Shown: positions 1-64,000 of the stretch, one piece after another
Layout: every line of letters starts with the position of its first letter
Numbering within the stretch: position 1 is the first letter of the stretch
Source of the DNA: an uncultured Mycoplasmatota bacterium
Lineage (GTDB): Bacteria; Bacillota_I; Bacilli_A; RF39; UBA660
Length of the DNA: 64,000 nucleotides
Direction: 5' to 3'
Assembly (NCBI GenBank): GCA_946494015.1
Contig: CAMMBL010000001.1
Location: 1,699-65,698 of the forward strand
Made by a program: the position numbers and the translations under genes
The notes under the pieces: model-generated
Seen by the model: the letters and a program-made list of their open reading frames with translations, nothing else
The model's database searches: none
Told to the model about the DNA's origin: nothing

Positions 1-345
1 AGAGATTACAGTAAAAAACAAAATCGCAAAGAAAGACGTATAGCCTTAAAAAGTGCTTTAAGTCATAAATTTGCTGATAATGAAGTAATTGTTATGGAAG
101 AATTAGAATTTACTACTCCTAAAACAAAAGAGATGGTAAATCTACTTAACATATTAAAAATTAATGATAAAAAAGTGCTTTTTATAGTAAAAGACTTTAG
201 TGAAAATGTTATTTTAGCATCAAGAAATTTACCAAATGTGGCATTAATTAATACAGAAGAAATAAATGTTTTAGACTTAATTAATTCTGATGTAGTTGTC
301 TTTACAAATGAAGCATTAACAAAAGTAGAGGAGGCTTTTAAATAA
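1..345 (+). CDS. rplD: 50S ribosomal protein L4, C-terminal part (5' end outside window)
   Basis: Frame open from nt 1 and reads ...ALKSALSHKFADNEVIVMEELEF...; sits ahead of rplW in the S10 operon. Track ORF 94..345 is the in-frame tail. Confidence 0.85.
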   Translation, partial: RDYSKKQNRKERRIALKSALSHKFADNEVIVMEELEFTTPKTKEMVNLLNILKINDKKVLFIVKDFSENVILASRNLPNVALINTEEINVLDLINSDVVVFTNEALTKVEEAFK

Positions 346-626
346 TGGATACAAAATATTTAGAAATCATTAAAGCTCCAGTTATTACTGAAAAAAGTAA
401 TGCTTTAAATGAAAAAAATCAATATGTATTTAAGGTTTCTTCTAAAGCGAATAAAACAGAAATAAAACAAGCTATTGAAAAGATCTTTAAAGTACATGTA
501 AAAGAAATTAGAACATTAAATATAAAACCTAAAAAAAGAAGAGTTGGTCGCTATACTGGGCTTACAAATAGATGCAAAAAAGCTATTGTAACTCTAAATG
601 ATGGTGAACAAATTGAACTTTCATAG
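345..626 (+). CDS. rplW: 50S ribosomal protein L23
   Basis: 93 aa; matches L23 by eye; S10 operon order. Confidence 0.93.
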   Translation: MDTKYLEIIKAPVITEKSNALNEKNQYVFKVSSKANKTEIKQAIEKIFKVHVKEIRTLNIKPKKRRVGRYTGLTNRCKKAIVTLNDGEQIELS

Positions 627-642
627 AAGGAGGAAATAAAGT

Positions 643-1473
643 ATGGCAATTAAAAATTATAAACCTACTACACCAGGTCATAGAAATATGAGTACTTTAG
701 TTAATGAAGATATCACAAAAAGCACTCCAGAAAAAAGTTTAACAGTAACATTAAAGAAAAATTCTGGTCGTAATAACCAAGGAAAAATAACTGTTCGTCA
801 TCAAGGCGGTGGAGCTAAAAGAAAATATCGTATCATTGATTTTAAAAGAGATAAAAAAGAAATAATTGGTGTTGTAGCAAGTATAGAATATGATCCAAAT
901 AGAACAGCAAATATAGCTTTAATTAACTATGTAGATGGTGAAAAAAGATATATTATTGCCCCTAAAGGATTAAAAGTAGGAGATAAAATAGTAGCAAGTG
1001 AAACAGCCGATATTAAAGTAGGTAATGCCCTACCTCTTATGAATATACCAGTAGGTACAGTTATTCATAATATTGAACTACGTCCTGGCAAAGGAGCAGC
1101 CTTAGCAAGAAGTGCTGGAACAAGTGCTCAAATTCTTGGACGTGAAGGTAAATATGTAATGATTAGACTATCAAGTGGAGAACAAAGAAAAGTACTTGGT
1201 AGTTGTATGGCTACTATTGGTGTTGTTGGAAATGAAGATGCATCATTAGTGAAACTTGGTAAAGCTGGACGTAAACGTCATATGGGCATTCGTCCAACAG
1301 TTCGTGGTTCTGTTATGAACCCTAATGACCATCCACATGGTGGTGGTGAAGGACGTGCACCAGTTGGACGTAAAGCACCACTTACTCCATGGGGTAAACC
1401 AGCACTTGGATATAAAACAAGAAATAATAAAAAGACTGACAAATTTATCGTTCGTCGCCGTAATAGTAAATAG
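643..1473 (+). CDS. rplB: 50S ribosomal protein L2
   Basis: 276 aa; conserved GGGxKRKYR and HPHGGGEG motifs. Confidence 0.97.
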
Positions 1474-1484
1474 GAGGATAAGAT

Positions 1485-1751
1485 ATGGCTAGAAGTTTAA
1501 AAAAAGGACCTTATGTTTTTGACCGTTTATTAAAAAAAGTAAAAGAATTAAATAAAACTGGTAAAAAAGAAGTTATAAAAACTTGGTCACGCCGTTCTAC
1601 CATCTTTCCTGATTTTATAGGACATACCTTTGCAGTTCATAACGGAAAGGAATTTATCCCTGTTTATGTTACTGAAGATATGGTTGGACATAAATTAGGA
1701 GAATTTGCTTTAACTCGTAAAAATGGTGGACACGGTTCTGATAAAAAATAA
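1485..1751 (+). CDS. rpsS: 30S ribosomal protein S19
   Basis: 88 aa; S19 signature [23 protein letters not shown]. Confidence 0.97.
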
Positions 1752-1774
1752 AAAAGACTAGGAGGAGTCAGAGA

Positions 1775-2107
1775 ATGGAAGCAAAAGCAATCGCTAAAAT
1801 GCAAAGAATATCACCTATTAAAGCTCGTTTAGTAATTGATACTATTCGTGGGTTAAAAGTAAGTGATGCCCTAGCAATTTTAGAAAATACAAATAAAAAA
1901 GCAGCTATCCTTACTAAAAAAGTCTTAAATTCAGCAATAGCCAATGCTGTAAATAATAATGGTTTAAATGCTGAAGATTTATATGTAAAGGAAGCAAGAG
2001 TAGATGCTGGCCCTGTAATGAAAAGAGTATTATTCGATTCACGTGGCCACATTGGACATAAAGATAAAAGAACAAGTCACATTATTATCGTAGTGGCTAC
2101 AAAATAA
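1775..2107 (+). CDS. rplV: 50S ribosomal protein L22
   Basis: 110 aa; operon position and sequence. Confidence 0.95.
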   Translation: MEAKAIAKMQRISPIKARLVIDTIRGLKVSDALAILENTNKKAAILTKKVLNSAIANAVNNNGLNAEDLYVKEARVDAGPVMKRVLFDSRGHIGHKDKRTSHIIIVVATK

Positions 2108-2123
2108 TAAGGAGGAACTATAG

Positions 2124-2777
2124 ATGGGACAAAAAGTTAATCCAAATGGACTAAGACTTGGCATCAATAAAGAATGGGAAGCAAAATGGTATGCTCCTAA
2201 AGATAATTTTTCTAAAGTATTAATAAATGATATAAAAATTAGAAATTATATTGAAAAAAATCTTAAAAATGCTGGAATTGCCAAAGTTGAAATTGAAAGA
2301 ACTCCTAAAAAATGCGAAGTAATAATTCATACATCAAAACCAGGTGTTATAATTGGACGTGGCGGTGAAGAAATTACTAAACTAAGAGGAAAACTTTCTA
2401 AACTAGTTAATGAAAATATTGGAATATCAATAGTAGATATTAAAAAAGCAGATCTTAATGCACAATTAGTAGCTGATTCTATTGCTAATCAAATAACAAA
2501 CAGAGCTTCATTTAGAATGGCACAAAAACGTGCTATTAGAAATGCAATGAAAGCAGGAGCAAAAGGAATCAAAACAAAAGTATCAGGACGTTTAGGTGGT
2601 GCTGATATGGCACGTAGTGAAGGTTATACAGAAGGAACTATTCCACTACATACTCTAAGAGCTAATGTTGATTATGCTGTAAGTGAAGCTGATACAACAT
2701 TTGGTAAAATTGGTGTAAAAGTATGGATTTATAAAGGTGAAATTCTTACTTCAAAAAAAGCTAAAGGAGGTAATTAA
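2124..2777 (+). CDS. rpsC: 30S ribosomal protein S3
   Basis: 217 aa; KH domain sequence typical of S3. Confidence 0.97.
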
Positions 2778-2778
2778 A

Positions 2779-3210
2779 GTGTTAATTCCATCAAGAACAA
2801 AATATCGTCGTGTTCACAGATTACCTTACGAAGGCAAATCAAGAGGTAATCGTGAATTACACTTTGGAGAGTACGGTTTACAAGCTAAAGAAGGAGCATG
2901 GATCACAGCTAATCAAATCGAAGCAGCTCGTGTTGCTATGACTCGTTATATGAAACGTGGTGGTAAAGTATGGATTAATATATTTCCACATATGCCATTA
3001 ACTAAAAAAGCTATAGGTACTCGACAAGGAAAAGGAAAAGGTAATGTAGAAGAATGGGTAGCAGTCGTTAAAGAAGGAAAAATTATGTTTGAAATAGCAG
3101 GAGTTTCTGAAAGCGTTGCTCGTGAAGCTCTACGTCTAGCTAGTCATAAATTACCAATCGCTTGCAAATTTGTAAAAAAAGAAAAAGGTGGTGTTACTAA
3201 TGAAGGTTAA
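2779..3210 (+). CDS. rplP: 50S ribosomal protein L16; GTG start after GGAGG RBS. The track ORF starts earlier at an in-frame ATG inside rpsC.
   Basis: Reads [14 protein letters not shown]...; an L16-like N-terminus. Confidence 0.9.
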
Positions 3211-3403
3211 AGAAATTAGAGAACTATCAAATGATGAAATCAAAGCCAAATTAAAAGAAACAAAAGAAGAATTATTCAACTTAAGATTTAGTGGGGCTAT
3301 GGGAAACCTTGAAAAACCTTCACGCCTTAGAGAATTAAGACATACTGTTGCAAGACTTAAAACCGTTTTAAAAGAACGTGAAAACGAAGCAAAGGCTGAT
3401 TAG
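3200..3403 (+). CDS. rpmC: 50S ribosomal protein L29 (start ATG 3200; track start 3188 is an upstream GTG)
   Basis: [30 protein letters not shown] is typical of L29. Confidence 0.88.
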
Positions 3404-3415
3404 GAGGGATAATTT

Positions 3416-3676
3416 ATGGAAAAGAAAATGAGACATGAATTAGTTGGTAAAGTTGTTAGTGCTAAAAACAACAAAACAATTACTGTTTTAGTTGAAACAC
3501 ATAAAATGCACCCACTATATCATAAAAGAGTTAAGTCATCAAAAAAATATAGCGTCCATGATGAAACAAATAAAGCTAAAGTCGGCGACGTTGTTAGAAT
3601 TGTTGAAACTAAACCAATTTCTAAAACTAAGCATTTTTATTTAAAAGAAATCGTAAAAGAAGCAGTTATTCTATAA
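3416..3676 (+). CDS. rpsQ: 30S ribosomal protein S17
   Basis: 86 aa; matches S17. Confidence 0.95.
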
Positions 3677-3700
3677 CTCTTAAGTAAAGGAGGATAATCT

Positions 3701-4069
3701 ATGTTACAACAAGAAAGTAGATTAAAAGTAGCAGACAACACTGGAGCACGTGAATTACTAGTAATTAGAGTCTTAGGTGGTAGTCATGTAAAAACTGGAA
3801 ATATTGGAGATGTTGTTGTTGGAACTGTAAAAAATGCAATACCAAATTCATCTCTTCCTAAAGGCAAAGTAGTAAAAGCTGTAATCGTAAGAAGTCGTAA
3901 GGGAGTAAGACGTGAAGATGGCAGTTACATTAAGTTTGATGATAATGCTTGCGTAATCATTAAAGATGATAAGAGTCCAGTAGGAACTCGTGTCTTTGGA
4001 CCAGTAGCACGTGAACTTCGCGATAAAGACTATATGAAAATAGTAAGTCTTGCGAAAGAAGTACTATAA
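3701..4069 (+). CDS. rplN: 50S ribosomal protein L14
   Basis: 122 aa; [16 protein letters not shown] is the classic L14 N-terminus. Confidence 0.97.
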
Positions 4070-4080
4070 GGAGGAAAACT

Positions 4081-4389
4081 ATGAAGTTAAAAGTAGGAGA
4101 TAAAGTAGTTGTAAAAGCTGGTTCTGACAAAGGAAAAGTTGGAAAGATAATTAAAACACTTAGAAGCGAAAATAAAGTTATTGTAGAAGGAGTACACATT
4201 GTTAAAAAACATCAAAAACCTACAGGACAAACTTCAGGTGGAATTCTTGAAATAGAAGCACCAATTGATGCCTCTAATGTTATGATAGTTGATCCTAAAA
4301 CTAAAAAAGGCACAAGAATCGCTCATACAACAGATAAAAATGGAAAAAAAGTAAGAATAAGTACAAAATCTAAAGAAGTACTAGATTAG
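4081..4389 (+). CDS. rplX: 50S ribosomal protein L24
   Basis: 102 aa; KOW-like N-terminus. Confidence 0.95.
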   Translation: MKLKVGDKVVVKAGSDKGKVGKIIKTLRSENKVIVEGVHIVKKHQKPTGQTSGGILEIEAPIDASNVMIVDPKTKKGTRIAHTTDKNGKKVRISTKSKEVLD

Positions 4390-4409
4390 TGGAAGGAGGG
4401 GATTTGTAA

Positions 4410-4949
4410 ATGCAAACATTAAAAGAAAAATATATTAAAGAAGTAGTTCCAGCTCTTATGAGCAAATATGGTTATAAATCTATAATGGAAGTACCAAAAC
4501 TAGAAAAAGTTGTTATCAATATGGGTGTTGGAGATGCTACTACAAATTCTAAATTATTAGATGCAGCAGTATCTGACCTTGAAAAAATTTCAGGACAAAA
4601 ACCAGTAGTTACTAAAGCTAAAAAATCTATCGCTGGTTTTAAAATAAGAGAAGGACAAAAAATAGGATGCAAAGTAACCCTTAGAAGTGATAACATGTAT
4701 AACTTTGTTGATAAACTAATTTCTATCTCACTTCCACAAGTTCGTGATTTTAGAGGAGTTAATCCAAAATCCTTCGATGGTCGTGGTAATTATACATTAG
4801 GTATTAAAGAACAATTAATTTTTAGTGAAATAAATTATGATGAAATTGTTAAAGTTCGTGGTATGGATATTATATTCGTAACAACTGCTAAAACTAATGA
4901 AGAAGCATATGACTTATTAAAGGGTCTAGGAATTCCTTTTAGAAAGTAA
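4410..4949 (+). CDS. rplE: 50S ribosomal protein L5
   Basis: 179 aa; matches L5. Confidence 0.97.
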
Positions 4950-4962
4950 TGGAGGGTAAAAG

Positions 4963-5148
4963 ATGGCAAGAAAAAGTATGGTTGTAAAACAAAGTAGAAA
5001 GCCAAAATACAAAGTACGTGAATACACTCGTTGTGCACGTTGTGGCAGACCTCATGCGGTTATGAGTAAATTTGGAATCTGCCGTATTTGCTTCCGTGAA
5101 TTGGCTTATAAAGGACAAATACCAGGCGTTAAGAAATCAAGCTGGTAG
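4963..5148 (+). CDS. rpsN: 30S ribosomal protein S14, zinc-binding type Z (61 aa)
   Basis: CxxC...CxxC zinc ribbon ([10 protein letters not shown]...CRIC). Confidence 0.95.
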
Positions 5149-5164
5149 AAAAGGAGGAAAAAAG

Positions 5165-5566
5165 ATGGCTGTAGTTACAGATACAATTGCAGATATGTTA
5201 ACTCGTATTCGTAATGCTAATGCTATGCGTTATGAAGAAGTAAAAGTTCCTTCATCAAAATTAAAATTAGAAATCGCAAGAATTTTAAAAGAAGAAGGAT
5301 TTATTAAAGATTACAAGTTAGAGAAAAATGATGTACAAGGTACAATTATTCTAACTTTAAAATATGGTGAAAATAAACAAAGAGTAATCACAGGTTTAAA
5401 AAGAATTTCTAAACCAGGACTTAGAGTATATGCTAAAAATGATGAAATTCCAAGAGTTTTAAATGGCTTAGGTATTGCTATTATTTCTACATCTAAAGGA
5501 ATTATGACAGATAAACAAGCAAGAAAACAAAAACTTGGTGGCGAAGTTCTAGCTTATATTTGGTAA
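5165..5566 (+). CDS. rpsH: 30S ribosomal protein S8 (start ATG 5165 after AGGAGG; the track ORF begins upstream inside rpsN)
   Basis: [18 protein letters not shown] is the S8 N-terminus. Confidence 0.94.
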
Positions 5567-5581
5567 AAGGAGGTGTTTTAA

Positions 5582-6112
5582 ATGAGCCGTATAGGAAATC
5601 GTAAAATTGAAGTTCCCGCAGGAGTAACAGTTACTTTAGAAAATGGAGTTGTAACAGTTACTGGCCCAAAGGGAAGCTTGAGCCAAGTAATGTTAAAAGA
5701 TATTACTATGGAACAAAAAGATAATATAATTACTTTAACAAGAAAAAGCGATGCAGTAAAAGCAATGCATGGTACAATGAATGCACTTCTTCAAAATATG
5801 ATTATAGGTGTAACAAAAGGATATGAAAAAGGGCTAGAAATAGTAGGTGTTGGATACCGTTTCAATGTAAGTGGTAAAAAATTAACTATTAATGCTGGTT
5901 ACTCTCATCCTGTTGAAATAACTATACCTGAAGGGCTTAGTGTAGAAGCACAGTCTAATACAGAAATTACCATTAAAGGTATTGATAAAGCCTTAGTTGG
6001 AGAATTTGCTGCAAATGTTAGAAAAGTACGTCGTCCTGAACCTTACAAAGGTAAAGGTATTCGCTATAAAGATGAACATATAAGACGTAAAGAAGGAAAG
6101 AAAGCTGCTTAA
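5582..6112 (+). CDS. rplF: 50S ribosomal protein L6
   Basis: 176 aa; matches L6. Confidence 0.95.
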   Translation: MSRIGNRKIEVPAGVTVTLENGVVTVTGPKGSLSQVMLKDITMEQKDNIITLTRKSDAVKAMHGTMNALLQNMIIGVTKGYEKGLEIVGVGYRFNVSGKKLTINAGYSHPVEITIPEGLSVEAQSNTEITIKGIDKALVGEFAANVRKVRRPEPYKGKGIRYKDEHIRRKEGKKAA

Positions 6113-6136
6113 AGCATGTAGGAAGGAGAGAAAATT

Positions 6137-6499
6137 ATGATTAATAAAAAATCAAGAAATAGTATGCGTGAAGTACGTCATGCTAGAATTAGAACACATC
6201 TTAGTGGCACTAGTGCTGTTCCAAGACTTAATGTATTCAGATCAAACACAGCCATTTATGCACAAGTAATAGATGATGAAAGTTCTACTACCTTAGTATC
6301 TGCTTCTTCACTTGATAAAGATTTAAATTTAAAAAACAAATCTAATATTGAAGCAGCTGCAAGCGTTGGTGCTAGTATTGCTAAAAAATGTATGGCATCT
6401 GGTATCACTAAAGTAGTATTTGATAGAGGTGGATATCTTTATCATGGACGTGTAAAAGCATTAGCTAATGCCGCACGTGAAAATGGACTAGAGTTCTAA
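6137..6499 (+). CDS. rplR: 50S ribosomal protein L18
   Basis: 120 aa; matches L18. Confidence 0.95.
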
Positions 6500-6510
6500 G
6501 GAGGGTAAAT

Positions 6511-7020
6511 ATGCAAAAACAAACAACTGATTCCAAAGAAAAACAACTTGAAGAACTAGTCGTTCAACTAAAAAGTGTAGTTAAAGTTACAAAAGGTGGG
6601 CGTCAACGTCGTTTTTCAGCAGTTGTTGTCGTTGGAGATCGTAAAGGACATGTTGGTATCGGTACAGGTAAAGCTTTTGAAGTACCAGATGCTATTAAAA
6701 AAGCTATTCAAGATGCTAATAAAAATATGATTACTATTAATTTAATTGATGGAAGAACTATTGCTCATGAAGTAATAGGAGTATCAGGAGCTGCTAAAGT
6801 AATGTTAAAACCAGCTAAAGAAGGTACAGGAATCATTGCTGGTGGAAGCGTTCGTGCTGTTTTAGAATTAGCCGGAGTTCGTGATGTTGTATCAAAATCT
6901 CTTGGTGCTAGAACTAAACTTAATATGGCAACCGCTGCTATTAATGGGTTAAAAGAAATTAAAACAGTAGAAGAAGTTGCAGCACTTCGTGGTAAAACTA
7001 AAGAGGAGATTTTAGGATAA
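6511..7020 (+). CDS. rpsE: 30S ribosomal protein S5
   Basis: 169 aa; matches S5. Confidence 0.95.
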
Positions 7021-7463
7021 TGAAGTTACATGAATTAAAGAAAAATGAAGGTGCTACTTTTAGAAAAAAAGTAGTAGGTAGAGGACGTGGATCAGGTCTT
7101 GGTAAAACATCAGGACGCGGACAAAAAGGTCAAAACTCTCGTAGTGGTGGTGGAGTTTCACCAGTATTTGAAGGTGGACAATTACCATTATATAGACGTC
7201 TTCCAAAAAGAGGATTTAGTAATCATAAATTTAAAACAGTATATGCTACTATCAATGTTGGAGATTTAAATGTATTTGAAGATGGTACTGTTGTTACTCC
7301 AGCATTATTAAAAGAAAAAGGAATTATCAAGAAACAATTAGATGGAATCAAAGTATTAGGTAATGGTATTTTAGAAAAGAAACTTACTATACAAGCTAAT
7401 AAATTTTCAAGTAGTGCTTTAGCAAAAATTAATGAATCAGGAAGTAAAGCCGAGGTGATTTAA
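7020..7463 (+). CDS. rplO: 50S ribosomal protein L15. It follows rpsE directly; no L30 gene in between.
   Basis: 147 aa; G-rich N-terminal segment typical of L15. Confidence 0.95.
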
Positions 7464-7464
7464 A

Positions 7465-8730
7465 ATGTCCCTATTAAAGCAGTTATTTAAGCCAACAAAT
7501 AGAGATCTGCTAAAAAGAATAGGTTTTACTCTTGTGGCACTTGCTATATTTATTATTGGAACAACTATACAAGTTCCTGGAACAAACAGTATAACTAAAA
7601 ACTTAGGTTTTTTAGAATTAGTTAATACAATGGGTGGAGGAGCCCTACAAAATTTCTCAATCTTTGCTTTAGGTGTTATGCCTTATATTACTGCTACAAT
7701 CGTTATGCAGTTATTAGGAGAATTAATACCATATTTCCAAGAATTAAGAAAACAAGGATATACTGGACAACAAAAAATTAATATGTATTCAAGATATATG
7801 GGTATACTCTTTGCTTTTATTCAAGGTTATGCATTTTCCTTTATGTTTTTAGGTAAATCAGCATCAGCTAGTGAATATATATATATATCAATTATTCTAA
7901 CAGCTGGTACAGCTTTTCTTCTATGGTTAGGAGATCAAATAACTAGAAAAGGTATAGGTAATGGTCTTAGCTTGATAATTATGGCTGGAATTATTGCTAC
8001 TTTACCACAAATGTTTATTGATGCTTGGCAAGGATTAGTAGTTTTTGATGGAGTTGCTCAACAAATAGCTTTAGGTATAACTAAGTTTATTCTATTTGTA
8101 CTTATTTATTTCATCATTTTAATAGGAGTTACTTTTGTTCAATTAGCAGAACGAAAAATTCCAATACAATATGCTAATAAATCAACAAGTTTTACAAATG
8201 CTCCATCATCATATGTTCCAATTAAAGTAAATACAGCAGGAGTTGTACCTGTAATCTTTGCCTCAAGTTTAATGGCTATCCCTGGAATTATTGCTGGTTT
8301 AATTAATAACGAAGGATTTAGTTTATTCGTTCAAAAATATTTAACCTATACAACACCAGTTGGCTTTTTGATTTATGTTATTTTCATTTTCTTATTTGGT
8401 TTTGTTTATACATATATGACTTTTAAACCAGAAGAATTTGCTAAAAACTTACAAGAAAATGGTGGTTACATTCCTGGAATTAGACCAGGCGAAGAAACAA
8501 AGACTTATTTATCAAAAGTATTAACAAGAATAACTTGCCTAGGCTCTATTTTCTTAGCAATTATAGTAGCTCTACCAATTGTTTTTTCAAACATTACAAG
8601 TTTACCAACAAGTGTTAGTATTGGTGGAACAGGATTAATAATTGTAGTAGGTGTAGCCTTAGAAACATATAAACAAGTAGAAGGTAGCTTGCTTTCTAGG
8701 AGTTATAAGAAGGGTTATAAAAGAAGATGA
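7465..8730 (+). CDS. secY: Preprotein translocase subunit SecY
   Basis: 421 aa; multi-TM; canonical position after rplO. Confidence 0.95.
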   Translation: MSLLKQLFKPTNRDLLKRIGFTLVALAIFIIGTTIQVPGTNSITKNLGFLELVNTMGGGALQNFSIFALGVMPYITATIVMQLLGELIPYFQELRKQGYTGQQKINMYSRYMGILFAFIQGYAFSFMFLGKSASASEYIYISIILTAGTAFLLWLGDQITRKGIGNGLSLIIMAGIIATLPQMFIDAWQGLVVFDGVAQQIALGITKFILFVLIYFIILIGVTFVQLAERKIPIQYANKSTSFTNAPSSYVPIKVNTAGVVPVIFASSLMAIPGIIAGLINNEGFSLFVQKYLTYTTPVGFLIYVIFIFLFGFVYTYMTFKPEEFAKNLQENGGYIPGIRPGEETKTYLSKVLTRITCLGSIFLAIIVALPIVFSNITSLPTSVSIGGTGLIIVVGVALETYKQVEGSLLSRSYKKGYKRR

Positions 8731-9386
8731 AAAATATAATTTTTATAGCACCTCCAGCAGCAGGCAAGGGGACTCAAAGTGCAATAATAGAAAAAAAATA
8801 CTCACTTCCACATATATCTACTGGTGATATTCTAAGAACAGAAGCAAGTAGTGATACAGAATTAGGAAGATATATAAGAGAAGTCTTATCAACAGGTGGC
8901 TTAGTAAAAGATGAAATTACTTATGATCTATTATTAAAACGTCTATCACAGGATGATTGCAAAAATGGCTATATCTTAGATGGTTTTCCAAGAAATCTTG
9001 AACAAGCTTATAAATATGAAGAAATTTTAAATAAGCTTAATCAAAATTTAGGTTATGTAATTTATTTAGATATTGCTGAAGACATTTTGGAAAAAAGAAT
9101 AACTGGAAGACGCATCTGTGAAAACTGTGGAAATGTTTATAATATTAACTCAGAAACACAACGTCCTAAACTAGAATCAATTTGTGATAAATGTGGCGGT
9201 AGATTATATCAAAGAAATGATGATAATGTTTCTTCATTTAAAAACAGATATCAATTATTTCTTAATAAAACTAAACCAATACTTGACTATTATAAAGAAA
9301 AAGGTGTATTATATGTAATCAACGGAAACGATACGGTTACAAATATAGCACAAAAAATAGATGAAGTTTTAATAAAGGGGATGTAA
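8727..9386 (+). CDS. adk: Adenylate kinase with zinc-binding lid
   Basis: P-loop GKGTQ; lid CENCGNVY...CDKCGG. Confidence 0.95.
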   Translation: MKNIIFIAPPAAGKGTQSAIIEKKYSLPHISTGDILRTEASSDTELGRYIREVLSTGGLVKDEITYDLLLKRLSQDDCKNGYILDGFPRNLEQAYKYEEILNKLNQNLGYVIYLDIAEDILEKRITGRRICENCGNVYNINSETQRPKLESICDKCGGRLYQRNDDNVSSFKNRYQLFLNKTKPILDYYKEKGVLYVINGNDTVTNIAQKIDEVLIKGM

Positions 9387-9388
9387 AT

Positions 9389-10135
9389 ATGATTAATTTA
9401 AGAAGTAAAAGAGAAATAGCTTTACTTAAAGAAGCTGGTCATATTGTTTTTCTTACTCATAAATATTTACAACCCCATATTAAAGCCGGTATTAAAACAA
9501 TAGAATTAGAACATTTAGCAGAAAACTTCATAAGAAGTCATAATGCTACCCCTTCATTTAAAGGATATGAAGGGTTTCCATATACACTTTGTATAAGTAT
9601 CAATGAAGAAGTTGTCCATGGTTTTCCAAGTGATAGAGTCTTAGAAAATGGTGATATAATTTCTATTGATATTGGTGCATGTTATAAAGGTTATCATGGT
9701 GATTCAGCATGGACTTATGCCGTTGGAGATATAACAGATGATAAAAAATATCTTTTAGAACACACTGAAAAAGCTTTATACGAAGGAATCAAAGCCGCTA
9801 AAGTAGGAGCAAGAATTGGTGATATAGGTTATGCTATAGAAAAATATGCTAAAGAACATAATCTTGGTGTTGTAAAAGAATTAGTTGGACACGGGGTTGG
9901 TACAAGTGTTCATGAAGCCCCTGATGTTCCAAATTATGGTGAAAAGGGAAAAGGTCCCAAAATAAAAGATGGTATGGTAATTGCTATTGAACCAATGTTA
10001 ACATTAGGAAGTCCAGATATTTATATTTTAGATAATGACTGGACTGTAGTTACAGAAGATTCATCATGTTCAGCACATTATGAACATACAATTGCTATAA
10101 CTAATGATGGAATTGAGATATTAACAGGAGAGTGA
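9389..10135 (+). CDS. map: Methionine aminopeptidase type I
   Basis: 248 aa; metal-ligand motifs; canonical position. Confidence 0.93.
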
Positions 10136-10139
10136 AAAA

Positions 10140-10355
10140 ATGGCTAAAGATGATGTTATAGAAGTTGAAGGTAAAGTTCTAGAAATTATACCAGGTGGTA
10201 AGTTTAAAGTGAAATTAGCAAATGAACATATTGTAGAAGCTCACGTTTCTGGTAAAATACGAATGAATTACATTCGCATCTTACCGGGAGATACAGTTAT
10301 GTTAGAACTATCACCTTATGATTTAACACGTGGGCGAATTACCTATCGTAAATGA
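10140..10355 (+). CDS. infA: Translation initiation factor IF-1
   Basis: 71 aa; S1-like. Confidence 0.97.
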
Positions 10356-10368
10356 AAGGATGATAAAA

Positions 10369-10482
10369 ATGAAAGTAAGATCAAGTGTAAAACCAATTTG
10401 TGCAAAATGCAAAATTGTAAAAAGAAAAGGAAAAATAAGAGTAATTTGTGAAAATCCAAAACACAAACAAGTACAAGGTTAA
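10369..10482 (+). CDS. rpmJ: 50S ribosomal protein L36 (37 aa; absent from the ORF track)
   Basis: Reads [37 protein letters not shown]; lies between infA and rpsM. Confidence 0.9.
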
Positions 10483-10497
10483 TAAGGAGGAGAAGTT

Positions 10498-10866
10498 ATG
10501 GCACGTATTAAAGGTGTAGATATTCCAAATAATAAACACATATGTATATCACTTACCTATATCTATGGAATTGGTAGAAGTTTAGCAAAAACTATTTGTG
10601 AAAATGCTAAAGTAGAACCTACTAAAAAAGCAGGAGATTTAACACAAGATGAGTTAATTGCTCTAAGAGATGAAATAAATAAACATCTAACTGAAGGTGA
10701 TCTACGTCGTGAAGTTAATATGAATATTAAAACTAAAATGGAAATTAATTCATATCAAGGAACACGTCATAAAAAAGGTCTACCAGTAAGAGGTCAAAGA
10801 ACAAATAGAAATGCTCGTACTCGTAAGGGTAAAGGTAAAGTAGTAGCTAACAAGAAGAAAGCGTAG
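10498..10866 (+). CDS. rpsM: 30S ribosomal protein S13
   Basis: 122 aa; matches S13. Confidence 0.97.
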
Positions 10867-10881
10867 TTAGGAGGTTAAGTT

Positions 10882-11265
10882 ATGGCATATAAAACTAGAA
10901 AAAGAAAAGTAAAGAAAAATATACCTGAAGGTGTTGTTCATATTGGTGCAACTTTTAATAATACAATTATAACTATTACAGATAAAGAAGGAAATACTGT
11001 AAGTTGGGCATCAAGTGGAGCTTTAGGATTTAAAGGAAGTAAAAAATCAACACCATTTGCTGCTGGTATGGCTTCAGAACAAGCTGGAAAAGCAGCATAT
11101 GATCTAGGAATGCGTAAAGTAGAAGTTTTTGTTAAAGGTTTAGGACCTGGTAGAGAAACAGCAATTAGATCTTTACAAACAGCAGGCCTTGAAGTAACAG
11201 GAATTACTGATGTTACACCAATTCCACATAATGGATGCCGTCCACCAAAACGGCCTCGTGGCTAA
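10882..11265 (+). CDS. rpsK: 30S ribosomal protein S11
   Basis: 127 aa; matches S11. Confidence 0.97.
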
Positions 11266-11284
11266 TAAAAGGGAGGTTACAAAA

Positions 11285-12235
11285 TTGATAGAATTTGAAA
11301 AACCAATTTATAAAATTACTGATTATGTAGAAAATAATTTTTATGGCAAATTTGAACTTGAACCATTAGAAAGAGGTTTTGGAACAACTTTAGGAAATGC
11401 TCTAAGGAGAGTTATGTTATCATCATTGCCAGGTAGTGCAATTAGTGCTGTTAAAATTGATGGTGTTTTACATGAATTTCAAACTATAGATGGTGTTATT
11501 GAAGATGTAACTACAATAATATTAAATCTAAAAGGTGTAGTTATTAAAAACCATACTGAAGGTAATAAAATTATCACTTTGAAAAAAGAAGGCGAGGGCG
11601 TGGTTACAGCTGCTGATATAGAAGCTGATAGTGATATTGAAATCATTAATAAAGATCATGTTATTGCTAATCTTGCTAAAGGTGGTTCCTTAAACATGCA
11701 AATGATAGTTACTAACGGTCGTGGTTATGTAAAAAGTGAAGATGCTACTATTAGAGAAGATGATAAAAAGAATGGTTTTATTGCAATGGATGCAATTTAT
11801 TCTCCAATTGAAAGAGTATCATATGAAGTAGAAAGTGCAAGAGTTGGTCAAGATGAAAGCTATGATAAATTAGTAATGGAAGTATGGACAAATGGTTCTA
11901 TTAAACCAGAAGAATCAATCGCTCTAGCTGCTAAAATTTTAATTGAACACTTTAAATTAGTAACAGATCTTAGTGATATATCAAATGTTAGTAGCATGAT
12001 GATTGAAAAAACTGAAGATCCTAAAACAAAAACTTTAGAAACTTCTATAGAAGATTTAGATTTTTCAGTAAGAGCATATAATTGCTTAAAAAGAGCTGGA
12101 GTTCACACATTACAAGATTTAGTTAATAAAAGTGAAAATGATATGATGAAAATCCGTAATTTAGGAAAGAAATCATTAAAAGAAGTATTAGATAAAATTA
12201 AAGAGTTAGGGCTTGACCTAAGAGATGATGATTAA
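11285..12235 (+). CDS. rpoA: DNA-directed RNA polymerase alpha subunit (TTG start after GGGAGG; the track ORF starts earlier inside rpsK)
   Basis: Reads LIEFEKPIYKITDY...; alpha N-terminal and C-terminal domains present. Confidence 0.92.
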   Translation: MIEFEKPIYKITDYVENNFYGKFELEPLERGFGTTLGNALRRVMLSSLPGSAISAVKIDGVLHEFQTIDGVIEDVTTIILNLKGVVIKNHTEGNKIITLKKEGEGVVTAADIEADSDIEIINKDHVIANLAKGGSLNMQMIVTNGRGYVKSEDATIREDDKKNGFIAMDAIYSPIERVSYEVESARVGQDESYDKLVMEVWTNGSIKPEESIALAAKILIEHFKLVTDLSDISNVSSMMIEKTEDPKTKTLETSIEDLDFSVRAYNCLKRAGVHTLQDLVNKSENDMMKIRNLGKKSLKEVLDKIKELGLDLRDDD

Positions 12236-12247
12236 GGAGGTAAACTT

Positions 12248-12619
12248 ATGGCATATAGAAAATTAGGCGTTGATAATAAGCACAGAAGAAGTATGTTAGC
12301 AACTCTTACTAAACAAGTTATTATGACAGGTAAAATAACAACTACTGAAACAAGAGCTAAAGAAGTTAGAAAAGCTGTTGATACTATGATTACTTTTGGT
12401 AAGAAGGGTGATCTTGGTAGTCGTCGTAGAGCCCTAGCTTTTGTACATAATGATAAAGCTGTTGTAAATAAAGTATTTAATGAACTAGCTCCTCGTTATG
12501 CAGCTAGAAATGGTGGCTATACCCAAATATTAAAATTAAAAGAACGTCGTGGAGATGGTGCATTACTTGCTATTATTAAACTAGTTGATGAAGAAGATGT
12601 TAAACAAGAGACAAAATAA
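12248..12619 (+). CDS. rplQ: 50S ribosomal protein L17
   Basis: 123 aa; last gene of the alpha operon. Confidence 0.95.
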   Translation: MAYRKLGVDNKHRRSMLATLTKQVIMTGKITTTETRAKEVRKAVDTMITFGKKGDLGSRRRALAFVHNDKAVVNKVFNELAPRYAARNGGYTQILKLKERRGDGALLAIIKLVDEEDVKQETK

Positions 12620-12633
12620 TGTCTCTTTTTTGG
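12604..12633 (+). terminator. Rho-independent terminator of the alpha operon
   Basis: AGAGACA-aaataa-TGTCTCT stem, then TTTTTTGG. Confidence 0.7.
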
Positions 12634-12694
12634 TATTAATTCCCACTTGTTCCATTATTTTAATTATAATAAAATAAAACAAACGGAGAAAAAT

Positions 12695-13561
12695 ATGGAA
12701 AAAGATATAAAAACAGCAATATTAAAAGAAGTAAAAGCTAAGATTCAATTAGGTGATATAAATCACGCTGAATGTCTATTAAAAGGATATTTATCATATG
12801 AACATAAAGATCCTGAAATTAGTTCTATCTTAGCAAAAATTTATGAACAAAAAGGGGAATTAAAACAAGCTTTAAAAGTATTAAAAGATCAAAATTCTAA
12901 TTATTTTTGTGTATTTGAAGAATTAGTAAAAATATATATAAAATTAGAAAAATATAATCGCTTATACGATATTTGGAAGGAAAACAATCAAAGAAACTTT
13001 CAAGATGTTAAAACTAAAAAACAAATAAATGATGCTAAAAATTATTTAAGAAGAACACAAATACTTTTAAAATCACTTAATAAAGGAGTAGAAGTACCAA
13101 AAGATCTCTCTTATAAAGAAAGGCAATATTTAAATTATAATTATAAACAAGCCTTAGAACATATTATTGAAAGACATACAACCATAGATAATAATCTAAC
13201 TAATAAAGGAACTTTATTTTTTAATCGCTATGATATAGAAGAACTATTTTTAGCCGCATCAAGAAATATAGACTTTAAAAAAAGAGAATTAAAATTAGAT
13301 TATACTTATTCTGATTGTTATATTTTCAAATATGAAAAAATAGGTAGAAATCCCCTTAATAATAGAATTTTAAATTATTTTCGGGTTGCTACGATACCAA
13401 ATACTAATAAAATAATTACTATGTATCCTGTTAGTAAAAAAATATCATCTAATGCATGTTATTTAACTGAAACAGATAAGCTTCCTATATGTAATTCAAT
13501 AATACACACAGATAAAGTTTATAGAGTAAAAACCTATAGTTTAAAGAAAAAGAAAAAATAA
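12695..13561 (+). CDS. Hypothetical protein with TPR-like N-terminus (ATG 12695 after GGAG; track start 12647)
   Basis: ORF only; no family recognised. Confidence 0.45.
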   Translation: MEKDIKTAILKEVKAKIQLGDINHAECLLKGYLSYEHKDPEISSILAKIYEQKGELKQALKVLKDQNSNYFCVFEELVKIYIKLEKYNRLYDIWKENNQRNFQDVKTKKQINDAKNYLRRTQILLKSLNKGVEVPKDLSYKERQYLNYNYKQALEHIIERHTTIDNNLTNKGTLFFNRYDIEELFLAASRNIDFKKRELKLDYTYSDCYIFKYEKIGRNPLNNRILNYFRVATIPNTNKIITMYPVSKKISSNACYLTETDKLPICNSIIHTDKVYRVKTYSLKKKKK

Positions 13562-13640
13562 CTCGTTTAACATTTATATTAATCTTTACATAAAAATTTA
13601 ATTATAATATAATTAACCTATAATACAGGGGGAGAATAAT

Positions 13641-14758
13641 ATGAATGTTAAACGTCAATCTAATTTTGAATTGTTAAGAATTATTAGTATGCTCTTTATT
13701 GTAATTTACCATTTAATCTTTCATGGTAATATAATAAAAAATTGTTCTAATCAAGGTGTTGCTATAATTTTTACTATCATTGAATTAATAACAATAGTCC
13801 ATGTTAATTCCTTTATTTTATCACTGGCTATTTTCAATCAAATTCCAAATTTAAAGAATCAAAAGTATGGTCTTTAATTAATTCAAATCTTTTTTATAGA
13901 ATAGTAATAATATTAATATTAAGTATTTTAGGTTATATAAGTTTATCAAAAATAGAAATAGTAAAAGAAATATTTATCTTAAATCTAAATCAGTATTGGT
14001 TTATAAAAGTATATCTATTTTTATATTGTTTAAGTCCTTTTCTAAATAAATTTATTAATAGTTTAGATAAGAAATATTATCAAAAACTATTATTACTATT
14101 ATTTGTTATTTTTTCTTTTATTCCCTATTTTACTGGTAACCAGGGTTTTGATAATAATGGATATACTCTATATAACTTTATATTCCTATATTTTATAGGA
14201 GCTTACTTAAGAAAATACCCGCTATCAAAAAGTTATATTTTTAAAAACATATCTAAAAGCCTATTAAGAGTATTTTTTCTCTTTACTTTTATATTTTGCG
14301 TATTACTAAACTTTTTATTATTAACATCAAGTCAGGCATTATTAAATACAAATTCCTTTATCAATGAAGTTGCCAATAATACTATTAATATGACTCTCAT
14401 GTATAGTAATCCCATTATTATAATTCAATCTATTGCCTTTTTCTTATTATTTGAAACCTTCTCTATTAAATCTAAATTAATTAATAATATATCTAAGTTA
14501 ACTCTTGGAATATATATGATTCATGATAATAGTTATTTAAGACCACTTATCTTAAATTTTACAAAAATAACTAATAGAAGCTTTAACTCCTATACATCTA
14601 TTATCTATCTCTTATTAGTAGCCCTTATACTATACATAGTTTGTGCTTTTATTGAGTATTTAAGAATAGCTATCTTTAAATTTATCTATAATAGAAAAAT
14701 ATCTACTAAAGTAAGAGAAAAGTATTATAAATATTTAAATAATTTAAAAACAGATTAA
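13641..14758 (+). pseudogene. Acyltransferase family 3 (OatA-like membrane O-acyltransferase) with one frameshift
   Basis: N-terminal frame 13641..13877 carries the NFELLRIISMLFIVIYHL hallmark. A second frame is open 13808..14758 and carries WFIKVYLFLYCLSPFL plus many TM segments. The frames overlap at 13808..13877. Confidence 0.6.
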
Positions 14759-14767
14759 AATAAAAAG

Positions 14768-14796
14768 TTGCATTTACTTTAAAACTTTCGTATAAT
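14768..14796 (+). promoter_or_regulatory. Sigma-A-type promoter (TTGCAT-17 nt-TATAAT)
   Basis: Sequence read directly. Confidence 0.55.
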
Positions 14797-14799
14797 AAT

Positions 14800-14995
14800 A
14801 CTATATTTTAAATGCAGATATAATAGTGAAAAGTATATTAATATTTAATACTTTAAAAAATAATATTAGTATTTACGGAATAAGTCCGATATAACCATAA
14901 AGATGCATAGATTTCTATGAAATAAGGTCCTATAAAGGTGTACCGCGAATTATTTTCGTCCTTATTAATAGAAATCTATTTTTATTAGGAGGTTT
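14800..14995 (+). promoter_or_regulatory. T-box riboswitch-like leader, likely Leu-specific, upstream of the small ORF and leuS
   Basis: T-box motif AAAGGTGTACCGCG at 14934..14947, flanked by complementary arms AATAAGGTCC / CGTCCTTATT (terminator/antiterminator). Confidence 0.5.
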
Positions 14996-15000
14996 TAAAT

Positions 15001-15354
15001 ATGTTAGATGAGTTAATCCTATTTATCTTAGCTTTTCTCTTTGTCTTTTTAATTTATGAATTATTTTTAGTTAGAAAAGCTAAAAAAGATAAAAGAAGAA
15101 AGAAGCCTGTTGAAGTTAATTACCTGATTGGTAAATATAACTTAGATATAGAAAAACTAAATTATAAAAGACTATTAAATATAATCAGTGCTGTTAGTGC
15201 TTTTGATATTTCACTAGTAGTAACAATAGTATCATTATTAAAAAATTTTTATATTCAATTACTTGTAGGTTTTGCTTTAATAATGATTTTAATAATTATT
15301 AGTTATGACATAGTAGCTAGAATTTATAAAAAGAAAGGATGTTTAAAGAAATGA
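15001..15354 (+). CDS. Small membrane protein (117 aa, 2-3 TM) between the T-box leader and leuS
   Basis: ORF with RBS AGGAGG; hydrophobic segments. Confidence 0.45.
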
Positions 15355-17747
15355 TTAATTTTAATGAGATAGAAGAAAAATGGGAACAAAAATGGGAAGA
15401 AGATAAATTATATAAATTTGATCCTAAAAGTAATAAAAAGAAATTATATTGCCTAGAGATGTTTAGTTATCCAAGTGGTGCTAAATTACATTTAGGTCAT
15501 TGGTATAATTATAGTGTCGCTGATACATGGGCTAGATTTAAACGTATGGATGGTTATAATTTATTTCATCCTATGGGATTTGATGCCTTTGGCTTACCAG
15601 CTGAAAACTATGCTATAAAAACAGGTATTCATCCCGCTATTAGTACTGATAAAAATATTGAAACTATGGAAAAACAGTTAAAAAGAATAGGTGGATCTTG
15701 GGACTGGGATTATGAAGTTAAAACTTGTAAAGAAGACTATTATAAATGGACCCAATGGATGTTTTTAAAATTATATGAACATGGACTAGCTTATAAAAAA
15801 GAAGCTCCTGTTAATTTTTGTCCATCATGTAATACTGTTTTAGCTAACGAACAAGTTATTTCAGGTAATTGTGAAAGATGTGGAAGTACAGTTATAAGAA
15901 AGAATATGAGCCAATGGTTCTTTAAAATTACCGATTATGCTGAAGAACTATTAAACGATTTAGATAAATTAGATTGGCCTGATAGAACTAAGAATTTACA
16001 ACGCAATTGGATAGGTAAAAGTGTAGGTAGTTATGTTGATTTTAAAGTAGATGGAACAAATGAAAAGTTTACAGTATTTACAACTAGATCTGACACTTTA
16101 TTTGGAGCAACATACTGTGTTTTAGCCCCAGAACTACCACTTGTTGACAAAATAACGACTAAAGAACAACAAGAAGAAGTTAATAAATATAAAGAAGAAG
16201 CAAGTAAACAAAGTGAAATAGAAAGAGCAAGTACTACTAAAGAAAAGACAGGTGTCTTTACAGGGGCTTATGCCATTAATCCTGTAAATAATAAAAAAAT
16301 ACCAATTTGGATTAGTGATTATGTTTTATCAACCTATGGAACAGGGGCAATTATGGCAGTTCCAGCTCATGATCAAAGAGATTATGAATTTGCCAAGAAA
16401 TTTAATTTAGAAATAATACCAGTATTAGAAGGCGGTAACTTATCTAAGGAAGCCTTTGTTGGTGATGGTATACATATTAATTCAGAATTTTTAAATGGTC
16501 TTAATAAAGAAGATGCTCTAAATAAAATGAATGCTTATTTAGAAGAAAAGGGTATTGGAAAGAAAACAATAACCTATAAATTAAGAGATTGGCTAGTATC
16601 TCGTCAAAGATATTGGGGTGCTCCTATTCCTATAATCTATTGTGAAGACTGTGGAATAGTACCAGTTGAAGAAAAAGATTTACCCGTAAAATTACCAATG
16701 GATGTAGAATTTACTCCGGATGGAGAAAGCCCATTAAAAAAATGTGAATCTTTTATGAATTGTACTTGTCCTAAATGTGGTAAAAAGGCTAAAAGAGAAG
16801 CCGATACGTTAGATACTTTTGTATGCTCTAGTTGGTATTATTTAAGATATCCTGATGCTCATAATGATAAAGAACCATTTAATAAAGAACTAATTAATAA
16901 AATTTTACCAGTTGATAAATATATTGGAGGAATAGAACATGCTTGTATGCATTTACTATATGCAAGATTCTTTACTAAAGCACTAAGAGATATGGGTTAC
17001 TTAAATTTTGATGAACCATTCCTATCATTAGTTCATCAAGGAACTATTTTAGGACCAGATGGAGAAAAAATGTCTAAATCCAAAGGAAATACTGTCGCTC
17101 CTGATCCATTAGTTGAAGAATATGGAGCCGATGTATTAAGAGGATATTTAATGTTTGGTTTTAACTATATAGATGGAGGACCTTGGACTGATGATGGTAT
17201 TGTTGCCATAAATAAATTTTATCGTAAAGTAGAACGTCTTACTAAAGCTCTTGTAGAAGAAAAAACAAAAATAGATGAAATAGATAAAGTATTACATAAT
17301 TCTCTAAAGGTTATAAGAGAAGACTTAGATAAATTTCAATTTAATACATCCATGGCTAAAATAATGGAATATACTAATATATTAGTTAAATATGAAAAAG
17401 AAGGTATTCCAAGATATTACATTGAACAATTACTTTTAATGCTTGCCCCATTCGCACCACATATAACAGAAGAATTATGGTCATCTATTGGTAATAAATA
17501 TTCTATTCATAATGAATCATATCCAACTTATGATGAATCTAAACTAATTGAAGAAGAAAAAGAAATAGCCGTCCAAGTAAATGGTAAAGTTCGTGCTACA
17601 ATAAAAATAAATATAAACGATAGTGATGAAATAATTAAAGAAAAAGCTCTTAAAGAAAAGAATGTTAAAAGATATACAGACAATAAAGAAATAATAAAAA
17701 CTATAATTATAAAAGGAAAAATAATTAACATAGTTATAAAAGCTTAA
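15351..17747 (+). CDS. leuS: Leucyl-tRNA synthetase (ATG 15351; track start 15339)
   Basis: HIGH-type motif P(S)GAKLHLGH; KMSKS present. Confidence 0.95.
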
Positions 17748-17790
17748 AGAAAAAGCTTTTTCTTTTTTCCACAATTTTTGTGGAAAAAAT
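17745..17790 (+). terminator. Tandem hairpin terminators after leuS
   Basis: AAGAAAAAGC/GCTTTTTCTT palindrome plus T-run, then CCACAAtttTTGTGG. Confidence 0.65.
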
Positions 17791-17816
17791 AGTTTAAACT
17801 GGTTTTGGTGATCTAA

Positions 17817-17987
17817 ATGAAAGTAAAAATCTTTGATTATGAAGATGAAAGTGATCTTCAAAAAGCGATGAATGAATTTTTAAGTGAATTATCGGGTGAA
17901 GTTGTAGATATAAAATATGCCGTTAGTTCATTTCCTAGTGGAGAAGAACAAATATATTGTTTTTCAGCTATGATTATCTATTATTAA
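17817..17987 (+). CDS. Small sporulation-associated protein, Cse60/YteV-like (56 aa)
   Basis: MKVKIFDYEDESDLQKAMNEFL...DIKYAVS...EQIYCFSAMIIYY resembles Cse60. Confidence 0.5.
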   Translation: MKVKIFDYEDESDLQKAMNEFLSELSGEVVDIKYAVSSFPSGEEQIYCFSAMIIYY

Positions 17988-18010
17988 AGGACCTAATTAT
18001 TATTAGATCC

Positions 18011-19297
18011 TTATTTTTTTAATATTTTTATAAAATCATAACCATATTTAAAAGTAGTTTTAACTCCTAAATACTTTGGAAAATTTCTTCTTGCTAATCC
18101 TGTCTTTTTCTCATCGATAATAAAATCATATTCTCCAACTAACTCAACAACTTCGCCACCAAAATTTTTCTTATATTTAAAAGAATTGTTCAATCTATTA
18201 TTAGAATCTGTTATATCTCCGATTTCATATAAATTATAATATTTATAACCATGATCTATTGCATACTTAATCATCTCATAATGAAGCGTATAAGAAGATG
18301 CAAATCTAGCATATTCATCTAATATACCTCCATCTAACAAAACAACTTCATTACCTAGTGTTATAAACATATAAATACCCATACTAACTTCATCAGCACA
18401 TTTAGAAAAAAACTCTTTTAAACTTTTTAATCTTTCAAGTTCCTTTTTAACTTCAAGTTCCTTATCAATAAAATACTTCTCAGTCATCTTAGAATTATGA
18501 TAACTATCTATTCGCCTAGCTTTAACAGTTAAAAGTTGATTAATTTCTTTATCTATATTACTAATAACAATCTCTCTTTTAAAATAAACTTCCTTAAAAT
18601 GTAAATACTCATCAGTAAAACAATTTCTTAAATCTTCATAAAAAGTTTTAGTTGGTACAATAGTATGATATTTTTTACTTTTTTTATCAATAATATCTAA
18701 AAACTTATCAAGATTTTTAAAATCTAATTCTCTTACCATAAAACCGAATCTCTCGTTTCTTCTAATAATTTGTCTTGCTTTAGAACTAAAATTATTAAAA
18801 ATATCTTTCAAAGTTTTATTCTTTAAATTAATTCTACTAAGCCATCTAGGTTGAATTCTATCTACCACCTTAATAAAATTAGCATGACTTAAATTAATTT
18901 TAACAAAATCATTATCGACTCCACCTTCAATAATATCTCCGTTACTATTACGATCCCTTAATAAAATATAAGGATCTATCTTTAAAAAGATACCATGTTT
19001 TTCAATAATAAAACTTCTAACTGCCTTTGTAAATTCTTTTAAAAGATTTTCATCTTTATAATCAATTAAAAAGCCTCGAGGTGCATAAAATATCCTTTCC
19101 TTACCTTTTTTATATTCATATGAAAGTAATAAACTAGCTCCCACTATTTTTTCTTTACTAAAAGCCCCTACATAATAAGCATAAAATTTATCTCCTTCCA
19201 TAAACCTTCCCCAAAGAGAAGTTTGTTGAAAACTACCTAAGGGGTGATTAAGAGCATAAGCATCAAATTCCTTTTTTGTTAATTCTTTAAGTTCCAT
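18011..19297 (-). CDS. FemAB-family aminoacyl-tRNA-dependent peptidoglycan branch transferase (start probably MELKEL after AGAGGTGA; track start 19348)
   Basis: FemAB-like with central coiled-coil insert; paralogous to three more ORFs nearby. Confidence 0.8.
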   Translation of the reverse strand: MELKELTKKEFDAYALNHPLGSFQQTSLWGRFMEGDKFYAYYVGAFSKEKIVGASLLLSYEYKKGKERIFYAPRGFLIDYKDENLLKEFTKAVRSFIIEKHGIFLKIDPYILLRDRNSNGDIIEGGVDNDFVKINLSHANFIKVVDRIQPRWLSRINLKNKTLKDIFNNFSSKARQIIRRNERFGFMVRELDFKNLDKFLDIIDKKSKKYHTIVPTKTFYEDLRNCFTDEYLHFKEVYFKREIVISNIDKEINQLLTVKARRIDSYHNSKMTEKYFIDKELEVKKELERLKSLKEFFSKCADEVSMGIYMFITLGNEVVLLDGGILDEYARFASSYTLHYEMIKYAIDHGYKYYNLYEIGDITDSNNRLNNSFKYKKNFGGEVVELVGEYDFIIDEKKTGLARRNFPKYLGVKTTFKYGYDFIKILKK

Positions 19298-19387
19298 CAA
19301 ATCACCTCTATCTTCCTTAATTATACAAGTTACTTTAAAACTTTTCAATAATATGGTATTATAATTAAAGAAATTGGAGGGGAAAAG

Positions 19388-21058
19388 ATGTCGAAAATAA
19401 AAACTAAGAAGAACAAAGAATTAAAAGAAAACTCCTTTTTAAATGGAGCCTTTATAGCAACACTAGGAATAGTAGGTAGTAAAATATTAGGAATGCTTTA
19501 TGTAATTCCTTTTTATGCTATTATTGGTGGTCAAGGAGGAGCTTTATATGGTTATGCTTATACTATTTACAATTTATTTCAATCACTAAGTTGTGCTGGT
19601 ATACCTAATGCTATTAGTAAAATAATTAGTGAATATCAAACATTAGGCTATTATAATGCTAAAGAAAAAGCTTTTAAATTAGGTAGACGTCTTGCTATTA
19701 TTATGGGCTTTACTATTTTTATAATTCTCTTTATTTTTGCGCCTTCAATTGCTAAAGCTATACTTGGTGATTTAAAAGGTGGTAATACTTTAGAAGATGT
19801 AACTATGGTAGTAAGAGTAATTGCTACTGCTATTTTAATCGTTCCAACTCTTAGTATTTATAGAGGTTATTTAGAAGGTCATAAATTTATAACTCCCCCC
19901 TCTATTAGTCAAGTAATAGAGCAACTTGTAAGAGTAATAGTAATAGTTTTAGGTAGTTTTCTTGCTATAAATGTTTTAAATTTATCTTTACAAACAGGAG
20001 TAGGTATCGCTGTATTTGGTGCTACCGCTGGTGCTATAGTCGCTTATTTCTACTTATTAGATAAAGTTAGAAATAACAAAAAACAATTACATGAGAAAGC
20101 TCTTGATGTTAATGAACCAATAATAAAAACCAAAGAAATATTAATAAAAATTTTTTGGTATGCTCTACCTTTCATTATGATAGATGTTTTTAAATCATGT
20201 TATGACTTTATTGATATGACAACTATTGTTAAGACAATGGTAAATGATGTTGGGTTTACAACAGCTCAAGCTGAAAATATTATGAGTGTAATCTCTACTT
20301 GGGGTAATAAAATAAATATGATTATAGTATCTATTTCAACTGGTATCATTGTAAGTTTAATACCAAATCTTACATCAGCATCAGTAAAAAAAGATAAAAA
20401 AGATATACATCATAAAATAAATCAAACCCTTCAAGTATTACTATTTATATCAGTTCCTATGACTTTAGGACTATCATTCTTAGCAGACCCTGTTTGGGAA
20501 GTATTTTATGGAAATAATAGTGAATATGGTGCTATTATCATTAAATACTTTGTTTTTGTCGCTTTAACAATATCAACATATACAGCCTTAGTATCAATTG
20601 TTCAAGTTTTAAAATACTACAAAGAAGTTTTAATCTCCCTTGTTGTAGGAGTCTTAATAAAATTAGTATTAAATGTTCCTTTAATAAATCTATTTAACAA
20701 TCTTGGTTTTGTTCCTGTTTATGGTTCCATAACAGCGACCATATTAGGTTATGGTATAGGAATCTTTTTATGTTTAATCTTCTTAAGGAAAAAATGTGGT
20801 GTAAGTTATATGCCAACAGTAAAATTATTAGGTAAAATAATATTAGCAGATATCGTTATGCTAATAGTACTTTTCATATTAAAACTATTTATCCCAATTT
20901 ATACATCTTCAAGACTATTAAATATTCCAATTATTGCTTTTTATGCCCTTGTTGGAATAATTGTATATTTCTTTATCGCTCATAAATTTAATTTAATAGA
21001 AGAAATATTTGGGAGCAAACTAATTAATAAGATAACTAATAAGTTTAGGAGGAAATAA
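19388..21058 (+). CDS. MOP-superfamily polysaccharide/lipid II flippase (SpoVB/YtgP/MurJ-like)
   Basis: 556 aa, about 14 TM; N-terminal GSKILGMLYVIPFYAIIG...GIPNAISK pattern. Confidence 0.75.
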   Translation: MSKIKTKKNKELKENSFLNGAFIATLGIVGSKILGMLYVIPFYAIIGGQGGALYGYAYTIYNLFQSLSCAGIPNAISKIISEYQTLGYYNAKEKAFKLGRRLAIIMGFTIFIILFIFAPSIAKAILGDLKGGNTLEDVTMVVRVIATAILIVPTLSIYRGYLEGHKFITPPSISQVIEQLVRVIVIVLGSFLAINVLNLSLQTGVGIAVFGATAGAIVAYFYLLDKVRNNKKQLHEKALDVNEPIIKTKEILIKIFWYALPFIMIDVFKSCYDFIDMTTIVKTMVNDVGFTTAQAENIMSVISTWGNKINMIIVSISTGIIVSLIPNLTSASVKKDKKDIHHKINQTLQVLLFISVPMTLGLSFLADPVWEVFYGNNSEYGAIIIKYFVFVALTISTYTALVSIVQVLKYYKEVLISLVVGVLIKLVLNVPLINLFNNLGFVPVYGSITATILGYGIGIFLCLIFLRKKCGVSYMPTVKLLGKIILADIVMLIVLFILKLFIPIYTSSRLLNIPIIAFYALVGIIVYFFIAHKFNLIEEIFGSKLINKITNKFRRK

Positions 21059-21059
21059 A

Positions 21060-22283
21060 ATGACATTAAAAGAAATAGATGTTAAGACATTTACTAGTTA
21101 TGCTAAAAAAAGTCCTTATAGAACTTTTATGCAAACAGAAGAAATAGGTAAATTAAGAGAATTAAATGGCTGGACTTCTTATTATTTAGGTTTATACGAT
21201 GATAAAAATCTTGTAGGAGTAACTCTTTTAGTAGGAAAGAAAAGACATTTTAACAAGTATGAATTTTACACACCTCGTGGACCGTTAGTAGATTATAATG
21301 ATGAGAAAGCTTTAAAAGAATTTTTAAATAAGTTAACAGACTTCGTCAAAAAACATCATGGATTTGTTCTAAGAATTGATCCATATGTTATAAATAAAGA
21401 ACGTAATGGTAAAGGAGAAGTAGTAAAAGATGGCACTAATAACTCTAAAATAGTAGAAGAAATAAAGTCCTTAGGCTTTAAGTTACTTCCCCTTAATGAA
21501 CGGGAACAAGTATCTTGGATGTACGTTTTAGATATTAAAGATAAAACAGAAGATGAAATCTTAAAAAATATGAAGCCTAATACTAGAAATACTATTAGAA
21601 AAACTTTAAAAAATGGTATAGAAATAATAGAATTAGAAAAGAAAGATTTAAAAGAATTCTATAAAATAATGGAAGAAACAGGTAAAAGAAAAGGTTTTGC
21701 CATTAGAAACCTTGCTTATTTTGAGAATATGTATGACTTATTTAAACCTAAAGATGAGATAAAATATTTAATAACTAAACTAAACTTAGATAAACATTTA
21801 GATCTTTTAAATAAAGAGAAAAAAGAAAAGTCTGAAGAATTATCAAAATTATCAGATGCTAAATATAATGATGGTAAAAGAAAATCTATAAATGAAGCGA
21901 TTAATGGTATAAATAAAAGAATAAAAGAAGCAGAGTCTATTAAAAAAGAACATGGAAATATTATAACTCTATCAGGTTCTATGTTTATTATGACAAGTCC
22001 TGAGATAATCTATTTATCAAGTGGTAACTATGAAGAATTTATGATGTATAATTCACAGTACTTAATCCAGTGGGAAATGATTAAATATGCTGTAGAGCAT
22101 AACTTTGCAAGATATAATTTTTATGGTATTCCAAATACATTTGATAAAAATGATAAAGATTATGGTATCTATGAATTTAAAACAGGTTTTAATGGTTTTG
22201 TCGAAGAATTAATAGGTGAATTTGAAATAAAGACATCTCCTATTTATTATTTAATAAAATTAATTCATAAAATAAGACATTAA
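21060..22283 (+). CDS. FemAB-family peptidoglycan branch transferase (second paralog)
   Basis: 407 aa; FemAB-like with coiled-coil insert. Confidence 0.8.
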   Translation: MTLKEIDVKTFTSYAKKSPYRTFMQTEEIGKLRELNGWTSYYLGLYDDKNLVGVTLLVGKKRHFNKYEFYTPRGPLVDYNDEKALKEFLNKLTDFVKKHHGFVLRIDPYVINKERNGKGEVVKDGTNNSKIVEEIKSLGFKLLPLNEREQVSWMYVLDIKDKTEDEILKNMKPNTRNTIRKTLKNGIEIIELEKKDLKEFYKIMEETGKRKGFAIRNLAYFENMYDLFKPKDEIKYLITKLNLDKHLDLLNKEKKEKSEELSKLSDAKYNDGKRKSINEAINGINKRIKEAESIKKEHGNIITLSGSMFIMTSPEIIYLSSGNYEEFMMYNSQYLIQWEMIKYAVEHNFARYNFYGIPNTFDKNDKDYGIYEFKTGFNGFVEELIGEFEIKTSPIYYLIKLIHKIRH

Positions 22284-22291
22284 GGAGTATT

Positions 22292-22824
22292 ATGAAAAGT
22301 AAAAATTTAAATGACCAATTAAAAGATTTGGAAGAAATTCTATTTAAAAATGAAATTTTAAAAGAAGTATTAAAACGTTTAGAAAAATCTAATTTAAAAA
22401 ATTATTATGAGGAGCTGGATGTATTAACCAAACTGTCTTTAACTATCTTCACGGGTTTAGGATAGATGCTAATATAAATGACTATGATATTGTCTATTAT
22501 GATGAAGATACCTCTTATGAAAAAGAAGATATAGTTATTAAATATGTAGAAAAATTATTAAGTGATTTAAATATAAAACTAGATATAAAAAACGAAGCAA
22601 GAGTGCATTTGTGGTATAACAAAAAATATAATGATACCAGAAAACCCTATCTAAGTTTAGAAGATGCTATTGCAAGATGGGGAACTACTATAACTTGTAT
22701 AGGAGTAAGACTTGATAATAATAAATTAATAGTAGATGCACCATATGGTCTTAATGATTTGTTTAATATGGTAATAAGACCAGTAAAGACAGATTTTACT
22801 GAAGATGATTATATAAAAAGGTAA
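22292..22824 (+). pseudogene. PF06042-like nucleotidyltransferase family protein with a frameshift near 22408-22411
   Basis: N-terminal frame 22292..22465 ends ...NYYEELDV*. A second frame from 22411 reads GAGCINQTVFNYLHGF...RVHLWYNKKY... to 22824. A 1-nt indel joins them. Confidence 0.5.
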
Positions 22825-22882
22825 ATAAATGGAAAAAGAATTGGCCAAAATTAACAATAATACCTTGGAAAGAGGAGGACTT

Positions 22883-23893
22883 ATGATATATCCAAAATTT
22901 TTAAAAGGAAAAGATACTATTGGTGTAACCGCACCATCTGATGGTATTACTGATGAAGTTAAACTTAAAAGATTGGATAATGCTATTAAAAACTTTAAAG
23001 AATACGGTTTTAATATAAAAGAAACCCCTAATGTTAGATGTAGTATTAAAGGAAGAAGTAGTACTAGTAAGGAAAGAGCAAGAGAACTAGAATGTCTTTA
23101 TAAAGATAAAAACGTTAAAACAATTATTACATCAGGTGGAGGAGATTTCTTACTTGAAATGTTAAGTGAAGTAGATTTTAATATTATTAAAGATAATCCT
23201 AAATGGTTACAAGGTTATTCTGACCCAACAGGACTATTATTTACAATTACAACTAATCTAGATATTGCTACTATCTATGCTGATAATTTCAAATCATTTG
23301 GAATGGAGCCATGGCATCAATCTTTAGAAAATAATTTAGAAATATTAAAAGGAAATATTATAGAGCAAAAAAGTTTTTCTAAATATGAAGAAGATAAAAA
23401 ATTAATAACAGGGTTAGAACCTTTTAACTTAACAAAGAAGGTCTATTGGAAAAACTTAAACAAAGAAGAAGTTATTAGCATTAAAGGAAGAATGATTGGA
23501 GGTTGTCTTGATGTAATTACAGATCTTTTTGGTACAAGATTTGATAATACTAAAGCTTTTTTGGAAAAATATAAAGATGATGGCATTATTTGGTACTTTG
23601 ATGTTTGTGAGTTATCTAGTGAATCTATTATTAGAATTCTTTGGAAACTTAAAGATAATGGCTATTTTAAATATACGAAAGGAATACTTTTTAGTAGAAT
23701 TTTTGCTTGTAATAGTTATTATGATATTTCTTATGAAGAAGCAATTTATAACTCTTTAAAAGATTTAAATATACCTATAATCATAAATACAGATATAGGT
23801 CATATTGCTCCTAGAATGACAATAATAAACGGTGCAGTCTCTACAATTATTTCTTCTAATGGTAAAGGAAAAATAAAATTTGAATTAAAATAA
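22883..23893 (+). CDS. LD-carboxypeptidase, peptidase S66 family (LdcA/MccF-like). ATG 22883 after AGAGGAGGA; track start 22829.
   Basis: IGVTAPSDG and GYSDPTGLL motifs; C-terminal His region. Confidence 0.78.
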   Translation: MIYPKFLKGKDTIGVTAPSDGITDEVKLKRLDNAIKNFKEYGFNIKETPNVRCSIKGRSSTSKERARELECLYKDKNVKTIITSGGGDFLLEMLSEVDFNIIKDNPKWLQGYSDPTGLLFTITTNLDIATIYADNFKSFGMEPWHQSLENNLEILKGNIIEQKSFSKYEEDKKLITGLEPFNLTKKVYWKNLNKEEVISIKGRMIGGCLDVITDLFGTRFDNTKAFLEKYKDDGIIWYFDVCELSSESIIRILWKLKDNGYFKYTKGILFSRIFACNSYYDISYEEAIYNSLKDLNIPIIINTDIGHIAPRMTIINGAVSTIISSNGKGKIKFELK

Positions 23894-24052
23894 AGGAGTA
23901 GAAATACTAAAACTATCGCAGTAGAATATTAGAAACAACTAATCTATCATATACAGATAAATTGAAAAGAAAAAACTATATTTTGAAGAAACAAAATTAA
24001 TAGATAATAAATATAGTGACTATTTACCAATACTAATAACATTTGAAATATA

Positions 24053-24087
24053 AAAAGTTATTCCAATGCACTGGAATAACTTTTTAG
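24053..24087. terminator. Bidirectional terminator between convergent genes
   Basis: AAAAGTTATTCCA-gtgca-TGGAATAACTTTTT, a 13-bp perfect stem. Confidence 0.7.
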
Positions 24088-25377
24088 TTATCTTTTAATA
24101 TTCTTAAGTTTATGATAAAGAGCATAACTAATCTTATAAGTATGATACCAAAAAGGACTAATAATAAGATCAAATTCTCCAATTAATTCTACTACTTGAC
24201 CACCAAAACTTTTCTTAAATAAATAAAGTCCAAGTAAAGGATTATTAGGACTAAAATCACCTGTAATACCATAAAAATTATATGTATCATAACCATTTTC
24301 TATAGCATACTTAACACCAGCGAAATGAAGGGTATAAGCTGATTGAAAACTCATAAGTTCGGCTTTAGAACCACCATAAAGTGATAATACTTCCTTACCA
24401 TAAATTAGAAATAAAATACCACCTAAAATTGGCTTCTTTCCATATTTTTCTTTCATATCATAAGCTTTTTCAATATTCTTTTTTAATCTTTTAATTTCAT
24501 TCTTTTCAAATTCTTGTTTACTATGATATTTTTTCTCATTCATTGGAATAGTTTTATCTTCATATTTTTCTCTACGTTCCCTAATAGAAGCTTCTAATGC
24601 TTCAATTTCTTTTTTGGTATCATTAATCTCCTCATCAAAATCAATTTCAGCGATCAATATCTTTAAAATACCATCATCATGTAAACTATCCCACATATGT
24701 TCATAATAAGATAAAGGTCTATCAATAAATTCTCGTCTTTCTCCAGTATGTTGCATAATATCTTTAAAAATAGGTAATTCATACTTTGTAATCTCTCTAA
24801 CCTTTACTCCTAGTCTTTCATTTTTCCTTAGAATTTGTCTAGTTTTAGGATCCATATCCTTCATAATATCATCAATACTTTTATTTTTAACTGTAATTGT
24901 ATGCATCCATCTAGGTTGTAATGTATCTTGCATTAAGTTAAAGCCAAAGTGTTTGTAACCTAATTTCTTTAAATTAATTACTGTATCACTATTATCAATT
25001 CCTTTAACTACTAAATTACCATCAATATCTCTTTGTTTATACATAACATAAGGATCAATCTTAATAAAAATACCATCCTTACTTTTAACGAACTTCTTAA
25101 CTTCTTCTGTAAACGTTTTTAATAAATTATAGTCATGATAATCAATTAAAAAACCTCTAGGAGAATAAAACATATATTTCTTTACTATAGGTACTTTTTT
25201 AGCTAATAATAAGGCTCCAGCTTTAATTTCATCATTATCAAATAATCCAATAACATAATGATCCCATCCATTATATTTTTTTAATTTTGCCCAACCTTTA
25301 GTTTGATGAAAAGTCGCTTCATCAGTACTTAAAGCAAAATTTTCTAATTGTTCAAAACTAATCTCTTTTAATTTCAT
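24088..25377 (-). CDS. FemAB-family peptidoglycan branch transferase (third paralog)
   Basis: 429 aa; FemAB-like. Confidence 0.8.
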   Translation of the reverse strand: MKLKEISFEQLENFALSTDEATFHQTKGWAKLKKYNGWDHYVIGLFDNDEIKAGALLLAKKVPIVKKYMFYSPRGFLIDYHDYNLLKTFTEEVKKFVKSKDGIFIKIDPYVMYKQRDIDGNLVVKGIDNSDTVINLKKLGYKHFGFNLMQDTLQPRWMHTITVKNKSIDDIMKDMDPKTRQILRKNERLGVKVREITKYELPIFKDIMQHTGERREFIDRPLSYYEHMWDSLHDDGILKILIAEIDFDEEINDTKKEIEALEASIRERREKYEDKTIPMNEKKYHSKQEFEKNEIKRLKKNIEKAYDMKEKYGKKPILGGILFLIYGKEVLSLYGGSKAELMSFQSAYTLHFAGVKYAIENGYDTYNFYGITGDFSPNNPLLGLYLFKKSFGGQVVELIGEFDLIISPFWYHTYKISYALYHKLKNIKR

Positions 25378-26668
25378 CTTTAAGTTCCTTCTTCTTTCTA
25401 TTCTTTATCATATTTCTATATAGAGGTACCGCCTTTGTAAAAGCCAAATAGTAAATAGGCTTAATTACATAATCAAACTCTCCCATAAACTCTATATAAT
25501 CTCCCCCAAACTTCTTTTTAAACTCATGAAGCCCAAGACGCGGATTATCTTTAGATAAATCACCAATAGTTCCAAATTGATCATATATTTTTAAACCTCT
25601 ATTTTTACAAAATTTTAAATGCTCATAATAAGTATGATAATTAACATAAGTTTCTGATAAAATATTATGATTCCCAGCATAAAGCACCCAAGCTTTATCC
25701 CCATATTCTAAAATCATATGTGCTGATAGTGTAACTTCTTTACCATATTCATCTAAATAAGTAGAATACTTTGCAATCTCTTTATTTAAACTTTCTTGTT
25801 GTCTTGATAATTCTTTAAGTTTATTTTTAGCACTTTTTGATAAATTTTCTTTAGGTAGTTCATCAATTTTTGTTATAACCGTATTTAAATTATCTTTTAA
25901 AACTTCTAAACTTTCTTCGATATCAACTTTACCTAAAAATAAAGTAGCTTTATTATCTTCATTAAATAATTTATATAAAGTTTTATAATAATCAAGGTTA
26001 TAAGATACAAAATCTTTTCTTTCTTCAGTTAGCATCATTAAATGATAAAAAGTAGGTAAATCTTTTTCTGTTCCTATTTCCACTTTAGTTTTAAGTTTAA
26101 TAGATTTTGCAATTCTTTGTTTTGTCGTTTTAGAAAAATGATTCTCTATATCTTCCATATCTTGAGACAAATCAATTCTAAAAGTATATCTTGGTTGCAT
26201 AGTTTCAAAATTTTTTGTAAAGCCTAAATGTTTAAATCCTAATCTCAATAACTCGTTATATATTTTTTTCTCCTTACATTCTCCTTCTTTAATTTCCCCT
26301 TTATAATTTTCACTTTTCCAAATAATATCAGGATCGATTTTTACATAAATTGCTTTCTTTCTTTTAGCAAACTTTACAATTTCTTCTGTAAATTTATCTA
26401 ATACTTCAAAGTCATTAAAATTAAGGACAAAACCTCTTGGGGCATATAAATAACATAATCCTAAAGGCAAAGTCTTCTTTAACAGCAATGTAGCTGCTTT
26501 TACATCATCGTTATCTACTAATCCTAAATAATAAGGTGTCAAGTTACGTCTATTTTTAGCAAGTTCACCCCAATCATATGATTGTAAAAAATGACTTTTA
26601 TAAGGATTGTTTTTTACAAAGTTTTCATACTCATTTTTATCCAATACTTTAAGTTCCATATCTATCAC
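25358..26668 (-). CDS. FemAB-family peptidoglycan branch transferase (fourth paralog; overlaps the preceding gene by 20 nt)
   Basis: 436 aa; FemAB-like. Confidence 0.8.
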   Translation of the reverse strand: MIDMELKVLDKNEYENFVKNNPYKSHFLQSYDWGELAKNRRNLTPYYLGLVDNDDVKAATLLLKKTLPLGLCYLYAPRGFVLNFNDFEVLDKFTEEIVKFAKRKKAIYVKIDPDIIWKSENYKGEIKEGECKEKKIYNELLRLGFKHLGFTKNFETMQPRYTFRIDLSQDMEDIENHFSKTTKQRIAKSIKLKTKVEIGTEKDLPTFYHLMMLTEERKDFVSYNLDYYKTLYKLFNEDNKATLFLGKVDIEESLEVLKDNLNTVITKIDELPKENLSKSAKNKLKELSRQQESLNKEIAKYSTYLDEYGKEVTLSAHMILEYGDKAWVLYAGNHNILSETYVNYHTYYEHLKFCKNRGLKIYDQFGTIGDLSKDNPRLGLHEFKKKFGGDYIEFMGEFDYVIKPIYYLAFTKAVPLYRNMIKNRKKKELKDEIKRD

Positions 26669-26740
26669 ACCTTTAACTATTAAAAGTATAATTTATTTAA
26701 CAATAACTGTCAATTTTAGTATAGCCTAAAAACAAAAAAA

Positions 26741-26768
26741 TATAAAATAAAAAAGAGCTTTAAGCTCT
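26741..26768 (-). terminator. Rho-independent terminator of the 26769 gene
   Basis: AAAGAGCTT-aa-AGCTCTTT plus T-run on the minus strand. Confidence 0.6.
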
Positions 26769-27020
26769 TTACATCATATATTTATCATTACTATTTCCAT
26801 ATCCTGTAGTTTGACTATCAAATTGTCTAGGTGTAATCATCGCTGATTCAATTCTATTAACACGATTTTCTAATCTTCTAAGTTGTCTTTCAAGACGATT
26901 AACTTGATTTTCTAAACTATTAAGTCTTTGATTCATATTACTATTAGGGAAATTAGGACCAGGTCCCATTCCTTGATTCATATTAGGGTTCATTGGCCAC
27001 ATAGGCATACCTTGATTCAT
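26769..27020 (-). CDS. Small N/Q/M/P-rich protein with C-terminal coiled coil; possibly a spore-associated structural protein
   Basis: MNQGMPMWPMNPNMNQGMGPGPNF... then heptad-like repeats LENQVNRLERQLRRLENRVNRIE. Start uncertain (27020, 27029 or 27056). Confidence 0.45.
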   Translation of the reverse strand: MNQGMPMWPMNPNMNQGMGPGPNFPNSNMNQRLNSLENQVNRLERQLRRLENRVNRIESAMITPRQFDSQTTGYGNSNDKYMM

Positions 27021-27105
27021 TTTTTTCATCCTCTCTTTCAAGATATTATATTCCAAACATATTAATTTTATGATAAACTATTGTGTATGACTTGGAGGTA
27101 AAATT

Positions 27106-27732
27106 ATGCGACTTAGAAATGTCAAAAATAAAACAGAAATTTTAAACAATTGCAATTATTTAATAAAAGATCCTAAAAATTATAAAGGTAAATGGCATGA
27201 ACTATTTAATAATAAAAATAAAATATACTTAGAAATAGGTATGGGAAAAGGGAACTTCTTAATAAAAAATGCTTTAAAAAATAAAGATATTAATTATATT
27301 GGAATTGAAAAATTTGATAGTGTTTTAGCTAAAGCGATAAAAAAAATACCGTCTGATTTATCTAATCTTTATATAATTAGAGGTGATGCTTTAGAAGTTG
27401 ATAATATGTTTTTTAAAGAAATAGATAAAATATATTTAAATTTTTCAGATCCTTGGCCTAAGGAAAGATGGCATAAAAGAAGACTTACTAGCCCAATTTT
27501 TCTATCTAAATATGAAAACATCTTTAAAAATACTAAAAGAATAGAGATGAAAACAGATAATGAAGATTTATTTATCTACTCACTTGAAACATTAAGTCAT
27601 AATAACTATGCTTTAAGTGATATCTCATTTAATTATCATAAGACACATACTGATATTATCATGAGTGAATATGAAGAAAAATTTCAAAAAGAGGGGAAAA
27701 ATGTCTATCATCTTTTTGCGGAAAAGAAGTGA
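27106..27732 (+). CDS. trmB: tRNA (guanine-N7)-methyltransferase
   Basis: 208 aa; TrmB-like motifs (YLEIGMGKG..., DPWPK). Confidence 0.88.
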   Translation: MRLRNVKNKTEILNNCNYLIKDPKNYKGKWHELFNNKNKIYLEIGMGKGNFLIKNALKNKDINYIGIEKFDSVLAKAIKKIPSDLSNLYIIRGDALEVDNMFFKEIDKIYLNFSDPWPKERWHKRRLTSPIFLSKYENIFKNTKRIEMKTDNEDLFIYSLETLSHNNYALSDISFNYHKTHTDIIMSEYEEKFQKEGKNVYHLFAEKK

Positions 27733-27781
27733 CAAAGTATAAATTAATTTGTTATAATAATATAAGAGTAGGTGTTGCATA

Positions 27782-28453
27782 TTGAAAAAGAAAATATTTA
27801 TATTAACCTTATTAATGTTAACTATAACAGGATGTACTAATCTTAATAATCAAAGTTTAGATGAACTAACAGATACCTTATTATCAAATAAAACTAAACT
27901 AACTAATAATGTCTTTGAAGGATATAAATATTATATTCCAAAAGGCCTAAGATTAATTACTAAGGATGAGTATAATGCTAGTTTTTTAGATGAATATAAT
28001 AATCAATATTATTTTTATATTGATGTTATAAGTTACTATAATAAAGAACCTACAGATTATAAACCTAATAATAAAGCCTACTTTTCAAAAAGCCTTGATT
28101 ATAATAATAAAAAAGGCTATATAGAAATTAACAAAGTAAATAATGAATATTTTATAGAATACATGTACAATTATGGTAAAATAGAAGCTTTTGTTAAAGA
28201 AAATGAAATAGAAAGTGCTATTATAAATATGAGTAGTATTTTATCATCTTTAAAATTTAACAGAACAATATTAGAAACCATAATTGGTAATAAAGTTTTA
28301 AATTATAAAGAGAATACTTATAATGTAATGAAACCAAAAGGTAGTAAGGCTACTAAAGATACTTATCTTGAATATGAAGAAAAATATGGTATTTATGAAG
28401 GTTATGGAGATAACAATCAAGAAGAAGATAAAATAGAAATAGAAGAAAACTAA
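27782..28453 (+). CDS. Lipoprotein, function unknown (TTG start)
   Basis: Signal peptide with lipobox LTITGC. Confidence 0.55.
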   Translation: MKKKIFILTLLMLTITGCTNLNNQSLDELTDTLLSNKTKLTNNVFEGYKYYIPKGLRLITKDEYNASFLDEYNNQYYFYIDVISYYNKEPTDYKPNNKAYFSKSLDYNNKKGYIEINKVNNEYFIEYMYNYGKIEAFVKENEIESAIINMSSILSSLKFNRTILETIIGNKVLNYKENTYNVMKPKGSKATKDTYLEYEEKYGIYEGYGDNNQEEDKIEIEEN

Positions 28454-28471
28454 GAAAGGTGGTGTCTAGCT

Positions 28472-29440
28472 ATGAAATTGCTAGATAAGCTAAAAAATGC
28501 GCTTTTTGAAGAAGAATATGTTGAAGTAGAAGAAAAGAAAGAAGTAAAGAAAAAGGAAAAACCAATTGCTAAAAAGATAATCGTTGATGAACCTAAAATT
28601 AAAAAGTCTGAGAAAAAAGAAGATGTTGTTGTTGAAGAAGAAAAAGAAGAAGTTTCTAATACAAATAAAGACTTTAAGTTTAAAGCTATCTTAGATGATG
28701 ACTTTATTGACTTAGATAAGCCAAAAAAACCGGAACCAAAAAACAATCCAGAATTATTAATAAAAGAAAAACCAAAATTAGAAAAGAAGAAAGAAAAAAT
28801 AACCACATCTTTTTATGAACCTGAAATACCTAAAAGTAAACCATATGGTAATACTAAAGAACCTGATATAAAAATGCATGAATATGGTAGTGCATCTAAA
28901 CAAAAAGAAAAGAAAGTTTTTCATCCTTCACCAATTATTTCACCAATTTATGGCGTTTTAGATCAAAATTACAAAAAAGATGAAATTTCGACCAAAAAAG
29001 AAGTTATAATAACAAGTAGTTATAAATCAAAAAATATAGATGTAGATAGTGTTCGAGCTAAAGCTTATGGAAATGCTGATGATATATTTGAAGAAGAATT
29101 AACGTCTAATAAAAAAGAAGAAAAAGATCATTTAGATGATGATGAACTTACAACTGAAGAAAGTGATATGATTAAAGAAGAAGATAGCTTATTAGATATT
29201 AGTGCTAATAATACCCCATCAGTTTCCAAAGTAACAATGGGGGATGCTGAAGAATATTATAGTGATTTAGGATTAGAATATAATATTGACTATAAAGATG
29301 CTTCTCATGAAAGAGCAACAGGTAGAAGAACAGATTTAAAAAACTTTAAAGATGATGACTATCAAAAAGATGAAGCAAGTATAGAAGAAAATTTATTTGA
29401 TTTAATAGATTCAATGTATGATGAAAAGAAAGGAGAATAA
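28472..29440 (+). CDS. Lysine/glutamate-rich low-complexity protein, function unknown
   Basis: 322 aa; long KE-rich stretches. Confidence 0.5.
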   Translation: MKLLDKLKNALFEEEYVEVEEKKEVKKKEKPIAKKIIVDEPKIKKSEKKEDVVVEEEKEEVSNTNKDFKFKAILDDDFIDLDKPKKPEPKNNPELLIKEKPKLEKKKEKITTSFYEPEIPKSKPYGNTKEPDIKMHEYGSASKQKEKKVFHPSPIISPIYGVLDQNYKKDEISTKKEVIITSSYKSKNIDVDSVRAKAYGNADDIFEEELTSNKKEEKDHLDDDELTTEESDMIKEEDSLLDISANNTPSVSKVTMGDAEEYYSDLGLEYNIDYKDASHERATGRRTDLKNFKDDDYQKDEASIEENLFDLIDSMYDEKKGE

Positions 29441-29443
29441 AAA

Positions 29444-29716
29444 GTGGAATTTTTAGGAGTCATTTTGGATAGTCTATTAATAGTATTAGTAATTATTTTA
29501 ATTATCCTATCCTTAAAAGCTTTAGAAACTTTGACTAAATTAAATAATATTTTAGATAATACTAAAAAGAAGTTAGAAAGTTTAGATAATGCTTTTAATT
29601 TTATGGATGCAGTTAGTGATAAATTAACTATAGTTACTGATACCGTAATCAGTAGTATAGTAGGATTTATAAATGGATTATTAAAAAAGAAAAAGGAGGA
29701 AAATATTGATGAGTAA
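29444..29716 (+). CDS. DUF948/YtxG-like small membrane-anchored protein
   Basis: N-terminal TM then helical region; paired with a YtxH-like gene as in Bacillus ytxGH. Confidence 0.45.
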   Translation: MEFLGVILDSLLIVLVIILIILSLKALETLTKLNNILDNTKKKLESLDNAFNFMDAVSDKLTIVTDTVISSIVGFINGLLKKKKEENIDE

Positions 29717-30131
29717 AAAAAGTAATGTAGGAAAATTTATAGCTGGAGCAGCTATTGGAGCAGGTCTTGGAATTTTATTTGCTCCTAAAAAAGGTAGTGA
29801 AACAAGAAAGGATTTAAAAGAAAAAATAGATAATGTTATTTCAAATATTAAATCTGTAGATGCTGAAGATGTAAAGGTAATGTTTGAAGATAAAGTTGAA
29901 GAAATTAAAGCTGAACTTGAAGATTTAGATAAAGAAAAGGCTATAAAAATAGCTAAGAAAAAAGGTGAAGAAATAAAGAAAAAGTGCCAAGATCTAGTAA
30001 ATTTAGCAGTAGCTAAAGGGACTCCAGTTTTAGAAAGTGCTGCTGAAGAATTAAGATTAAAAGCAATAGATGTTGTAAGTGATGTCTTAGAAAAGTTAGA
30101 ATCAAAAGAAAATAGTAAAAATAATGGCTAG
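29706..30131 (+). CDS. YtxH-like protein
   Basis: N-terminus GKFIAGAAIGAGLGILFAPKKGSETRKDLKEK. Confidence 0.6.
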   Translation: MMSKKSNVGKFIAGAAIGAGLGILFAPKKGSETRKDLKEKIDNVISNIKSVDAEDVKVMFEDKVEEIKAELEDLDKEKAIKIAKKKGEEIKKKCQDLVNLAVAKGTPVLESAAEELRLKAIDVVSDVLEKLESKENSKNNG

Positions 30132-30155
30132 GTAATTTTACCTAGTTTTTTTATA
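30125..30155 (+). terminator. Rho-independent terminator
   Basis: CTAGGTAA-tttt-ACCTAG then TTTTTTTAT. Confidence 0.6.
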
Positions 30156-30214
30156 AATATTGAATTTTTATGTATTGCTAAACGTATTTTCTATACAGTG
30201 CATTTAGTTGCTAA

Positions 30215-30439
30215 AGGGAGATTTTAAATATAAAAATATATATAGTATATAAATTTAGATTATATCAAACAGAAGAACAAATAATATTGATACATAAGAC
30301 TTTTGGATGTAGTCGTTTTGTTTATAACTATTATCTAAAATATCAAAAAGAAAATGAAGTACAGAAATCATTTAATTTATATAAAGATTTAAAGTTTAAT
30401 ATAGATAATGTTTTAAATAGAATAATAACAATTAAATAA
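30215..30439 (+). pseudogene. Remnant of an IS200/IS605-family TnpB (OrfB): N-terminal ~70 codons, no start codon
   Basis: Open frame reads ...KIYIVYKFRLYQTEEQIILIHKTFGCSRFVYNYYLKYQKENE...*, matching the TnpB N-terminal FRLYPT..Q..L...FGC.RFVYN..L signature. Confidence 0.5.
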
Positions 30440-30517
30440 ATTAGTATAGTAGTGACTATCAAAATTTAAGCTTATTTTATTTATGTTCAATATTTATAAA
30501 TAATACATAGAAACACT

Positions 30518-30546
30518 TGATTTTTTTTTAGTTTAATGTTATAATA
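30518..30546 (+). promoter_or_regulatory. Sigma-A-type promoter of the adhesin gene (TTGATT-17 nt-TATAAT)
   Basis: Sequence read directly. Confidence 0.5.
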
Positions 30547-30577
30547 TGGGCACAAAACAAATTGGGGGGATAATATT

Positions 30578-32398
30578 ATGAAACTTATAAAAACAAATAA
30601 ATTAAAATTTGGAATTATAACAATTCTTTTAATTGGTCTAAGTTTATTTGTATCTCTTAGTACTAATGCTGCATCAAGTGCACCTAAAACATTTACAGCT
30701 GATAGTGAAAAATTATTAACAGGATATATAAATAACTGGCATTATGCTAAATTAACTAGTAGTTTAGGTGGATATGTTTATTGTCAAGATTTCCATAAAG
30801 AAATACCTTATGGAGTAACAATGACCTTAACAGGAGAAGCTCCAGCTGGAATAGCTTACATCTTATCTAATGGTTTTCCAAATAAAAGCATAACTGGTGA
30901 TGCTGATAAAGATTATTATATAACACAAGCGGCTGTTTGGTGGTATTTAGATGAAACTGCTGGTACTAATAACTTACCTGATACTTTTAAAGTTACAGGA
31001 CCAGATTCATATAACTTAAGACAATATATTGTAAAATTAGTTAATGAAGGTAAGAAAATAACATCATATGCTAAACCAGCAATTCAATTAAATAATCAAG
31101 ATACATCACTACATTTAAGTGAAAATAAAAAATATTATGAATCAAATGCAATTAGTGTTAAAACATTATACACAACTGGTAATTATACAATTGCTTTAAG
31201 TAATGCACCAACAGGAACAACTGTAGTAAATGCTACAAGTGGATCTAAACAAACATCATTTAAACCAAGTGAAAGTTTTAAAGTTAGAATTCCTATTGAT
31301 AATGTAAAAGAAAATAGTGTTAATATTAAAATAACAGCGACAGCAACTGGTTCAATTAATAAAGCATATAAATATAAATCAAGTAATTCTGCCGCTCAAG
31401 ATGTAATAGGATCATTACTATATCCTGAAACATCAACTGTTAAAGATACAACAAATCTTACTCTTGAAACTAGTAAAGTAACTATTACAAAAATAGATGC
31501 TGATACTAATCAACCATTAAAAGGGGCTACCTTTGTATTAAAAGATAGTAGTGGCAAAGAAGTTGCTACTTGGACTTCAACAACAGATTCTCATATCATT
31601 AGAAACTTACCAAATGGAAAATATACCTTACAAGAAACTAAAGCACCAGATGGTTATACCTTAAATGATGAAGTAGTAACATTTACTATTAGTGATGATA
31701 ACCGCAATATTGCTATTCGTTTCAAAAATAAAGAAATTGAAAAAAATGCAACCATTATTAAAATTGATTCTGTTACTAAAAAACCAGTAGCGGGGGCAAC
31801 ACTTCTAGTAAGAGATAGTAGTGGTAAAGAAATAGCCAAATTTACAACTACTACTCAAGCTCATGTATTAGAAGATCTTGATAGTGGTACTTACACTGTA
31901 GAAGAATTAGAAGCACCAAAAGGTTATAAAAAGAGTGATGAAATATATAAATTTACAGTAAATAATACAAATCGTGATGTAACTGTTACTATCGAAAACC
32001 AACCAATCGATAAATTGGTTAATATCTTAAAAGTTGATGCTGCAACTAATCAACCATTACAAGGGGCTACCTTAGTTTTAAAAGATGGAACAGGAAATGT
32101 TATTGAGGAATTTGTAACAACAGAAGAAGCACATACAATTCTTAACCTTAAAGACGGAGAATACAGTGTTATAGAAAAAGAAGCACCAGATGGTTATAAG
32201 AAAAGTGATGAAATATATAAATTTACTATAAGTGATGAAAGCCCTACAGCATTAGTAGTATTTAAAAACTATGAAGAAGTAAAAGTACCATTCACTGGTA
32301 GTAATAAATCCCTAATAAGTACTTTATTTGGAAGCGTATTATTAATATCCGGAGTAGGATTCGTTTACTACAATGGCAAGAAACAAAAAACTAAATAA
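30578..32398 (+). CDS. Cell-wall-anchored adhesin: N-terminal thioester (TQxA) domain plus three CnaB/SpaA-type repeats
   Basis: Signal peptide; YVYCQD and ITQAAVWWY motifs (Cys-Gln thioester type); three ~160-aa repeats (TITKIDADTNQPLKGATFVLKD...APDGY...); C-terminal KVPFTGS then a hydrophobic stretch and NGKKQKTK tail. Confidence 0.8.
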   Translation: MKLIKTNKLKFGIITILLIGLSLFVSLSTNAASSAPKTFTADSEKLLTGYINNWHYAKLTSSLGGYVYCQDFHKEIPYGVTMTLTGEAPAGIAYILSNGFPNKSITGDADKDYYITQAAVWWYLDETAGTNNLPDTFKVTGPDSYNLRQYIVKLVNEGKKITSYAKPAIQLNNQDTSLHLSENKKYYESNAISVKTLYTTGNYTIALSNAPTGTTVVNATSGSKQTSFKPSESFKVRIPIDNVKENSVNIKITATATGSINKAYKYKSSNSAAQDVIGSLLYPETSTVKDTTNLTLETSKVTITKIDADTNQPLKGATFVLKDSSGKEVATWTSTTDSHIIRNLPNGKYTLQETKAPDGYTLNDEVVTFTISDDNRNIAIRFKNKEIEKNATIIKIDSVTKKPVAGATLLVRDSSGKEIAKFTTTTQAHVLEDLDSGTYTVEELEAPKGYKKSDEIYKFTVNNTNRDVTVTIENQPIDKLVNILKVDAATNQPLQGATLVLKDGTGNVIEEFVTTEEAHTILNLKDGEYSVIEKEAPDGYKKSDEIYKFTISDESPTALVVFKNYEEVKVPFTGSNKSLISTLFGSVLLISGVGFVYYNGKKQKTK

Positions 32399-33035
32399 AA
32401 AAAGAATCTCTCCTAATACAGTCGCTCTAATAGGAGCTGTTGTAATAACACTAGGAGGGTTCTTTCTTTTCTATAACTTCATTAGTGATAAAAGACTAAA
32501 AGCCTATGATTATATGAATGAAAAAATAACAGATAGGCAAACAGAAATTTATGATGTAACTACTAAAGAAATAGCAAGTACTAATACTAATGAAGAACAA
32601 ATAGAAAAACAAACTAAATATAAAGATATAGAAAATTATATTGGATATTTAGAAATACCAAAAATAAAGTTTAGAAGGGGTTTTTATAAAATAGATTCTA
32701 AATTAAATAATGTAGAATCTAATATACAAATAATTAAAGGTAGTAATATGCCTGATATTACAAATGGTAATTTAATAATTGCTGGACATTCAGGTACAGG
32801 TTGGAAAGCATTTTTTAAAAACTTATACAAATTAGAAATAGGTGATAATTTAATTGTTACTTATAGTGGCTTAAAATACACGTATAAAATAACAAATATT
32901 TATAAAGAACAAAATACAGGTACTATCTCTATAAAAAGAAATTATGATAAGACAACACTTACTTTAGTAACTTGTACTAAAGATGATAGTACTACACAAA
33001 CAATCTATATTGCTGAGTTAGAAAATATAGAATAA
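32373..33035 (+). CDS. Sortase (class uncertain); overlaps the substrate gene end
   Basis: N-terminal signal anchor; catalytic IAGHSG and TLVTCT motifs. Confidence 0.85.
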   Translation: MARNKKLNKKRISPNTVALIGAVVITLGGFFLFYNFISDKRLKAYDYMNEKITDRQTEIYDVTTKEIASTNTNEEQIEKQTKYKDIENYIGYLEIPKIKFRRGFYKIDSKLNNVESNIQIIKGSNMPDITNGNLIIAGHSGTGWKAFFKNLYKLEIGDNLIVTYSGLKYTYKITNIYKEQNTGTISIKRNYDKTTLTLVTCTKDDSTTQTIYIAELENIE

Positions 33036-33050
33036 GGGGGGTGGTTATTA

Positions 33051-33914
33051 ATGAGTCCTTTATCATTAGTAACAAAATTACAAACAGTTTGGGAGTTTAT
33101 TACATCTAAAAACTTATATTTAATGATACTAGCTATTATTGGCTTTTTAACAGTAATTTTTATTACAACTAATGGATCTAATAGAAAGCAAAGTAGACAT
33201 ACATACATTATCCTATATATCGCTCTTTTCATCTTTGCAGCTATCCAATACGGTAATAGTTTTATATCATTAGTAGATTATGCTATAAATGAAGTCTTTA
33301 TAACATATTACTTTCCTAATATAGTAATCTATCTAATTATGTTAATCATTACTAATATAATCTTGTGGAAAACACTTTTTAGTAATAATATAGATAAAAA
33401 ATTAAAAATTATTAACTCATGTGTTTTTAGTATAATAATCTATCTTTTCATCTTAGCAATTGCCGCAATTACTAATTTAGATTTAGATGTTTATAATATT
33501 ACTGAATTATATAGTAGTAATCAAGTAAGAAGTCTCTTAGAATTAAGTATGTTTATATTTGCTTTTTGGATAATTATATTAGTTATATATCATCTTATTA
33601 AAAAATATCAATATAAACATAATATAATAGTAGAACAAGAATTTACTAACTATAATATTATAAATAACTTTGATACAAATATCCCCTATAAAGTAGTTAA
33701 AAAAACAATGGATATTGAACCTCTTGAACCAAAAAAGGAAGCAAAGGAACCAACTGAAGTAATAGATTTATCAAAAACATTTACATTAGAGGAATATAAA
33801 ATAATGTCACAAATATTAAAAGAAGAAAAAGCTAAACAAAATAAAATACAACCTGAAACAGAAGAAAATCCTTTAACAGAATTAAACAAATTATATCAAA
33901 GTATAAAAGATTAA
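33051..33914 (+). CDS. Polytopic membrane protein with charged C-terminal tail, function unknown
   Basis: About six TM segments; follows the sortase. Confidence 0.5.
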   Translation: MSPLSLVTKLQTVWEFITSKNLYLMILAIIGFLTVIFITTNGSNRKQSRHTYIILYIALFIFAAIQYGNSFISLVDYAINEVFITYYFPNIVIYLIMLIITNIILWKTLFSNNIDKKLKIINSCVFSIIIYLFILAIAAITNLDLDVYNITELYSSNQVRSLLELSMFIFAFWIIILVIYHLIKKYQYKHNIIVEQEFTNYNIINNFDTNIPYKVVKKTMDIEPLEPKKEAKEPTEVIDLSKTFTLEEYKIMSQILKEEKAKQNKIQPETEENPLTELNKLYQSIKD

Positions 33915-33920
33915 CCTAAC

Positions 33921-33958
33921 TAAAAACCACAGTTCTAGTTTAGAAACTGTGGTTTTTA
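33921..33958 (+). terminator. Rho-independent terminator
   Basis: AAAAACCACAGTT-ctagtttag-AAACTGTGGTTTTT. Confidence 0.7.
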
Positions 33959-34016
33959 CATATTTAAAAAACTGTATGAATTTATTAAACTAAACATATA
34001 ATTTAATGGTGATAAA

Positions 34017-34940
34017 ATGTTAAATGAACAAGAATTTTATGAACAATCATTAAATGCTAATCTTTACTACTTAAGAACATTAAGAGACTTTTGTATTAAT
34101 ATTCAACTTTCTTTTTATGAAAATAATGATTATAAAGCAAGAGCAGTTACGCTTGCTAAAAGAAGTCAAGACTTAGGAAGAAATATTATTACTTCTACTA
34201 ATGGAGTAGTTCCAAGTAAAGGTTTAGATTATCAAATCTATTATACCAAATATACTCTTGCAACCGAGAAATTAACAGAAAAATTATTTTCTTTAGATCT
34301 AGCTACAGATATAACAGAAAACTCTTTAAAACTAACTAAATCTGATACTTTTGACACTACGGAAGAAACTATTGCTCAAATGAGTAATATTAATCAAAGA
34401 GCTTTAAATATTGCCAATGATTTTATTGACCTATCAAAAGAAATTATGAGTGAAATTACTAATAATAATCTTTTTTCATACTCATATCCAACTATGTATA
34501 ATTTTATGATTATAACTATTAACCTATATATAGGAGAATTAAATAGACTTCAAGAAAGGTTAAGAAAAGATCCAATCATAGCCTTAGATACAGAATATGG
34601 GTATAATATTTCAAGTTATGAAATAACATCTTTTCTAAGGGGACTAATAGATCCTAGTGCTAGTGCATATATAGAAATTTTAGATAATATTTTAAATGAT
34701 AGTTATAAAGAACTATTAGAAGATTATAATAATTTACCACTTTCACCAGAAAATCAAAAAAATCTAACTGAACGAAGTATCGCTATCATTAGAAGAATAA
34801 GATTAACAATATCTAATATGCTCCAAGACTTATTAAATGCTAACTTATATTTCATTATAGAACCTTTAGCAATAGATAATTTTTATCGTAATATAAACTA
34901 TTATCTATATGTTTTAGATACTACTAATCAAGAATCATAA
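34017..34940 (+). CDS. Hypothetical protein (307 aa)
   Basis: ORF only. Confidence 0.45.
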   Translation: MLNEQEFYEQSLNANLYYLRTLRDFCINIQLSFYENNDYKARAVTLAKRSQDLGRNIITSTNGVVPSKGLDYQIYYTKYTLATEKLTEKLFSLDLATDITENSLKLTKSDTFDTTEETIAQMSNINQRALNIANDFIDLSKEIMSEITNNNLFSYSYPTMYNFMIITINLYIGELNRLQERLRKDPIIALDTEYGYNISSYEITSFLRGLIDPSASAYIEILDNILNDSYKELLEDYNNLPLSPENQKNLTERSIAIIRRIRLTISNMLQDLLNANLYFIIEPLAIDNFYRNINYYLYVLDTTNQES

Positions 34941-35023
34941 AGAAGTTAAAAACTTCTTTTTAGTTTTCCTAATTCACAATTAACTTTATTCTTGTTATAA
35001 TAAATTAGGAAGTAGGTAATAAC

Positions 35024-37117
35024 ATGAGTATGATAGAACTAGATAGTTTAAATAAAGAACAGAAAAAAGCCGTTTTATACAATGATGGTCCTCTTTTAAT
35101 AATCGCTGGGGCTGGAAGTGGTAAAACTAAAGTTTTAACTACTAAAATTGCATATTTAATAGAACAATTAAATATCTTTCCTTGGGAAATACTTGCTATA
35201 ACTTTTACTAATAAAGCTGCCTTAGAAATGAAAGAGCGTGTTGATAGTATGATAGGTAGTAAATCTAAAGATATACAAATATCAACCTTTCATTCTTTTG
35301 GCCTTAAAATATTAAGAGAAAACTATGATAAATTAGGTTATAATAAAAACTTTGTTATAATGGATAGTGATGATTCTCTAACTATTATAAAAAAAATATT
35401 AAAATCCTTAAATTATGATCCTAAAATCTATAATCCTAAAGCTATAAAAAATAAAATTAGTAACTGTAAAAATGAATTATTAACCCCTAAAGATTATGAA
35501 AGATATGTAGCAAGTGATTATGAAAAAGTCATAAATGAAGTATATTACAAATATGAAAAGAAATTAAAACAAAATAATGCTATAGATTTTGATGATTTAC
35601 TAATATTACCAATAAAATTATTTAGAGAAAATAAAGAAGTGTTGCAAAAATATCAAGAACGTTATAAATACATTTTAATAGATGAGTATCAAGATACCAA
35701 TGAAGCTCAATATATCCTATCAAAAATGATTAGTGCTAAATATCAAAATATTTGTGTTGTAGGCGATGCTGATCAAGCTATTTATGGTTTTAGAGGAGCT
35801 AATTATAAAAATATTTTAAATTTTGAAAAAGATTATCCTAAAGCCTTAAGTATTAAATTAGAACAAAATTATCGTTCTACAAAGACTATTTTAGATGCAG
35901 CTAATTTTGTTATAAAAAATAATGAAAAAAGAAAAGAGAAAAATCTTTGGTCAACTAAAGGAGTAGGAGAGAAAATAACTTATTATCGTGCTTATGATGA
36001 AAAAGATGAAAGTCATTATACGGCAATGACTATTAAAAAATTATTAAATGAAGGCAAAGATGCCAGTGATATAGCTGTTTTATATAGGACAAATGCTCAA
36101 TCAAGAGTAATTGAAGAAGAACTTTTAAAACAAAATATTCCCTATCGAATAGTAGGAGGTTTTAGTTTCTATCAAAGAAAAGAAATTAAAGACTTATTAG
36201 CATATTTAAAACTAATATATAACCCTAAAGATGATGTTAGCCTATTAAGGGTAATTAATTCTCCAAAACGAGGTATAGGCTTAAAAACAATAGAGAATTT
36301 AACAGCCAAAGCTGATAGTTTAGGAGTAAGTCTTTTTGAAGTTATAGAAAGCTCTAAAGAATTAAAATTTAAAGAATTAATACTTTCTCTTAAGAAAGTT
36401 GCCGAAACTGTTACTTTAACTGAATTAATTGATAAAGTATTAGAATCAAGTGGTTTAAAAAAAGAACTTGAAACTGAAAAGACTATTGAAAGTGAAATAA
36501 GATTAGAAAACTTAGAAGAATTTAAATCTATAACTAAAGCTTTTGAAGAACGAGAAGGCTTAGTATCATTAGAAGATTTTCTTTATGAAGTTAGTCTTGT
36601 TAATGATAAAGATGAATATAAAGATCCCCGTCATAAAGTTAGTTTAATGACTATCCATTCAGTTAAAGGATTAGAATATGATGTTGTATTCGTACTAGGA
36701 TTAGAAGAAGGAATATTTCCTCATCTTAATTCTTTAATGAGTAATAGTGAAGTAGAAGAAGAAAGACGTCTTTGTTATGTTGCTATTACAAGAGCTAAAG
36801 AAAAACTATATCTTTTAAATGCTAGAAGGAGAGTTTTATTTGGAAAAGAAGGAATTAACCCACCTAGTAGATTTTTAAATGAAATAGATCCAAGTCTACT
36901 AAATAGCAATGTTGAAAATACATCTTCAAAAATAGTTAAAGAAAATGTAATAAGAGAAGAAGATGTAGATTATAAAGTGGGAGATTATGTTGTTCATGAG
37001 AACTTTGGTGCTGGTCGAGTTATAGAAGTTACTAACTCATTAGTAACAGTTGCTTTTCCTCATCCATATGGAATTAAAAAACTTATGAAAAATCATAAAA
37101 GTCTCTCTAAAGTATAA
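35024..37117 (+). CDS. pcrA: ATP-dependent DNA helicase PcrA (UvrD family)
   Basis: Walker A GAGSGKT; UvrD motifs. Confidence 0.93.
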   Translation: MSMIELDSLNKEQKKAVLYNDGPLLIIAGAGSGKTKVLTTKIAYLIEQLNIFPWEILAITFTNKAALEMKERVDSMIGSKSKDIQISTFHSFGLKILRENYDKLGYNKNFVIMDSDDSLTIIKKILKSLNYDPKIYNPKAIKNKISNCKNELLTPKDYERYVASDYEKVINEVYYKYEKKLKQNNAIDFDDLLILPIKLFRENKEVLQKYQERYKYILIDEYQDTNEAQYILSKMISAKYQNICVVGDADQAIYGFRGANYKNILNFEKDYPKALSIKLEQNYRSTKTILDAANFVIKNNEKRKEKNLWSTKGVGEKITYYRAYDEKDESHYTAMTIKKLLNEGKDASDIAVLYRTNAQSRVIEEELLKQNIPYRIVGGFSFYQRKEIKDLLAYLKLIYNPKDDVSLLRVINSPKRGIGLKTIENLTAKADSLGVSLFEVIESSKELKFKELILSLKKVAETVTLTELIDKVLESSGLKKELETEKTIESEIRLENLEEFKSITKAFEEREGLVSLEDFLYEVSLVNDKDEYKDPRHKVSLMTIHSVKGLEYDVVFVLGLEEGIFPHLNSLMSNSEVEEERRLCYVAITRAKEKLYLLNARRRVLFGKEGINPPSRFLNEIDPSLLNSNVENTSSKIVKENVIREEDVDYKVGDYVVHENFGAGRVIEVTNSLVTVAFPHPYGIKKLMKNHKSLSKV

Positions 37118-37271
37118 AAGATGTCTAATAATTAAATATAATTTGAAAACTAATTTATTTAATGCTAAAATTACTACAAAAGAATATAAAGGATTAACTA
37201 GTGAAAAATCAATTAAAGAGAAGATGCAAGTTTATTTAAATTTAAAAATAATTTAACGGAGGTAAAAAAAT

Positions 37272-38183
37272 ATGTCAAAAAATAAAACATTACTAATTAT
37301 GGCTGCTGGAATGGGGAGCCGTTTCGGAGGCTTAAAGCAAATAGAACCAATAGGACCAAATCAAGAATTCTTAATAGATTATTCAATCTATGATGCCATT
37401 ATCGCTGGCTTTAATAAAGTAGTTTTTATAATAAAAAAAGAAAACTATGATATTTTTAGAGAAACAATAGGTAAAAGAGTAGAACCCCATATCAAAACAG
37501 AATATGTTTTTCAAACTAATGATAATATACCTTTAAAATATCAGGAAAAATTAAAAGATAGAGAAAAACCATTAGGAACAGCTCATGCTATATATTGCGC
37601 TAAAGATAAAATTAATGAACCCTTTGCCATTATTAATGCTGATGATTTTTATGGACGTGATGCTTATATTAAAGCAGCTAATTCCTTAGATAAAATAGAT
37701 GATGACAATTATGGATTAATTGCCTATAAACTTGGTAATACTCTAACTCCTAATGGTTCTGCTAAAAGAGGAGTATGTAAAATAGATGATAATAATAACT
37801 TAATATCTTTAACAGAAAGTAATGTAATTTTAAAAGGAGATTTAGTAGAAGTAAGTCCCTTAGATGGTTCTAAGAGTTTTAAAACAAGTAAAGATACTAT
37901 TGTATCTATGAATTTTCTTACCTTTACGCCAAGTTTATTTCCATTACTAGAAACAAAATTACAAGAATTTTTAGAAAAGAATGAAGCTGATTTATCAAAA
38001 TGTGAATTTTTAATACCAATTGTATTAAATGAATGTTTAATGGAAAAGACTAAAAAAGTAGATGTAATTAAAACAACAGCTACTTGGTATGGTATAACAT
38101 ATAAAGAAGATAAAGATTTAGTAGTAAAATCTATAAACAATTTAATAAAAGAAGGAATCTATAAACAAAATTTATGGTCTTAA
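37272..38183 (+). CDS. Sugar-phosphate nucleotidyltransferase family protein
   Basis: N-terminal LIMAAGMGSRFGGLKQ is a G-x-G-x-R NTP-transferase loop. Confidence 0.65.
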   Translation: MSKNKTLLIMAAGMGSRFGGLKQIEPIGPNQEFLIDYSIYDAIIAGFNKVVFIIKKENYDIFRETIGKRVEPHIKTEYVFQTNDNIPLKYQEKLKDREKPLGTAHAIYCAKDKINEPFAIINADDFYGRDAYIKAANSLDKIDDDNYGLIAYKLGNTLTPNGSAKRGVCKIDDNNNLISLTESNVILKGDLVEVSPLDGSKSFKTSKDTIVSMNFLTFTPSLFPLLETKLQEFLEKNEADLSKCEFLIPIVLNECLMEKTKKVDVIKTTATWYGITYKEDKDLVVKSINNLIKEGIYKQNLWS

Positions 38184-38198
38184 AGGAGCTTTTAGTAT

Positions 38199-39107
38199 AT
38201 GGAAAATGAAAAAACCTTGTTAATAATAGCAGACGAGATAACTAATCACTTTGGTAAGTTAAAACAATTAAATACTATAGGAAAAAATCAAGAATATTTA
38301 ATAGAATATTCAATTTATGATGCTATTAAAGCTGGGTTTACTAACGTAGTTTTTATAATAAAAAAAGATATATATAATCTCTTTAAAAAGATTATAGAAG
38401 AAAGAATTAAGATAAATATAAAAATAGAATATGTACTAAAAGATCCATCATATATTCCTAAAAAATATCAAGAATTTATAAATAAAAAACAAGGCCTATT
38501 AGGAACAGGCTATACAATATACTGTGCTAAAGATAAAATAAAAGGAAACTTTGCTGTTATAAATATCAATACATATTATGGTAAAGATGCTTTTCTAAAA
38601 GCAGCAAAATATTTTGATAATATTATATATAATCATTATGGGATAATAGGTTATACTCTTAATAATACTATAACTTCTAATAAAGAAGTAAAAAGAGAAA
38701 TATGCAAAATAGAAGATGATCAATTAAAATCTCTTAATCTAATGAGAGTTATTAAAAGAAAAAATAAATATATAAGTGCTAATATTAAAACTAATGAAGG
38801 AAAAGAAATTAGTAAAGATACTATTGTTAGTATGAACCTATTATTACTATCAAGTGATATCTTTAAAGTATTAGAAGAAGAACTATTACTATTTTTATCT
38901 CTATATCAAAAAAATTTATCAGAGGTAAAATTTACAATTTTAGATGTTTTAGATATGTGTGTAAAAAAGAATCTTAAAACAATAGATGTAATATTAACAT
39001 CTTCAACTTGTTATGAATTAAATTCTAAGGAAGATATAAAAAACATAACCAAAATATTAACAGAAGAAGAACTTTATCCACAACCATTGTGGATAAACCA
39101 TAATTAG
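38199..39107 (+). CDS. Paralog of the preceding nucleotidyltransferase with degenerate glycine-rich loop (possible pseudoenzyme)
   Basis: Same length and architecture, but LIIADEITNHFGKLKQ replaces AAGMGSRFGG. Confidence 0.55.
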   Translation: MENEKTLLIIADEITNHFGKLKQLNTIGKNQEYLIEYSIYDAIKAGFTNVVFIIKKDIYNLFKKIIEERIKINIKIEYVLKDPSYIPKKYQEFINKKQGLLGTGYTIYCAKDKIKGNFAVININTYYGKDAFLKAAKYFDNIIYNHYGIIGYTLNNTITSNKEVKREICKIEDDQLKSLNLMRVIKRKNKYISANIKTNEGKEISKDTIVSMNLLLLSSDIFKVLEEELLLFLSLYQKNLSEVKFTILDVLDMCVKKNLKTIDVILTSSTCYELNSKEDIKNITKILTEEELYPQPLWINHN

Positions 39108-39116
39108 GAGGAATAA

Positions 39117-41111
<1,995 letters not shown>

Positions 41112-41122
41112 GGGGGATTATT

Positions 41123-41713
41123 ATGATAACAGAAGAAAATAAGGAAGAAATTAGTGTAGAAAAAGAAAAAAAGATAAAGAAGATTTCCACTATTATAATG
41201 GTCATTATAATAGTGTTTGGCTTCCTAGTATTATTAGATGCTACCTTAGTAAAAACAGCTAATATTGGGCCTTTTCTTGCGATTAGAACTAAAGTATATA
41301 ATGATGGAGGTACTAAAGAATATTATGGTCTTGGTTATAAAGTAATTAAATATAATCAAGAAGTAGGAAGAAAAGATACAGTAATAGGTACTTGGTCTTT
41401 AAAATATAATACAACTCCCTTAAACTTTACACTTGAAACACTAGCTTATAGTATTCAAAATAATAATAATACTTATAAAGATTCTTTTATTAGAGTATCA
41501 GGTACTATTAATAAGATAGATACAAAGAATAAAACTATTACTTTACAATTTACTGATAATGAAAAAGGTAAGTATAATTTAACTGTAGAAGCTAAAGTTT
41601 TAAGTAAATTAAAAGATTTAAAAAAAGATCAAAATATTAGTTTAATAGGGACTGTAACTTCCTATGATAAAAATACAAAAGTACTAACTATTTCTAATGC
41701 CTTTGCTAAATAA
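41123..41713 (+). CDS. Membrane-anchored hypothetical protein
   Basis: Single N-terminal TM. Confidence 0.5.
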   Translation: MITEENKEEISVEKEKKIKKISTIIMVIIIVFGFLVLLDATLVKTANIGPFLAIRTKVYNDGGTKEYYGLGYKVIKYNQEVGRKDTVIGTWSLKYNTTPLNFTLETLAYSIQNNNNTYKDSFIRVSGTINKIDTKNKTITLQFTDNEKGKYNLTVEAKVLSKLKDLKKDQNISLIGTVTSYDKNTKVLTISNAFAK

Positions 41714-41774
41714 GGTATTTTTTTCTTGCCTTTATCCTAAAAAGATAGTAGTATAGTAATTCCACGGAGGAAAC

Positions 41775-43169
41775 ATGAAAGATACATTACTACAATCAAT
41801 AGGCTTTACTAAAGAAGAAATAGATAAGCTTTTATTAAAACATCCAAAATGTTATCAAAAATTTGAAGAATTAATTAGTTTATTAGGATCCCTTCAAATA
41901 AAAAATATTAAAAACTATCTAATGCAAAATAGTTATTTATTTGAAAAAGATATATATATAATAGCTAATAATATTTCAAAAACATTTAATATAGAACAAA
42001 GCTATTATAAAACTATAAAAAAATTAACTACTAATAAATATGATATAATAAGTATAAAGGTGATAAAAATGATATATTATGATAATGCTGCTACGACTAA
42101 AGTAGATAAAGAAGTATTAGATACATTTATAAAAGTTTCTAATGATTATATAGGTAATCCTAATTCTATTCATAAATTAGGTTTTGAAAGTAAAAAACTA
42201 ATGAATGCTGCTATAAAACAAGTTGCTAATCTTCTTAATGTTAAAGAAGATGAAATAATATTTACAAGTAGTAGTAGTGAATCTAATAATTTAGCAATAA
42301 AAGGAGTATTAGCATCTTATCCTAAAAGAAAAAAGATTATCTTAACTACGATTTTAGAACATCCATCTATTACTAATACGTTAAATAATTTAAAAGATAT
42401 AGAAATTATTAATTTAAAACTAGATAATAATTATCATATAGATATAAATGATTTAAAAGAAAAATTAAAATTAGATCCCATATTAGTTTCTATTCATCAT
42501 ATAAATAGTGAATTAGGAATAATCCAAGATATTGATACTATAGGTAAAATAATTAAAGAAAATAGTAAAGCTATCTTTCATGTTGATGGTACCCAAAGTT
42601 TAACTAAAATAGATGTAAATCTAAATAATGTAGATTTATTTTCAGCATCAGCCCATAAATTTAATGGTTTAAAAGGAATAGCTATCTTAATCAAAAAAGA
42701 AAAAATAACTCTAACCCCTTTAATACATGGTGGTTCATCACAAAGTATATACCGAGCAGGAACTCCTTCTCCAGCTTTAATAGCCTCTTTTGCTAAAGTT
42801 TTAAGATTATCATTACAAACCAAAGATAAAGCTTATTTAAAAGTAAAAGAAATTAATAAATATCTAAAAGAAGAATTAAATAATATTAAAAATATTACTA
42901 TAAACTCAAAACAAGATTCTTCTCCATACATCATAAATTTTAGTATTAAAGGTATAAAACCTGAAACTATGATCCATAAATTAGAAGAAAAAGAAGTCTA
43001 TTTATCAACAAAAACAGCCTGTTCATCTAAAGAAGACTATTCAAAGAGTATATATTTATTAACTAATAACTTAGATATAAGTAAAACTTCTCTAAGACTT
43101 TCTTTATCAAAAGATAATACCCTAAAAGAAGCGAAAGAATTTATAAAAATATTAAATGAAAGTTTATAA
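41775..43169 (+). CDS. Cysteine desulfurase (NifS/NifZ-like, class V aminotransferase). The catalytic domain starts at internal ATG 42069 (RBS AAAGGTGA). The upstream 98 codons are either an N-terminal extension or a separate small ORF.
   Basis: From 42069 reads MIYYDNAATTKVDKEVL...; HK PLP lysine region (SASAHKFNGLKG); sits just before thiI, as nifZ-thiI does in Bacillus. Confidence 0.8.
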   Translation: MKDTLLQSIGFTKEEIDKLLLKHPKCYQKFEELISLLGSLQIKNIKNYLMQNSYLFEKDIYIIANNISKTFNIEQSYYKTIKKLTTNKYDIISIKVIKMIYYDNAATTKVDKEVLDTFIKVSNDYIGNPNSIHKLGFESKKLMNAAIKQVANLLNVKEDEIIFTSSSSESNNLAIKGVLASYPKRKKIILTTILEHPSITNTLNNLKDIEIINLKLDNNYHIDINDLKEKLKLDPILVSIHHINSELGIIQDIDTIGKIIKENSKAIFHVDGTQSLTKIDVNLNNVDLFSASAHKFNGLKGIAILIKKEKITLTPLIHGGSSQSIYRAGTPSPALIASFAKVLRLSLQTKDKAYLKVKEINKYLKEELNNIKNITINSKQDSSPYIINFSIKGIKPETMIHKLEEKEVYLSTKTACSSKEDYSKSIYLLTNNLDISKTSLRLSLSKDNTLKEAKEFIKILNESL

Positions 43170-43196
43170 TGCTAATTAATAAAGGAGTAAAAACAT

Positions 43197-44372
43197 ATGG
43201 AAAAAGTAATATTAATTAAATATGGAGAATTAACTACTAAAAAAGGTAATCGTAATTTTTTTGTTAAAACTTTAACAAAAAATATAGAAAATAAATTACA
43301 AGATTATAATATTGAAATTGAAAAAGATCTTTCAAGAATGTATATTCATTATAATGAAATAGATGAAAAAGATATTATAAGTAAAATTCATCAAATCTTT
43401 GGAATTCATTCTTATCATATCGCTTATGTTACTAATAGTGATATGGAATCTATTAAAAATGAATTAATAAAAACTATAAAACTTGAAGAATTTAAAACTT
43501 TTAAAGTAGAAGTAAAAAGAAGTGATAAAACATTTCCTAAAACAAGTATGGAACTATCTCCTATATTTGGTAGTATAGTTTTAAAAAATAAGGACAATAT
43601 TAAAGTAGATGTTAATAATCCTGATACTATTATTCATATTGAAATAAGAAAAGATCATACTTATATCTATTATAATGCATATCCTGGTTTAGGAGGATAT
43701 CCTAGTACTATTCAAGGTAAAGGATTATTAATGTTAAGTGGAGGAATAGATTCTCCAGTTGCCGGTTTTCTTGCTATGAAAAGAGGAATAAAAATAGAAG
43801 CAGTATATTTTGAAGCGATACCACATACTAGTTTAGAAGCAAGAGAAAAAGTAATAACTTTAGTAAATAAACTAAAAGTATATACTAATGATATTAAACT
43901 ATATATAGTACCATTTACTAAAATACAAGAAGAAATATATAAAAAAGTTTCTCCTAACTATGTTATTACTATTATGCGCAGAATGATGTATCGTATTATG
44001 GAAAATTTATGTAAAAAAAATAATGCTAAAGTAATAATTAATGGAGAATCAATTGGACAAGTTGCATCTCAAACATTAAATAGTATGTATGTTATAAATA
44101 ATGTAACTAATATACCTGTAATTAGACCAGTAGCATGTTTAGATAAATTAGAAATAATAGATATTGCTAAAAAAATAGATACTTATGAAACAAGTATATT
44201 GCCTTATGAAGATTGTTGTACAGTCTTTGTTCCTAAACATCCTATAATTAATCCAACTTTAGAAGAAACAATAAAAGAGGAAGAAAAAATAGATTATGAG
44301 AAAATTTTACAAGAAACAATAGATAATACTTTTATTTATAAAGAAAAAAATGATTATGAAAATATTCTTTAG
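43197..44372 (+). CDS. thiI: tRNA 4-thiouridine synthase
   Basis: THUMP N-terminus; PP-loop SGGIDSPVA. Confidence 0.92.
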   Translation: MEKVILIKYGELTTKKGNRNFFVKTLTKNIENKLQDYNIEIEKDLSRMYIHYNEIDEKDIISKIHQIFGIHSYHIAYVTNSDMESIKNELIKTIKLEEFKTFKVEVKRSDKTFPKTSMELSPIFGSIVLKNKDNIKVDVNNPDTIIHIEIRKDHTYIYYNAYPGLGGYPSTIQGKGLLMLSGGIDSPVAGFLAMKRGIKIEAVYFEAIPHTSLEAREKVITLVNKLKVYTNDIKLYIVPFTKIQEEIYKKVSPNYVITIMRRMMYRIMENLCKKNNAKVIINGESIGQVASQTLNSMYVINNVTNIPVIRPVACLDKLEIIDIAKKIDTYETSILPYEDCCTVFVPKHPIINPTLEETIKEEEKIDYEKILQETIDNTFIYKEKNDYENIL

Positions 44373-44446
44373 GTAAAAATTGGAAGTAAAAAAAATGTAT
44401 GAAATTTAAAAAAATTCGCATTCTACTAGTGTAGGAGGTGAAACAA

Positions 44447-44662
44447 ATGAACAACAAAATGAACACAGGTTCAATGAAAATGAGAGTTCCTGGTGCTAAA
44501 CAAGCTATCGATAAAATGAAATATGAAATAGCTAATGAATTCGGTGTTAATTTAGGACCAGATGCTACTAGCCGTGCTAACGGTTCAGTTGGTGGTGAAA
44601 TCACTAGACGTTTAGTACAAAACGGATTAAATCAAGTTAGCGGAAGTTATAGTAATAAATAA
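44447..44662 (+). CDS. Small acid-soluble spore protein, alpha/beta type (ATG 44447 after AGGAGGTG)
   Basis: [10 protein letters not shown] and [13 protein letters not shown] signatures. Confidence 0.85.
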
Positions 44663-44674
44663 GTAATATAACTT

Positions 44675-44712
44675 AGTCGATAGGTCATAAATGACCTATC
44701 TTTTTTATATAT
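44675..44712 (+). terminator. Rho-independent terminator
   Basis: GATAGGTCA-taaa-TGACCTATC then TTTTTT. Confidence 0.7.
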
Positions 44713-44856
44713 CTATTTAGATTACATATAAATAAAATTTAGCTTTATCTTTAATGTTATTTTAAGTAAAGAATAAACTTTTTATATAAAAGTACTAGCC
44801 TAGTTAAGAAATATTTGTTATACTATAAATAGTAAAAAAAGATAGGGTGTTAGCGA

Positions 44857-46788
44857 ATGGAAAAGAAATTTTTTAATAAGAGGAAAAAATTTACTAAAGA
44901 AAAAATAGAAGATTATGATTTTAAAGAAATATCTTTAACCAAAATGGCTAAAAGACAATTATTTGTAACTTTACTATCAATATTAGGAGTAACGATAATA
45001 TCCTTAGGGAGTGCCTATGCGGTATTTACATCAATCTCAAAATCAGCAGATTATAATGTAATAAAAGTAGGAACATTAAATATAGATTTTGGAGAAGATG
45101 GAAATAATACAATAGATTTAAGTAATCAATATCCAGTTAGTGATGAAGAAGGACTAACACTAGCGCCATATACATTTACAATAACAAACACAGGAACGCT
45201 AGCAGCAGATTATGAAGTATTTTTACAAGATGATGAAAATATGATAAGTGAAGATAATTGTTCAGATAAACAATTAAACAAAGATTATATAAAATATAAA
45301 TTAGATACAAAAGAACCAGCCATATTATCAAGTATAGCAGCAAGTAATTATAAATTAGCAGAAGGAACCTTACAACCAAGTGGAAGTGTAACCTATGTTT
45401 TATATGTCTGGATAAGAGAAGGAGTAGGAAATGATGTATTAGGAAAACATTATCATGGTAAGATAGTAGTAAATGGAGTAAATAGCAGTGGAGAACCAGC
45501 AAATGAAGTAGTATTGGAAAATATAGGAGAAAATGGAAGTACCTATGATGATGGAACAGATACCTTTATAACAGGAACAGATCCAAATAATTATGTATGG
45601 TATAGTGGGAAGTTATGGAGAGCAGTATCTATTAATAATGAAGCGAAAACAACAAAATTAGTAACGGAGTGGAATATAAGTGCAATTATCTATTCAAGTG
45701 GAAGTACAGCCTTTGAAGGAAGTTATATGGAAGAATGGTTAAATGATACAAGTGTAGATGGCTTCTTAGGTAATTTAAGAGAACCAGAAAAATTTATTGA
45801 AACCAATGCAAAATGGGATGCAACAATGGATTCAACTGATTTGGGTAGTATTCAAAAACCAAAAGGGACAACAATAGTAAACAATGCTGTAGGACTACTA
45901 AATATGTATGAATATCAATCTAGTAATAATGGCGGAACAGCTGGTTATTTAAATAATGGACTTAATTGGATGACTTTAACACCGTATAATACGTCTGACG
46001 TGCGTTACGTCGACTTAGATGGCGGCGCGGACTACTTCACTCCTACTGTCCCAGACGGTGTTCGTCCATCCATAAATCTAAAATCTAGCATTAAAATCGT
46101 AGATGGTGATGGAACGATAGATAATCCATACAGATTAAATGGAGATAATGACACTAATCTTTCAGGAACATTTCTTTCAAGTAGATATAGTGGAGAATAC
46201 ATCCGCTTTGGAAATGATGAAAATAATCTATATAGAATAGTAAGCCATGAAACGGATGGGTTAACTAAAATAGTCAGTGCCCAACCATTAAAGAGTTCTG
46301 GTGAATTTATAAGAAGTGCATTTGGCAGTAATGTAACATTTTCAAGTGCAAATATAATCGGTAATTTTCTAAATGGCGAATACTTAAATAGTTATGTAGA
46401 TAGTAAATATAGAGATATGATAGAAGACGAGACAGTATGGTATCTTGGAACAGTAGGAAATAGTGCATCATATAAATTAGCCAAGTATACAGATGCAACT
46501 GGCACTACATTAACATCAAGTGTAACGACAGCGAAAGTAGGACTTTTGAGAATGGGAGAATTAATGGCGGGACAATTTTCAGCATATGGAAATAATAAAG
46601 AATATTGGTTATTAACACCAAGTGATGCGTCTAACGTGCGTAACGCCGGCAACAATGGCGACGCGAACGACTTCGGTCCGACTTTTGCTTACGGGGTTCG
46701 ACCATCCATAAATCTAAAATCTAACGTCGAGATAACCTCAGGAACAGGAACTGAATCTGATCCGTTCGTTCTGACTCTAGGAAGTTAG
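44857..46788 (+). CDS. DGR target (variable) protein: membrane-anchored surface protein with two tandem C-terminal-type domains, each carrying a variable repeat
   Basis: N-terminal TM (LFVTLLSILGVTIISLGSAYAV). Two duplicated ~50-aa segments (...NTSDVRYVDLDGGADYFTPTVPDGVRPSINLKS... and ...DASNVRNAGNNGDANDFGPTFAYGVRPSINLKS...) correspond to VR1 and VR2. Confidence 0.8.
   Translation: MEKKFFNKRKKFTKEKIEDYDFKEISLTKMAKRQLFVTLLSILGVTIISLGSAYAVFTSISKSADYNVIKVGTLNIDFGEDGNNTIDLSNQYPVSDEEGLTLAPYTFTITNTGTLAADYEVFLQDDENMISEDNCSDKQLNKDYIKYKLDTKEPAILSSIAASNYKLAEGTLQPSGSVTYVLYVWIREGVGNDVLGKHYHGKIVVNGVNSSGEPANEVVLENIGENGSTYDDGTDTFITGTDPNNYVWYSGKLWRAVSINNEAKTTKLVTEWNISAIIYSSGSTAFEGSYMEEWLNDTSVDGFLGNLREPEKFIETNAKWDATMDSTDLGSIQKPKGTTIVNNAVGLLNMYEYQSSNNGGTAGYLNNGLNWMTLTPYNTSDVRYVDLDGGADYFTPTVPDGVRPSINLKSSIKIVDGDGTIDNPYRLNGDNDTNLSGTFLSSRYSGEYIRFGNDENNLYRIVSHETDGLTKIVSAQPLKSSGEFIRSAFGSNVTFSSANIIGNFLNGEYLNSYVDSKYRDMIEDETVWYLGTVGNSASYKLAKYTDATGTTLTSSVTTAKVGLLRMGELMAGQFSAYGNNKEYWLLTPSDASNVRNAGNNGDANDFGPTFAYGVRPSINLKSNVEITSGTGTESDPFVLTLGS
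45989..46095 (+). repeat. DGR variable repeat 1 (more diverged from TR) with the same downstream 22-bp sequence as VR2 (candidate IMH)
   Basis: Aligns to TR; most mismatches fall at TR adenines (AAC codons become GAC/TAC/TTC), with a few non-A differences. Followed by CCATCCATAAATCTAAAATCTA, identical to the sequence after VR2. Confidence 0.5.
46627..46722 (+). repeat. DGR variable repeat 2 with downstream candidate IMH, at the 3' end of the target gene
   Basis: 73-bp core versus TR: 11 mismatches, 9 at TR adenines. TR AAC codons appear as GGC, GAC, TTC, TAC. Followed by CCATCCATAAATCTAAAATCTA. Confidence 0.75.
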
Positions 46789-46789
46789 A

Positions 46790-46830
46790 TGTCAGTAATC
46801 TAGGTAATGTATTTTCTAGATTACTGACTA
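46790..46830 (+). terminator. 13-bp perfect hairpin right after the target stop codon (terminator and/or DGR-associated stem-loop)
   Basis: GTCAGTAATCTAG-gtaatgtattttc-CTAGATTACTGAC. Confidence 0.55.
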
Positions 46831-46883
46831 ATTAAATTTGGCTATAATTAGATTAAATAAATTATAGTAGGGAATTACCATTA

Positions 46884-46968
46884 GTACGTCTAACGTGCGT
46901 AACGTCAACAACAATGGCGACGCGAACAACAACACTCCGACTAATGCTAACGGGGTTCGCCATTTCCT
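46884..46968 (+). repeat. DGR template repeat, adenine-rich at positions variable in the VRs; candidate IMH* follows
   Basis: ACGTCTAACGTGCGTAACGTCAACAACAATGGCGACGCGAACAACAACACTCCGACTAATGCTAACGGGGTTCG followed by CCATTTCCTTTTAAACCTAGCA, which differs from the sequence downstream of the VRs. Confidence 0.72.
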
Positions 46969-47241
46969 TTTAAACCTAGCATTATAGATAAGTCTATATA
47001 GAATAGATAAAAGGAACAGGTAATTTCCTTGTGTTAAAACACTAAAGACTAGATAGATAATAGAATTATAATTACTTATGAAACTATTTATACACTATCT
47101 GACCCTATAAAACTAAAGGAAAGATAAATCCAATAGTTTATGTCAAGTATAATAGTAAATTTATGTAAACTGTATAAATTTACAAATATGCTTGATTTTT
47201 TTTTTGATATGTTAAGGGAAAGATAGGAGAGTGTTAAATTT

Positions 47242-47466
47242 ATGAATAATAGTTTGGTTTATTTTAAACGTAAAGGAGTAATGATTTACGTAAGTAGAAA
47301 TGATAGTTACATTATTAGTTATTTATTAGATAAACCTTATAAAGATACATTCTATATTGAAAGAACTTCAATGAATAAGTTAATATCTTTACTTAATAAA
47401 TGCCATATTAATTATTATTATAATAATGTGTTATCTTTAAAGATAATAAATATTCTAAGTATCTAG
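47242..47466 (+). CDS. Small hypothetical ORF inside the DGR cassette (may be non-coding spacer)
   Basis: ORF only. Confidence 0.25.
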   Translation: MNNSLVYFKRKGVMIYVSRNDSYIISYLLDKPYKDTFYIERTSMNKLISLLNKCHINYYYNNVLSLKIINILSI

Positions 47467-47571
47467 AATATGGTAAATTAGTCTTTAGAATAGATAAATT
47501 ATCTACTAACTTAAAGAATTGTTTATACCTAGATAATATAGAAGAAATTATTTCTAAGATGGAGAAATTCT

Positions 47572-47913
47572 ATGAGTAATTTTTTCCTTGAAAATAAAAT
47601 TAAAGAAATAAATATAATTACTGATAAAATAATTTTAAATATTAATAATAAATATAAAACTACTAAGAATAGTATTATAGATTCTAATTATAAATTACTT
47701 TATTATTTGTATTATACTAATACTTTAGAAAAACCTAAAAGAATCTATATTCAAAGAAAAATGTTAGTAGAAGTTAAATTGTTAGATTATTACTATTATA
47801 AGATTTATACTTATAAAGAAATATCTAAAGATAAGTATATATCTATAAGTAAGAAATATATTACTATTACTAAATTAATATATGGATGGATTAAAAGTGA
47901 AAGTAGAGTTTAG
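47572..47913 (+). CDS. Candidate DGR accessory variability determinant (Avd-like, 113 aa)
   Basis: Size, position just upstream of and overlapping the RT, and a YYLYY...LEKPKRIYIQRKML segment resembling the Avd YLYP...IPRK...R..FL region. Confidence 0.4.
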   Translation: MSNFFLENKIKEINIITDKIILNINNKYKTTKNSIIDSNYKLLYYLYYTNTLEKPKRIYIQRKMLVEVKLLDYYYYKIYTYKEISKDKYISISKKYITITKLIYGWIKSESRV

Positions 47914-48835
47914 CGATATAGAAGATGCTTACTTAAAGATAAGAAAATCTATTAGAAATAAGAAAAATTTATATCGCTTTGAAAAGAATTATTATAGTAA
48001 TTGTAATATCTTAGTAGATAAAATTAATAATGGTAATTATATCTATAGTAATTATCATATCTTTACTATAATAGAGAAAAAGATGCGACTTATTATGAGT
48101 AGTACTTTAGAAGATAAAATAGTTAATCATGTTATCTGTAATAAAATTTTACTACCTTTAGATAAATACTTAATAGATAGTAATTGTGCTACTAGAATTG
48201 GTAGAGGTACTTCTTATGCTAGAAAATTATTAGATAAGTATCTTGTTAAGATTAAAAATAAATCTAATACTTTCTATATCCTTAAATTTGATTTTAGTAA
48301 GTACTTTTATAATATTAATCATAAAGTATTACTTAAAAAGTTAAGTAAATACTTAAATAATGAAGATTTATTATTAATTAAAGATATTTTAAATACTACT
48401 AATTATGATTATATTAATAATACTATAGATAAATTAAGAATAAATACTTTCTATAATAAAGATACTGGCTTACCTATAGGTAATTATACTTCTCAGTTTC
48501 TTGCAGTGTTTTATCTTAATGACTTAGATCACTATATTAAAGAAAAATTAGGCTGTAAATACTATATTAGATATATGGATGATGGTATTATTATAGATAG
48601 TAATAAAGAAAGACTAAAAGATATTTTAAAAATATTAGAAACTATTATTAAAGATGAATATCTATTAGAATTTAATAATAAGACTAAAATATATAAAAGT
48701 ACAGAAGGGTTTACTTTTCTAGGTATCAATTATAAAGTTAAAAATAATAAGATTTATAGAAAAATAATTAGTAAGACTAGAAAAAGATTAGTTAAGAAGA
48801 ATATTAAATATTATTTAAAATACGAAAAATTATAA
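47882..48835 (+). CDS. DGR reverse transcriptase
   Basis: RT motifs KKMRLIMSSTLEDKIVNHV, RIGRGTSYA, ILKFDFSKYFYNINH, catalytic YIRYMDDGII (YxDD); the DGR-specific IGNYTSQ (IGxxxSQ) motif; ~317 aa. Confidence 0.85.
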   Translation: MDGLKVKVEFSDIEDAYLKIRKSIRNKKNLYRFEKNYYSNCNILVDKINNGNYIYSNYHIFTIIEKKMRLIMSSTLEDKIVNHVICNKILLPLDKYLIDSNCATRIGRGTSYARKLLDKYLVKIKNKSNTFYILKFDFSKYFYNINHKVLLKKLSKYLNNEDLLLIKDILNTTNYDYINNTIDKLRINTFYNKDTGLPIGNYTSQFLAVFYLNDLDHYIKEKLGCKYYIRYMDDGIIIDSNKERLKDILKILETIIKDEYLLEFNNKTKIYKSTEGFTFLGINYKVKNNKIYRKIISKTRKRLVKKNIKYYLKYEKL

Positions 48836-48886
48836 TTTGTTCTTTTCTAATTATTATTATATAATAAATAAAAGGAGAGATGATTT

Positions 48887-50071
48887 ATGCTATTATTAGC
48901 TGTTAATTCTGGTAGTAGTACTTTAAAATTTAGATTATATGAGATGCCAGAAGAAAAAGTTATTACTAAAGGAAGTTTTGAACGGATTGGCTCTGTTGAT
49001 AGTGATTATACTATTAGAATTAATAATGAAAAAATATATGTAAAAAAAGAAATTAAAACTCATAAAGACGCTGTTGATATTTTATTAACAGAACTTGTGG
49101 AAAAAAATATTGTTAAAAGTCTTGATAATATTAAAGCAGTAGGACATAGAATAGTCCATGGAGGTTCACTATATTCTCATTCTGTTATTATTACTGATAG
49201 AGTAATTAATGAACTTGAAAATATAGAAGATTTAGCTCCTTTACATAATCCCGCTGCTATTAGTGGAATTAAAGCTTTTATTGAAGAAATACCTAGTGCT
49301 ACTATGGTTGCTTGTTTTGATACTGCTTTTCATCAAACTATTAAAGAAAAAGATTTTTTATATCCAGTTCCTTATGAATGGTATGTAAAATATGGTGTTA
49401 GAAAATATGGTTTTCATGGTTTGTCACATCAATATATAACTAATAAAATGAAAGGTATAATTGGTTTTGATGGTAATTTAATTATTTGTCATATAGGTAA
49501 TGGTGCAAGCATTACGGCTGTAAAAGAAGGAATATGTATTGATACTTCTATGGGATTTACTCCTAATGCTGGTATTATGATGGGAACTAGAAGTGGTGAT
49601 ATTGATTATAGTCTTATTGGTTATATTATGAAAAAAACAGGTTTATCATATACTGATATAGATACAATATTAAATAAAAAAAGTGGTCTTGAAGGTATTG
49701 CTGGTATGAGTGATTTACGAGATATAGATAGAGCTTATCTTGCTAAAGAAAATAAAGTAATACTTGCTATAGATATGTATACAGAACGTATTGCTGAATA
49801 TATTGCTAAATACTTCTTAAAGCTTGGTAAAGTAGATGGTATTGTATTTACAGCCGGAGGAGGAGAAAATGATCCTATTATTAGAAAAGAAGTTCTTAAT
49901 AAATTAAAACCTTTAGGAGTAGAACTTGATGAGAAATTAAATGAAGAAACTATTGTTAGAAAAGATAAAGAAGGACTTATTACTACTAAAGATTCATCTA
50001 TTGCAAGTTATGTCTTATCAACTGATGAAGAATTAGTAATTGCTAGAGATACTTATAATTTATCTAAGTAA
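48887..50071 (+). CDS. ackA: Acetate kinase (paralog 1)
   Basis: N-terminal LAVNSGSSTLKF; acetokinase family motifs. Confidence 0.88.
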   Translation: MLLLAVNSGSSTLKFRLYEMPEEKVITKGSFERIGSVDSDYTIRINNEKIYVKKEIKTHKDAVDILLTELVEKNIVKSLDNIKAVGHRIVHGGSLYSHSVIITDRVINELENIEDLAPLHNPAAISGIKAFIEEIPSATMVACFDTAFHQTIKEKDFLYPVPYEWYVKYGVRKYGFHGLSHQYITNKMKGIIGFDGNLIICHIGNGASITAVKEGICIDTSMGFTPNAGIMMGTRSGDIDYSLIGYIMKKTGLSYTDIDTILNKKSGLEGIAGMSDLRDIDRAYLAKENKVILAIDMYTERIAEYIAKYFLKLGKVDGIVFTAGGGENDPIIRKEVLNKLKPLGVELDEKLNEETIVRKDKEGLITTKDSSIASYVLSTDEELVIARDTYNLSK

Positions 50072-50074
50072 TAA

Positions 50075-50106
50075 AATAACTTGCTAAAAGCAAGTTGTTT
50101 TATTTT
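50075..50106 (+). terminator. Rho-independent terminator
   Basis: AACTTGCT-aaaa-GCAAGTT then TTTTATTTT. Confidence 0.65.
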
Positions 50107-50192
50107 AAATAATACCTTCTTATCAACTTTCTTGCCTAATACTTTGAAAATATAGTATAATACTAATAGATTTAAAGAAAGAAGGAATAATT

Positions 50193-51368
50193 ATGAAAAT
50201 AATGTCTGTTAATGCTGGAAGTAGTTCATTAAAATTTAGTCTATTTAATATGGATCAAAAAGAAGTAATTGCTTCTGGTTATTTTGAACGTGTAGGATTA
50301 GAAGGTAGTTTTTATACAATTAAATATAATGGAGATAAAATAAAAGAAGAAGTAGAAATGCCAAATCATACAGTAGCAGTTGAAGTAATGTTAGATCGTT
50401 TAATAACTTTAGGTATTATTAAATCTTTAGAGGAAATAGATGGAATTGGACATAGAATTGTTCATGGCTATACTTATGATCATTCAGTTATTATTACTGA
50501 TAAAGTAATAGAAGATATCAAATCATATGCTGATTTCGCTCCTTTACATAATCCCGCTCATATTCTAGGTATAGAAGCTTGTAAAAAATCATTACCTAAT
50601 GTTCCTATGGTAGCAGTTTTTGATACTGCTTTCCATCAAACTATGCCAAAAGAAAACTATATATATCCAGTTCCTTACAGTTGGTATGAAAATTATGGAG
50701 TACGTAAATATGGTGCTCATGGAACTAGTCATAAATATATTTCTAAACGCTTAAGTGAAATTATGAATACTAAAGATTTAAAAGTAATAGTATGTCATTT
50801 AGGAAGTGGTTGTTCTTTAAGTGCCATTAAAAATGGTATTTGTCTTGATACTTCTATGGGCTTTACTCCTTTAGCTGGTGTTATGATGGGAACTAGAAGT
50901 GGTGATGTAGATCCTTCTATTATTCCTTATGTAATGGAAAAAGAAGGCTTAAATGCTAAAGAAGTAGTTGATATGTTAAATAAAAAATCAGGACTTTTAG
51001 GAGTTAGTGAAAAATATAGTGATTACCGTGATATTAGAAAAGCTATGGAAGAAGGCGATGAACAAGCTATTTTAGCTAATAAAATATTTGTTAATACTGT
51101 AGTAAAATATATTGCTAATTATTATGTAGAACTTGAAGGAATTGATGCTTTAGTATTTACAGCTGGCTTAGGAGAAAATAGTTCCCCAGCTCGTCATGAT
51201 ATCGTTTCTAAATTAGGTATATTAGGTATAAGTATTGATGAAGAAAAAAATAATATAACAGGAGAAGAAGTAGAGCTTACTGGAAAAGATTCTAAAGTTA
51301 AAGTTTATGCTATTCCAACTAATGAAGAATTAATGATTGCTCTTGAAACTTTAAATTTAATTAGATAG
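50193..51368 (+). CDS. ackA: Acetate kinase (paralog 2)
   Basis: MSVNAGSSSLKF; acetokinase family. Confidence 0.88.
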   Translation: MKIMSVNAGSSSLKFSLFNMDQKEVIASGYFERVGLEGSFYTIKYNGDKIKEEVEMPNHTVAVEVMLDRLITLGIIKSLEEIDGIGHRIVHGYTYDHSVIITDKVIEDIKSYADFAPLHNPAHILGIEACKKSLPNVPMVAVFDTAFHQTMPKENYIYPVPYSWYENYGVRKYGAHGTSHKYISKRLSEIMNTKDLKVIVCHLGSGCSLSAIKNGICLDTSMGFTPLAGVMMGTRSGDVDPSIIPYVMEKEGLNAKEVVDMLNKKSGLLGVSEKYSDYRDIRKAMEEGDEQAILANKIFVNTVVKYIANYYVELEGIDALVFTAGLGENSSPARHDIVSKLGILGISIDEEKNNITGEEVELTGKDSKVKVYAIPTNEELMIALETLNLIR

Positions 51369-51377
51369 GAAATAACT

Positions 51378-52337
51378 ATGTTTAAAAAAATATTTAAAGA
51401 AATAAAAAAATATAATACAATTGTTATTGCTAGACATATTGGAGTAGATCCAGATGCTCTAGCAAGTCAATTAGCTTTAAAAGAATCTATTAAATTAACT
51501 TTTCCTAAAAAAAATGTTTATGCTGTAGGGAATGGTTCTAGTAAATTTTCTTATATGGGAAAATTAGATAAACAAGAAGACTTTAATAACTTTCTTTTAA
51601 TAGTTTTAGATACCCCAGATAAAAAAAGAATAGACTATCATAATTATAAAAATGCTACGCAAATTATAAAAATAGATCATCATCCTTTTATTGAAGACTT
51701 TAATGGACTTGAATATATAGATGATAAAGCTAGTAGTACTTGTGAAATTTTAATGGAATTAATACTAAAAACAAAATTAAAATGTAATGATAATATTGCT
51801 AAACTATTATATTATGGATTAGTATCAGATTCTAATCGTTTTCTTTTTGATAGTTCCACTTCTAAAACTTTTAATTTAGTAAGTATTTATTTAAATAATT
51901 ATAATATTAAACTATCAAATATATATACAGACCTATATTTAAGACCTTTAAAAGAAGTAAGATTACAAGGTTATATTTCTCTAAATATGAAAGTAACTGA
52001 TAATGGAGTTGCTTATATTATCTTAACAAATGATATAATAACAAAATTTAAAGCTGATAGTGCCTCAGCTGGAAATATGATTAATAACTTTAATTTTATC
52101 GATGAAATTTTAGTGTGGATTATAGTAACAGAAGATTTAAAAAATAATAATATTAGAGTAAATATTAGAAGTAGAGGTCCTGAAATTAATAAAATAGCTG
52201 AAAAATATAATGGGGGAGGACATACTCTTGCTAGTGGAGCTAGATTATCATCAATAAAAGAAGCTGAAAACTTAATTAGTGATATAGATTACTTAACAGA
52301 AAAATATATAAGGAGATACGAACATGAAAATAAATAG
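51378..52337 (+). CDS. DHH-family phosphoesterase (NrnA-like nanoRNase/pAp phosphatase)
   Basis: DHH region (IDHH) and DHHA1 GGGH motif. Confidence 0.78.
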   Translation: MFKKIFKEIKKYNTIVIARHIGVDPDALASQLALKESIKLTFPKKNVYAVGNGSSKFSYMGKLDKQEDFNNFLLIVLDTPDKKRIDYHNYKNATQIIKIDHHPFIEDFNGLEYIDDKASSTCEILMELILKTKLKCNDNIAKLLYYGLVSDSNRFLFDSSTSKTFNLVSIYLNNYNIKLSNIYTDLYLRPLKEVRLQGYISLNMKVTDNGVAYIILTNDIITKFKADSASAGNMINNFNFIDEILVWIIVTEDLKNNNIRVNIRSRGPEINKIAEKYNGGGHTLASGARLSSIKEAENLISDIDYLTEKYIRRYEHENK

Positions 52338-52917
52338 TGCTGAATTAAAAATAATGGCTACAAGACGTAGTCAATATCCTACCAATCACTATAGTGAATT
52401 CTTGTTAGTAGGAAGAAGTAATGTAGGTAAAAGTAGTTTTATTAATGCTATTTTAGATCGTAAAAATCTAGCAAGAACATCTTCTCATCCTGGAAAAACG
52501 CAAACATTAAACTTTTATGAAGTAAATAAAGAATTTTATATAATAGATGTTCCTGGTTATGGTTATGCTGAAGTAAGTAAAAAAACTAAAGAGAAGTTTG
52601 GAAAGATGATTGAAGAATATTTAGAAACAAGAAAAGAATTAAAAAGAGTTTTCATGTTAATAGATTTTCGTCATAAACCAACAGAAGATGATATATTAAT
52701 GTATAATTTCTTAAAATACTATAATCTTAAAGTAACAATAGTTGCTACTAAAGCTGATAAAATTGGTAGTAGTAAAAAAGAAAAATGTAAAAAACAAATA
52801 ACTGATACTCTTGATCTTGTAATGGGAGATAATTTAGTAATATTTTCAAGTGTAACTAAAGAAGGAAAAGAAGAAATATTAAAAACTATAGAAGGCTTAA
52901 TAATCGACACGATTTAA
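52324..52917 (+). CDS. engB: Ribosome biogenesis GTP-binding protein EngB/YsxC
   Basis: GRSNVGKSSFINAI G1 motif; EngB-like. Confidence 0.88.
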   Translation: MKINSAELKIMATRRSQYPTNHYSEFLLVGRSNVGKSSFINAILDRKNLARTSSHPGKTQTLNFYEVNKEFYIIDVPGYGYAEVSKKTKEKFGKMIEEYLETRKELKRVFMLIDFRHKPTEDDILMYNFLKYYNLKVTIVATKADKIGSSKKEKCKKQITDTLDLVMGDNLVIFSSVTKEGKEEILKTIEGLIIDTI

Positions 52918-52941
52918 GCCTTTTTACATACCTTATAATAG

Positions 52942-53349
52942 GTGTTGTTTATGAAATTAATTACTAAATCAAATGATTTTTCATACCTAATTATTCCAAC
53001 AACTCTCTATAAAGAAACAAAAGAAAAAACTATTTTAGAAATAAAAAAAATACTTATAAATTATAATAAAAGATATCAACTTCTAAATCCTGGTTATTAT
53101 GAAGTAAATGTTTATTATCATAAATTTATAGGTACTATTTTATCGATAGAAAAAATAGATAGTTTTGAATTTTCTTTAGAAACAGATTTAAAAATAGTTT
53201 TAAAAGATAAAATAAAAGTATTTTTAAAACTATTGAATCCTCTTGATTTTCCTAATTATAAAGAAGAAATAGATATAGAAGATTTAACTTATAAAGAGTT
53301 TCTTAATTTAATAGAGCATGCTACTTTAAATATAAAAAATGACAATTAA
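52942..53349 (+). CDS. Hypothetical protein
   Basis: ORF only. Confidence 0.4.
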   Translation: MLFMKLITKSNDFSYLIIPTTLYKETKEKTILEIKKILINYNKRYQLLNPGYYEVNVYYHKFIGTILSIEKIDSFEFSLETDLKIVLKDKIKVFLKLLNPLDFPNYKEEIDIEDLTYKEFLNLIEHATLNIKNDN

Positions 53350-53367
53350 AAAAGAGTAAATACTCTT

Positions 53368-53646
53368 TTATAGAACAATAGCAATCATATTATTAGAGCC
53401 TTTATTAACTACTTTAGAAAGAGTTTGTTGTAGTTTAAATCTAATATTATCTGGCATAGAATTAATCTTAGCTTGGATACCTTCTTGAACTATATTATCT
53501 AAACTACGACCAAATATTTCACTTTTCCAAATTTCACTAGGATTATTTTCATAATCTCTCATCAAATAATCAATTAACTCTTTACTTTGAACTTCACTAC
53601 CAATAATAGGTTCAAAAGTAGAATTAACATCAACTCTAATCATATG
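53368..53646 (-). CDS. spoIVA: Stage IV sporulation protein A, C-terminal fragment, separated from the N-terminal part by the intervening element
   Basis: Reads (H)MIRVDVNSTFEPIIGSEVQSKELIDYLMRDYENNPSEIWKSEIFGRSLDNIVQEGIQAKINSMPDNIRFKLQQTLSKVVNKGSNNMIAIVL, which matches the SpoIVA C-terminus as I recall it from Bacillus subtilis. Confidence 0.85.
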   Translation of the reverse strand, partial: HMIRVDVNSTFEPIIGSEVQSKELIDYLMRDYENNPSEIWKSEIFGRSLDNIVQEGIQAKINSMPDNIRFKLQQTLSKVVNKGSNNMIAIVL

Positions 53647-55270
53647 CATAAGAACTATTAAACTGCTGTGATTTGTTTTTTATATAATCGGCTTCTATTT
53701 CGGTGCCGACTTTTAGGTATATTTTTAATTTAACTTTCTTTTTATCATCCATATGATATACGACAATTTTATCTAATAATTCAAATAATACTTCATCACT
53801 AGGATTATTAACTTTATTTTCAATTAACAATTCTAATTTTTTTATTTCTTCTTCCATATTATTAGCTTTTAATTCTTCTTCTTTAATGACATTTAATTCT
53901 TTTTCTATTTTACTTAATCTTAAATTACAGTCATCATTTCTTTCTTTAAACTCTTTATCACTAATAATTTCATTTATATTATGACTTAATAATTTATCTT
54001 TTTCCTTTTTAATCTTTTCTATTTCGCTCAACTTTTTATTTTTTTCTTTCTCAAAATCTCTTAAACTTATATTTTCTCTATATAAATTAGTTAAATTATA
54101 AATAATTGACTTTCTTTGATTTATAAAATCTATTAAATTATGTCTTAATATTTTAACTAATTCTTTTTCATATAAAACTGGTGTTTTACATTTATCATCT
54201 TTACTTCTATTATTATGAGGACATATCCATACGACTTCATCATCTTTTGTCTTATAATTATATACTTTTCTATGAAAATGTCTATTATGTTCATTACATA
54301 CTATTTTACCACTAAATTTATATCTATTTTGATAAACTCTTTTATCAACATCTTTATACTTATCACTTCTTTGATTATATATCTTTTGTGCTAAATCCCA
54401 TATTTCTTCACTTACAATAGGGGGAACAGTATCATAATCTTTATACATAATCCAATCTTCTTCATCTTTTCTAACAATTGTTTTTAATTTATAGTCAACA
54501 ATCGTTGTTTTATTTCCACAATAATAACCTTTATATTTTGGGTTTTTAATAATATTTGCTACTGTTGTCATAGCAAGTACATTTCCATTTCTATTTTTAA
54601 AACCTTCTTTATATAATTCCCTTGCTACTGCTGCCATTCCATATTTACCACTACAATATAATTCAAATATTCTTTTAACCATTTTTGCTTCTTCTTCATT
54701 TATAACTAACTTACCATCTTTTTTATCATAACCCCATATATCATTATTACCTAAAACTCTGCCACTCTTAATAGATCTTTTAAAACCAAATTTAACTCTT
54801 TCTGATAATTTCCTAACTTCATCTTGTGCTAATGATGTCATTATTGTTAGTCTTAATTCTGAATCAGCGTCTAATGTATTTATATTATCATTTAAGAAAT
54901 ATACACCAACACCATCTTTTAATAATTCTCTTGTATTTTTAATACTATCTAATGTATCCCTTGCAAACCTTGATACTTCCTTTGTGATAATTAAATCAAA
55001 TTTACCTTCTTTAGCATCTTTAATCATTTTATTAAAACTATCTCTTTTATTTGTTGATGTCCCACTTATTCCTTCATCAACATAACCTTCAACAAATTCC
55101 CAATTTTCTTTTTCTCTTATCATTTCTTCAAAGAAATTAACTTGATTTTCTAATGAATTTAATTGTTCATATTTATCTGTTGAAACCCTTGCATAATAGG
55201 CAACTCTTAATTTTAAATCAAATACCGTTTTCCCAGTTTTAAATTCTTCTCTTATTTTATATAAATCCAT
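53636..55270 (-). CDS. Large serine recombinase (SpoIVCA/CisA-like); its last codons span the left junction core
   Basis: N-terminal resolvase domain with YARVSTD; recombinase domain; zinc ribbon (CNEHNRH...WICPHNNR...C); C-terminal coiled coil; 544 aa. Confidence 0.9.
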   Translation of the reverse strand: MDLYKIREEFKTGKTVFDLKLRVAYYARVSTDKYEQLNSLENQVNFFEEMIREKENWEFVEGYVDEGISGTSTNKRDSFNKMIKDAKEGKFDLIITKEVSRFARDTLDSIKNTRELLKDGVGVYFLNDNINTLDADSELRLTIMTSLAQDEVRKLSERVKFGFKRSIKSGRVLGNNDIWGYDKKDGKLVINEEEAKMVKRIFELYCSGKYGMAAVARELYKEGFKNRNGNVLAMTTVANIIKNPKYKGYYCGNKTTIVDYKLKTIVRKDEEDWIMYKDYDTVPPIVSEEIWDLAQKIYNQRSDKYKDVDKRVYQNRYKFSGKIVCNEHNRHFHRKVYNYKTKDDEVVWICPHNNRSKDDKCKTPVLYEKELVKILRHNLIDFINQRKSIIYNLTNLYRENISLRDFEKEKNKKLSEIEKIKKEKDKLLSHNINEIISDKEFKERNDDCNLRLSKIEKELNVIKEEELKANNMEEEIKKLELLIENKVNNPSDEVLFELLDKIVVYHMDDKKKVKLKIYLKVGTEIEADYIKNKSQQFNSSYAYD

Positions 55271-55284
55271 TTATATCATCACCT

Positions 55285-55560
55285 TTATACTTTAATTATT
55301 TCTGCTATTGGCTTTATTCTTTCTAATAATATCTTTTCAACTTTCTCATATAACTCTTTTGATATATTTCCTTTTTCATATAATTCTTTATTTATTTTTA
55401 ATTCTAATTCATAAGAACATAATACATTTTTAAATATATTAAAAGGCTTCATATCTTTTATAGTTTCATCAATATATGTGGTATCAATATTTCCAAACTC
55501 ATCTTCTTCATATTCTTTTACAACTTTGTCATTTTCATCTAATTCATAATAATATGCCAT
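55285..55560 (-). CDS. Small acidic protein upstream of the recombinase (candidate recombination directionality factor or unknown)
   Basis: 91-aa ORF, co-oriented and adjacent to the LSR. Confidence 0.3.
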   Translation of the reverse strand: MAYYYELDENDKVVKEYEEDEFGNIDTTYIDETIKDMKPFNIFKNVLCSYELELKINKELYEKGNISKELYEKVEKILLERIKPIAEIIKV

Positions 55561-55680
55561 ATATATTCCTCCTATTTAAGATTATTCGCAATCATAAATA
55601 ATATAATAATTATTTATCTACAAAATGCATAAATAAATTATAAATTACTCATAATAATAAATTGCCCCTAAATATTCTCC

Positions 55681-55726
55681 TATATATATTATACGATTTT
55701 TATTTTTCAAAAATTGCCATTTTGAG
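55681..55726. repeat. Copy 1 of a ~44-bp direct repeat (ATATATATTATACGATTTTTATTTTTCAAAAATTGCCATTTT) in the 5' region of the small-ORF/recombinase unit
   Basis: Near-identical copy at 60431..60474, upstream of the Rep-like gene. Confidence 0.6.
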
Positions 55727-55773
55727 ATTTATTTTTAAAATTTATTTAATTTTTTAGCATTTTTTATCGATTT

Positions 55774-56376
55774 TTAATCATTTTGGCTATTTTTTATTAA
55801 ATTATAAAATGTATTATTCTTTAAACCTAATAATTCCATTGCTTCTTTACTTTTTATTTTTTTATCTTTCCATTTACTCATAACTTCATCATAATTACTT
55901 GGCTTTTCTATTTTAGGTCTTCCAAATTTAACACCTTTTTTTAAAGCATTTTCTATTCCTTCTTTTTGTCTTAACTTTATAAAACTTCTCTCTTGCTCTG
56001 CAACATAACTTAATATTTGCAAAACTAAATCACTTATAAATGTTCCTAATAAATCTTTATTATTTCTCGTATCTAATAAAGGCATATCAATAACGACTAT
56101 ATCTGCTTTTATATTTTTTGTTATATCTTTCCATTCTTCAATAATCATATTATAATTTCTACCTAATCTATCAATACTCTTAATTACTAATAAATCATTT
56201 TCTCTTAATATATGCTTTAATATTAAATAATTTTCTCTATTAAAATCTTTTCCACTTTGCTTATCTACATAAATATCTCTTTCATCAATATTAAAATCTT
56301 TAAAGGCATTTATTTGTCTTTCTTCATTTTGTTCTTTACTGCTAACCCTTGCATACCCAAAAACTTTATTATTCAT
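55774..56376 (-). CDS. Small serine recombinase (resolvase/invertase family) with C-terminal HTH
   Basis: GYARVSSKEQ catalytic motif; 200 aa. Confidence 0.85.
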   Translation of the reverse strand: MNNKVFGYARVSSKEQNEERQINAFKDFNIDERDIYVDKQSGKDFNRENYLILKHILRENDLLVIKSIDRLGRNYNMIIEEWKDITKNIKADIVVIDMPLLDTRNNKDLLGTFISDLVLQILSYVAEQERSFIKLRQKEGIENALKKGVKFGRPKIEKPSNYDEVMSKWKDKKIKSKEAMELLGLKNNTFYNLIKNSQND

Positions 56377-56385
56377 ATGTAAAAC

Positions 56386-56619
56386 CTACCTTGCTAAATA
56401 ATTACTAAATTCCCTAAAAATTCTATCAAATATGCTATCTTCAAATGTTCCTACTAATTCGAGCTTAATATTTTTTTCTCTTAATTCGGCTAAAAAATTA
56501 GAGCAAGCAATAGTAATAGGGAAATCATTTGCATTATTTTCTTCTATTGCCGTCATTATAGTATCTACATAACCATCGCATACCATTGTTACAATATTTC
56601 TTAAAATTTCTTCTTTCAT
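56386..56619 (-). CDS. Hypothetical small protein
   Basis: ORF only. Confidence 0.35.
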   Translation of the reverse strand: MKEEILRNIVTMVCDGYVDTIMTAIEENNANDFPITIACSNFLAELREKNIKLELVGTFEDSIFDRIFREFSNYLAR

Positions 56620-56804
56620 TCATTACACCCCCTTACTATGAAAAAATATTATATTTTCACTTTTTCAAAAAAACAACTCTTTTATTTAAAAATCTCAAAA
56701 AACTTTTCAAACATTTAAAAACTCCAATATATACTTTTTCAAATAAAAAAAAGACTTAATTCATATCAAAATTAAATCTTTATAAACCTTTACTTTTTTA
56801 AATA

Positions 56805-57590
56805 CTATTTCCATTCATAATCAATAAATAAATAATTTCTAATCTCTTTATATAAAATACTTATATTAGATTCATTGCTCAATAAAATATGATTATATGT
56901 ATTATATATTCCAGGCATATTAAAATCTTTTTCTCCTTTATTATACCTTTCAAAATATTCTTTAAAAAAATCTTCTAATACTTTTTTAATATTTACAGAA
57001 GTATTAAAATTTATATTATGTTTCATTTGAAGTAATATTTTTTGAAATCTCGTAGGCAAAAAAGGATTTTCAATAAAACTATTAAGTTGGTTCATATATT
57101 CTATAAATTTTTTGGATATATATATCATTTCAATATCAATATCTCCATTTTTTGCTTTCTTAAAATTTTCTTCCTTGTAGTTATTTATTTCTTTTTCAGA
57201 TAATTCTTTGGAGAAAGGCTGCAATATTTCAATAAATTCTGAATTTTCTTTTTGAGAAACAATTCTTTGCCCACATCTTCTATTCTTCAACATCTCTTTT
57301 ATTTCTTTCTGATTTTTTAATACAAAACCATAGTCAATTAAAAATTGTAAAACATTCAACTCTAATAATTCATAGTAATCAACATCTAATTTAATAAAAT
57401 TTAAAATTTCTTCTAATAATACCGCTTGCTTTTTTATAGTCTCATTTCTTATTGGTTGCAATACTGTTGATTTTGCTCTCTTATATGTTAATACAGCAAT
57501 TATTGTTGCTATTAAAGTAAAAATTATCCATAACACATCTTTAATCCACACAACATTTGTTAATATAAAATTATATATATTAGACCACAT
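56805..57590 (-). CDS. Hypothetical protein with N-terminal TM segment
   Basis: ORF; hydrophobic N-terminus. Confidence 0.45.
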   Translation of the reverse strand: MWSNIYNFILTNVVWIKDVLWIIFTLIATIIAVLTYKRAKSTVLQPIRNETIKKQAVLLEEILNFIKLDVDYYELLELNVLQFLIDYGFVLKNQKEIKEMLKNRRCGQRIVSQKENSEFIEILQPFSKELSEKEINNYKEENFKKAKNGDIDIEMIYISKKFIEYMNQLNSFIENPFLPTRFQKILLQMKHNINFNTSVNIKKVLEDFFKEYFERYNKGEKDFNMPGIYNTYNHILLSNESNISILYKEIRNYLFIDYEWK

Positions 57591-57645
57591 AATATCACCA
57601 CGACAATATTATACAGTATTTTTACTTTTTTTCACAACTTACCTT

Positions 57646-58176
57646 TTAAATTTCATATAAATTTTTAATTTCTTCATTAGGCAATATCAATGTAAAATCA
57701 ATATCATATTTTAATACTAAATAATTTAATAACTCTACAACTTTTTTTGCAATATCATTATGCTTATAACCTTGTACCTCAGTTCCTAAACTAACACTAA
57801 TAATACTTTTATACATATTCTTTTTTGCTTCAATTATTATTTTATAATAACTAAATAATAAATCATTTATTGCGACATTAACATCTTCATATTCATAATA
57901 ATTAGGACATAAAATATGCAATATATCTATACCAATATCAAAACCTGGGCTAAATCTAACTTCATTTACTTTCATATTATCTTTATACTGCTTTTTACAA
58001 TATTCTTCTAATAATTCTTTATTAGCTTTTTCATATATTAAATTACAAATACCACTTCCACAAAACATATTTTTATTTGCACTATTAACTATTAAATCTT
58101 TGCTATCTAAATAATCTAAAATATTTCCACAAACAATATTTAATTTTGCCACAATAAACCACCTTAATAATATCAA
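57646..58176 (-). CDS. Macro-domain protein (ADP-ribose binding/hydrolase-like); true start probably near VAKLNIV
   Basis: GNILDY...LIVNSANKNMFCGSGICNLIYEKA resembles the macro-domain VNAAN...GGGV signature. Confidence 0.55.
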   Translation of the reverse strand: MILLRWFIVAKLNIVCGNILDYLDSKDLIVNSANKNMFCGSGICNLIYEKANKELLEEYCKKQYKDNMKVNEVRFSPGFDIGIDILHILCPNYYEYEDVNVAINDLLFSYYKIIIEAKKNMYKSIISVSLGTEVQGYKHNDIAKKVVELLNYLVLKYDIDFTLILPNEEIKNLYEI

Positions 58177-58307
58177 TTACATAAATATAATATATATCTA
58201 ATTATACCTTCAATTTTTAGCAAATAACAATTCATTTAATCAATTTAATATAATTATATAATAAAATACAAAAAGTCCTTTAAAACTGCTCTAAATTATC
58301 AAATATT

Positions 58308-58874
58308 CTATTCATAAAAATTAAGCTGCTTTTCAATACATATATAATTATTTTTATCTTTCTTATTTCTATCACTTATAATATTTTCATATTTATTTGA
58401 ACTATCTAAATTTCTTTTAATAACATTAACAAATAAATTCCATTCTTTATCAGTAGGCAACTCATCACTAAAAACAAACATAAAATCAAAATTTTCTCCA
58501 TGGCTTAATAATCTCGACTTTATACTTTTTTCATTACTATTACCAACCATAAAACCATATTTTAAACCATTATATAATTCTTTATGTGCCTTTGCTTTAT
58601 TGCTATAAGTAATAACATCATGGGTAGAGTAGGTATTATATTTACTTTCAATTATTACCTTTGGCACTAAATTTTTTCCACGCTTTTCTTTTATTACTAA
58701 ATCAACTTCATATTTCCTATATTTAATTTTTTCTTCTTCATTTTTATAGTCTTCTATATATACCGAATAAGGCACCTTATCAAAACAACTTATTTCATAT
58801 TTATTATTATCTAATTCATCTTTTAATTTATCACATATTTTCATAGTCCATTTATCTTCTAATCTATCTCTCAT
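58308..58874 (-). CDS. Hypothetical protein with possible PD-(D/E)xK nuclease-like motif
   Basis: EVDLVI...VIIESKY arrangement; weak. Confidence 0.35.
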   Translation of the reverse strand: MRDRLEDKWTMKICDKLKDELDNNKYEISCFDKVPYSVYIEDYKNEEEKIKYRKYEVDLVIKEKRGKNLVPKVIIESKYNTYSTHDVITYSNKAKAHKELYNGLKYGFMVGNSNEKSIKSRLLSHGENFDFMFVFSDELPTDKEWNLFVNVIKRNLDSSNKYENIISDRNKKDKNNYICIEKQLNFYE

Positions 58875-58997
58875 ATCTAAAACTCCTTAACTTATATAAA
58901 TTATATCATAAAATATATAATATTAAGCATACAAATATAACTAATATTGCTATCACTAATTTCTAATAATGAGACAATTATATTAGGAGGCAATATT

Positions 58998-59327
58998 ATG
59001 AAAAACAACTTAAAAGAAATTAGAGTTTCAAAGAATTTATTACAAACAAAAGTAGCAATAGACTTAAATACAACCCAAGAAACTATATCTTCTTATGAAA
59101 CTGGCAGAGTATTCCCAAGTTCCGATATGCTCATTAAACTTGCTGATTATTATAATACATCTATCGATTATTTATTATGCCGAACTAAATATAATATGCC
59201 AATAGATGATATTAAACCTAATAACATTAGCGATTACGACTTTATATTATTAAATAAAATAAATAAATTATCTAATATAAATAAAGCAAAAGTAGAAGCA
59301 TATATAGATGGCTTAAATGACAACTAA
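58998..59327 (+). CDS. XRE-family HTH transcriptional regulator (ATG 58998 after GGAGG; track start 58947)
   Basis: LKEIRVSKNLLQTKVAIDLNTTQETISSYETG is a Cro/C1-type HTH. Confidence 0.75.
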   Translation: MKNNLKEIRVSKNLLQTKVAIDLNTTQETISSYETGRVFPSSDMLIKLADYYNTSIDYLLCRTKYNMPIDDIKPNNISDYDFILLNKINKLSNINKAKVEAYIDGLNDN

Positions 59328-59567
59328 CTTCTAAATATATACATATTTATCTAAAACACCTTAATATTTCCTTATTTTATAATCAAATATCAAATAATAT
59401 ATATAAAAATATCTGCTAAATTATATACCTATCTTTATACTTATTAACCTTATTATTTTTCCAATTCTTTATACTTTACTATATATAATTTATATATTTA
59501 TTTTTATACATATTTATTAAATATTATATGATAGCTAAAAACTATCTTTTTTTATGCTATATTTCCT

Positions 59568-60404
59568 TTAAAACGGGGAATTATCATCTATTATTCTATT
59601 GTTACTTATCTGTACTTTATTATCACTTTTAATATTATCATAATTTTCTGCTATCTTATTTCTTCTTACCATTGCCATAAATTCAAGTGCCTTTTTTTCA
59701 TCTTCTTCTTTACTAATATTATAAAAATATTCAGATATTTCCTTAAATTTACTTTCTATCTTATTATATTTTTCTATAAATTCTTCATCCGTCATAGGAC
59801 TTTTTCTTTGTTCTTTATTTAATTTTCTTATTTTATTTTTTAATTTTAAATATTCACTACAATACTGCTTTAAACTATATTTTAATGGCTCTCCATTACC
59901 ATAATTATAATTACAAAATAATCTTTTAGCACTTTGATCTATAAAATAATCAGCCAATTTTATATTACAATTCTTTTTATATACTTTCTTGTTATTACTA
60001 TTATTTTCACTAATATTATTATCAACATCTATCCAATTTTTATCTATATAATTTTTAATAACATTTCTAAAAGCATAACTAGGACAACTAACTAATAATA
60101 TATGTAAATGCCAATCCGTCTTATAGTTTCCATTATATAATCTATTAGCAAATAAATCTTCTATTTCTAATTCTTTTCTTTGCCCACCAACTTTGCCATT
60201 ATTTTTAATTTTTAATGAACTAACACCTTTTTTAACATTACTACTAACTATCAATGCTTGAGCATACCAACCTTTATCTGCATTTTTCTTACACATATAT
60301 CTAATAAACTCTCTTAATCTCTTTGCATATAAAAATGCTTCTTCGCCACTTTTAAATTTTTTATTAACTTCTATACTCGCTATTCCTAATTTTTTCTTCG
60401 CCAT
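59568..60404 (-). CDS. HUH-motif protein, probable rolling-circle replication initiator (Rep-like)
   Basis: DWHLHILLVSCPSY (H-U-H-U-U-U) and downstream Tyr-rich region; 278 aa. Confidence 0.45.
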   Translation of the reverse strand: MAKKKLGIASIEVNKKFKSGEEAFLYAKRLREFIRYMCKKNADKGWYAQALIVSSNVKKGVSSLKIKNNGKVGGQRKELEIEDLFANRLYNGNYKTDWHLHILLVSCPSYAFRNVIKNYIDKNWIDVDNNISENNSNNKKVYKKNCNIKLADYFIDQSAKRLFCNYNYGNGEPLKYSLKQYCSEYLKLKNKIRKLNKEQRKSPMTDEEFIEKYNKIESKFKEISEYFYNISKEEDEKKALEFMAMVRRNKIAENYDNIKSDNKVQISNNRIIDDNSPF

Positions 60405-60430
60405 AATACATACCTTCTTTTAATACCTTC

Positions 60431-60474
60431 ATATATATTATACGATTTTTATTTTTCAAAACTTGCCATTTTCC
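60431..60474. repeat. Copy 2 of the ~44-bp direct repeat, immediately upstream of the Rep-like gene
   Basis: ATATATATTATACGATTTTTATTTTTCAAAACTTGCCATTTT. Confidence 0.6.
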
Positions 60475-60669
60475 CATATTTTCTGCAAATTTCTTAAATT
60501 TTTCTCATTTTAGCCATTTTAAAGCATCATTGCCAAATTATAATATAAATTATTAAATAACTTATTAAACCTTTAAAACAGCCAAATAAATATGCTTATA
60601 TTATCTCTAAACAAAAAAAACAATTCTTATCTCTAAAAATTGCCGTATCTAATAATAATTAAACTAATT

Positions 60670-61968
60670 TTATATAACTTTCAACTTCATAAATAAATTC
60701 AAATGGCTTCCTACTTCTTGCATTAACCCATCTATCAAATATTTCCACTGCATTTTTATAGTTGTTATATGAATAGAAGGGGCTACAGCTTTAAGTTTAA
60801 CTCCATATCTAGGACCTTGTTTAATAATCTCAGGAGTATCTAATTTCATATCAGCTAATGTAGGAGTAGCTACACCATAACCTGTTTGTTTTACCATCTT
60901 TAAAGCATATTTAATTTGATCATATTCCCTTCTTGCTTCTTCATAATCTTGAAATAAAGATAAAAGTCCCGCTTTACTAGTAACATCTATTTTAATAATA
61001 TCTCTTAATACATCATTATATAAAGAGCTAGGAGCTTCAAGATTAATTGTAACAATACCAGTAGCTGGATCAACACAAGATAGATAAGCTTTTTCTATTA
61101 TTTCATTACTCCTAAAATGATCGGTAATCTTTTCAATATCTCTTAACTTATCAACTTCCATAACACTTTCTCTAATTGCTTCAATATAACCTTTTTTAAT
61201 TTCATTATTAGCATTTAAAATAGCAATCCATTCAGGCATATTAACTTTAACTTCTAAAACTGGAAATTCATATAAAGCTTCTCTTAGGATACTAGTCATT
61301 TCTCGTTCATTCATCTGATCAACATTAATAGGTAACACAGGAACATTATAAGTATCTTTAATAGATTCAGCTAATCTTTCTGTTTCTGGTAAAGTAGGAT
61401 GAGTTGTATTTAAAATAATAATAAATGGTTTCCCAATCGCTTTTAATTCTTCAATTACTCTTTGTTCAGCTTCTAAATAATCACTTCTATTAAATTCACC
61501 AATAGAACCATCAGTAGTAACAACAATTCCAATCGTAGAATGATCTTTAATAACTTTTTCTGTTCCTACTTCCGCTGCTTCTACAAAAGGTATTTCTTCA
61601 TCATACCATGGCGTTTTAACCATTCTAGGTCCATTCTCATCACTAGCCCCTTTAGCATTAGGAATAACATATCCAACACAATCAACTAGTCTAATATTAC
61701 AACTGAAATCATCAATATTAACTTTAGCAGCTTGATTAGGAATAAACTTAGGTTCAGCAGTCATAATAGTTTTACCTTGGGCACTTTGAGGAATCTCATC
61801 AAGTGTTCTTTTCTTCTCATACTCATCTTCAATATAAGGTACAACTAAAGTTTCCACCATCCTCTTAATAAAAGTACTCTTACCAGTTCTAACCGCTCCA
61901 ACAACTCCTAAATAAATATCACCACCACTTCTTAAAGCAATATTTTTAATAATTTCCGTTTTTTCCAT
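60670..61968 (-). CDS. spoIVA: Stage IV sporulation protein A, N-terminal fragment (ATPase domain). Uninterrupted reading runs into the element and appends a 32-aa unrelated tail.
   Basis: GDIYLGVVGAVRTGKSTFIK Walker A; ...LVDCVGY...; ...MVKQTGYGVATP...KAVAPSIH, then diverges (ITTIKMQW...). Start MEKTEII after AAGGTG. Confidence 0.9.
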   Translation of the reverse strand: MEKTEIIKNIALRSGGDIYLGVVGAVRTGKSTFIKRMVETLVVPYIEDEYEKKRTLDEIPQSAQGKTIMTAEPKFIPNQAAKVNIDDFSCNIRLVDCVGYVIPNAKGASDENGPRMVKTPWYDEEIPFVEAAEVGTEKVIKDHSTIGIVVTTDGSIGEFNRSDYLEAEQRVIEELKAIGKPFIIILNTTHPTLPETERLAESIKDTYNVPVLPINVDQMNEREMTSILREALYEFPVLEVKVNMPEWIAILNANNEIKKGYIEAIRESVMEVDKLRDIEKITDHFRSNEIIEKAYLSCVDPATGIVTINLEAPSSLYNDVLRDIIKIDVTSKAGLLSLFQDYEEARREYDQIKYALKMVKQTGYGVATPTLADMKLDTPEIIKQGPRYGVKLKAVAPSIHITTIKMQWKYLIDGLMQEVGSHLNLFMKLKVI

Positions 61969-61984
61969 AATCATCACCTTTTCT

Positions 61985-62020
61985 TATATTCTAATTAATA
62001 GTATTCTTACAAATTTTAAA
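61985..62020 (-). promoter_or_regulatory. Possible sigma-E-type mother-cell promoter of spoIVA
   Basis: Minus strand tcATATTt-13/14 nt-gAATACTA upstream of the RBS; approximate match only. Confidence 0.3.
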
Positions 62021-62042
62021 TATGAAAAAAAGGAGCGAAAAA

Positions 62043-63101
62043 ATGGCTAATTTTATCGATTATTTACAAAAGAAAACCATATCTTTTAATAAAGACCCCT
62101 TAAATGAAGTAGATAGTCTTATTCTCTCTTATTTATCTTATTTACATTTTACTCATATATTAGGTAAAGTAAAAATAAAGGATTTAGATTTAAAAAATAA
62201 TTTACATAGTATAGTTAAAGGTAGTAAGAAAAATATTCCTTTACTAAAAGCTTTAGTAGAAAATCCTCGTTATCAAGATATAGAAATAGTCTTTCCTAAA
62301 GAAGATACTAATAAGGAATTAGAAAAACAATTTGCCGCTGTTACCTTTCTTTTACCAACTAATGAGATGTATATATCATTTAGAGGAACAGATTCTACTT
62401 TAATAGGTTGGGAAGAAGATTTTAATATGGCTTTTATGTTACCAGTTCCTTCTCAAAAAGAAGCTTTAAATTATACAAAGAAAGTAACTAAATTAATACC
62501 TAGAAATTTTTATCTAGGAGGTCATTCTAAAGGAGGTAATCTGGCTGTTTATGCTGGAAGTTACATAGATAGTACACTTACAAAAAGATTAATAAAAGTC
62601 TACTCTTATGATGGACCAGGTTTTATAAAAGAATTTTTAACAGGTTCAAATTATCAAAATATAAAAGAAAAGATAGAAAAATTTGTTCCATCTTCTTCAA
62701 TTATTGGAATGTTACTTTTTGCAAATGAGCATTATACAATAATTAAAAGTAATGAAAAGGGTATACTAGAACATGATCCGTTTTCTTGGTTAGTAGATAA
62801 TAATCACTTTATAATTTTAAAAAAGTTAAATGATGGTACAGCCTTTACTAATAAAGTTATAAATGATTTTATTAGTAGTTTATCTAAAAAAGAAAGGAAA
62901 ATCTTTATAGATTCTCTTTTTACTGTTTTAAAATCAACTAATTTAACGACTTTAGATGAATTATCTAAAAATTTTGTTTTAAAGTTACCTAATATTATAA
63001 ATGCTATATATAATTTAGATAGTGTTAATAAAAAATATCTTTTTAAAACAATTAAAGCCTTAATAATTAGTTATTTAAAAAATTTAAAAGATTTAATATA
63101 A
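62043..63101 (+). CDS. Alpha/beta-hydrolase-like protein (DUF2974/Mbeg1-like); ATG 62043
   Basis: GGHSKGG nucleophile elbow; FRGTDS region. Confidence 0.55.
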   Translation: MANFIDYLQKKTISFNKDPLNEVDSLILSYLSYLHFTHILGKVKIKDLDLKNNLHSIVKGSKKNIPLLKALVENPRYQDIEIVFPKEDTNKELEKQFAAVTFLLPTNEMYISFRGTDSTLIGWEEDFNMAFMLPVPSQKEALNYTKKVTKLIPRNFYLGGHSKGGNLAVYAGSYIDSTLTKRLIKVYSYDGPGFIKEFLTGSNYQNIKEKIEKFVPSSSIIGMLLFANEHYTIIKSNEKGILEHDPFSWLVDNNHFIILKKLNDGTAFTNKVINDFISSLSKKERKIFIDSLFTVLKSTNLTTLDELSKNFVLKLPNIINAIYNLDSVNKKYLFKTIKALIISYLKNLKDLI

Positions 63102-63119
63102 AAAAGAGAAAAACTTCTC

Positions 63120-63359
63120 TTAAAACATTTTATCTACATTATTTGGAACTTCATCTTGCATAATAGTTTTAATAATTTTCTCTTTTTTCTCGGAAGAAAC
63201 ATTTTTACCTGTCATATTTGCAATTTCATCAACTACTTCAGATAATACTTTTTCATCTTTCATATTACCTTTTTGTAGTTTATCTGCTAAAGATAAAATA
63301 GTATCTTTATTAACATTAGTCTTTTGTTCAACTTTTTTAAAAAAGCTATCACCAAACAT
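63120..63359 (-). CDS. spoVIF: Stage VI sporulation protein F-like
   Basis: MFGDSFFKKVEQKTNVNKDTILSLADKLQKGNMKDEKVLSEVVDEIANMTGKNV resembles SpoVIF as I recall it. Confidence 0.55.
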   Translation of the reverse strand: MFGDSFFKKVEQKTNVNKDTILSLADKLQKGNMKDEKVLSEVVDEIANMTGKNVSSEKKEKIIKTIMQDEVPNNVDKMF

Positions 63360-63419
63360 AGAAAACCTCCTACTTCTATAGTATGAGGTTTTAATATTTT
63401 TGTTCCAAGTTTAAAAAAG

Positions 63420-63608
63420 TTAATTATTTTTTTCTTCTTGTTTTTTTAACTTTTTTAAATACTTAGCCTTTCTTTTACCAAATTCAACCGATTTTCTATT
63501 AAATTCTTCAAGACTAATAAGCTTTTTTTCATATCTATCATTTAAAATTTCTACCGCTCTATCAATTCCTTCAATTTCTGTTTTAGGATCACTTCTTTTA
63601 AATAACAT
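63420..63608 (-). CDS. Small hypothetical protein (start uncertain)
   Basis: ORF downstream of der. Confidence 0.35.
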   Translation of the reverse strand: MLFKRSDPKTEIEGIDRAVEILNDRYEKKLISLEEFNRKSVEFGKRKAKYLKKLKKQEEKNN

Positions 63609-63609
63609 T

Positions 63610-64000
63610 TTATTCCCCATTTCTGTTTTTAAACTGAAGGACAATAGGAGTACCTTCTAGTTCAAAATTCTCTCTTAATTTATTTTCTAAATATCTTTCA
63701 TATGAAAAATGTACTAATCCTTTATTATTAACTCTAAAAGTAAATTTAGGAGGCTTAATACCTGTTTGACTGACAAAAAATATTTTAAGCCTTTTACCTT
63801 TATAACTAGGAGCGGGATTAAGACTATAGGCATCTTCTATTACTTCGTTTAAAACACTAGTTTTAATTTCTCGATTAATATTTTCTTTAACTTTTAATAC
63901 TTCTGGCATTAAAGTATGAATACGTTTTTTAGTTAAAGCTGATAAGAACACAACAGGAGCATAGCTTGCAAATTGAAACTCACTTCTAACTAATTTTTTA
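63610..64000 (-). CDS. der: GTPase Der (EngA), C-terminal part; gene continues beyond the window
   Basis: ...KIFFVSQTGIKPPKFTFRVNNKGLVHFSYERYLENKLRENFELEGTPIVLQFKNR matches the Der C-terminal KH-like domain. Open frame runs to nt 64000. Confidence 0.8.
   Translation of the reverse strand, partial: KKLVRSEFQFASYAPVVFLSALTKKRIHTLMPEVLKVKENINREIKTSVLNEVIEDAYSLNPAPSYKGKRLKIFFVSQTGIKPPKFTFRVNNKGLVHFSYERYLENKLRENFELEGTPIVLQFKNRNGE

Follow-up and report, generated by a model that had tools for sequence, protein, structure and literature searches.

Diversity-generating retroelements (DGRs) have their prototype in the Bordetella phage BPP-1, where the order is mtd-avd-TR-brt and where sequence is transferred in an adenine-specific manner from a template repeat (TR) to a variable region (VR). 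This system combines a reverse transcriptase (RT) carrying the IGxxxSQ motif and residues R74 and I181, whose roles in adenine mutagenesis have been described (PMC7826257), an Avd partner, a target with a C-type-lectin fold and flanks that differ between VR (IMH) and TR (IMH*). Its RNA shows a duplex of the TR 3' end with the spacer, a 2-nt gap, a duplex of upstream sequence with the spacer, a short stem-loop and adenosines (bioRxiv 10.1101/2023.10.23.563531). The MSL-containing DGRs, Architecture D of Wu et al. 2018, which include that of Legionella pneumophila, have avd but no HRDC, and a small, near-neutral protein resembling MutS domain I (MSL; 112-283 aa, pI 7.2 +/- 1.7) adjoins avd and RT; three RTs carry such a domain on their C-terminus (PMC5758913, in which the MSL class was defined). 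Targets in which several VRs draw on a single TR, the IMH of the internal VR lying inside the coding sequence, are also on record, such as a CLec1 target with three VRs (PMC5758913) and the multi-VR DGRs of the DiGReF survey (PMC3521204). DUF6273 has already been reported as a lectin-like domain of DGR targets (PMC10743442), and the DUF6273 targets of gut phages nd4 and nd12 ('tentaclins'; PMC10743442), together with TvpA of Treponema denticola (2y3c) and the N-terminal DUF6273 domain of the Thomasclavelia ramosa IgA protease (9qa6; PMC12402451), are among the closest known systems. The protease domain is not known as diversified, and the sources, including PMC12402451, link no DGR to it; its likeness points to a binding-type module in common and not to a common function.

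Our analysis of a 64-kb window, the whole stretch of DNA under study, indicates that the region 44857-48835 is almost certainly a chromosomal DGR of the avd+MSL architecture, with one template and two VRs in one surface protein. Its identity as a DGR is genuine, every anatomical element that we tested having been found, and its kind has been described before, both in the avd+MSL architecture and in the multi-VR target. The host is an uncultured gut Bacilli bacterium, very AT-rich and spore-forming, near Candidatus Onthousia; its clade, gut Bacilli MAGs, is not named in the survey of Architecture D ('Tenericutes' and 'Mycoplasma' are absent from the text of PMC5758913). The initial annotation had read this region as a DGR with the order target-TR-(small ORF)-avd-RT. 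The reading is supported by the adenine-specific TR/VR relation, the DGR-type RT, Avd, the lectin-like target domain, a covarying RNA and related loci; the order on the forward strand also stands, refined to target-TR-MSL-avd-RT by the recognition of the small ORF as a frameshifted MSL accessory gene. The ORFs of 643, 113 and 317 aa are present as it reported, as is one of 74 aa. The locus differs from BPP-1 in being chromosomal instead of phage-borne, and in having two VRs in one gene and the extra MSL gene.

The TR (46887..46959) is non-coding and contains 23 adenines, mostly in AAC/AAT triplets, and TRs of relatives retain the AAC pattern. To VR2 (46628..46700), the C-terminal variable region at residues 591-615, it aligns over 73 nt without gaps, with 11 mismatches, 9 at TR adenines, one at a T and one at a C; both the coordinates and the counts given in the initial annotation are correct. 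The bias is clear, with 9/23 TR adenines changed against 2/50 other bases (Fisher one-sided p = 3e-4), and in frame the gene has GGC, GAC, TTC, TTT and TAC opposite AAC or AAT in the TR, as was claimed. The repeat pair first noted was nevertheless incomplete, since a third copy in the same gene had been overlooked: VR1 (45992..46064), an internal variable region at residues 379-403, which differs from the TR at 20 positions, 14 of them TR adenines (Fisher p = 3e-5). No further copy of the TR with 30 or fewer mismatches occurs on either strand of the whole window. Non-adenine mismatches make up 6 of the 20 in VR1, the largest share in its subfamily, and fit drift after the last homing event; three of these six are bases present in TRs of related lineages, which looks as if the TR had changed after VR1 was last rewritten. 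The TR starts 98 nt 3' of the target stop codon (46788), not the 190 bp reported at first, and 186 nt 3' of the end of VR2. An identical 22-nt element, CCATCCATAAATCTAAAATCTA, follows VR1 (46066..46087), where it also codes for the conserved PSINLKS motif, and VR2 (46702..46723), while the TR is followed by CCATTTCCTTTTAAACCTAGCA; the distinct flanks of gene copy and template were thus rightly noted. By likeness to the Bordetella phage DGR, this IMH-like element would act as the homing signal. Unlike the homing-aiding hairpin of the Bordetella phage, no significant hairpin was found 3' of either VR (z -0.9 and -0.5).

The target gene (44857..46788) encodes 643 aa, with a basic N-terminal stretch and a single hydrophobic anchor (residues 35-53), then some 160 aa of N-terminal region and two tandem DUF6273 repeats, each of which ends in a VR. 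In contrast to other multi-VR DGRs, the two VRs go back to a tandem duplication that took in the entire DUF6273 domain, and this arrangement is conserved across the subfamily (the window and loci L003, L004, L011, L014, L016, L019 and L020). The model of the second, VR2-bearing domain has a C-type-lectin fold, which is what the initial annotation had proposed to look for by structure prediction, whereas the first is a predicted domain of this type, assigned by its DUF6273 match only. The membrane anchor is as expected of a cellular surface protein. Placed beside the tentaclins and TvpA, the target differs in being cellular and membrane-anchored, with two DUF6273 domains and C-terminal VRs, and the RT of the locus is only 34% identical to that of phage nd12, the nearest phage RT match.

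The RT (47882..48835; 317 aa) has its IGNYTSQ motif at residue 199 and its YMDD motif at 231, both motifs having been recognized at the outset; relatives begin at an ATG five codons further in. It matches Pfam RVT_1 at 1e-20, and in a profile search against PDB its best match is the Bordetella phage bRT (8ub7, E 6e-31), followed by a group II maturase (1e-15), although its sequence is only distantly related to that of BPP-1. Residues F61, R69, I71, I199 and Q205 align with bRT F66, R74, I76, I181 and Q187; the first four are invariant among 22 aligned RTs and Q205 is present in at least 90%, and the [I/V/L]GxxxSQ motif is kept. The avd gene (47572..47913; 113 aa, pI 9.66) overlaps the RT start. 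The product of the window itself matches Pfam bAvd at E 0.081, below any Pfam threshold, but 25 of 30 aligned family members match bAvd (best 6e-14), which places the ORF first called Avd-like in this family; over its full length, the family profile matches 2rld (E 0.006) and Bbp7/bAvd 4dwl (E 0.5). The MSL gene (47242..47580) is interrupted: a 74-aa ORF (47242-47466) is followed by the remaining 3' part in another frame, owing to the loss of 1 nt between 47428 and 47429 relative to the intact 112-aa gene of relative L001. The intact 112-aa protein has pI 7.7, and its size is at the lower end of the published length range. MSL homologues number 80 ORFs, about one per locus, in the 92 sequences searched (91 loci and the window), and in some relatives they are fused to the RT C-terminus, as in Architecture D, whose lack of HRDC is shared as well. 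Distant members match Pfam MutS_I above threshold; in the subfamily of the window, unlike in Architecture D, the domain has diverged too far for Pfam MutS_I to detect it, and the gene of the window is frameshifted.

Upstream of the TR, a conserved 13-bp hairpin just 3' of the target stop (46791..46828; DNA fold -11 kcal/mol, z -5.7), with compensatory stem changes in L001, L003 and L011, may act as a weak terminator or else insulate the TR transcript from the target gene. A TATAAT box (46843..46848), kept as GCTATAA(T) in 9/9 aligned relatives, is the putative -10 element for the TR RNA, whose promoter we can only infer because a consensus promoter scan is uninformative in such AT-rich DNA. 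The TR appears to be part of a conserved RNA some 350 nt long, roughly 46855-47206, including spacer-like RNA 3' of the TR (46960..47206) with helices, hairpins and a terminator. The 5' strand of helix P1, AGGGAATTACC (46869..46879), pairs with 47019-47029 over 11 bp, with 2 covarying pairs among close relatives; in the wider set of relatives, about 28/42 have a best duplex of the form (A/T)GG...CC(T/A), with many different inner sequences. Given the order target-TR-MSL-avd-RT, this upstream strand is intergenic and not the end of avd as in BPP-1. Helix P2, a duplex of template:primer type, joins the IMH* strand 46964-46972 to 47008-47016, encloses an inner stem-loop (46976-47006) and ends 2 nt before the 3' strand of P1. 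A short stem-loop (47031-47042), an A-rich single strand, more hairpins and an intrinsic terminator, with its stem at 47143-47195 and its T-run at 47196-47205, follow. The RNAalifold consensus has 57 pairs, 11 with compensatory changes; 98.9% of alignment cells pair, against 39-51% when the partners are slid as a control, and the single-sequence MFE is -85 kcal/mol (z -6.25). No Rfam family matches this RNA. P1 corresponds to the 'cPRT Stop' duplex closing the TR loop, and the helix plan as a whole matches that of the Bordetella DGR RNA in its template:primer duplex, stop duplex and terminator.

Relatives of the cassette are abundant in gut Bacilli MAGs (Candidatus Onthousia-like), and of the 92 sequences scanned, which comprise 91 related loci and the window, 51 have adenine-biased TR/VR pairs. 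The sister-lineage loci L003 and L004 have an identical RT protein; 18/73 positions of VR1 and 15/73 of VR2 are unlike, as against 1/566 in the stretch from one VR to the next and 4 in the following 3.6 kb. Since they differ almost only inside both VRs, this architecture works. The window's own lineage presents another picture, for the population check that the initial annotation proposed on TR-adenine positions found no variation: VR2 is identical across seven assemblies and VR1 across five, although these come from different samples, diverge by 0-3% outside the VRs and differ at up to 15 positions in 546 nt nearby. Present activity in this lineage is therefore unproven and has possibly been lost, and, with the MSL gene frameshifted and the VRs identical, the element may currently be quiescent or disabled; what is questioned is activity, not DGR identity. 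A disabled or decaying DGR, in which the frameshift or another defect stopped retrohoming and left the VRs to ordinary mutation, is a serious contender that we consider somewhat short of an even chance, and it refines our explanation instead of replacing it. The frameshift is common to at least three independent assemblies (L092, L094 and L098), the same 74-aa ORF being called in L094 and L098, and the non-adenine mismatches of VR1 point the same way; on the other hand, RT, avd, TR and every RNA helix are intact, and most known DGRs do without MSL, the need for which has never been tested (PMC5758913). Moreover, L004 and L005, of the sister lineage with intact MSL, share an identical VR2 at 0.77% divergence, so that invariance at such depth does not prove inactivity, and assemblies are consensus sequences in which minority variants are hidden.

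Two further readings concern the nature of the locus itself. That the repeats reflect ordinary domain duplication and gene conversion beside an RT of another class (group II intron, retron or defence RT) has a negligible probability in our estimate. Part of the similarity between VR1 and VR2 is indeed paralogy, as they lie in tandemly duplicated domains, and NCBIfam yields weak matches below cutoff to a group II maturase (93 bits against 300) and Drt3a (52 bits against 200). This reading is already contradicted by the third, non-coding copy, on whose own adenines the mismatches with both VRs fall, by IGNYTSQ in place of QGxxxSP, by a bRT match fifteen orders of magnitude better than that to maturases, and by dozens of relatives that carry the whole cassette with their own adenine-biased repeats; nor did Rfam models find a group II intron, a retron or any other RNA in 44000-49500. 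A prophage-borne DGR that switches tropism by diversifying a phage receptor-binding protein, like those of the Bordetella phage and the Faecalibacterium phages, is very improbable, if less so. Phage DGRs do have DUF6273 targets (PMC10743442), nd12 among them, but even this top phage RT is distant, the target has an N-terminal membrane anchor, and no phage genes surround the cassette, which is flanked by thiI and a SASP gene on one side and by two acetate kinase genes and an nrnA-like DHH gene on the other; relatives adjoin other housekeeping genes, such as polC, uvrC and mutL.

For the chromosomal DGR that we favour, we propose that an RNA of about 350 nt would run from the conserved TATAAT box to the intrinsic terminator, with the 73-nt TR within a large loop. 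The IMH* segment directly 3' of the TR pairs with a spacer segment ending 2 nt before the closing duplex, the layout by which the Bordetella phage DGR brings its priming adenosine into position. On this RNA the RT-Avd complex would cis-prime, copy the TR toward its 5' end, misincorporate opposite the 23 template adenines and halt at the closing duplex, which would set the limit of the cDNA. With the same 22-nt IMH-like sequence after both VRs and not in the TR, transfer would be one-way, and the mutagenised cDNA would replace VR1 or VR2, both in one gene. These would form the ligand-facing ends of tandem DUF6273 domains, of which the second has been modelled with a lectin fold, in a membrane-anchored extracytoplasmic protein of this gut bacterium.

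The cassette at 44857-48835 on the forward strand, in the order target gene, template repeat (TR), MutS-like accessory gene (MSL), avd and reverse transcriptase (RT), is a diversity-generating retroelement (DGR) by every testable defining feature. It combines adenine-specific template and variable repeats, a DGR-type RT, a lectin-type domain at the variable region, an Avd protein and RNA elements around the TR. Ongoing A-to-N variation in the population is found in a sister lineage and not in the window's own lineage. The initial annotation had read the locus as a DGR, and the adenine-specific repeats, the RT and the Avd family bear this reading out. As it had described, the variable region VR2 (46628-46700) at the 3' end of the 643-aa target gene (44857-46788) aligns with the TR (46887-46959) over 73 nt without gaps and with 11 mismatches, nine of which fall at TR adenines; at the remaining two the TR has one T and one C. 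Changes therefore affect 9 of the 23 TR adenines against 2 of the 50 other bases (Fisher one-sided p = 3e-4), which is unlikely to arise by chance because the TR holds only 23 adenines in its 73 bases. In the frame of the gene, AAC and AAT codons of the TR face GGC, GAC, TTC, TTT and TAC in VR2, as proposed, and the account of the VR2 and TR flanks was also correct. The sole slip was positional: 98 nt, rather than 190 bp, separate the stop codon from the start of the TR.

Our comparison also identifies a third copy in the same gene, VR1 (45992-46064), which had been missed and which differs from the TR at 20 positions, 14 of them adenines (Fisher p = 3e-5). The target therefore has two variable regions, at residues 379-403 (VR1) and 591-615 (VR2), so that the earlier description holds for VR2 but not for the assumption of a single region. 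No copy of the TR other than VR1 and VR2 was found on either strand of the window. The 22 nt directly after VR1, CCATCCATAAATCTAAAATCTA, recur as the same 22-mer after VR2 and double as coding sequence for a conserved peptide, whereas a different 22-mer follows the TR. As far as sequence comparison can tell, these elements would fit an IMH after the VRs and a diverged IMH* after the TR, as for one-way transfer. The remaining 6 of the 20 VR1 mismatches lie at non-adenine bases. A better template for these six was sought and rejected, as the TRs of relatives fit worse than the window TR and the window holds no second TR. Three of the six are bases present in the TRs of related lineages, as if the TR had changed after the last rewriting of VR1.

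The RT (47882-48835) matches Pfam RVT_1 at 1e-20. Its exact sequence had no match in the assembly index; homologues, which number in thousands, were taken instead. When a profile of the window RT and 21 homologues (22 aligned sequences) was searched against the PDB, the best solved relative was the Bordetella phage DGR RT, bRT (8ub7, E 6e-31), against 1e-15 for group II maturases and weaker values still for retron and defence RTs. Both motifs reported before are in place, IGNYTSQ at residue 199 and YMDD at residue 231; in DGR RTs the motif [I/V/L]GxxxSQ replaces QGxxxSP (PMC7826257). Residues F61, R69, I71 and I199 are invariant in the 22 aligned RTs and Q205 is kept in at least 90% of them. 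Together they align with bRT F66, R74, I76, I181 and Q187, which touch the incoming nucleotide and the base of the template; adenine mutagenesis is promoted by R74 and I181 (PMC7826257; bioRxiv 10.1101/2023.10.23.563531). The initial annotation had named, as an outcome that would speak against a DGR, an RT from a retron or group II family without DGR motifs. For a group II intron, the RT scores 93 bits with NCBIfam group_II_RT_mat, where the cutoff is 300, and no Rfam intron RNA matched in 44000-49500 at E up to 1. Likewise, a retron or defence RT finds its nearest model in Drt3a (NCBIfam), at 52 bits against a cutoff of 200, and no retron RNA family was found by Rfam. With IGNYTSQ present, bRT the best match and the maturase and Drt3a models below their cutoffs, such an assignment does not hold here. 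A DGR may also be carried by a prophage, as the Bordetella element is by its phage. Such an origin was rejected from the gene context and from the best phage RT, which shares 34% identity. The cassette is flanked by thiI and a small acid-soluble spore protein gene, and by two tandem acetate kinase genes and a DHH phosphoesterase gene, and no phage genes lie near it. Because of this housekeeping context, the absence of phage genes nearby and the 34% identity, we consider the element a cellular DGR. The cassettes of relatives sit in other housekeeping neighbourhoods, and a genome search places the RT homologues in uncultured gut Bacilli, "Tenericutes" and Erysipelotrichaceae MAGs, with Candidatus Onthousia species as the closest named relatives (84-87% RT identity).

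Several features of the surrounding DNA were noted in passing. The spore protein gene (44438-44662, +) lies immediately upstream of the target and is followed by a clean intrinsic terminator (44679-44700); the acetate kinase genes (48887-50071 and 50193-51368, +) lie directly downstream of the RT, and the same pair follows the RT in L001, a related locus with a 98% identical RT. Since it carries a small acid-soluble spore protein gene and spoIVA, this organism of about 24% GC is taken to be a spore former. The spoIVA gene is split within 53368-61977 (-), with its ATPase and middle domains at 60670-61977 and its C-terminal domain at 53368-53649. About 7 kb separate the two parts; this stretch codes for a large serine recombinase (53636-55270) and for a second, small resolvase (55774-56376), besides ORFs with Macro and SHOCT domains. 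It resembles an intervening element of the skin type, which would be cut out when the cell sporulates.

The avd ORF (47572-47913, 113 aa) overlaps the start of the RT and encodes a basic protein (pI 9.66), in keeping with the bAvd type of small, basic four-helix-bundle proteins. Alone it reaches only E 0.081 with Pfam bAvd; 25 of 30 aligned family members match that model, the best at 6e-14, which supports its earlier description as Avd-like. Over its full length the family profile matches 2rld at E 0.006 and Bbp7/bAvd (4dwl) at E 0.5. Among 92 sequences (91 related loci and the window), avd-homologous ORFs number 89, about one per locus, and a simple scan finds A-biased TR/VR pairs in 51 of the 92. 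The small ORF that had been placed before avd does exist (47242-47466, 74 aa), but it is not a whole gene; it is the 5' part of a frameshifted MSL, a gene of 111-115 aa in close relatives. Compared with L001, one nucleotide is deleted between 47428 and 47429, and the rest continues in another frame up to 47580. Because the same truncated 74-aa ORF is also called in L094 and L098, assemblies from two other samples, the frameshift is real and not a sequencing error. Homologues of MSL number 80 ORFs, again about one per locus, and their position varies: some precede avd, some follow the RT and some form a C-terminal extension of the RT. Distant members score 24-33 bits with Pfam MutS_I (cutoff 20.6), and this model detects no member of the window's own subfamily. 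The MSL class of Architecture D has been described as small, near-neutral and always together with avd (Wu et al. 2018, PMC5758913), and the intact MSL of a relative has 112 aa and a pI of 7.7. Judged by these homologies, the small ORF is assignable to the MSL accessory class, as a frameshifted copy from a subfamily below MutS_I detection. Variants of the arrangement were also seen: seven loci encode fusion proteins of about 495-500 aa, with a MutS_I-like MSL domain at the C-terminal end of the RT (L031, L035, L036, L037, L044, L050 and L062), and MSL follows the RT rather than preceding avd in five (L039, L071, L074, L078 and L087).

The target protein starts with a basic stretch and contains a single, strongly hydrophobic segment (residues 35-53), followed by a region of about 160 residues and then by two repeats that both match Pfam DUF6273. 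VR1 and VR2 are the ends of these repeats, in line with the DGR pattern of a VR at the end of a ligand-binding domain (C-type-lectin or Ig fold) that tolerates variation. Gut phages are known to use DUF6273 as a lectin-like target domain of their DGRs (PMC10743442). A sequence-only search of the PDB with the VR-domain profile gave no match at E up to 10, and a fold comparison was therefore required. A full-length model from a shallow alignment of 36 close homologues was discarded (pLDDT 43.5), and residues 413-643 were modelled from a more diverse, profile-derived alignment with pLDDT 87.7 and pTM 0.85. In this model the VR2 domain is predicted to have the C-type-lectin fold common to established DGR targets, the fold that the initial annotation had proposed to look for at the C-terminus, and Foldseek agrees with this picture. 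The VR1 domain is probably of the same kind, an assignment that comes from its DUF6273 match. A target with two VRs is common to the window's subfamily (L003, L004, L011, L014, L016, L019 and L020).

A non-coding unit that lies between the end of the target gene and MSL is conserved among nine close relatives. It begins with a 13-bp hairpin (46791-46828; DNA fold z -5.7) that shows compensatory stem changes between lineages. An invariant TATAAT box follows (46843-46848), a putative promoter called only from its conservation in the nine relatives, because a scan for sigma-70 promoters and terminators performed no better than shuffles in such AT-rich DNA. About 250 nt of structured sequence lie 3' of the TR and end with a stem and T-run (47143-47205). 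An 11-bp helix, P1 (46869-46879 with 47019-47029), closes the loop containing the TR. The 9-bp helix P2 (46964-46972 with 47008-47016) has its 5' strand directly 3' of the TR, holds an inner stem-loop and ends 2 nt short of the P1 3' strand, and a short stem-loop (47031-47042) with adenosines next to it follows. Of the 57 pairs predicted by RNAalifold, 11 show compensatory changes. Outside the TR, 98.9% of cells in the scaffold can pair; sliding the partners by 1-3 columns lowers this to 39-51%, and 11 double-change pairs are observed against at most 2 in these slid controls. The window RNA alone folds at -85 kcal/mol (z -6.25). Among 42 wider relatives, about 28 have a P1-type helix, (A/T)GG...CC(T/A) with varied inner sequences, as the best pairing of their TR flanks. 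A strict combined scan for P1 and P2 is not discriminating in AT-rich DNA (21 of 42 loci, 50%, vs 21% in shuffles), and our case is built instead on RNAalifold, the pair counts and the recurrent AGG...CCT signature. No Rfam family covers the TR RNA, and Bordetella-type cruciform hairpins just after the VRs were not significant. By cryo-EM, the Bordetella DGR RNA has a TR:spacer template:primer duplex, 2 nt, an 11-bp upstream:spacer "cPRT Stop" duplex and, further on, a short stem-loop and A-minor adenosines, with an Avd-binding stem-loop just after the TR (bioRxiv 10.1101/2023.10.23.563531). The predicted layout of the window RNA matches this plan by analogy, helix for helix. On such a plan, cDNA synthesis would start near 46960-46963 and stop near 46881-46886, limits that coincide with those of TR/VR homology.

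Whether the element still acts in the window's lineage is a separate question. The initial annotation had expected adenine-linked variation confined to the VRs and had named its absence as a refutation. In the window's lineage we find none: the VRs are identical in seven consensus assemblies, namely L092, which is 100% identical to the window, and six others (L093, L094, L095, L096, L097 and L098) with 0 to 3% divergence nearby. No differences occur in VR2 among the seven or in VR1 among five. Samples in which this strain is present are ERZ15845406, ERZ21819518, ERZ27349973, ERZ28614362, ERZ24773480, ERZ24773487 and ERZ27280814. This invariance bears only on present activity, and even there it is not conclusive, because L004 and L005 of the sister lineage, with intact MSL, differ by 0.77% yet share VR2, and because assemblies give the consensus sequence only. 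In that same sister lineage, L003 and L004 come from different samples, encode an identical RT protein and differ at 18 of 73 positions in VR1, 15 of 73 in VR2, 1 of 566 between the VRs and 4 in the 3.6 kb after them; differences of these VRs from their own TR are mostly at TR adenines. Since the differences are confined largely to the VRs, both sites of this architecture have been diversified in nature. We tentatively put at somewhat below even the chance that the element is disabled or quiescent in the window's lineage, given that the VRs are invariant, that MSL is frameshifted and that six VR1 mismatches lie outside adenines. A more specific version, which we regard as rather unlikely, is a natural knock-out of MSL, in which the frameshift stopped retrohoming with RT, Avd, TR and RNA scaffold intact, and the VRs were frozen with VR1 rewritten before VR2. 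If that were true, the two sites of a double-VR target would be used unequally, and a comparison with sister lineages in which MSL is intact would be the first functional way into the role of MSL in DGRs.

Variation of other kinds was observed in these relatives. L003 and L004 show about 60 differences clustered in the N-terminal, non-VR region of the target (L003 3179-3812), with the next 320 nt identical; this second hypervariable segment has no TR match and may be a recombination tract or reflect diversifying selection. Over 46778-48835 the window and L001 diverge as a mosaic, with 1 difference in avd, 8 in about 950 nt of RT and none in the last 150 nt of MSL, and high divergence in the 5' part of MSL (37 differences), the spacer RNA (21), the TR (10 of 73) and the target 3' end, which suggests recombination within the cassette or unequal constraint. 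The 591-nt contig L097 is 3.1% diverged from the window over 46370-46914 with an identical VR2, its differences being 6 in the 88 nt after VR2, 8 in the hairpin and promoter region and 2 in the TR; a recombination break just after VR2 is possible.

No natural machinery other than DGRs is known to rewrite a selected segment of a protein at will, and their density is highest in the gut. The cassette described here is best placed in the already catalogued architecture with avd and MSL, with the frameshifted copy in a subfamily that MutS_I misses. A link between its target domain and DGRs was known before, and targets with several VRs have precedents, including one target gene with three VRs (PMC5758913) and other multi-VR DGRs (PMC3521204), so that the known picture of DGRs is unchanged. 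What the locus adds is an example from a poorly known clade, the small-genome, spore-forming gut Bacilli near Candidatus Onthousia, with three points of interest: a conserved double-VR target, an RNA that clearly matches the Bordetella plan although the clade is distant, and a natural MSL frameshift with frozen VRs. With one template serving two tandem DUF6273 domains of a surface protein, the possible binding surfaces of each molecule are squared in number. The Bordetella RNA scaffold is recognisable despite a distant RT and another gene order, which supports a general priming mechanism, and the frozen VRs beside a frameshifted MSL gene provide a natural comparison bearing on what MutS-like accessory proteins do.

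Follow-up and report, generated by a model that had tools for sequence, protein, structure and literature searches.

In the prototype DGR, that of Bordetella phage BPP-1 (Mtd/TR/Avd/bRT), sequence information is transferred from a template repeat (TR) to a VR in an adenine-specific manner. A lectin-like domain ends in the VR, whose GC-rich terminus precedes an IMH distinct from the IMH* of the TR; a structured RNA is located 3′ of the TR, and a small Avd-type gene adjoins the reverse transcriptase (RT) gene. The locus analyzed here resembles BPP-1 in these respects, with a putative lectin-like fold and a putative Avd-type gene. However, the single VR of BPP-1 belongs to a phage tail-fibre gene, whereas two VRs are found here in one chromosomal gene, and therefore both IMHs, after VR1 and after VR2, must be coding sequence. 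The locus also differs from BPP-1 by an extra 112-amino-acid (aa) ORF and by the location of the TR between the target and accessory genes, as what appears to be its own promoter-to-terminator unit.

Several VRs in one ORF have been reported before (PMC3521204, PMC5758913, PMC6642488, PMC11661182). In Marichromatium purpuratum 984, the DGR target comprises three tandem FGE-sulfatase domains with a VR in each (PMC3521204; PMC5758913). Our locus likewise has several VRs per ORF through tandem duplication of a variable domain, with one TR, but its scaffold is DUF6273. Moreover, the M. purpuratum case is a single example whose expression has been questioned, whereas the present design occurs in hundreds of genes and, judging from strain comparison, is rewritten at both sites. 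The earlier note on this DNA called a two-module target fed from one TR uncommon, which is fair, but the arrangement is not new. DUF6273 is already known as a DGR scaffold as well, in the tentaclins and Target2 proteins of gut phages (PMC10743442) and in Faecalibacterium prophages (PMC11792537); those targets are receptor-binding proteins with one VR each, whereas a cellular surface protein with two DUF6273 copies is found here. MSL-containing cassettes, which form architecture D of Wu et al. and include the Legionella DGR (PMC5758913), carry a small extra ORF (112 to 283 aa in that study, 112 aa here) together with avd between TR and RT, as does our locus, but the ORF is frameshifted in the window, i.e., the whole 64-kb stretch of DNA that was analyzed. 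Finally, Treponema denticola TvpA and other chromosomal DGRs have several or remote targets (PMC4891356). Like these, the present element is a cellular DGR diversifying surface proteins, and a single RT acts on several VRs, part of them in trans. In the published cases the genes that share a TR are separate, whereas in the present family two VRs are found in each paralogous gene, usually with a dedicated TR copy next to it.

Table 1. Features of the two-VR cassette (positions counted from the first nucleotide of the window)
Feature	Positions	Strand	Description	Evidence or remark
DGR target gene	44857..46788	+	643 aa	single uninterrupted ORF
DUF6273 domain 1	45499..46092	+	residues ~215-412	Pfam, half-vs-half comparison, AF2; boundaries approximate
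VR1	45991..46065	+	75 nt, codons 379-403	73% identity to TR
IMH-like flank of VR1	46066..46087	+	CCATCCATAAATCTAAAATCTA, encodes PSINLKS	exact copy of 46702-46723
DUF6273 domain 2	46138..46731	+	residues ~428-625	Pfam, half-vs-half comparison, AF2; boundaries approximate
VR2	46627..46701	+	75 nt, codons 591-615	85% identity to TR
IMH-like flank of VR2	46702..46723	+	CCATCCATAAATCTAAAATCTA	exact copy of 46066-46087
Hairpin directly after target stop codon	46791..46828	+	13-bp stem, 12-nt loop	cassette comparison
-10-like box	46840..46848	+	GGCTATAAT, ~38 nt before TR	conserved in 13/14 cassettes
Template repeat (TR)	46886..46960	+	75 nt, 25 codons, 10 of them AAY	direct-repeat alignment
Conserved structured RNA 3′ of TR	46961..47110	+	starts with IMH*-like flank CATTTCCTTTTAAACCTAGCAT	conservation, RNAalifold
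Putative TR RNA terminator	47143..47206	+	AT-rich hairpin and T-run	inverted repeat, then T10
Accessory ORF	47242..47579	+	112 aa in relatives, broken here	tblastn and translations
Avd-like accessory gene	47572..47913	+	113 aa	weak Pfam match, position, conservation
DGR-type reverse transcriptase	47882..48835	+	317 aa	RVT_1 E=1e-20, motifs

The repeat family of the window has three direct copies with a 73-nt core, VR1 (45992-46064), VR2 (46628-46700), and the TR (46887-46959). The two VRs are spaced 636 bp apart within the same ORF, each in its own copy of the domain, and share the one TR. Comparison of the cores with the TR revealed that VR1 is changed at 14 of the 23 adenines and 6 of the 50 other positions (Fisher p=3e-5), and VR2 at 9 and 2 of these, respectively (Fisher p=3e-4). 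The differences are thus concentrated at adenines without being restricted to them, and the earlier description of VR1 as differing from the TR mostly at adenines but also at several other sites is accurate. In this genome, non-adenine mismatches number about 6 to 7 in VR1 and about 2 to 3 in VR2, and 4 to 5 of the 7 VR1 non-adenine differences are synonymous changes at third positions. The earlier note named such changes for VR1; VR2 also has them (2 in the core).

The target protein consists of an N-terminal hydrophobic segment (residues ~34-57), a beta-sandwich domain (~100-210), and the two DUF6273 domains in tandem. Pfam assigned DUF6273 to two stretches (37.4 bits against a cutoff of 23.5), and the two halves share 41% identity across 99 aa, as expected of true paralogous domains. 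The internal duplication described in the earlier note, with a VR in each half matching the single TR, was thereby upheld, and the residue ranges it quoted (~380-415 and ~590-625) were correct. An AF2 model of the whole protein reached a pLDDT of 72 overall and of 80 to 94 within the domains; a model of domain 2 alone, built from an 18-sequence alignment, was discarded (pLDDT 35). In Foldseek searches, viral DUF6273 proteins were matched (E=1e-12), and the full-length model had no match in the PDB at E<=0.001, the top PDB hits being Ig-like chaperones that apparently align with the N-terminal beta-sandwich; a PDB profile search with domain 2 gave no match. We infer that the target protein is either secreted or anchored in the membrane, and the Pfam assignment together with published work on DUF6273 (PMC10743442) points to a putative C-type-lectin fold for the two domains.

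The target protein has more than 3,000 homologues, and in 116 of them (58 to 76% identity) the 22 protein columns of highest entropy are exactly the AAY-templated codons of VR1 (381, 384, 386-388, 390, 392-394, 398, and 400) and VR2 (593, 596, 598-600, 602, 604-606, 610, and 612), with a residue spectrum of N/S/Y/D/G/T. The two-VR design is kept in 61 of 82 related loci, where both RP[S/A/T]xNLK[S/T] motifs occur in one ORF. An RT search of metagenome contigs retrieved only three close cassettes (L087, L088, and L103), the remaining loci having RTs at 39 to 48% identity and other targets. Since blastn-short with the TR of the window missed most TR/VR pairs, it was dropped, and the repeats were paired across loci by codon-anchored ungapped and gapped alignments. 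Seven cassettes (L004, L008, L024, L029, L065, L088, and L167/L168) have at most one non-adenine mismatch in both VRs relative to their own single TR. Among these, L167 and L168 represent two nearly identical strains at the orthologous locus and share one TR sequence; every difference between them in VR1 (15/15) and VR2 (9/9) falls at a TR adenine, and the 570-nt stretch separating the VRs is unchanged, as is the TR, the pattern of ongoing diversification. More generally, 22 homologue pairs diverge by at most 3% when the VRs are set aside; 20 of these pairs have different VR1 sequences and 16 have different VR2 sequences, and the two can change separately (for instance, 12/0, 13/0, and 1/12 differences). 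By these strain comparisons, both VRs are active recipients in relatives, and the earlier claim that two VRs are fed from one TR stands there, each VR being rewritten independently of the other. VR1 has at least as many non-adenine mismatches as VR2 in every imperfect related cassette. We considered on this basis that VR1 might be a weaker recipient in general, but close strains differ in VR1 no less often than in VR2, and the rule was therefore rejected.

The earlier note also reported the same 22-bp candidate IMH after both VRs, and exactly two copies of CCATCCATAAATCTAAAATCTA were indeed found in the 64-kb window, when no match is expected even with up to three mismatches (100 shuffles). 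Identity of the two flanks over the full 21 to 22 nt is a minority trait (6 of 61 related genes); family-wide, the VR flank is reduced to the core AATCTAAAATCT. In those 61 genes, the synonymous sites of the core are conserved, its Leu codon being CTA in 110 of 122 flanks (16% elsewhere in the same genes) and its Ser codon TCT in 113 of 122 (15% elsewhere). Such nucleotide-level constancy goes well past what the protein sequence requires, and the flank can reasonably be taken as an IMH candidate. CCATCCATAAATCTAAAATCTA is absent after the TR, which has its own conserved flank, CATTTCCTTTTAAACCTAGCAT, reading CATTTCCTTTTAAACCTAG in all cassettes, unlike the VR flanks that share AATCTAAAATCT; this is the sequence pattern of an IMH/IMH* pair.

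The region around the TR has the layout of a separate RNA unit. In the hairpin that follows the target stop codon, the stem sequence varies between cassettes while complementarity is kept (four stem variants, read from the sequences), and the loop GNAATGTATTT is conserved. The box GGCTATAAT may be a promoter element for the TR RNA; a generic promoter and terminator scan found sites no more frequently than in shuffled sequence. The structured RNA 3′ of the TR is ~90% identical across cassettes, and RNAalifold predicted 46 pairs, 10 with compensatory changes, including an outer stem in which 46964-46972 pairs with 47008-47016; the conserved TR flank forms part of a covarying stem. A scan of positions 44000-49500 against Rfam gave no match. 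Downstream, an AT-rich inverted repeat (22-nt arms, 86% complementary) with its T-run is likely the terminator of the unit, and the same element closes the orphan TR module of L065.

DGR-type RTs are recognized by the motifs [LIV]GxxxSQ and YxDD. Both motifs are used by DiGReF (PMC3521204). The RT encoded 0.9 kb downstream of the repeats carries them intact as IGNYTSQ (residues 199-205) and YMDD (231-234), invariant in an alignment with four related RTs, and shares 75 to 88% identity with its counterparts in clean-VR cassettes. The 113-aa protein matches Pfam bAvd-like families weakly, below the cutoff (E=0.08 and 0.023); its gene has a size that fits Avd, overlaps the RT start, and keeps its place directly before the RT in every related cassette. 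In the conserved accessory ORF, loss of 1 nt near 47430 has left a frame-1 part (47242-47466) and a frame-3 part (47430-47579). The two other contigs reaching the site, L081 (100% identical to the window) and L083, share the deletion, while the ORF is intact in L002, L008, L010, L024, L045, L088, and L168 and in every clean cassette. The shifted frame contains T_TTA_AAG (47436-47442), a classic -1 slippery heptamer. Slippage there would bring ribosomes back into the downstream frame, and some full-length protein may thus still be produced. In size and position the 112-aa ORF fits a MutS-like MSL accessory gene beside avd, but no MutS-like similarity was found by Pfam (E<=1) or by PDB profile search (E<=10), so any equivalence to MSL is tentative.

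We then compared the window with contigs from six other metagenome assemblies, each differing from it by 0 to 15 substitutions. VR1 was identical in all five contigs spanning it and VR2 in all six, so that ongoing diversification was not seen in this lineage, with the qualifications that assemblies give consensus sequence only, in which rare VR variants would be invisible, and that strains at most 0.3% divergent may simply not have changed their VRs yet. Many non-adenine mismatches are found in cassettes with broken cis components (the window, L001, L010, and L045), and clean VRs in the fully intact L008, L024, L088, and L168. The reading that we consider probable is thus a chromosomal two-VR DGR in which both VRs are written from one TR, active in relatives and dormant or rarely active in this genome. 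Here the element appears to have stopped working or to work very rarely, VR1 seems to have been last written longer ago than VR2, and both VRs would now drift by ordinary point mutation; the accessory-ORF frameshift is a candidate cause. The earlier suggestion that VR1 may be an older copy is supported, but the alternative that it is still active finds no support in this genome, given VRs that are invariant despite SNPs elsewhere, the non-adenine changes, and the frameshift.

Because the RT and the Avd-like gene look intact, the element may still have some activity, and a second cassette outside the window could serve this locus, since orphan TR modules such as that of L065 are rewritten by an RT in trans. 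The locus might even be fully active on both VRs, with their identity across samples reflecting strong selection that favors one ligand-binding allele, retrohoming under tight regulation, or very recent common ancestry, and with the accessory ORF read through by -1 frameshifting or dispensable. The TR, the structured RNA, and both IMH-like flanks are intact as well, the slippery heptamer is rightly placed, and identical VRs also occur in some close pairs of active relatives (P0022/P0027 and P0012/P0013). We nevertheless regard full activity as unlikely, as intact cassettes of the clade have only 0 to 1 non-adenine mismatches, most of those seen here are synonymous, as in drift after the last homing event, and the VRs are unchanged across strains with 2 to 15 other differences in the same few kilobases. 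Far less credible is that only VR2 is a recipient here and VR1 a domain-duplication fossil unrecognized by the machinery. The roughly threefold excess of non-adenine mismatches in VR1 and the bias seen in imperfect relatives would fit, but VR2 is equally invariant across strains and has non-adenine changes too, the flank of VR1 is complete and identical to that of VR2, and relatives rewrite VR1 at least as often; the result that would mark a fossil, VR1 frozen while VR2 varies, was not seen, both being frozen here and both varying in relatives. An ordinary internal domain duplication with a non-coding copy arisen by chance or recombination, for which only the true paralogy of the two domains speaks, is refuted by the neighboring RT with DGR motifs, the adenine-biased mismatches, and the adenine-only strain differences at the orthologous locus.

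Under the favored reading of a two-VR DGR, the element is ordered as target, hairpin, TR RNA gene, 112-aa accessory ORF, avd-like gene, and RT, with each DUF6273 domain ending in a 75-nt VR and a conserved IMH-like sequence, and one TR serving both. The TR RNA would be copied into cDNA with random bases opposite adenines, which would replace VR1 or VR2 in separate retrohoming events and yield two independently variable binding surfaces of ~1.5e14 sequences each (15^10 x 4^4). More tentatively, and with somewhat less than even confidence, a distributed hypermutation network could exist in uncultured gut Bacilli with small genomes of ~1.5 Mb (Candidatus Onthousia and relatives), with this cassette as one of its nodes. 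Genomes of this group would then each encode many paralogous two-VR surface proteins, most of them supplied with a TR RNA gene of their own (hairpin, -10 box, TR, structured RNA, and terminator), and the RT, Avd, and 112-aa protein would be encoded at one or a few loci and act in trans.

For this genome the meaning is more modest, a recognizable DGR that has probably gone quiet. For the family, two independently rewritten lectin-like surfaces per protein would square the theoretical repertoire, from ~1e14 to ~1e28, and would permit bivalent or two-ligand recognition. Because this two-VR family needs an IMH inside coding sequence at two places, models of DGR target recognition are constrained, and the intact, broken, and orphan cassettes form a natural series on the cis and trans parts needed for retrohoming, including the 112-aa ORF. 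The network, if true, would offer 2 x N variable sites that can be programmed independently, every site from a template of its own, and would explain the orphan TR modules, truncated TR remnants, and mosaic VRs.

A repeat search of the window revealed a 73-nt family of three copies. The first two lie 636 bp apart inside the DGR target ORF, bearing out the earlier note, which had matched two in-gene repeats to a single template repeat (TR); the third copy, the TR, lies ~100 nt past the target stop codon. Over the 73-nt core, the mismatches to the TR comprise 14 adenine and 6 non-adenine sites in the first variable region (VR1) and 9 adenine and 2 non-adenine sites in the second (VR2), with an adenine bias in each (Fisher test, p=3e-5 and p=3e-4, respectively). 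VR1 was thus rightly described as changed mostly at TR adenines plus several non-adenine sites, although non-adenine mismatches are present in VR2 as well. With all TR adenines set to N and ≤3 mismatches allowed, the pattern matched just the TR itself and VR2, and VR1 is therefore richer in non-adenine differences. The 22-mer reported 3′ of both VRs, CCATCCATAAATCTAAAATCTA, is indeed exact in the two places, but the sequence 3′ of the TR differs from it.

Coordinates of the DGR cassette and adjoining features in the window
Feature	Position	Strand	Remark
Small acid-soluble spore protein (SASP) gene	44438-44662		PF00269; directly upstream of target
DGR target ORF	44857-46788	+	643 aa
Codon 370	45964-45966		nine codons upstream of VR1
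Repeat copy 1 (VR1)	45992-46064		73 nt
22-mer after VR1	46066-46087		exact
Codon 582	46600-46602		nine codons upstream of VR2
Repeat copy 2 (VR2)	46628-46700		73 nt
22-mer after VR2	46702-46723		exact
Hairpin	46791-46828		immediately after target stop codon
Repeat copy 3 (TR)	46887-46959		73 nt
Conserved 112-aa ORF	47242-47579		between TR and avd-like gene
ORF	47242-47466		74 aa; downstream of TR
T_TTA_AAG	47436-47442		-1 slippery heptamer
Avd-like ORF	47572-47913		113 aa; weak bAvd-like match; downstream of TR
Reverse transcriptase (RT)	47882-48835		317 aa; RVT_1 at E=1e-20
Two acetate kinase genes in tandem	48887-51368		directly downstream of RT

The TR could be located in 13 related loci, in which each VR was scored against its own TR. 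In the clean cassettes, differences at TR adenines and at other bases numbered 14/0 (VR1) and 11/1 (VR2) in L004, 11/0 and 8/1 in L008, 17/1 and 10/0 in L024, 16/1 and 9/0 in L029, 13/0 and 11/0 in L065, and 9/0 and 12/0 in the metagenome contig L088. At the level of sequence comparison, the decisive test of the two-VR design is the pair L167 and L168, near-identical orthologous loci from two samples with the same thiI-SASP synteny and identical TRs. Across 2224 nt they differ at 38 positions: the N-terminal region accounts for 13, VR1 for 15, and VR2 with its immediate surroundings for 10, and the rest of the compared stretch is identical. Without exception, the 15 differences in VR1 and the 9 within the VR2 core fall on TR adenines, and none of the four VRs has a non-adenine mismatch. 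Of 22 homologue pairs ≤3% apart outside the VRs, 20 have different VR1 sequences and 16 have different VR2 sequences, and either VR can change alone (VR1/VR2 differences of 12/0, 13/0, and 1/12). These adenine-only strain differences and one-VR changes show that in the relatives VR1 and VR2 are both genuine recipients of one TR and are rewritten independently.

The same positions stand out in the protein family. A homologue search with the target returned >3000 relatives, the best 120 of which are 58 to 76% identical and of equal length. In an alignment of 116 of these, the 22 columns with the highest entropy anywhere in the protein form two sets, codons 381, 384, 386-388, 390, 392-394, 398, and 400 in domain 1 and codons 593, 596, 598-600, 602, 604-606, 610, and 612 in domain 2. 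They are exactly the codons with AAY (or GAC) in the TR, occupy homologous positions in both domains, and show the N/S/Y/D/G/T spectrum expected from NNC codons. Each domain has one extra hypervariable codon outside detectable TR homology, 370 and 582 (entropy of 2.6 and 2.9 bits), with a DGR-like Y/S/N/T/D/I spectrum. At least 564 loci for two-domain proteins turned up when species-representative genomes were scanned, all of them in MAGs of uncultured gut Bacilli or “Tenericutes,” e.g., Candidatus Onthousia. Genomes carry many paralogues, with eight or more in single MAGs of ~1.5 Mb; examples are L004, L029, L035, L043, L046, L053, L058, and L062 in MAG BRZ_PQ__bin74 and L015, L031, L033, L037, and L056 in OZ006970.1. 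At least two copies in one MAG bear a TR (L004 and L029). Many family contigs end just past the TR module, as expected of a repeated element.

No further copy of the 22-mer, at up to 3 mismatches, was found in the 64-kb window, where 0 would be expected by chance. Its product, P-S-I-N-L-K-S, is almost invariant across the family, and protein conservation alone could therefore account for part of the flank identity. Codon usage in 61 related genes, with the rest of the same genes as background, argues that the identity of the flank core exceeds this: Leu is CTA in 57/61 VR1 flanks and 53/61 VR2 flanks (background, 16%), the final Ser is TCT in 60/61 and 53/61 (15%), and Lys is AAA in 60/61 and 60/61 (68%). 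From background frequencies, we calculated that seven identical codons would be expected in ~0.4% of cases; the two flanks are identical over the full 21 nt in just 6/61 genes. The TR has its own conserved flank, CATTTCCTTTTAAACCTAG, unlike that of the VRs, which opens a ~150-nt stretch with ~90% conservation across cassettes and a fold whose stems include 10 covarying pairs. Codon fixation and the distinct TR flank make the 22-mer a plausible candidate for the homing sequence (IMH), as previously suggested, its function being inferred. The arrangement of VR flank, TR flank, and structured RNA is parallel to that of IMH, IMH*, and spacer RNA in the Bordetella phage element. Where VRs are internal, the IMH must itself be coding sequence (PMC5758913).

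The target contains two Pfam DUF6273 stretches, and its halves share 41% identity over 99 aa. Its full-length AlphaFold model (pLDDT of 72 overall and 80 to 94 in the domains) matches predicted viral DUF6273 proteins with E down to 1e-12; PMC10743442 describes DUF6273 of gut phages as a C-type-lectin-like scaffold of DGRs. Residues ~27-207 (anchor and beta-sandwich) show 26 to 33% identity to proteins upstream of more distant DGR RTs (metagenome loci L120, L145, L153, L158-L160, and L163; RTs ~40% identical), and the C-terminal parts differ, a pattern suggestive of exchangeable variable heads on a shared display stalk. The RT retains IGNYTSQ and YMDD and is 75 to 88% identical to those of related cassettes. 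Because housekeeping genes flank the cassette (ligA, cysteine desulfurase, thiI, the SASP gene, and two acetate kinases), this is a chromosomal and not a phage-borne DGR. Some records label the lineage of this spore protein gene Tenericutes. The post-stop hairpin also occurs in L001, L004, L008, L010, L033, L045, and L088, with four stem sequences whose complementarity is always kept, a conserved 12-nt loop (GNAATGTATTT), and a conserved 3′ box (GGCTATAAT); its role may be that of a terminator, of a homing cruciform, or of a segment of the TR promoter.

The exact target protein was found on contigs of several independent metagenome assemblies. Among contigs carrying the window's own locus, L081 and L082 are identical to it in DNA, L085 has 2 SNPs, and L083 has 8 over 3.3 kb, including six synonymous ones in the target's N-terminal half. 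L084 matches through the target and TR, with 12 differences at 47035-47141 and no alignment past 47146. In the 591-nt contig L086, 545 nt align to the window (46370-46914) with 15 substitutions, two of them in the TR (46891 T>A and 46906 C>T); the contig equals the window through VR2, and all 15 lie in the last 165 nt (target C-terminal tail, hairpin region, and TR), for which a chimeric assembly or recombination with a cassette of a paralogue could be responsible. Both VRs are unchanged in every contig spanning them, so the proposed signature of a fossil, VR1 frozen while VR2 varies, was not seen. In contrast, pairs of active relatives with 2 to 6 aa differences outside the VRs show ~10 in each VR.

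The window's VR1 has 6-7 non-adenine differences from the TR and its VR2 has 2-3, far more than the 0-1 of intact cassettes. Those in VR1 are mostly synonymous third-position changes (CCG>CCT, GGG>GGT, CGC>CGT, and the third bases of GTC and CCA), pointing to ordinary drift since the last homing event rather than RT error. The 74-aa ORF corresponds to the 5′ portion of the 112-aa ORF, which is unbroken in L002, L008, L010, L024, L045, L088, and L168 and split by a 1-nt deletion near 47430 (GTTGTT to GTGTT) in the window, L081, and L083. Many non-adenine mismatches accompany a broken part in the window and L001 (112-aa ORF), L010 (RT frameshifted), and L045 (Avd and RT degraded); cassettes with all parts intact have clean VRs. 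We conclude, at moderate confidence, that the window's lineage has a dormant or dead element, in which the last writing of VR1 came before that of VR2. Against dormancy, the RT and Avd are intact in the window, the contigs compared are consensus sequences of close strains, and T_TTA_AAG in the shifted frame could direct -1 frameshifting back into the conserved downstream frame and may thus rescue the 112-aa ORF. Of the two states envisaged for VR1, older and decaying agrees with the drift, while the contigs give no sign of current activity. The wider proposal of two true VRs served by one TR, with a plausible IMH, holds, but without a sign of such activity in this genome.

Complete TR modules, comprising a hairpin, -10 box, TR, structured RNA, and terminator, adjoin two-VR targets in L065 (6024-6330) and L033 (5945-6230), with no avd or RT nearby and a DedA-like gene next. 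Since both L065 VRs differ from their orphan TR at adenines only (13/0 and 11/0), an RT encoded elsewhere would have to act on this locus in trans. VR2 of L045 (5609-5686) is a mosaic relative to its own TR (5872-5949): its 3′ 57 nt match this 78-nt-type TR, with nearly all differences at adenines, and its 5′ 21 nt resemble the 75-nt TR type, which fits partial retrohoming with an internal 5′ crossover. TRs are deleted or reduced to 5′-half remnants ~100 nt past the target stop in L005, L015, L026, L027, L035, L038, L044, L063, L064, and L077. In L015 and L064, the TR break is followed by the palindrome AATTATAAGACATGTCTTATAATT, and L015 keeps just the last 81 codons of its RT.

Two modules fed by one TR had been called uncommon. 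They are rare in surveys, but multi-VR single-ORF targets are already documented, namely, a target with three tandem FGE-sulfatase domains (PMC3521204; PMC5758913), 31 of 948 DGRs with VRs overlapping one ORF (PMC6642488), and 4 targets with two VRs in a 2024 survey (PMC11661182). The 112-aa ORF resembles the small extra ORF beside avd in the MSL class (PMC5758913); no MutS similarity was found for it. What is less ordinary lies at the family level, in the very large expansion of paralogues, their private TR modules, and the apparently trans-acting RTs.

What the first reader, a model, noticed from the sequence alone, without database searches (positions are those of the whole stretch)
53368..61968. 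spoIVA is split by a 7.1-kb skin-like intervening element carrying a large serine recombinase
- Seen in sequence: the N-terminal ~400 aa of SpoIVA (Walker A GKST through KAVAPSIH) lie at 60670..61968. The conserved C-terminal ~90 aa (MIRVDVNSTFEPIIGSEVQSKEL...GSNNMIAIVL) lie 7 kb away at 53368..53646 on the same strand. Both breakpoints share the core ATATG (53642..53646 and 60767..60771). Joining there reconstitutes ...APSIHMIRVDVNS... in frame, matching the SIHMIKVDVES continuity of B. subtilis SpoIVA as I recall it.
- The intervening DNA begins with a SpoIVCA-type large serine recombinase whose 3' end crosses the junction. This is the architecture of sporulation-specific intervening elements (skin in sigK and similar), which are excised in the terminally differentiated mother cell.
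- spoIVA is a mother-cell (sigma-E) coat-basement gene, so mother-cell-specific excision would be biologically coherent.
- I am not aware of a described spoIVA-interrupting element; that is from memory, not a search.
Basis: partly seen in the sequence, partly recalled or inferred. Interest (0 to 1): 0.92.

Follow-up and report, generated by a model that had tools for sequence, protein, structure and literature searches.

The report
Mobile element splitting spore-coat gene spoIVA
The essential spore-coat gene spoIVA of an uncultured gut bacterium is cut in two by a 7.1-kb mobile element whose own recombinase can rejoin it exactly; this looks like a new target for the known "skin"-type sporulation switches and is widespread in gut Clostridia, but excision during sporulation has not been shown.

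Summary
spoIVA on the minus strand is split at codons His402/Met403 by a 7,125-bp element (core CATAT at 60767..60771 and 53642..53646). Joining the halves gives a 491-494-aa ORF that matches TIGR02836 end to end at 686 bits. A conspecific strain (flanks 99.7-99.8% nt identical) has the empty site, and its attB equals attL-left plus attR-right to the base.

The element carries a 544-aa large serine recombinase (LSR) at its 3' edge, a small SHOCT-like ORF (RDF candidate), a second small serine recombinase, a cI-like repressor, a Macro protein and an HUH Rep-like protein. It has no phage structural genes.

About 25 of 80 related LSR loci from diverse Clostridia and 'Bacilli' MAGs, including the cultured Ruminiclostridium papyrosolvens C7, abut a spoIVA 3' fragment broken at the same codon. 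Their attP arms form a conserved inverted repeat centred on a CA dinucleotide. The same element (99.9-100% nt) sits at this codon in at least 3 species. Sister LSRs target sigK, spoVD and a dac gene.

All split spoIVA fragments are intact, and one co-diverging pair shows dN/dS of 0.02 or less. Mother-cell-specific excision is inferred, not demonstrated. I found no published report of an interrupted spoIVA. Verdict: a new member of a known kind.

The parts
60767..61968 (-). spoIVA 5' segment (codons 1-402: Walker A GAVRTGKST, ATPase and middle domains). As integrated, the ORF reads on to a stop at 60670 and adds 33 foreign residues.
   Evidence: Pfam PF09547 and PF20438; TIGR02836 alignment of the joined ORF; 99.7% nt identity to the uninterrupted allele L169 up to position 60767.
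61998..62023 (-). Candidate sigmaE-type promoter of spoIVA (TCATATT-13 nt-AATACTAT).
   Evidence: Read from the sequence. The consensus is recalled from B. subtilis work. The composite motif is not enriched in the window (6 observed vs 5.1 expected), so support is weak.
60767..60771 (-). attL core CATAT. The inferred crossover dinucleotide is CA at 60771-60770 (His402 codon).
   Evidence: The symmetry centre of the family attP arms falls on CA (worked by hand).
60745..60766 (-). attL P' arm (AACAACTATAAAAATGCAGTGG), an imperfect inverted repeat of the P arm.
   Evidence: The arm is nearly identical in L002, whose SpoIVA is only 44% identical to the window's.
60431..60503 (-). Copy B of a repeated promoter/operator-like sequence (AAAATGGCAAnTTTTGAAAAATAAAAATCGTATAAT), ending about 33 nt upstream of the Rep-like gene.
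   Evidence: the repeat finder family D1; exact 36-mer match.
59568..60404 (-). 278-aa HUH Rep/relaxase-like protein (invariant H99-x-H101, Y142, Y153) with a C-terminal long helix.
58947..59327 (+). cI-like HTH_3 repressor, the only gene on the opposite strand (gene callers give 109 aa).
   Evidence: Pfam HTH_3; PHROG transcriptional repressor families; gene call in L166.
58308..58874 (-). 188-aa protein of unknown function (cargo).
   Evidence: No hit in Pfam, NCBIfam, PHROGs or PADLOC.
57646..58176 (-). Macro-domain protein (ADP-ribose binding/hydrolase family; cargo).
   Evidence: Pfam PF01661, E 5e-11.
56805..57590 (-). 261-aa protein of unknown function. This is a variable cargo slot: it is replaced by unrelated DNA in the otherwise 97-100% identical element of L001.
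56386..56619 (-). 77-aa protein of unknown function.
55774..56376 (-). Small serine recombinase (200 aa, invertase/resolvase type).
   Evidence: Pfam Resolvase, E 3e-23; PHROG 125 DNA invertase, E 3e-47.
55682..55754 (-). Copy A of the repeated promoter/operator-like sequence with a perfect TATAAT, about 128 nt upstream of the SHOCT-like ORF.
55579..55604 (-). sigmaE-like composite (TTATATT-13 nt-AATAATCT) 19 nt upstream of the SHOCT-like ORF. It resembles the spoIVA upstream motif.
   Evidence: This is post hoc and not statistically supported.
55285..55560 (-). 91-aa SHOCT-like protein, 15 nt upstream of the recombinase: candidate recombination directionality factor.
   Evidence: Pfam SHOCT_2, weak. 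A conserved motif lies directly upstream of the recombinase in 13/26 spoIVA-linked and 55/133 other loci. The exact sequence is seen on 146 public contigs.
53636..55270 (-). Large serine recombinase, 544 aa (catalytic Ser30 in YARVSTD; Resolvase, Recombinase and Zn-ribbon domains). Its stop codon lies 4 nt beyond the att core, in host sequence.
53647..53670 (-). attR P arm (CAGCAGTTTAATAGTTCTTATG).
   Evidence: 16/21 inverted-repeat match with the P' arm.
53642..53646 (-). attR core CATAT.
53368..53646 (-). spoIVA 3' segment (codons 403-494, SpoIVA_C domain, plus stop).
   Evidence: Pfam PF20439 76/76; 99.8% nt identity to the uninterrupted allele from position 53654 downward.

Best explanation
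A 7.1-kb non-phage integrative element has inserted, by large-serine-recombinase (LSR) site-specific recombination, into a conserved 40-50-bp site spanning codons His402/Met403 of spoIVA.

Shown:
- The insertion is exact to the base.
- The recombinase clade is specific for this site across many taxa.
- The element is currently mobile between species.

Inferred:
- In carriers, the truncated SpoIVA lacks its C-terminal domain and should be non-functional.
- Spore formation would therefore require attL x attR recombination by the recombinase together with a directionality factor, most likely the SHOCT-like 91-aa ORF just upstream of it.
- That recombination would release a 7.1-kb circle and restore an intact spoIVA.
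- As with skin/sigK and SPbeta/spsM, this is expected to happen in the terminally differentiated mother cell, so the forespore keeps the element.
- Expression of the SHOCT-recombinase pair could come from a sigmaE-like promoter just upstream, from read-through from the spoIVA sigmaE promoter (nearly all element genes are co-directional and no terminator is predicted), or from a repressor-controlled promoter duplicated in front of the two transcription units.
- The HUH Rep-like protein may replicate or mobilise the excised circle, which would explain spread between species.

The confidence of 0.65 refers to the full statement, including sporulation-linked excision. The structural part (a precise, site-specific, mobile LSR element splitting spoIVA) I hold at about 0.97.
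For: - Precise split and in-frame reconstitution.
- Empty site in a conspecific strain whose attB equals attL-left + attR-right.
- Canonical LSR domains and invariant catalytic residues.
- 21 attR and 10 attL sites from other genomes break at the same codon. Their P/P' arms form an inverted repeat (ACTTCTGTTTGT...CA...ACAAACAGAAGT) centred on CA.
- The element is 97-100% identical where host spoIVA is 72-90% identical, and the step falls exactly at the att sites.
- The identical recombinase is followed by SpoIVA_C in every sufficiently long contig, in at least 3 host backgrounds.
- All 22 neighbouring spoIVA 3' fragments are intact.
- L012 (R. papyrosolvens C7) vs L021: spoIVA dS 0.37-0.57 with dN/dS 0-0.017, and LSR dS 0.43 with dN/dS 0.065. 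This indicates co-divergence under purifying selection while the gene is split.
- Sister LSRs abut sigK (the classical skin arrangement), spoVD and dac fragments, and target tracks LSR phylogeny.
- CATAnnnT (-10 of sigmaE/K type) is enriched upstream of the SHOCT-like ORF: 11/66 vs 70/1336 control ORFs, p = 0.001, and 7/13 among spoIVA-linked loci.
- Interrupted and intact alleles are both common in public data.
Against: - There is no direct evidence of excision. Exact and family-consensus attP junction searches found nothing in the metagenome or viral contig collections.
- The window's own copy is too recent for selection analysis (99.9-100% identical copies in several species).
- The window's SHOCT upstream lacks the CATA motif. 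Its sigmaE-like composite is post hoc and occurs at chance frequency in the window.
- The SHOCT-like ORF is present next to the recombinase in only about half of the loci, and no known RDF was found to be SHOCT-like.
- The duplicated TATAAT promoter/operator and the cI-like repressor suggest control independent of sporulation.
- spoIVA is itself an early sigmaE gene, so excision would have to be very prompt.
- The host is an uncultured organism whose ability to sporulate is unknown.
Confidence: 0.65

Rival explanations
1. Reversible switch not tied to the mother cell. The element excises and re-integrates under its own repressor-controlled circuit (stress-induced or stochastic), as with comK/phi10403S in Listeria or the yin element of C. 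botulinum. Carriers would then be sporulation-OFF until excision occurs in the whole cell line.
For: The element has a cI-like repressor and a 36-nt promoter/operator-like sequence with a perfect TATAAT, duplicated in front of the Rep-like gene and the SHOCT-recombinase pair. An HUH Rep-like protein could maintain an excised circle. Both occupied and empty sites occur in one species at 99.7% identity. The yin element is reported to excise at all growth phases (PMC10747680).
Against: The whole recombinase clade is confined to mother-cell sporulation genes (spoIVA, sigK, spoVD, dac), which is hard to explain without a link to the terminal cell. sigmaE/K-type -10 motifs are enriched upstream of the RDF candidate in relatives. 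The empty-site strain differs from the window by 0.2-0.3% in its flanks, whereas the occupied strains differ by 0.01-0.04%, so it looks like a different strain rather than an excisant.
Confidence: 0.2
2. Dead-end insertion. A site-specific mobile element has recently knocked out spoIVA, and carriers are asporogenous lineages on the way to losing sporulation. There is no programmed rejoining.
For: The window's copy is very recent, so intact ORFs are uninformative for this particular genome. No attP junction was found in public contigs. Loss of sporulation is known in gut Firmicutes (general knowledge).
Against: All 22 split spoIVA 3' fragments across distant taxa are intact. There is strong purifying selection on both halves and on the recombinase in the co-diverging pair L012/L021. 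Minimal 3-kb remnants still keep an intact recombinase (L026). The interrupted allele is seen on about 60 contigs, so it is not rare or transient. spoVIF lies adjacent and is intact.
Confidence: 0.1
3. Assembly or binning artefact (a chimeric contig joining unrelated DNA inside spoIVA).
For: The source is a metagenome-assembled contig.
Against: The identical structure is found in at least 4 independent assemblies from different samples. Both junctions were recovered in many other genomes, including isolate genomes. The junctions have canonical att architecture.
Confidence: 0.01

Closest known systems
skin element of Bacillus subtilis / Clostridioides difficile (sigK-intervening element; recombinase SpoIVCA / CD1231, RDF Skr / CD1234)
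   Same: Both are elements inside the coding sequence of a mother-cell sporulation gene. Both have a large serine recombinase at the edge next to the 3' gene fragment and a small ORF just upstream of the recombinase, and in-frame reconstitution is predicted on excision. Sister recombinases of the same clade (42-49% identical) sit in sigK in Oscillospiraceae genomes.
   Different: The target is spoIVA, a structural ATPase needed early under sigmaE, not the late sigma factor. Excision cannot therefore act as a sigmaE-to-sigmaK timing gate and must happen earlier. The element is not prophage-like. The RDF candidate is SHOCT-like and unproven. Sporulation-specific excision has not been shown.
gin element in gerE of Bacillus cereus ATCC 10987 (Abe et al. 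2017, PMC5595907)
   Same: Both are non-prophage intervening elements in a mother-cell sporulation gene. Both carry more than one serine recombinase gene and cargo genes of unknown function.
   Different: gin is 28.6 kb with three large recombinases and a restriction-modification system. The element here is 7.1 kb with one large and one small serine recombinase, a Macro protein and an HUH Rep-like protein. gin excision was demonstrated experimentally; this one's was not.
SPbeta prophage in spsM (SprA/SprB) and phi3T in kamA
   Same: Both use large-serine-recombinase integration into a mother-cell-expressed gene. The large relatives of this element in spoIVA (L090, 108 kb, with RNR, UvsX-like, methyltransferase and sigma-factor genes; L004) are phage-like.
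   Different: The window's element has no phage morphogenesis or lysis genes. spsM and kamA are dispensable for making a spore, whereas spoIVA is essential in B. subtilis and C. difficile (established knowledge).
Heterocyst-specific elements of Anabaena (nifD/XisA, fdxN/XisF, hupL/XisC)
   Same: Both are developmentally excised elements in genes used only by a terminal cell type. XisF is a large serine recombinase (weak NCBIfam similarity, 72.7 bits against a cut-off of 375). As in Anabaena, several elements can interrupt the same pathway; here, two can interrupt the same gene in L001/L026.
   Different: The phylum, developmental programme and targets all differ, and the recombinase is not an XisF orthologue.
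Regulated gene integrity (RGI) clades of Mageeney et al. 2020 (PMC7192596)
   Same: This is a tight integrase clade that disrupts the same protein domain at the same position in multiple independent integrations across genus and class boundaries, which is their operational criterion for RGI.
   Different: spoIVA is not among the 24 clades they list.

Membership tests
Sporulation gene-intervening (skin-like) elements | Inserted within the coding sequence of a sporulation gene expressed in the mother cell | tested here: met
   spoIVA is split at codon 402/403. That spoIVA is a sigmaE mother-cell gene is established knowledge from B. subtilis and C. difficile; it was not tested in this organism.
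Sporulation gene-intervening (skin-like) elements | [quoted passage not shown] | tested here: met
   The LSR lies at 53636..55270 and overlaps attR.
Sporulation gene-intervening (skin-like) elements | Precise excision restores an intact reading frame | tested here: met
   The in-silico join gives a full-length TIGR02836 match. A natural empty-site allele is 490/491 identical and has the predicted attB. The excision event itself was not observed.
Sporulation gene-intervening (skin-like) elements | Excision occurs during sporulation and only in the mother cell | not testable with these tools
   This needs DNA from staged sporulating cultures. Public-contig searches for attP found nothing.
Sporulation gene-intervening (skin-like) elements | Recombinase or RDF under a sporulation sigma factor (sigmaE/sigmaK) | tested here: inconclusive
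   CATAnnnT is enriched upstream of the SHOCT-like ORF in relatives. The window has only a post-hoc sigmaE-like composite at chance frequency, plus a vegetative-looking TATAAT promoter.
Sporulation gene-intervening (skin-like) elements | Cognate recombination directionality factor | tested here: inconclusive
   A SHOCT-like small ORF lies directly upstream of the recombinase in 13/26 spoIVA-linked loci. There is no functional or structural test, and no literature links SHOCT domains to RDFs.
Large serine recombinases (phage-type serine integrases) | N-terminal resolvase catalytic domain with a serine nucleophile | tested here: met
   PF00239, E 2e-31. R28-V29-S30-T31 are invariant in 13 homologues. 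The closest solved catalytic domain is 3g13.
Large serine recombinases (phage-type serine integrases) | Recombinase domain plus zinc-ribbon domain with a coiled-coil insert | tested here: met
   PF07508, E 9e-22. PF13408 scores 24.4 bits, just under its 25.3 cut-off, but C325/H328/C350/C361 are invariant. The coiled-coil was not modelled.
Large serine recombinases (phage-type serine integrases) | Short att sites with imperfect inverted repeats around a 2-bp crossover, and no long target duplication | tested here: met
   There is a 5-bp shared core. The P/P' arms are inverted repeats centred on CA, both in the window and in 20+ relatives.
SpoIVCA orthologue (B. subtilis skin recombinase) | Specific sequence relationship to SpoIVCA rather than to other LSRs | not tested
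   No SpoIVCA sequence or model was available in the tools used. Only family-level membership is shown.
SpoIVA (TIGR02836) | Full-length match above the equivalog cut-off, with a Walker A motif | tested here: met
   686 bits against a cut-off of 460, profile positions 1-492/492; GAVRTGKST is present.
Prophage / defective prophage | Phage structural, packaging or lysis genes | tested here: not met
   A PHROGs scan of all cargo proteins hit only integrase, invertase and repressor families. Larger relatives (L090, L004) do carry phage-type genes.
Integrative mobilizable / rolling-circle element | HUH relaxase or Rep protein | tested here: inconclusive
Anti-phage defence island | Proteins matching known defence systems | tested here: not met
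   PADLOC hit only the HTH regulator.

The most novel reading that the evidence does not exclude
A single radiating clade of large serine recombinases has specialised on mother-cell sporulation genes, with at least four targets: sigK, spoIVA, spoVD and a dac gene. Within it, spoIVA-specific elements are widespread in gut Clostridia, actively jump between species, and can even split spoIVA into three pieces. Under this reading, excision of the spoIVA element is an obligatory, element-controlled checkpoint at the very first step of coat and cortex assembly. Mobile elements would then gate (or create heterogeneity in) entry into spore morphogenesis across much of the gut spore-forming microbiota, rather than only late sigmaK activation in a few model species.
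Probability: 0.4. Interest if true: 0.8.

Novelty: new member of a known kind. Interest (0 to 1): 0.62.

Why it matters
SpoIVA is the one coat-morphogenetic protein conserved in all endospore formers. It acts at the start of coat and cortex assembly.

If its gene is routinely split by an element that must be excised in the mother cell, developmental DNA rearrangement would control an early structural step of sporulation, not only late regulatory or accessory steps.

The comparative data add three points:
- The phenomenon is common in gut Clostridia and uncultured 'Bacilli' lineages.
- It is driven by one recombinase clade that also targets sigK, spoVD and a dac gene.
- The element is moving between species now.

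Practical consequences:
- Genome annotation pipelines will call spoIVA (and spoVD) pseudogenes or miss them, so sporulation capacity will be under-predicted in MAG surveys.
- The clade offers a set of natural, orthogonal LSR/att pairs with well-defined attB and attP sites.
- Cultured carriers (R. papyrosolvens C7, Pseudoflavonifractor strains) make the hypothesis directly testable.

Tried and rejected
- **attP searches.** I searched for the excised-circle junction (attP) in public contigs, using both the exact 28-mer of this element and a family consensus pattern. Both found 0 hits in metagenome contigs and viral contigs. This is uninformative rather than negative: the collections may not contain the relevant samples, and the consensus pattern was strict.
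- **Virome record MT837325 (7,121 bp, LSR 42-51% identical).** It was a candidate packaged circle, but it is a high-GC, unrelated element with no spoIVA fragment or matching att arms. Rejected.
- **Sigma-70 promoter and terminator scan.** Promoter-like sites occur at chance level (85 vs 84.9 expected) and no terminators were found.
- **SigmaE-like composite shared by the spoIVA and SHOCT upstream regions.** It is not enriched in the window (6 vs 5.07 expected) and I keep it only as a hint.
- **Defence-island idea for the cargo.** No PADLOC hits.
- **Prophage idea for this element.** No PHROG structural hits.
- **L033 as a possible decayed example (no spoIVA 3' part after the recombinase).** The contig ends inside a larger element that carries an extra recombinase, so it is not a counter-example.
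- **dN/dS between the window and L001.** This was meant to test selection during interruption. It is invalid for that purpose because the element was acquired independently (LSR dS 0.03 vs spoIVA dS 0.8), so I used it as evidence of horizontal transfer instead.
- **Abe et al. 2013 (Mol Microbiol).** The paper could not be read.

Full report
**1. The observation**

On the minus strand, ORF 60670..61977 (435 aa; the likely start is ATG 61968) carries the SpoIVA ATPase domain and a SpoIVA middle domain cut off at profile position 167/179. ORF 53368..53649 carries the complete SpoIVA_C domain.

The two junctions read ...CCTTCTATTCATAT|AACAAC... (attL) and ...TCTTATGCATAT|GATTAGAG... (attR). Joining within the core is in frame and gives ...KAVAPSIHMIRVDVNS.... 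The product matches NCBIfam TIGR02836 (stage IV sporulation protein A) over positions 1-492 of 492 at 686 bits, against a cut-off of 460.

Between the halves lie 7,125 bp. The 3'-most gene of the insert (53636..55270) encodes a 544-aa protein with Resolvase, Recombinase and zinc-ribbon domains, which makes it a large serine recombinase (LSR). Its last two codons and stop lie beyond the core, in spoIVA sequence.

**2. It is real and the insertion is exact**

The interrupted arrangement occurs at 99.96-99.99% nt identity in at least four independent assemblies (L166-L168).

Uninterrupted spoIVA genes of 491-493 aa at 94-96% protein identity are abundant in close relatives, one of them named Candidatus Onthousia. 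They have identical synteny: ackA, DHH, GTPase, a 135-aa ORF, spoIVA, Mbeg1-like, spoVIF.

Most tellingly, three sequencing runs contain the same species with an empty site. The flanks are 99.7-99.8% nt identical to the window. The protein is 490/491 identical to my joined ORF. The DNA at the site, GCTGTAGCCCCTTCTATTCATATGATTAGAGTTGATG, equals the left half of attL plus the right half of attR.

**3. A conserved recombinase clade aimed at one codon of spoIVA**

The LSR has thousands of homologues. A scan of one genome per species with an LSR alignment returned 80 loci. In about 25 of them the LSR gene is directly followed by a spoIVA 3' fragment starting at residue ~401-403. In nine of them the 5' part lies 3.1-9.4 kb upstream.

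Carriers include Oscillospiraceae, Lawsonibacter, Pseudoflavonifractor capillosus An827 and P. intestinihominis, Ruminiclostridium papyrosolvens C7, a Defluviitaleaceae MAG and several 'Bacilli' MAGs.

All junctions break at the CAY ATG codons for His402-Met403. The element-side arms form an inverted repeat, acTTCTGTTTGT-N11-CA...N-ACAAACAGAAGT. Its centre of symmetry is the CA dinucleotide, which is the geometry expected of an LSR attP. The window's arms are a diverged version (16/21 symmetric).

In a neighbour-joining tree of 82 LSRs, target gene tracks phylogeny. There is a block of 22 spoIVA-linked LSRs, a separate AT-rich spoIVA cluster containing the window, and distinct clusters for the other targets.

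**4. The sister recombinases target other mother-cell genes**

In the loci without spoIVA, the ORF abutting the LSR is one of the following:

| Abutting fragment | Loci | Model match |
|---|---|---|
| sigK 3' fragment (the classical skin arrangement) | 13 | TIGR02846 positions ~65-227 |
| spoVD 3' fragment | 8 | TIGR02214 positions 410-636/636 |
| D-Ala-D-Ala carboxypeptidase fragment | 2 | DacA/DacD-type models |

The clade as a whole therefore specialises in genes used by the sporulating mother cell.

**5. The element is mobile now**

Against L001 (another 'Bacilli' MAG), nucleotide identity is 72-80% in spoIVA and 97-100% inside the element. The step falls exactly at the att sites. The corresponding dS values are 0.8 for spoIVA and 0.03 for the LSR.

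The identical LSR protein occurs on at least 16 contigs and is followed by SpoIVA_C on every contig that extends past the recombinase gene. This holds in at least three genomic backgrounds. The 1.9-kb SHOCT-LSR end of the element compares with the host DNA as follows:

| Loci | Element 3' end (nt identity) | Adjacent spoIVA 3' fragment | Downstream host DNA |
|---|---|---|---|
| L172, L174 | 100% | 90.5% | 80% |
| L175, L179 | 99.9% | 77% | unrelated |

This shows an active, strictly site-specific integration system.

**6. What the element carries**

In spoIVA orientation, the genes are:
- a cI-like HTH repressor, the only gene on the opposite strand;
- a 188-aa unknown;
- a Macro-domain protein;
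- a 261-aa unknown, which is a swappable slot absent from L001;
- a 77-aa unknown;
- a 200-aa invertase/resolvase-type serine recombinase;
- a 91-aa SHOCT-like protein;
- the LSR.

There are no phage structural, packaging or lysis genes and no recognised defence genes. In that respect it resembles the non-prophage gin element of gerE more than skin.

Larger relatives in spoIVA are phage-like. L090 is a 108-kb IMG/VR contig with RNR, UvsX-like, methyltransferase and sigma-factor genes, and L004 encodes a RecE-like exonuclease. The site therefore hosts a spectrum from large prophages down to a 3.1-kb remnant (L026).

**7. How it probably works**

LSRs integrate (attP x attB) unaided and need a directionality factor to excise; this is established knowledge. 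The best RDF candidate is the SHOCT-like ORF 15 nt upstream of the LSR. The same motif sits directly upstream of the LSR in 13 of 26 spoIVA-linked loci and 55 of 133 others. It is not universal, and I found no literature linking SHOCT domains to RDFs.

Three possible routes to expression were seen:
- **(a) A sigmaE-like composite.** TTATATT-13-AATAATCT lies 19 nt upstream of the SHOCT ORF and resembles the spoIVA upstream motif TCATATT-13-AATACTAT. However, I derived the pattern post hoc, and it occurs at chance frequency in the window.
- **(b) Read-through from the spoIVA promoter.** In the window's subfamily nearly all element genes are co-directional with spoIVA, and no terminator-like site is predicted.
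- **(c) A duplicated promoter/operator.** A 36-nt sequence with a perfect TATAAT sits in front of both the Rep-like gene and the SHOCT-LSR pair, which suggests control by the element's own repressor.

In relatives, CATAnnnT (the -10 shape of sigmaE/sigmaK promoters) is enriched 20-70 nt upstream of the SHOCT-like ORF. The counts are 11/66 against 70/1336 control ORFs (p = 0.001), and 7/13 among spoIVA-linked loci.

**8. Is the split gene still used?**

All 22 spoIVA 3' fragments next to this LSR clade are intact full-length ORFs.

For R. papyrosolvens C7 against a related MAG (L012/L021), synonymous divergence is similar in spoIVA (0.37 and 0.57) and in the LSR (0.43), as expected if the element was inherited vertically. 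dN/dS is 0.017, 0 and 0.065 respectively. That is hard to reconcile with a dead gene.

In public data the interrupted alleles of the Onthousia-like group are seen on about 60 contigs, and intact ones on a similar number.

For the window's own copy the argument is weaker, because the element arrived too recently for selection to be visible.

**9. What is not shown**

Excision itself, its timing and its cell specificity are not demonstrated. Searches for the attP junction in public contigs were empty. The host is uncultured.

spoIVA is an early sigmaE gene, so rejoining must be prompt. Alternatively, the element may impose a delay or heterogeneity on sporulation.

**10. Comparison with the literature**

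Reported intervening-element targets are:
- sigK, spsM, spoVFB, spoVR, gerE, kamA and yabG (PMC4191935, PMC6957869, PMC5595907, PMC10747680);
- cotJC and spoIIID (Galperin et al. 2022 preprint).

The TIGER survey of regulated gene integrity lists sigK, spsM and 19 new cases, none of which is spoIVA (PMC7192596). None of nine full-text searches found an interrupted spoIVA or spoVD. Abe et al. 2013 could not be read, so a mention in the subscription literature cannot be excluded.

**11. Verdict**

The skin-like structural interpretation is strongly supported and generalises to a large recombinase clade. The developmental switch is a well-motivated inference, which I put at about 0.65.

In kind this is a new member (a new target gene) of the known class of sporulation gene-intervening elements. 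It has noteworthy extras: the breadth of the clade, on-going interspecies transfer, a doubly split spoIVA in sister genomes, and spoVD and dac as further apparent targets.

Noticed in passing
window ~61600-61612 (empty site); L001 2018..3680; L026 1..80: In two sister genomes (L001, L026) spoIVA is interrupted a second time at residue ~121 (core around TGGTAT). The second element has its own, different 528-aa large serine recombinase, which ends ~70 nt before the junction. spoIVA is thus split into three pieces there. The window has this second site unoccupied. 317-aa 'middle fragment' gene calls in public data (P0365, P0376) fit the doubly split allele.
   Followed up: partly
L051, L056, L060, L068, L070, L073, L076, L080 (about 11600-12300 in the 21.6-kb loci): Eight 'Bacilli' MAG loci have a recombinase of the same clade directly followed by a spoVD 3' fragment (TIGR02214 positions 410-636). 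This is an apparent spoVD-intervening element, and I found no report of one.
   Followed up: partly
L037 11645..12634; L064 1845..2798: Two loci have the recombinase abutting a D-Ala-D-Ala carboxypeptidase (DacA/DacD-like) fragment that starts at about model position 80. This may be another sporulation-related target (dacB/dacF-like).
   Followed up: no
L006, L013, L022, L025, L034, L038, L039, L044, L046, L050, L065, L066, L069 (plus L027, L067): Thirteen or more Oscillospiraceae/Clostridia genomes carry skin-like elements in sigK. Their recombinases are 42-49% identical to the window's.
   Followed up: partly
window 55682..55754 and 60431..60503: A 73-nt direct repeat has a 36-nt core that is identical apart from one variable base and contains a perfect TATAAT. 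One copy lies upstream of the Rep-like gene and the other upstream of the SHOCT-recombinase pair. It is probably a shared promoter/operator for the element's cI-like repressor.
   Followed up: partly
window 53636..53650 and 60660..60770: The recombinase's C-terminus depends on integration state. It is 544 aa (ending ...YAYD) when integrated, with the stop codon supplied by spoIVA. It is predicted to be 578 aa in the excised circle, because the ORF would read across attP. Public homologues of 544-552 aa fit host-dependent ends.
   Followed up: partly
window 56823..57651: The 261-aa ORF is a swapped cargo slot. It is replaced by unrelated DNA of similar length in L001, whose element is otherwise 97-100% identical.
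   Followed up: no
L090 1..11900 (IMGVR_UViG_2706794911_000004): A 108-kb phage-like contig with ribonucleotide reductase, UvsX-like recombinase, DNA methyltransferase, thymidylate kinase and a phage sigma factor ends in a clade recombinase plus a spoIVA 3' fragment. It looks like a large SPbeta-like prophage using the same spoIVA site.
   Followed up: partly
L008 877..3718: In L008 (Defluviitaleaceae MAG) the recombinase end abuts the spoIVA 5' part in convergent orientation, so the element appears to be inserted the other way round at the same codon. L011 also has a spoIVA fragment on the opposite strand.
   Followed up: no
window 48883..50108 and 50193..51368: There appear to be two acetate kinase-like regions in tandem upstream of the DHH/GTPase genes (68% and 85% nt matches to the two ackA copies of L081).
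   Followed up: no
L017 129..923: One small spoIVA-linked element encodes a Mob_Pre-like relaxase motif (HLHMDEATPHLHIDF). This suggests that some family members are integrative mobilizable elements.
   Followed up: no
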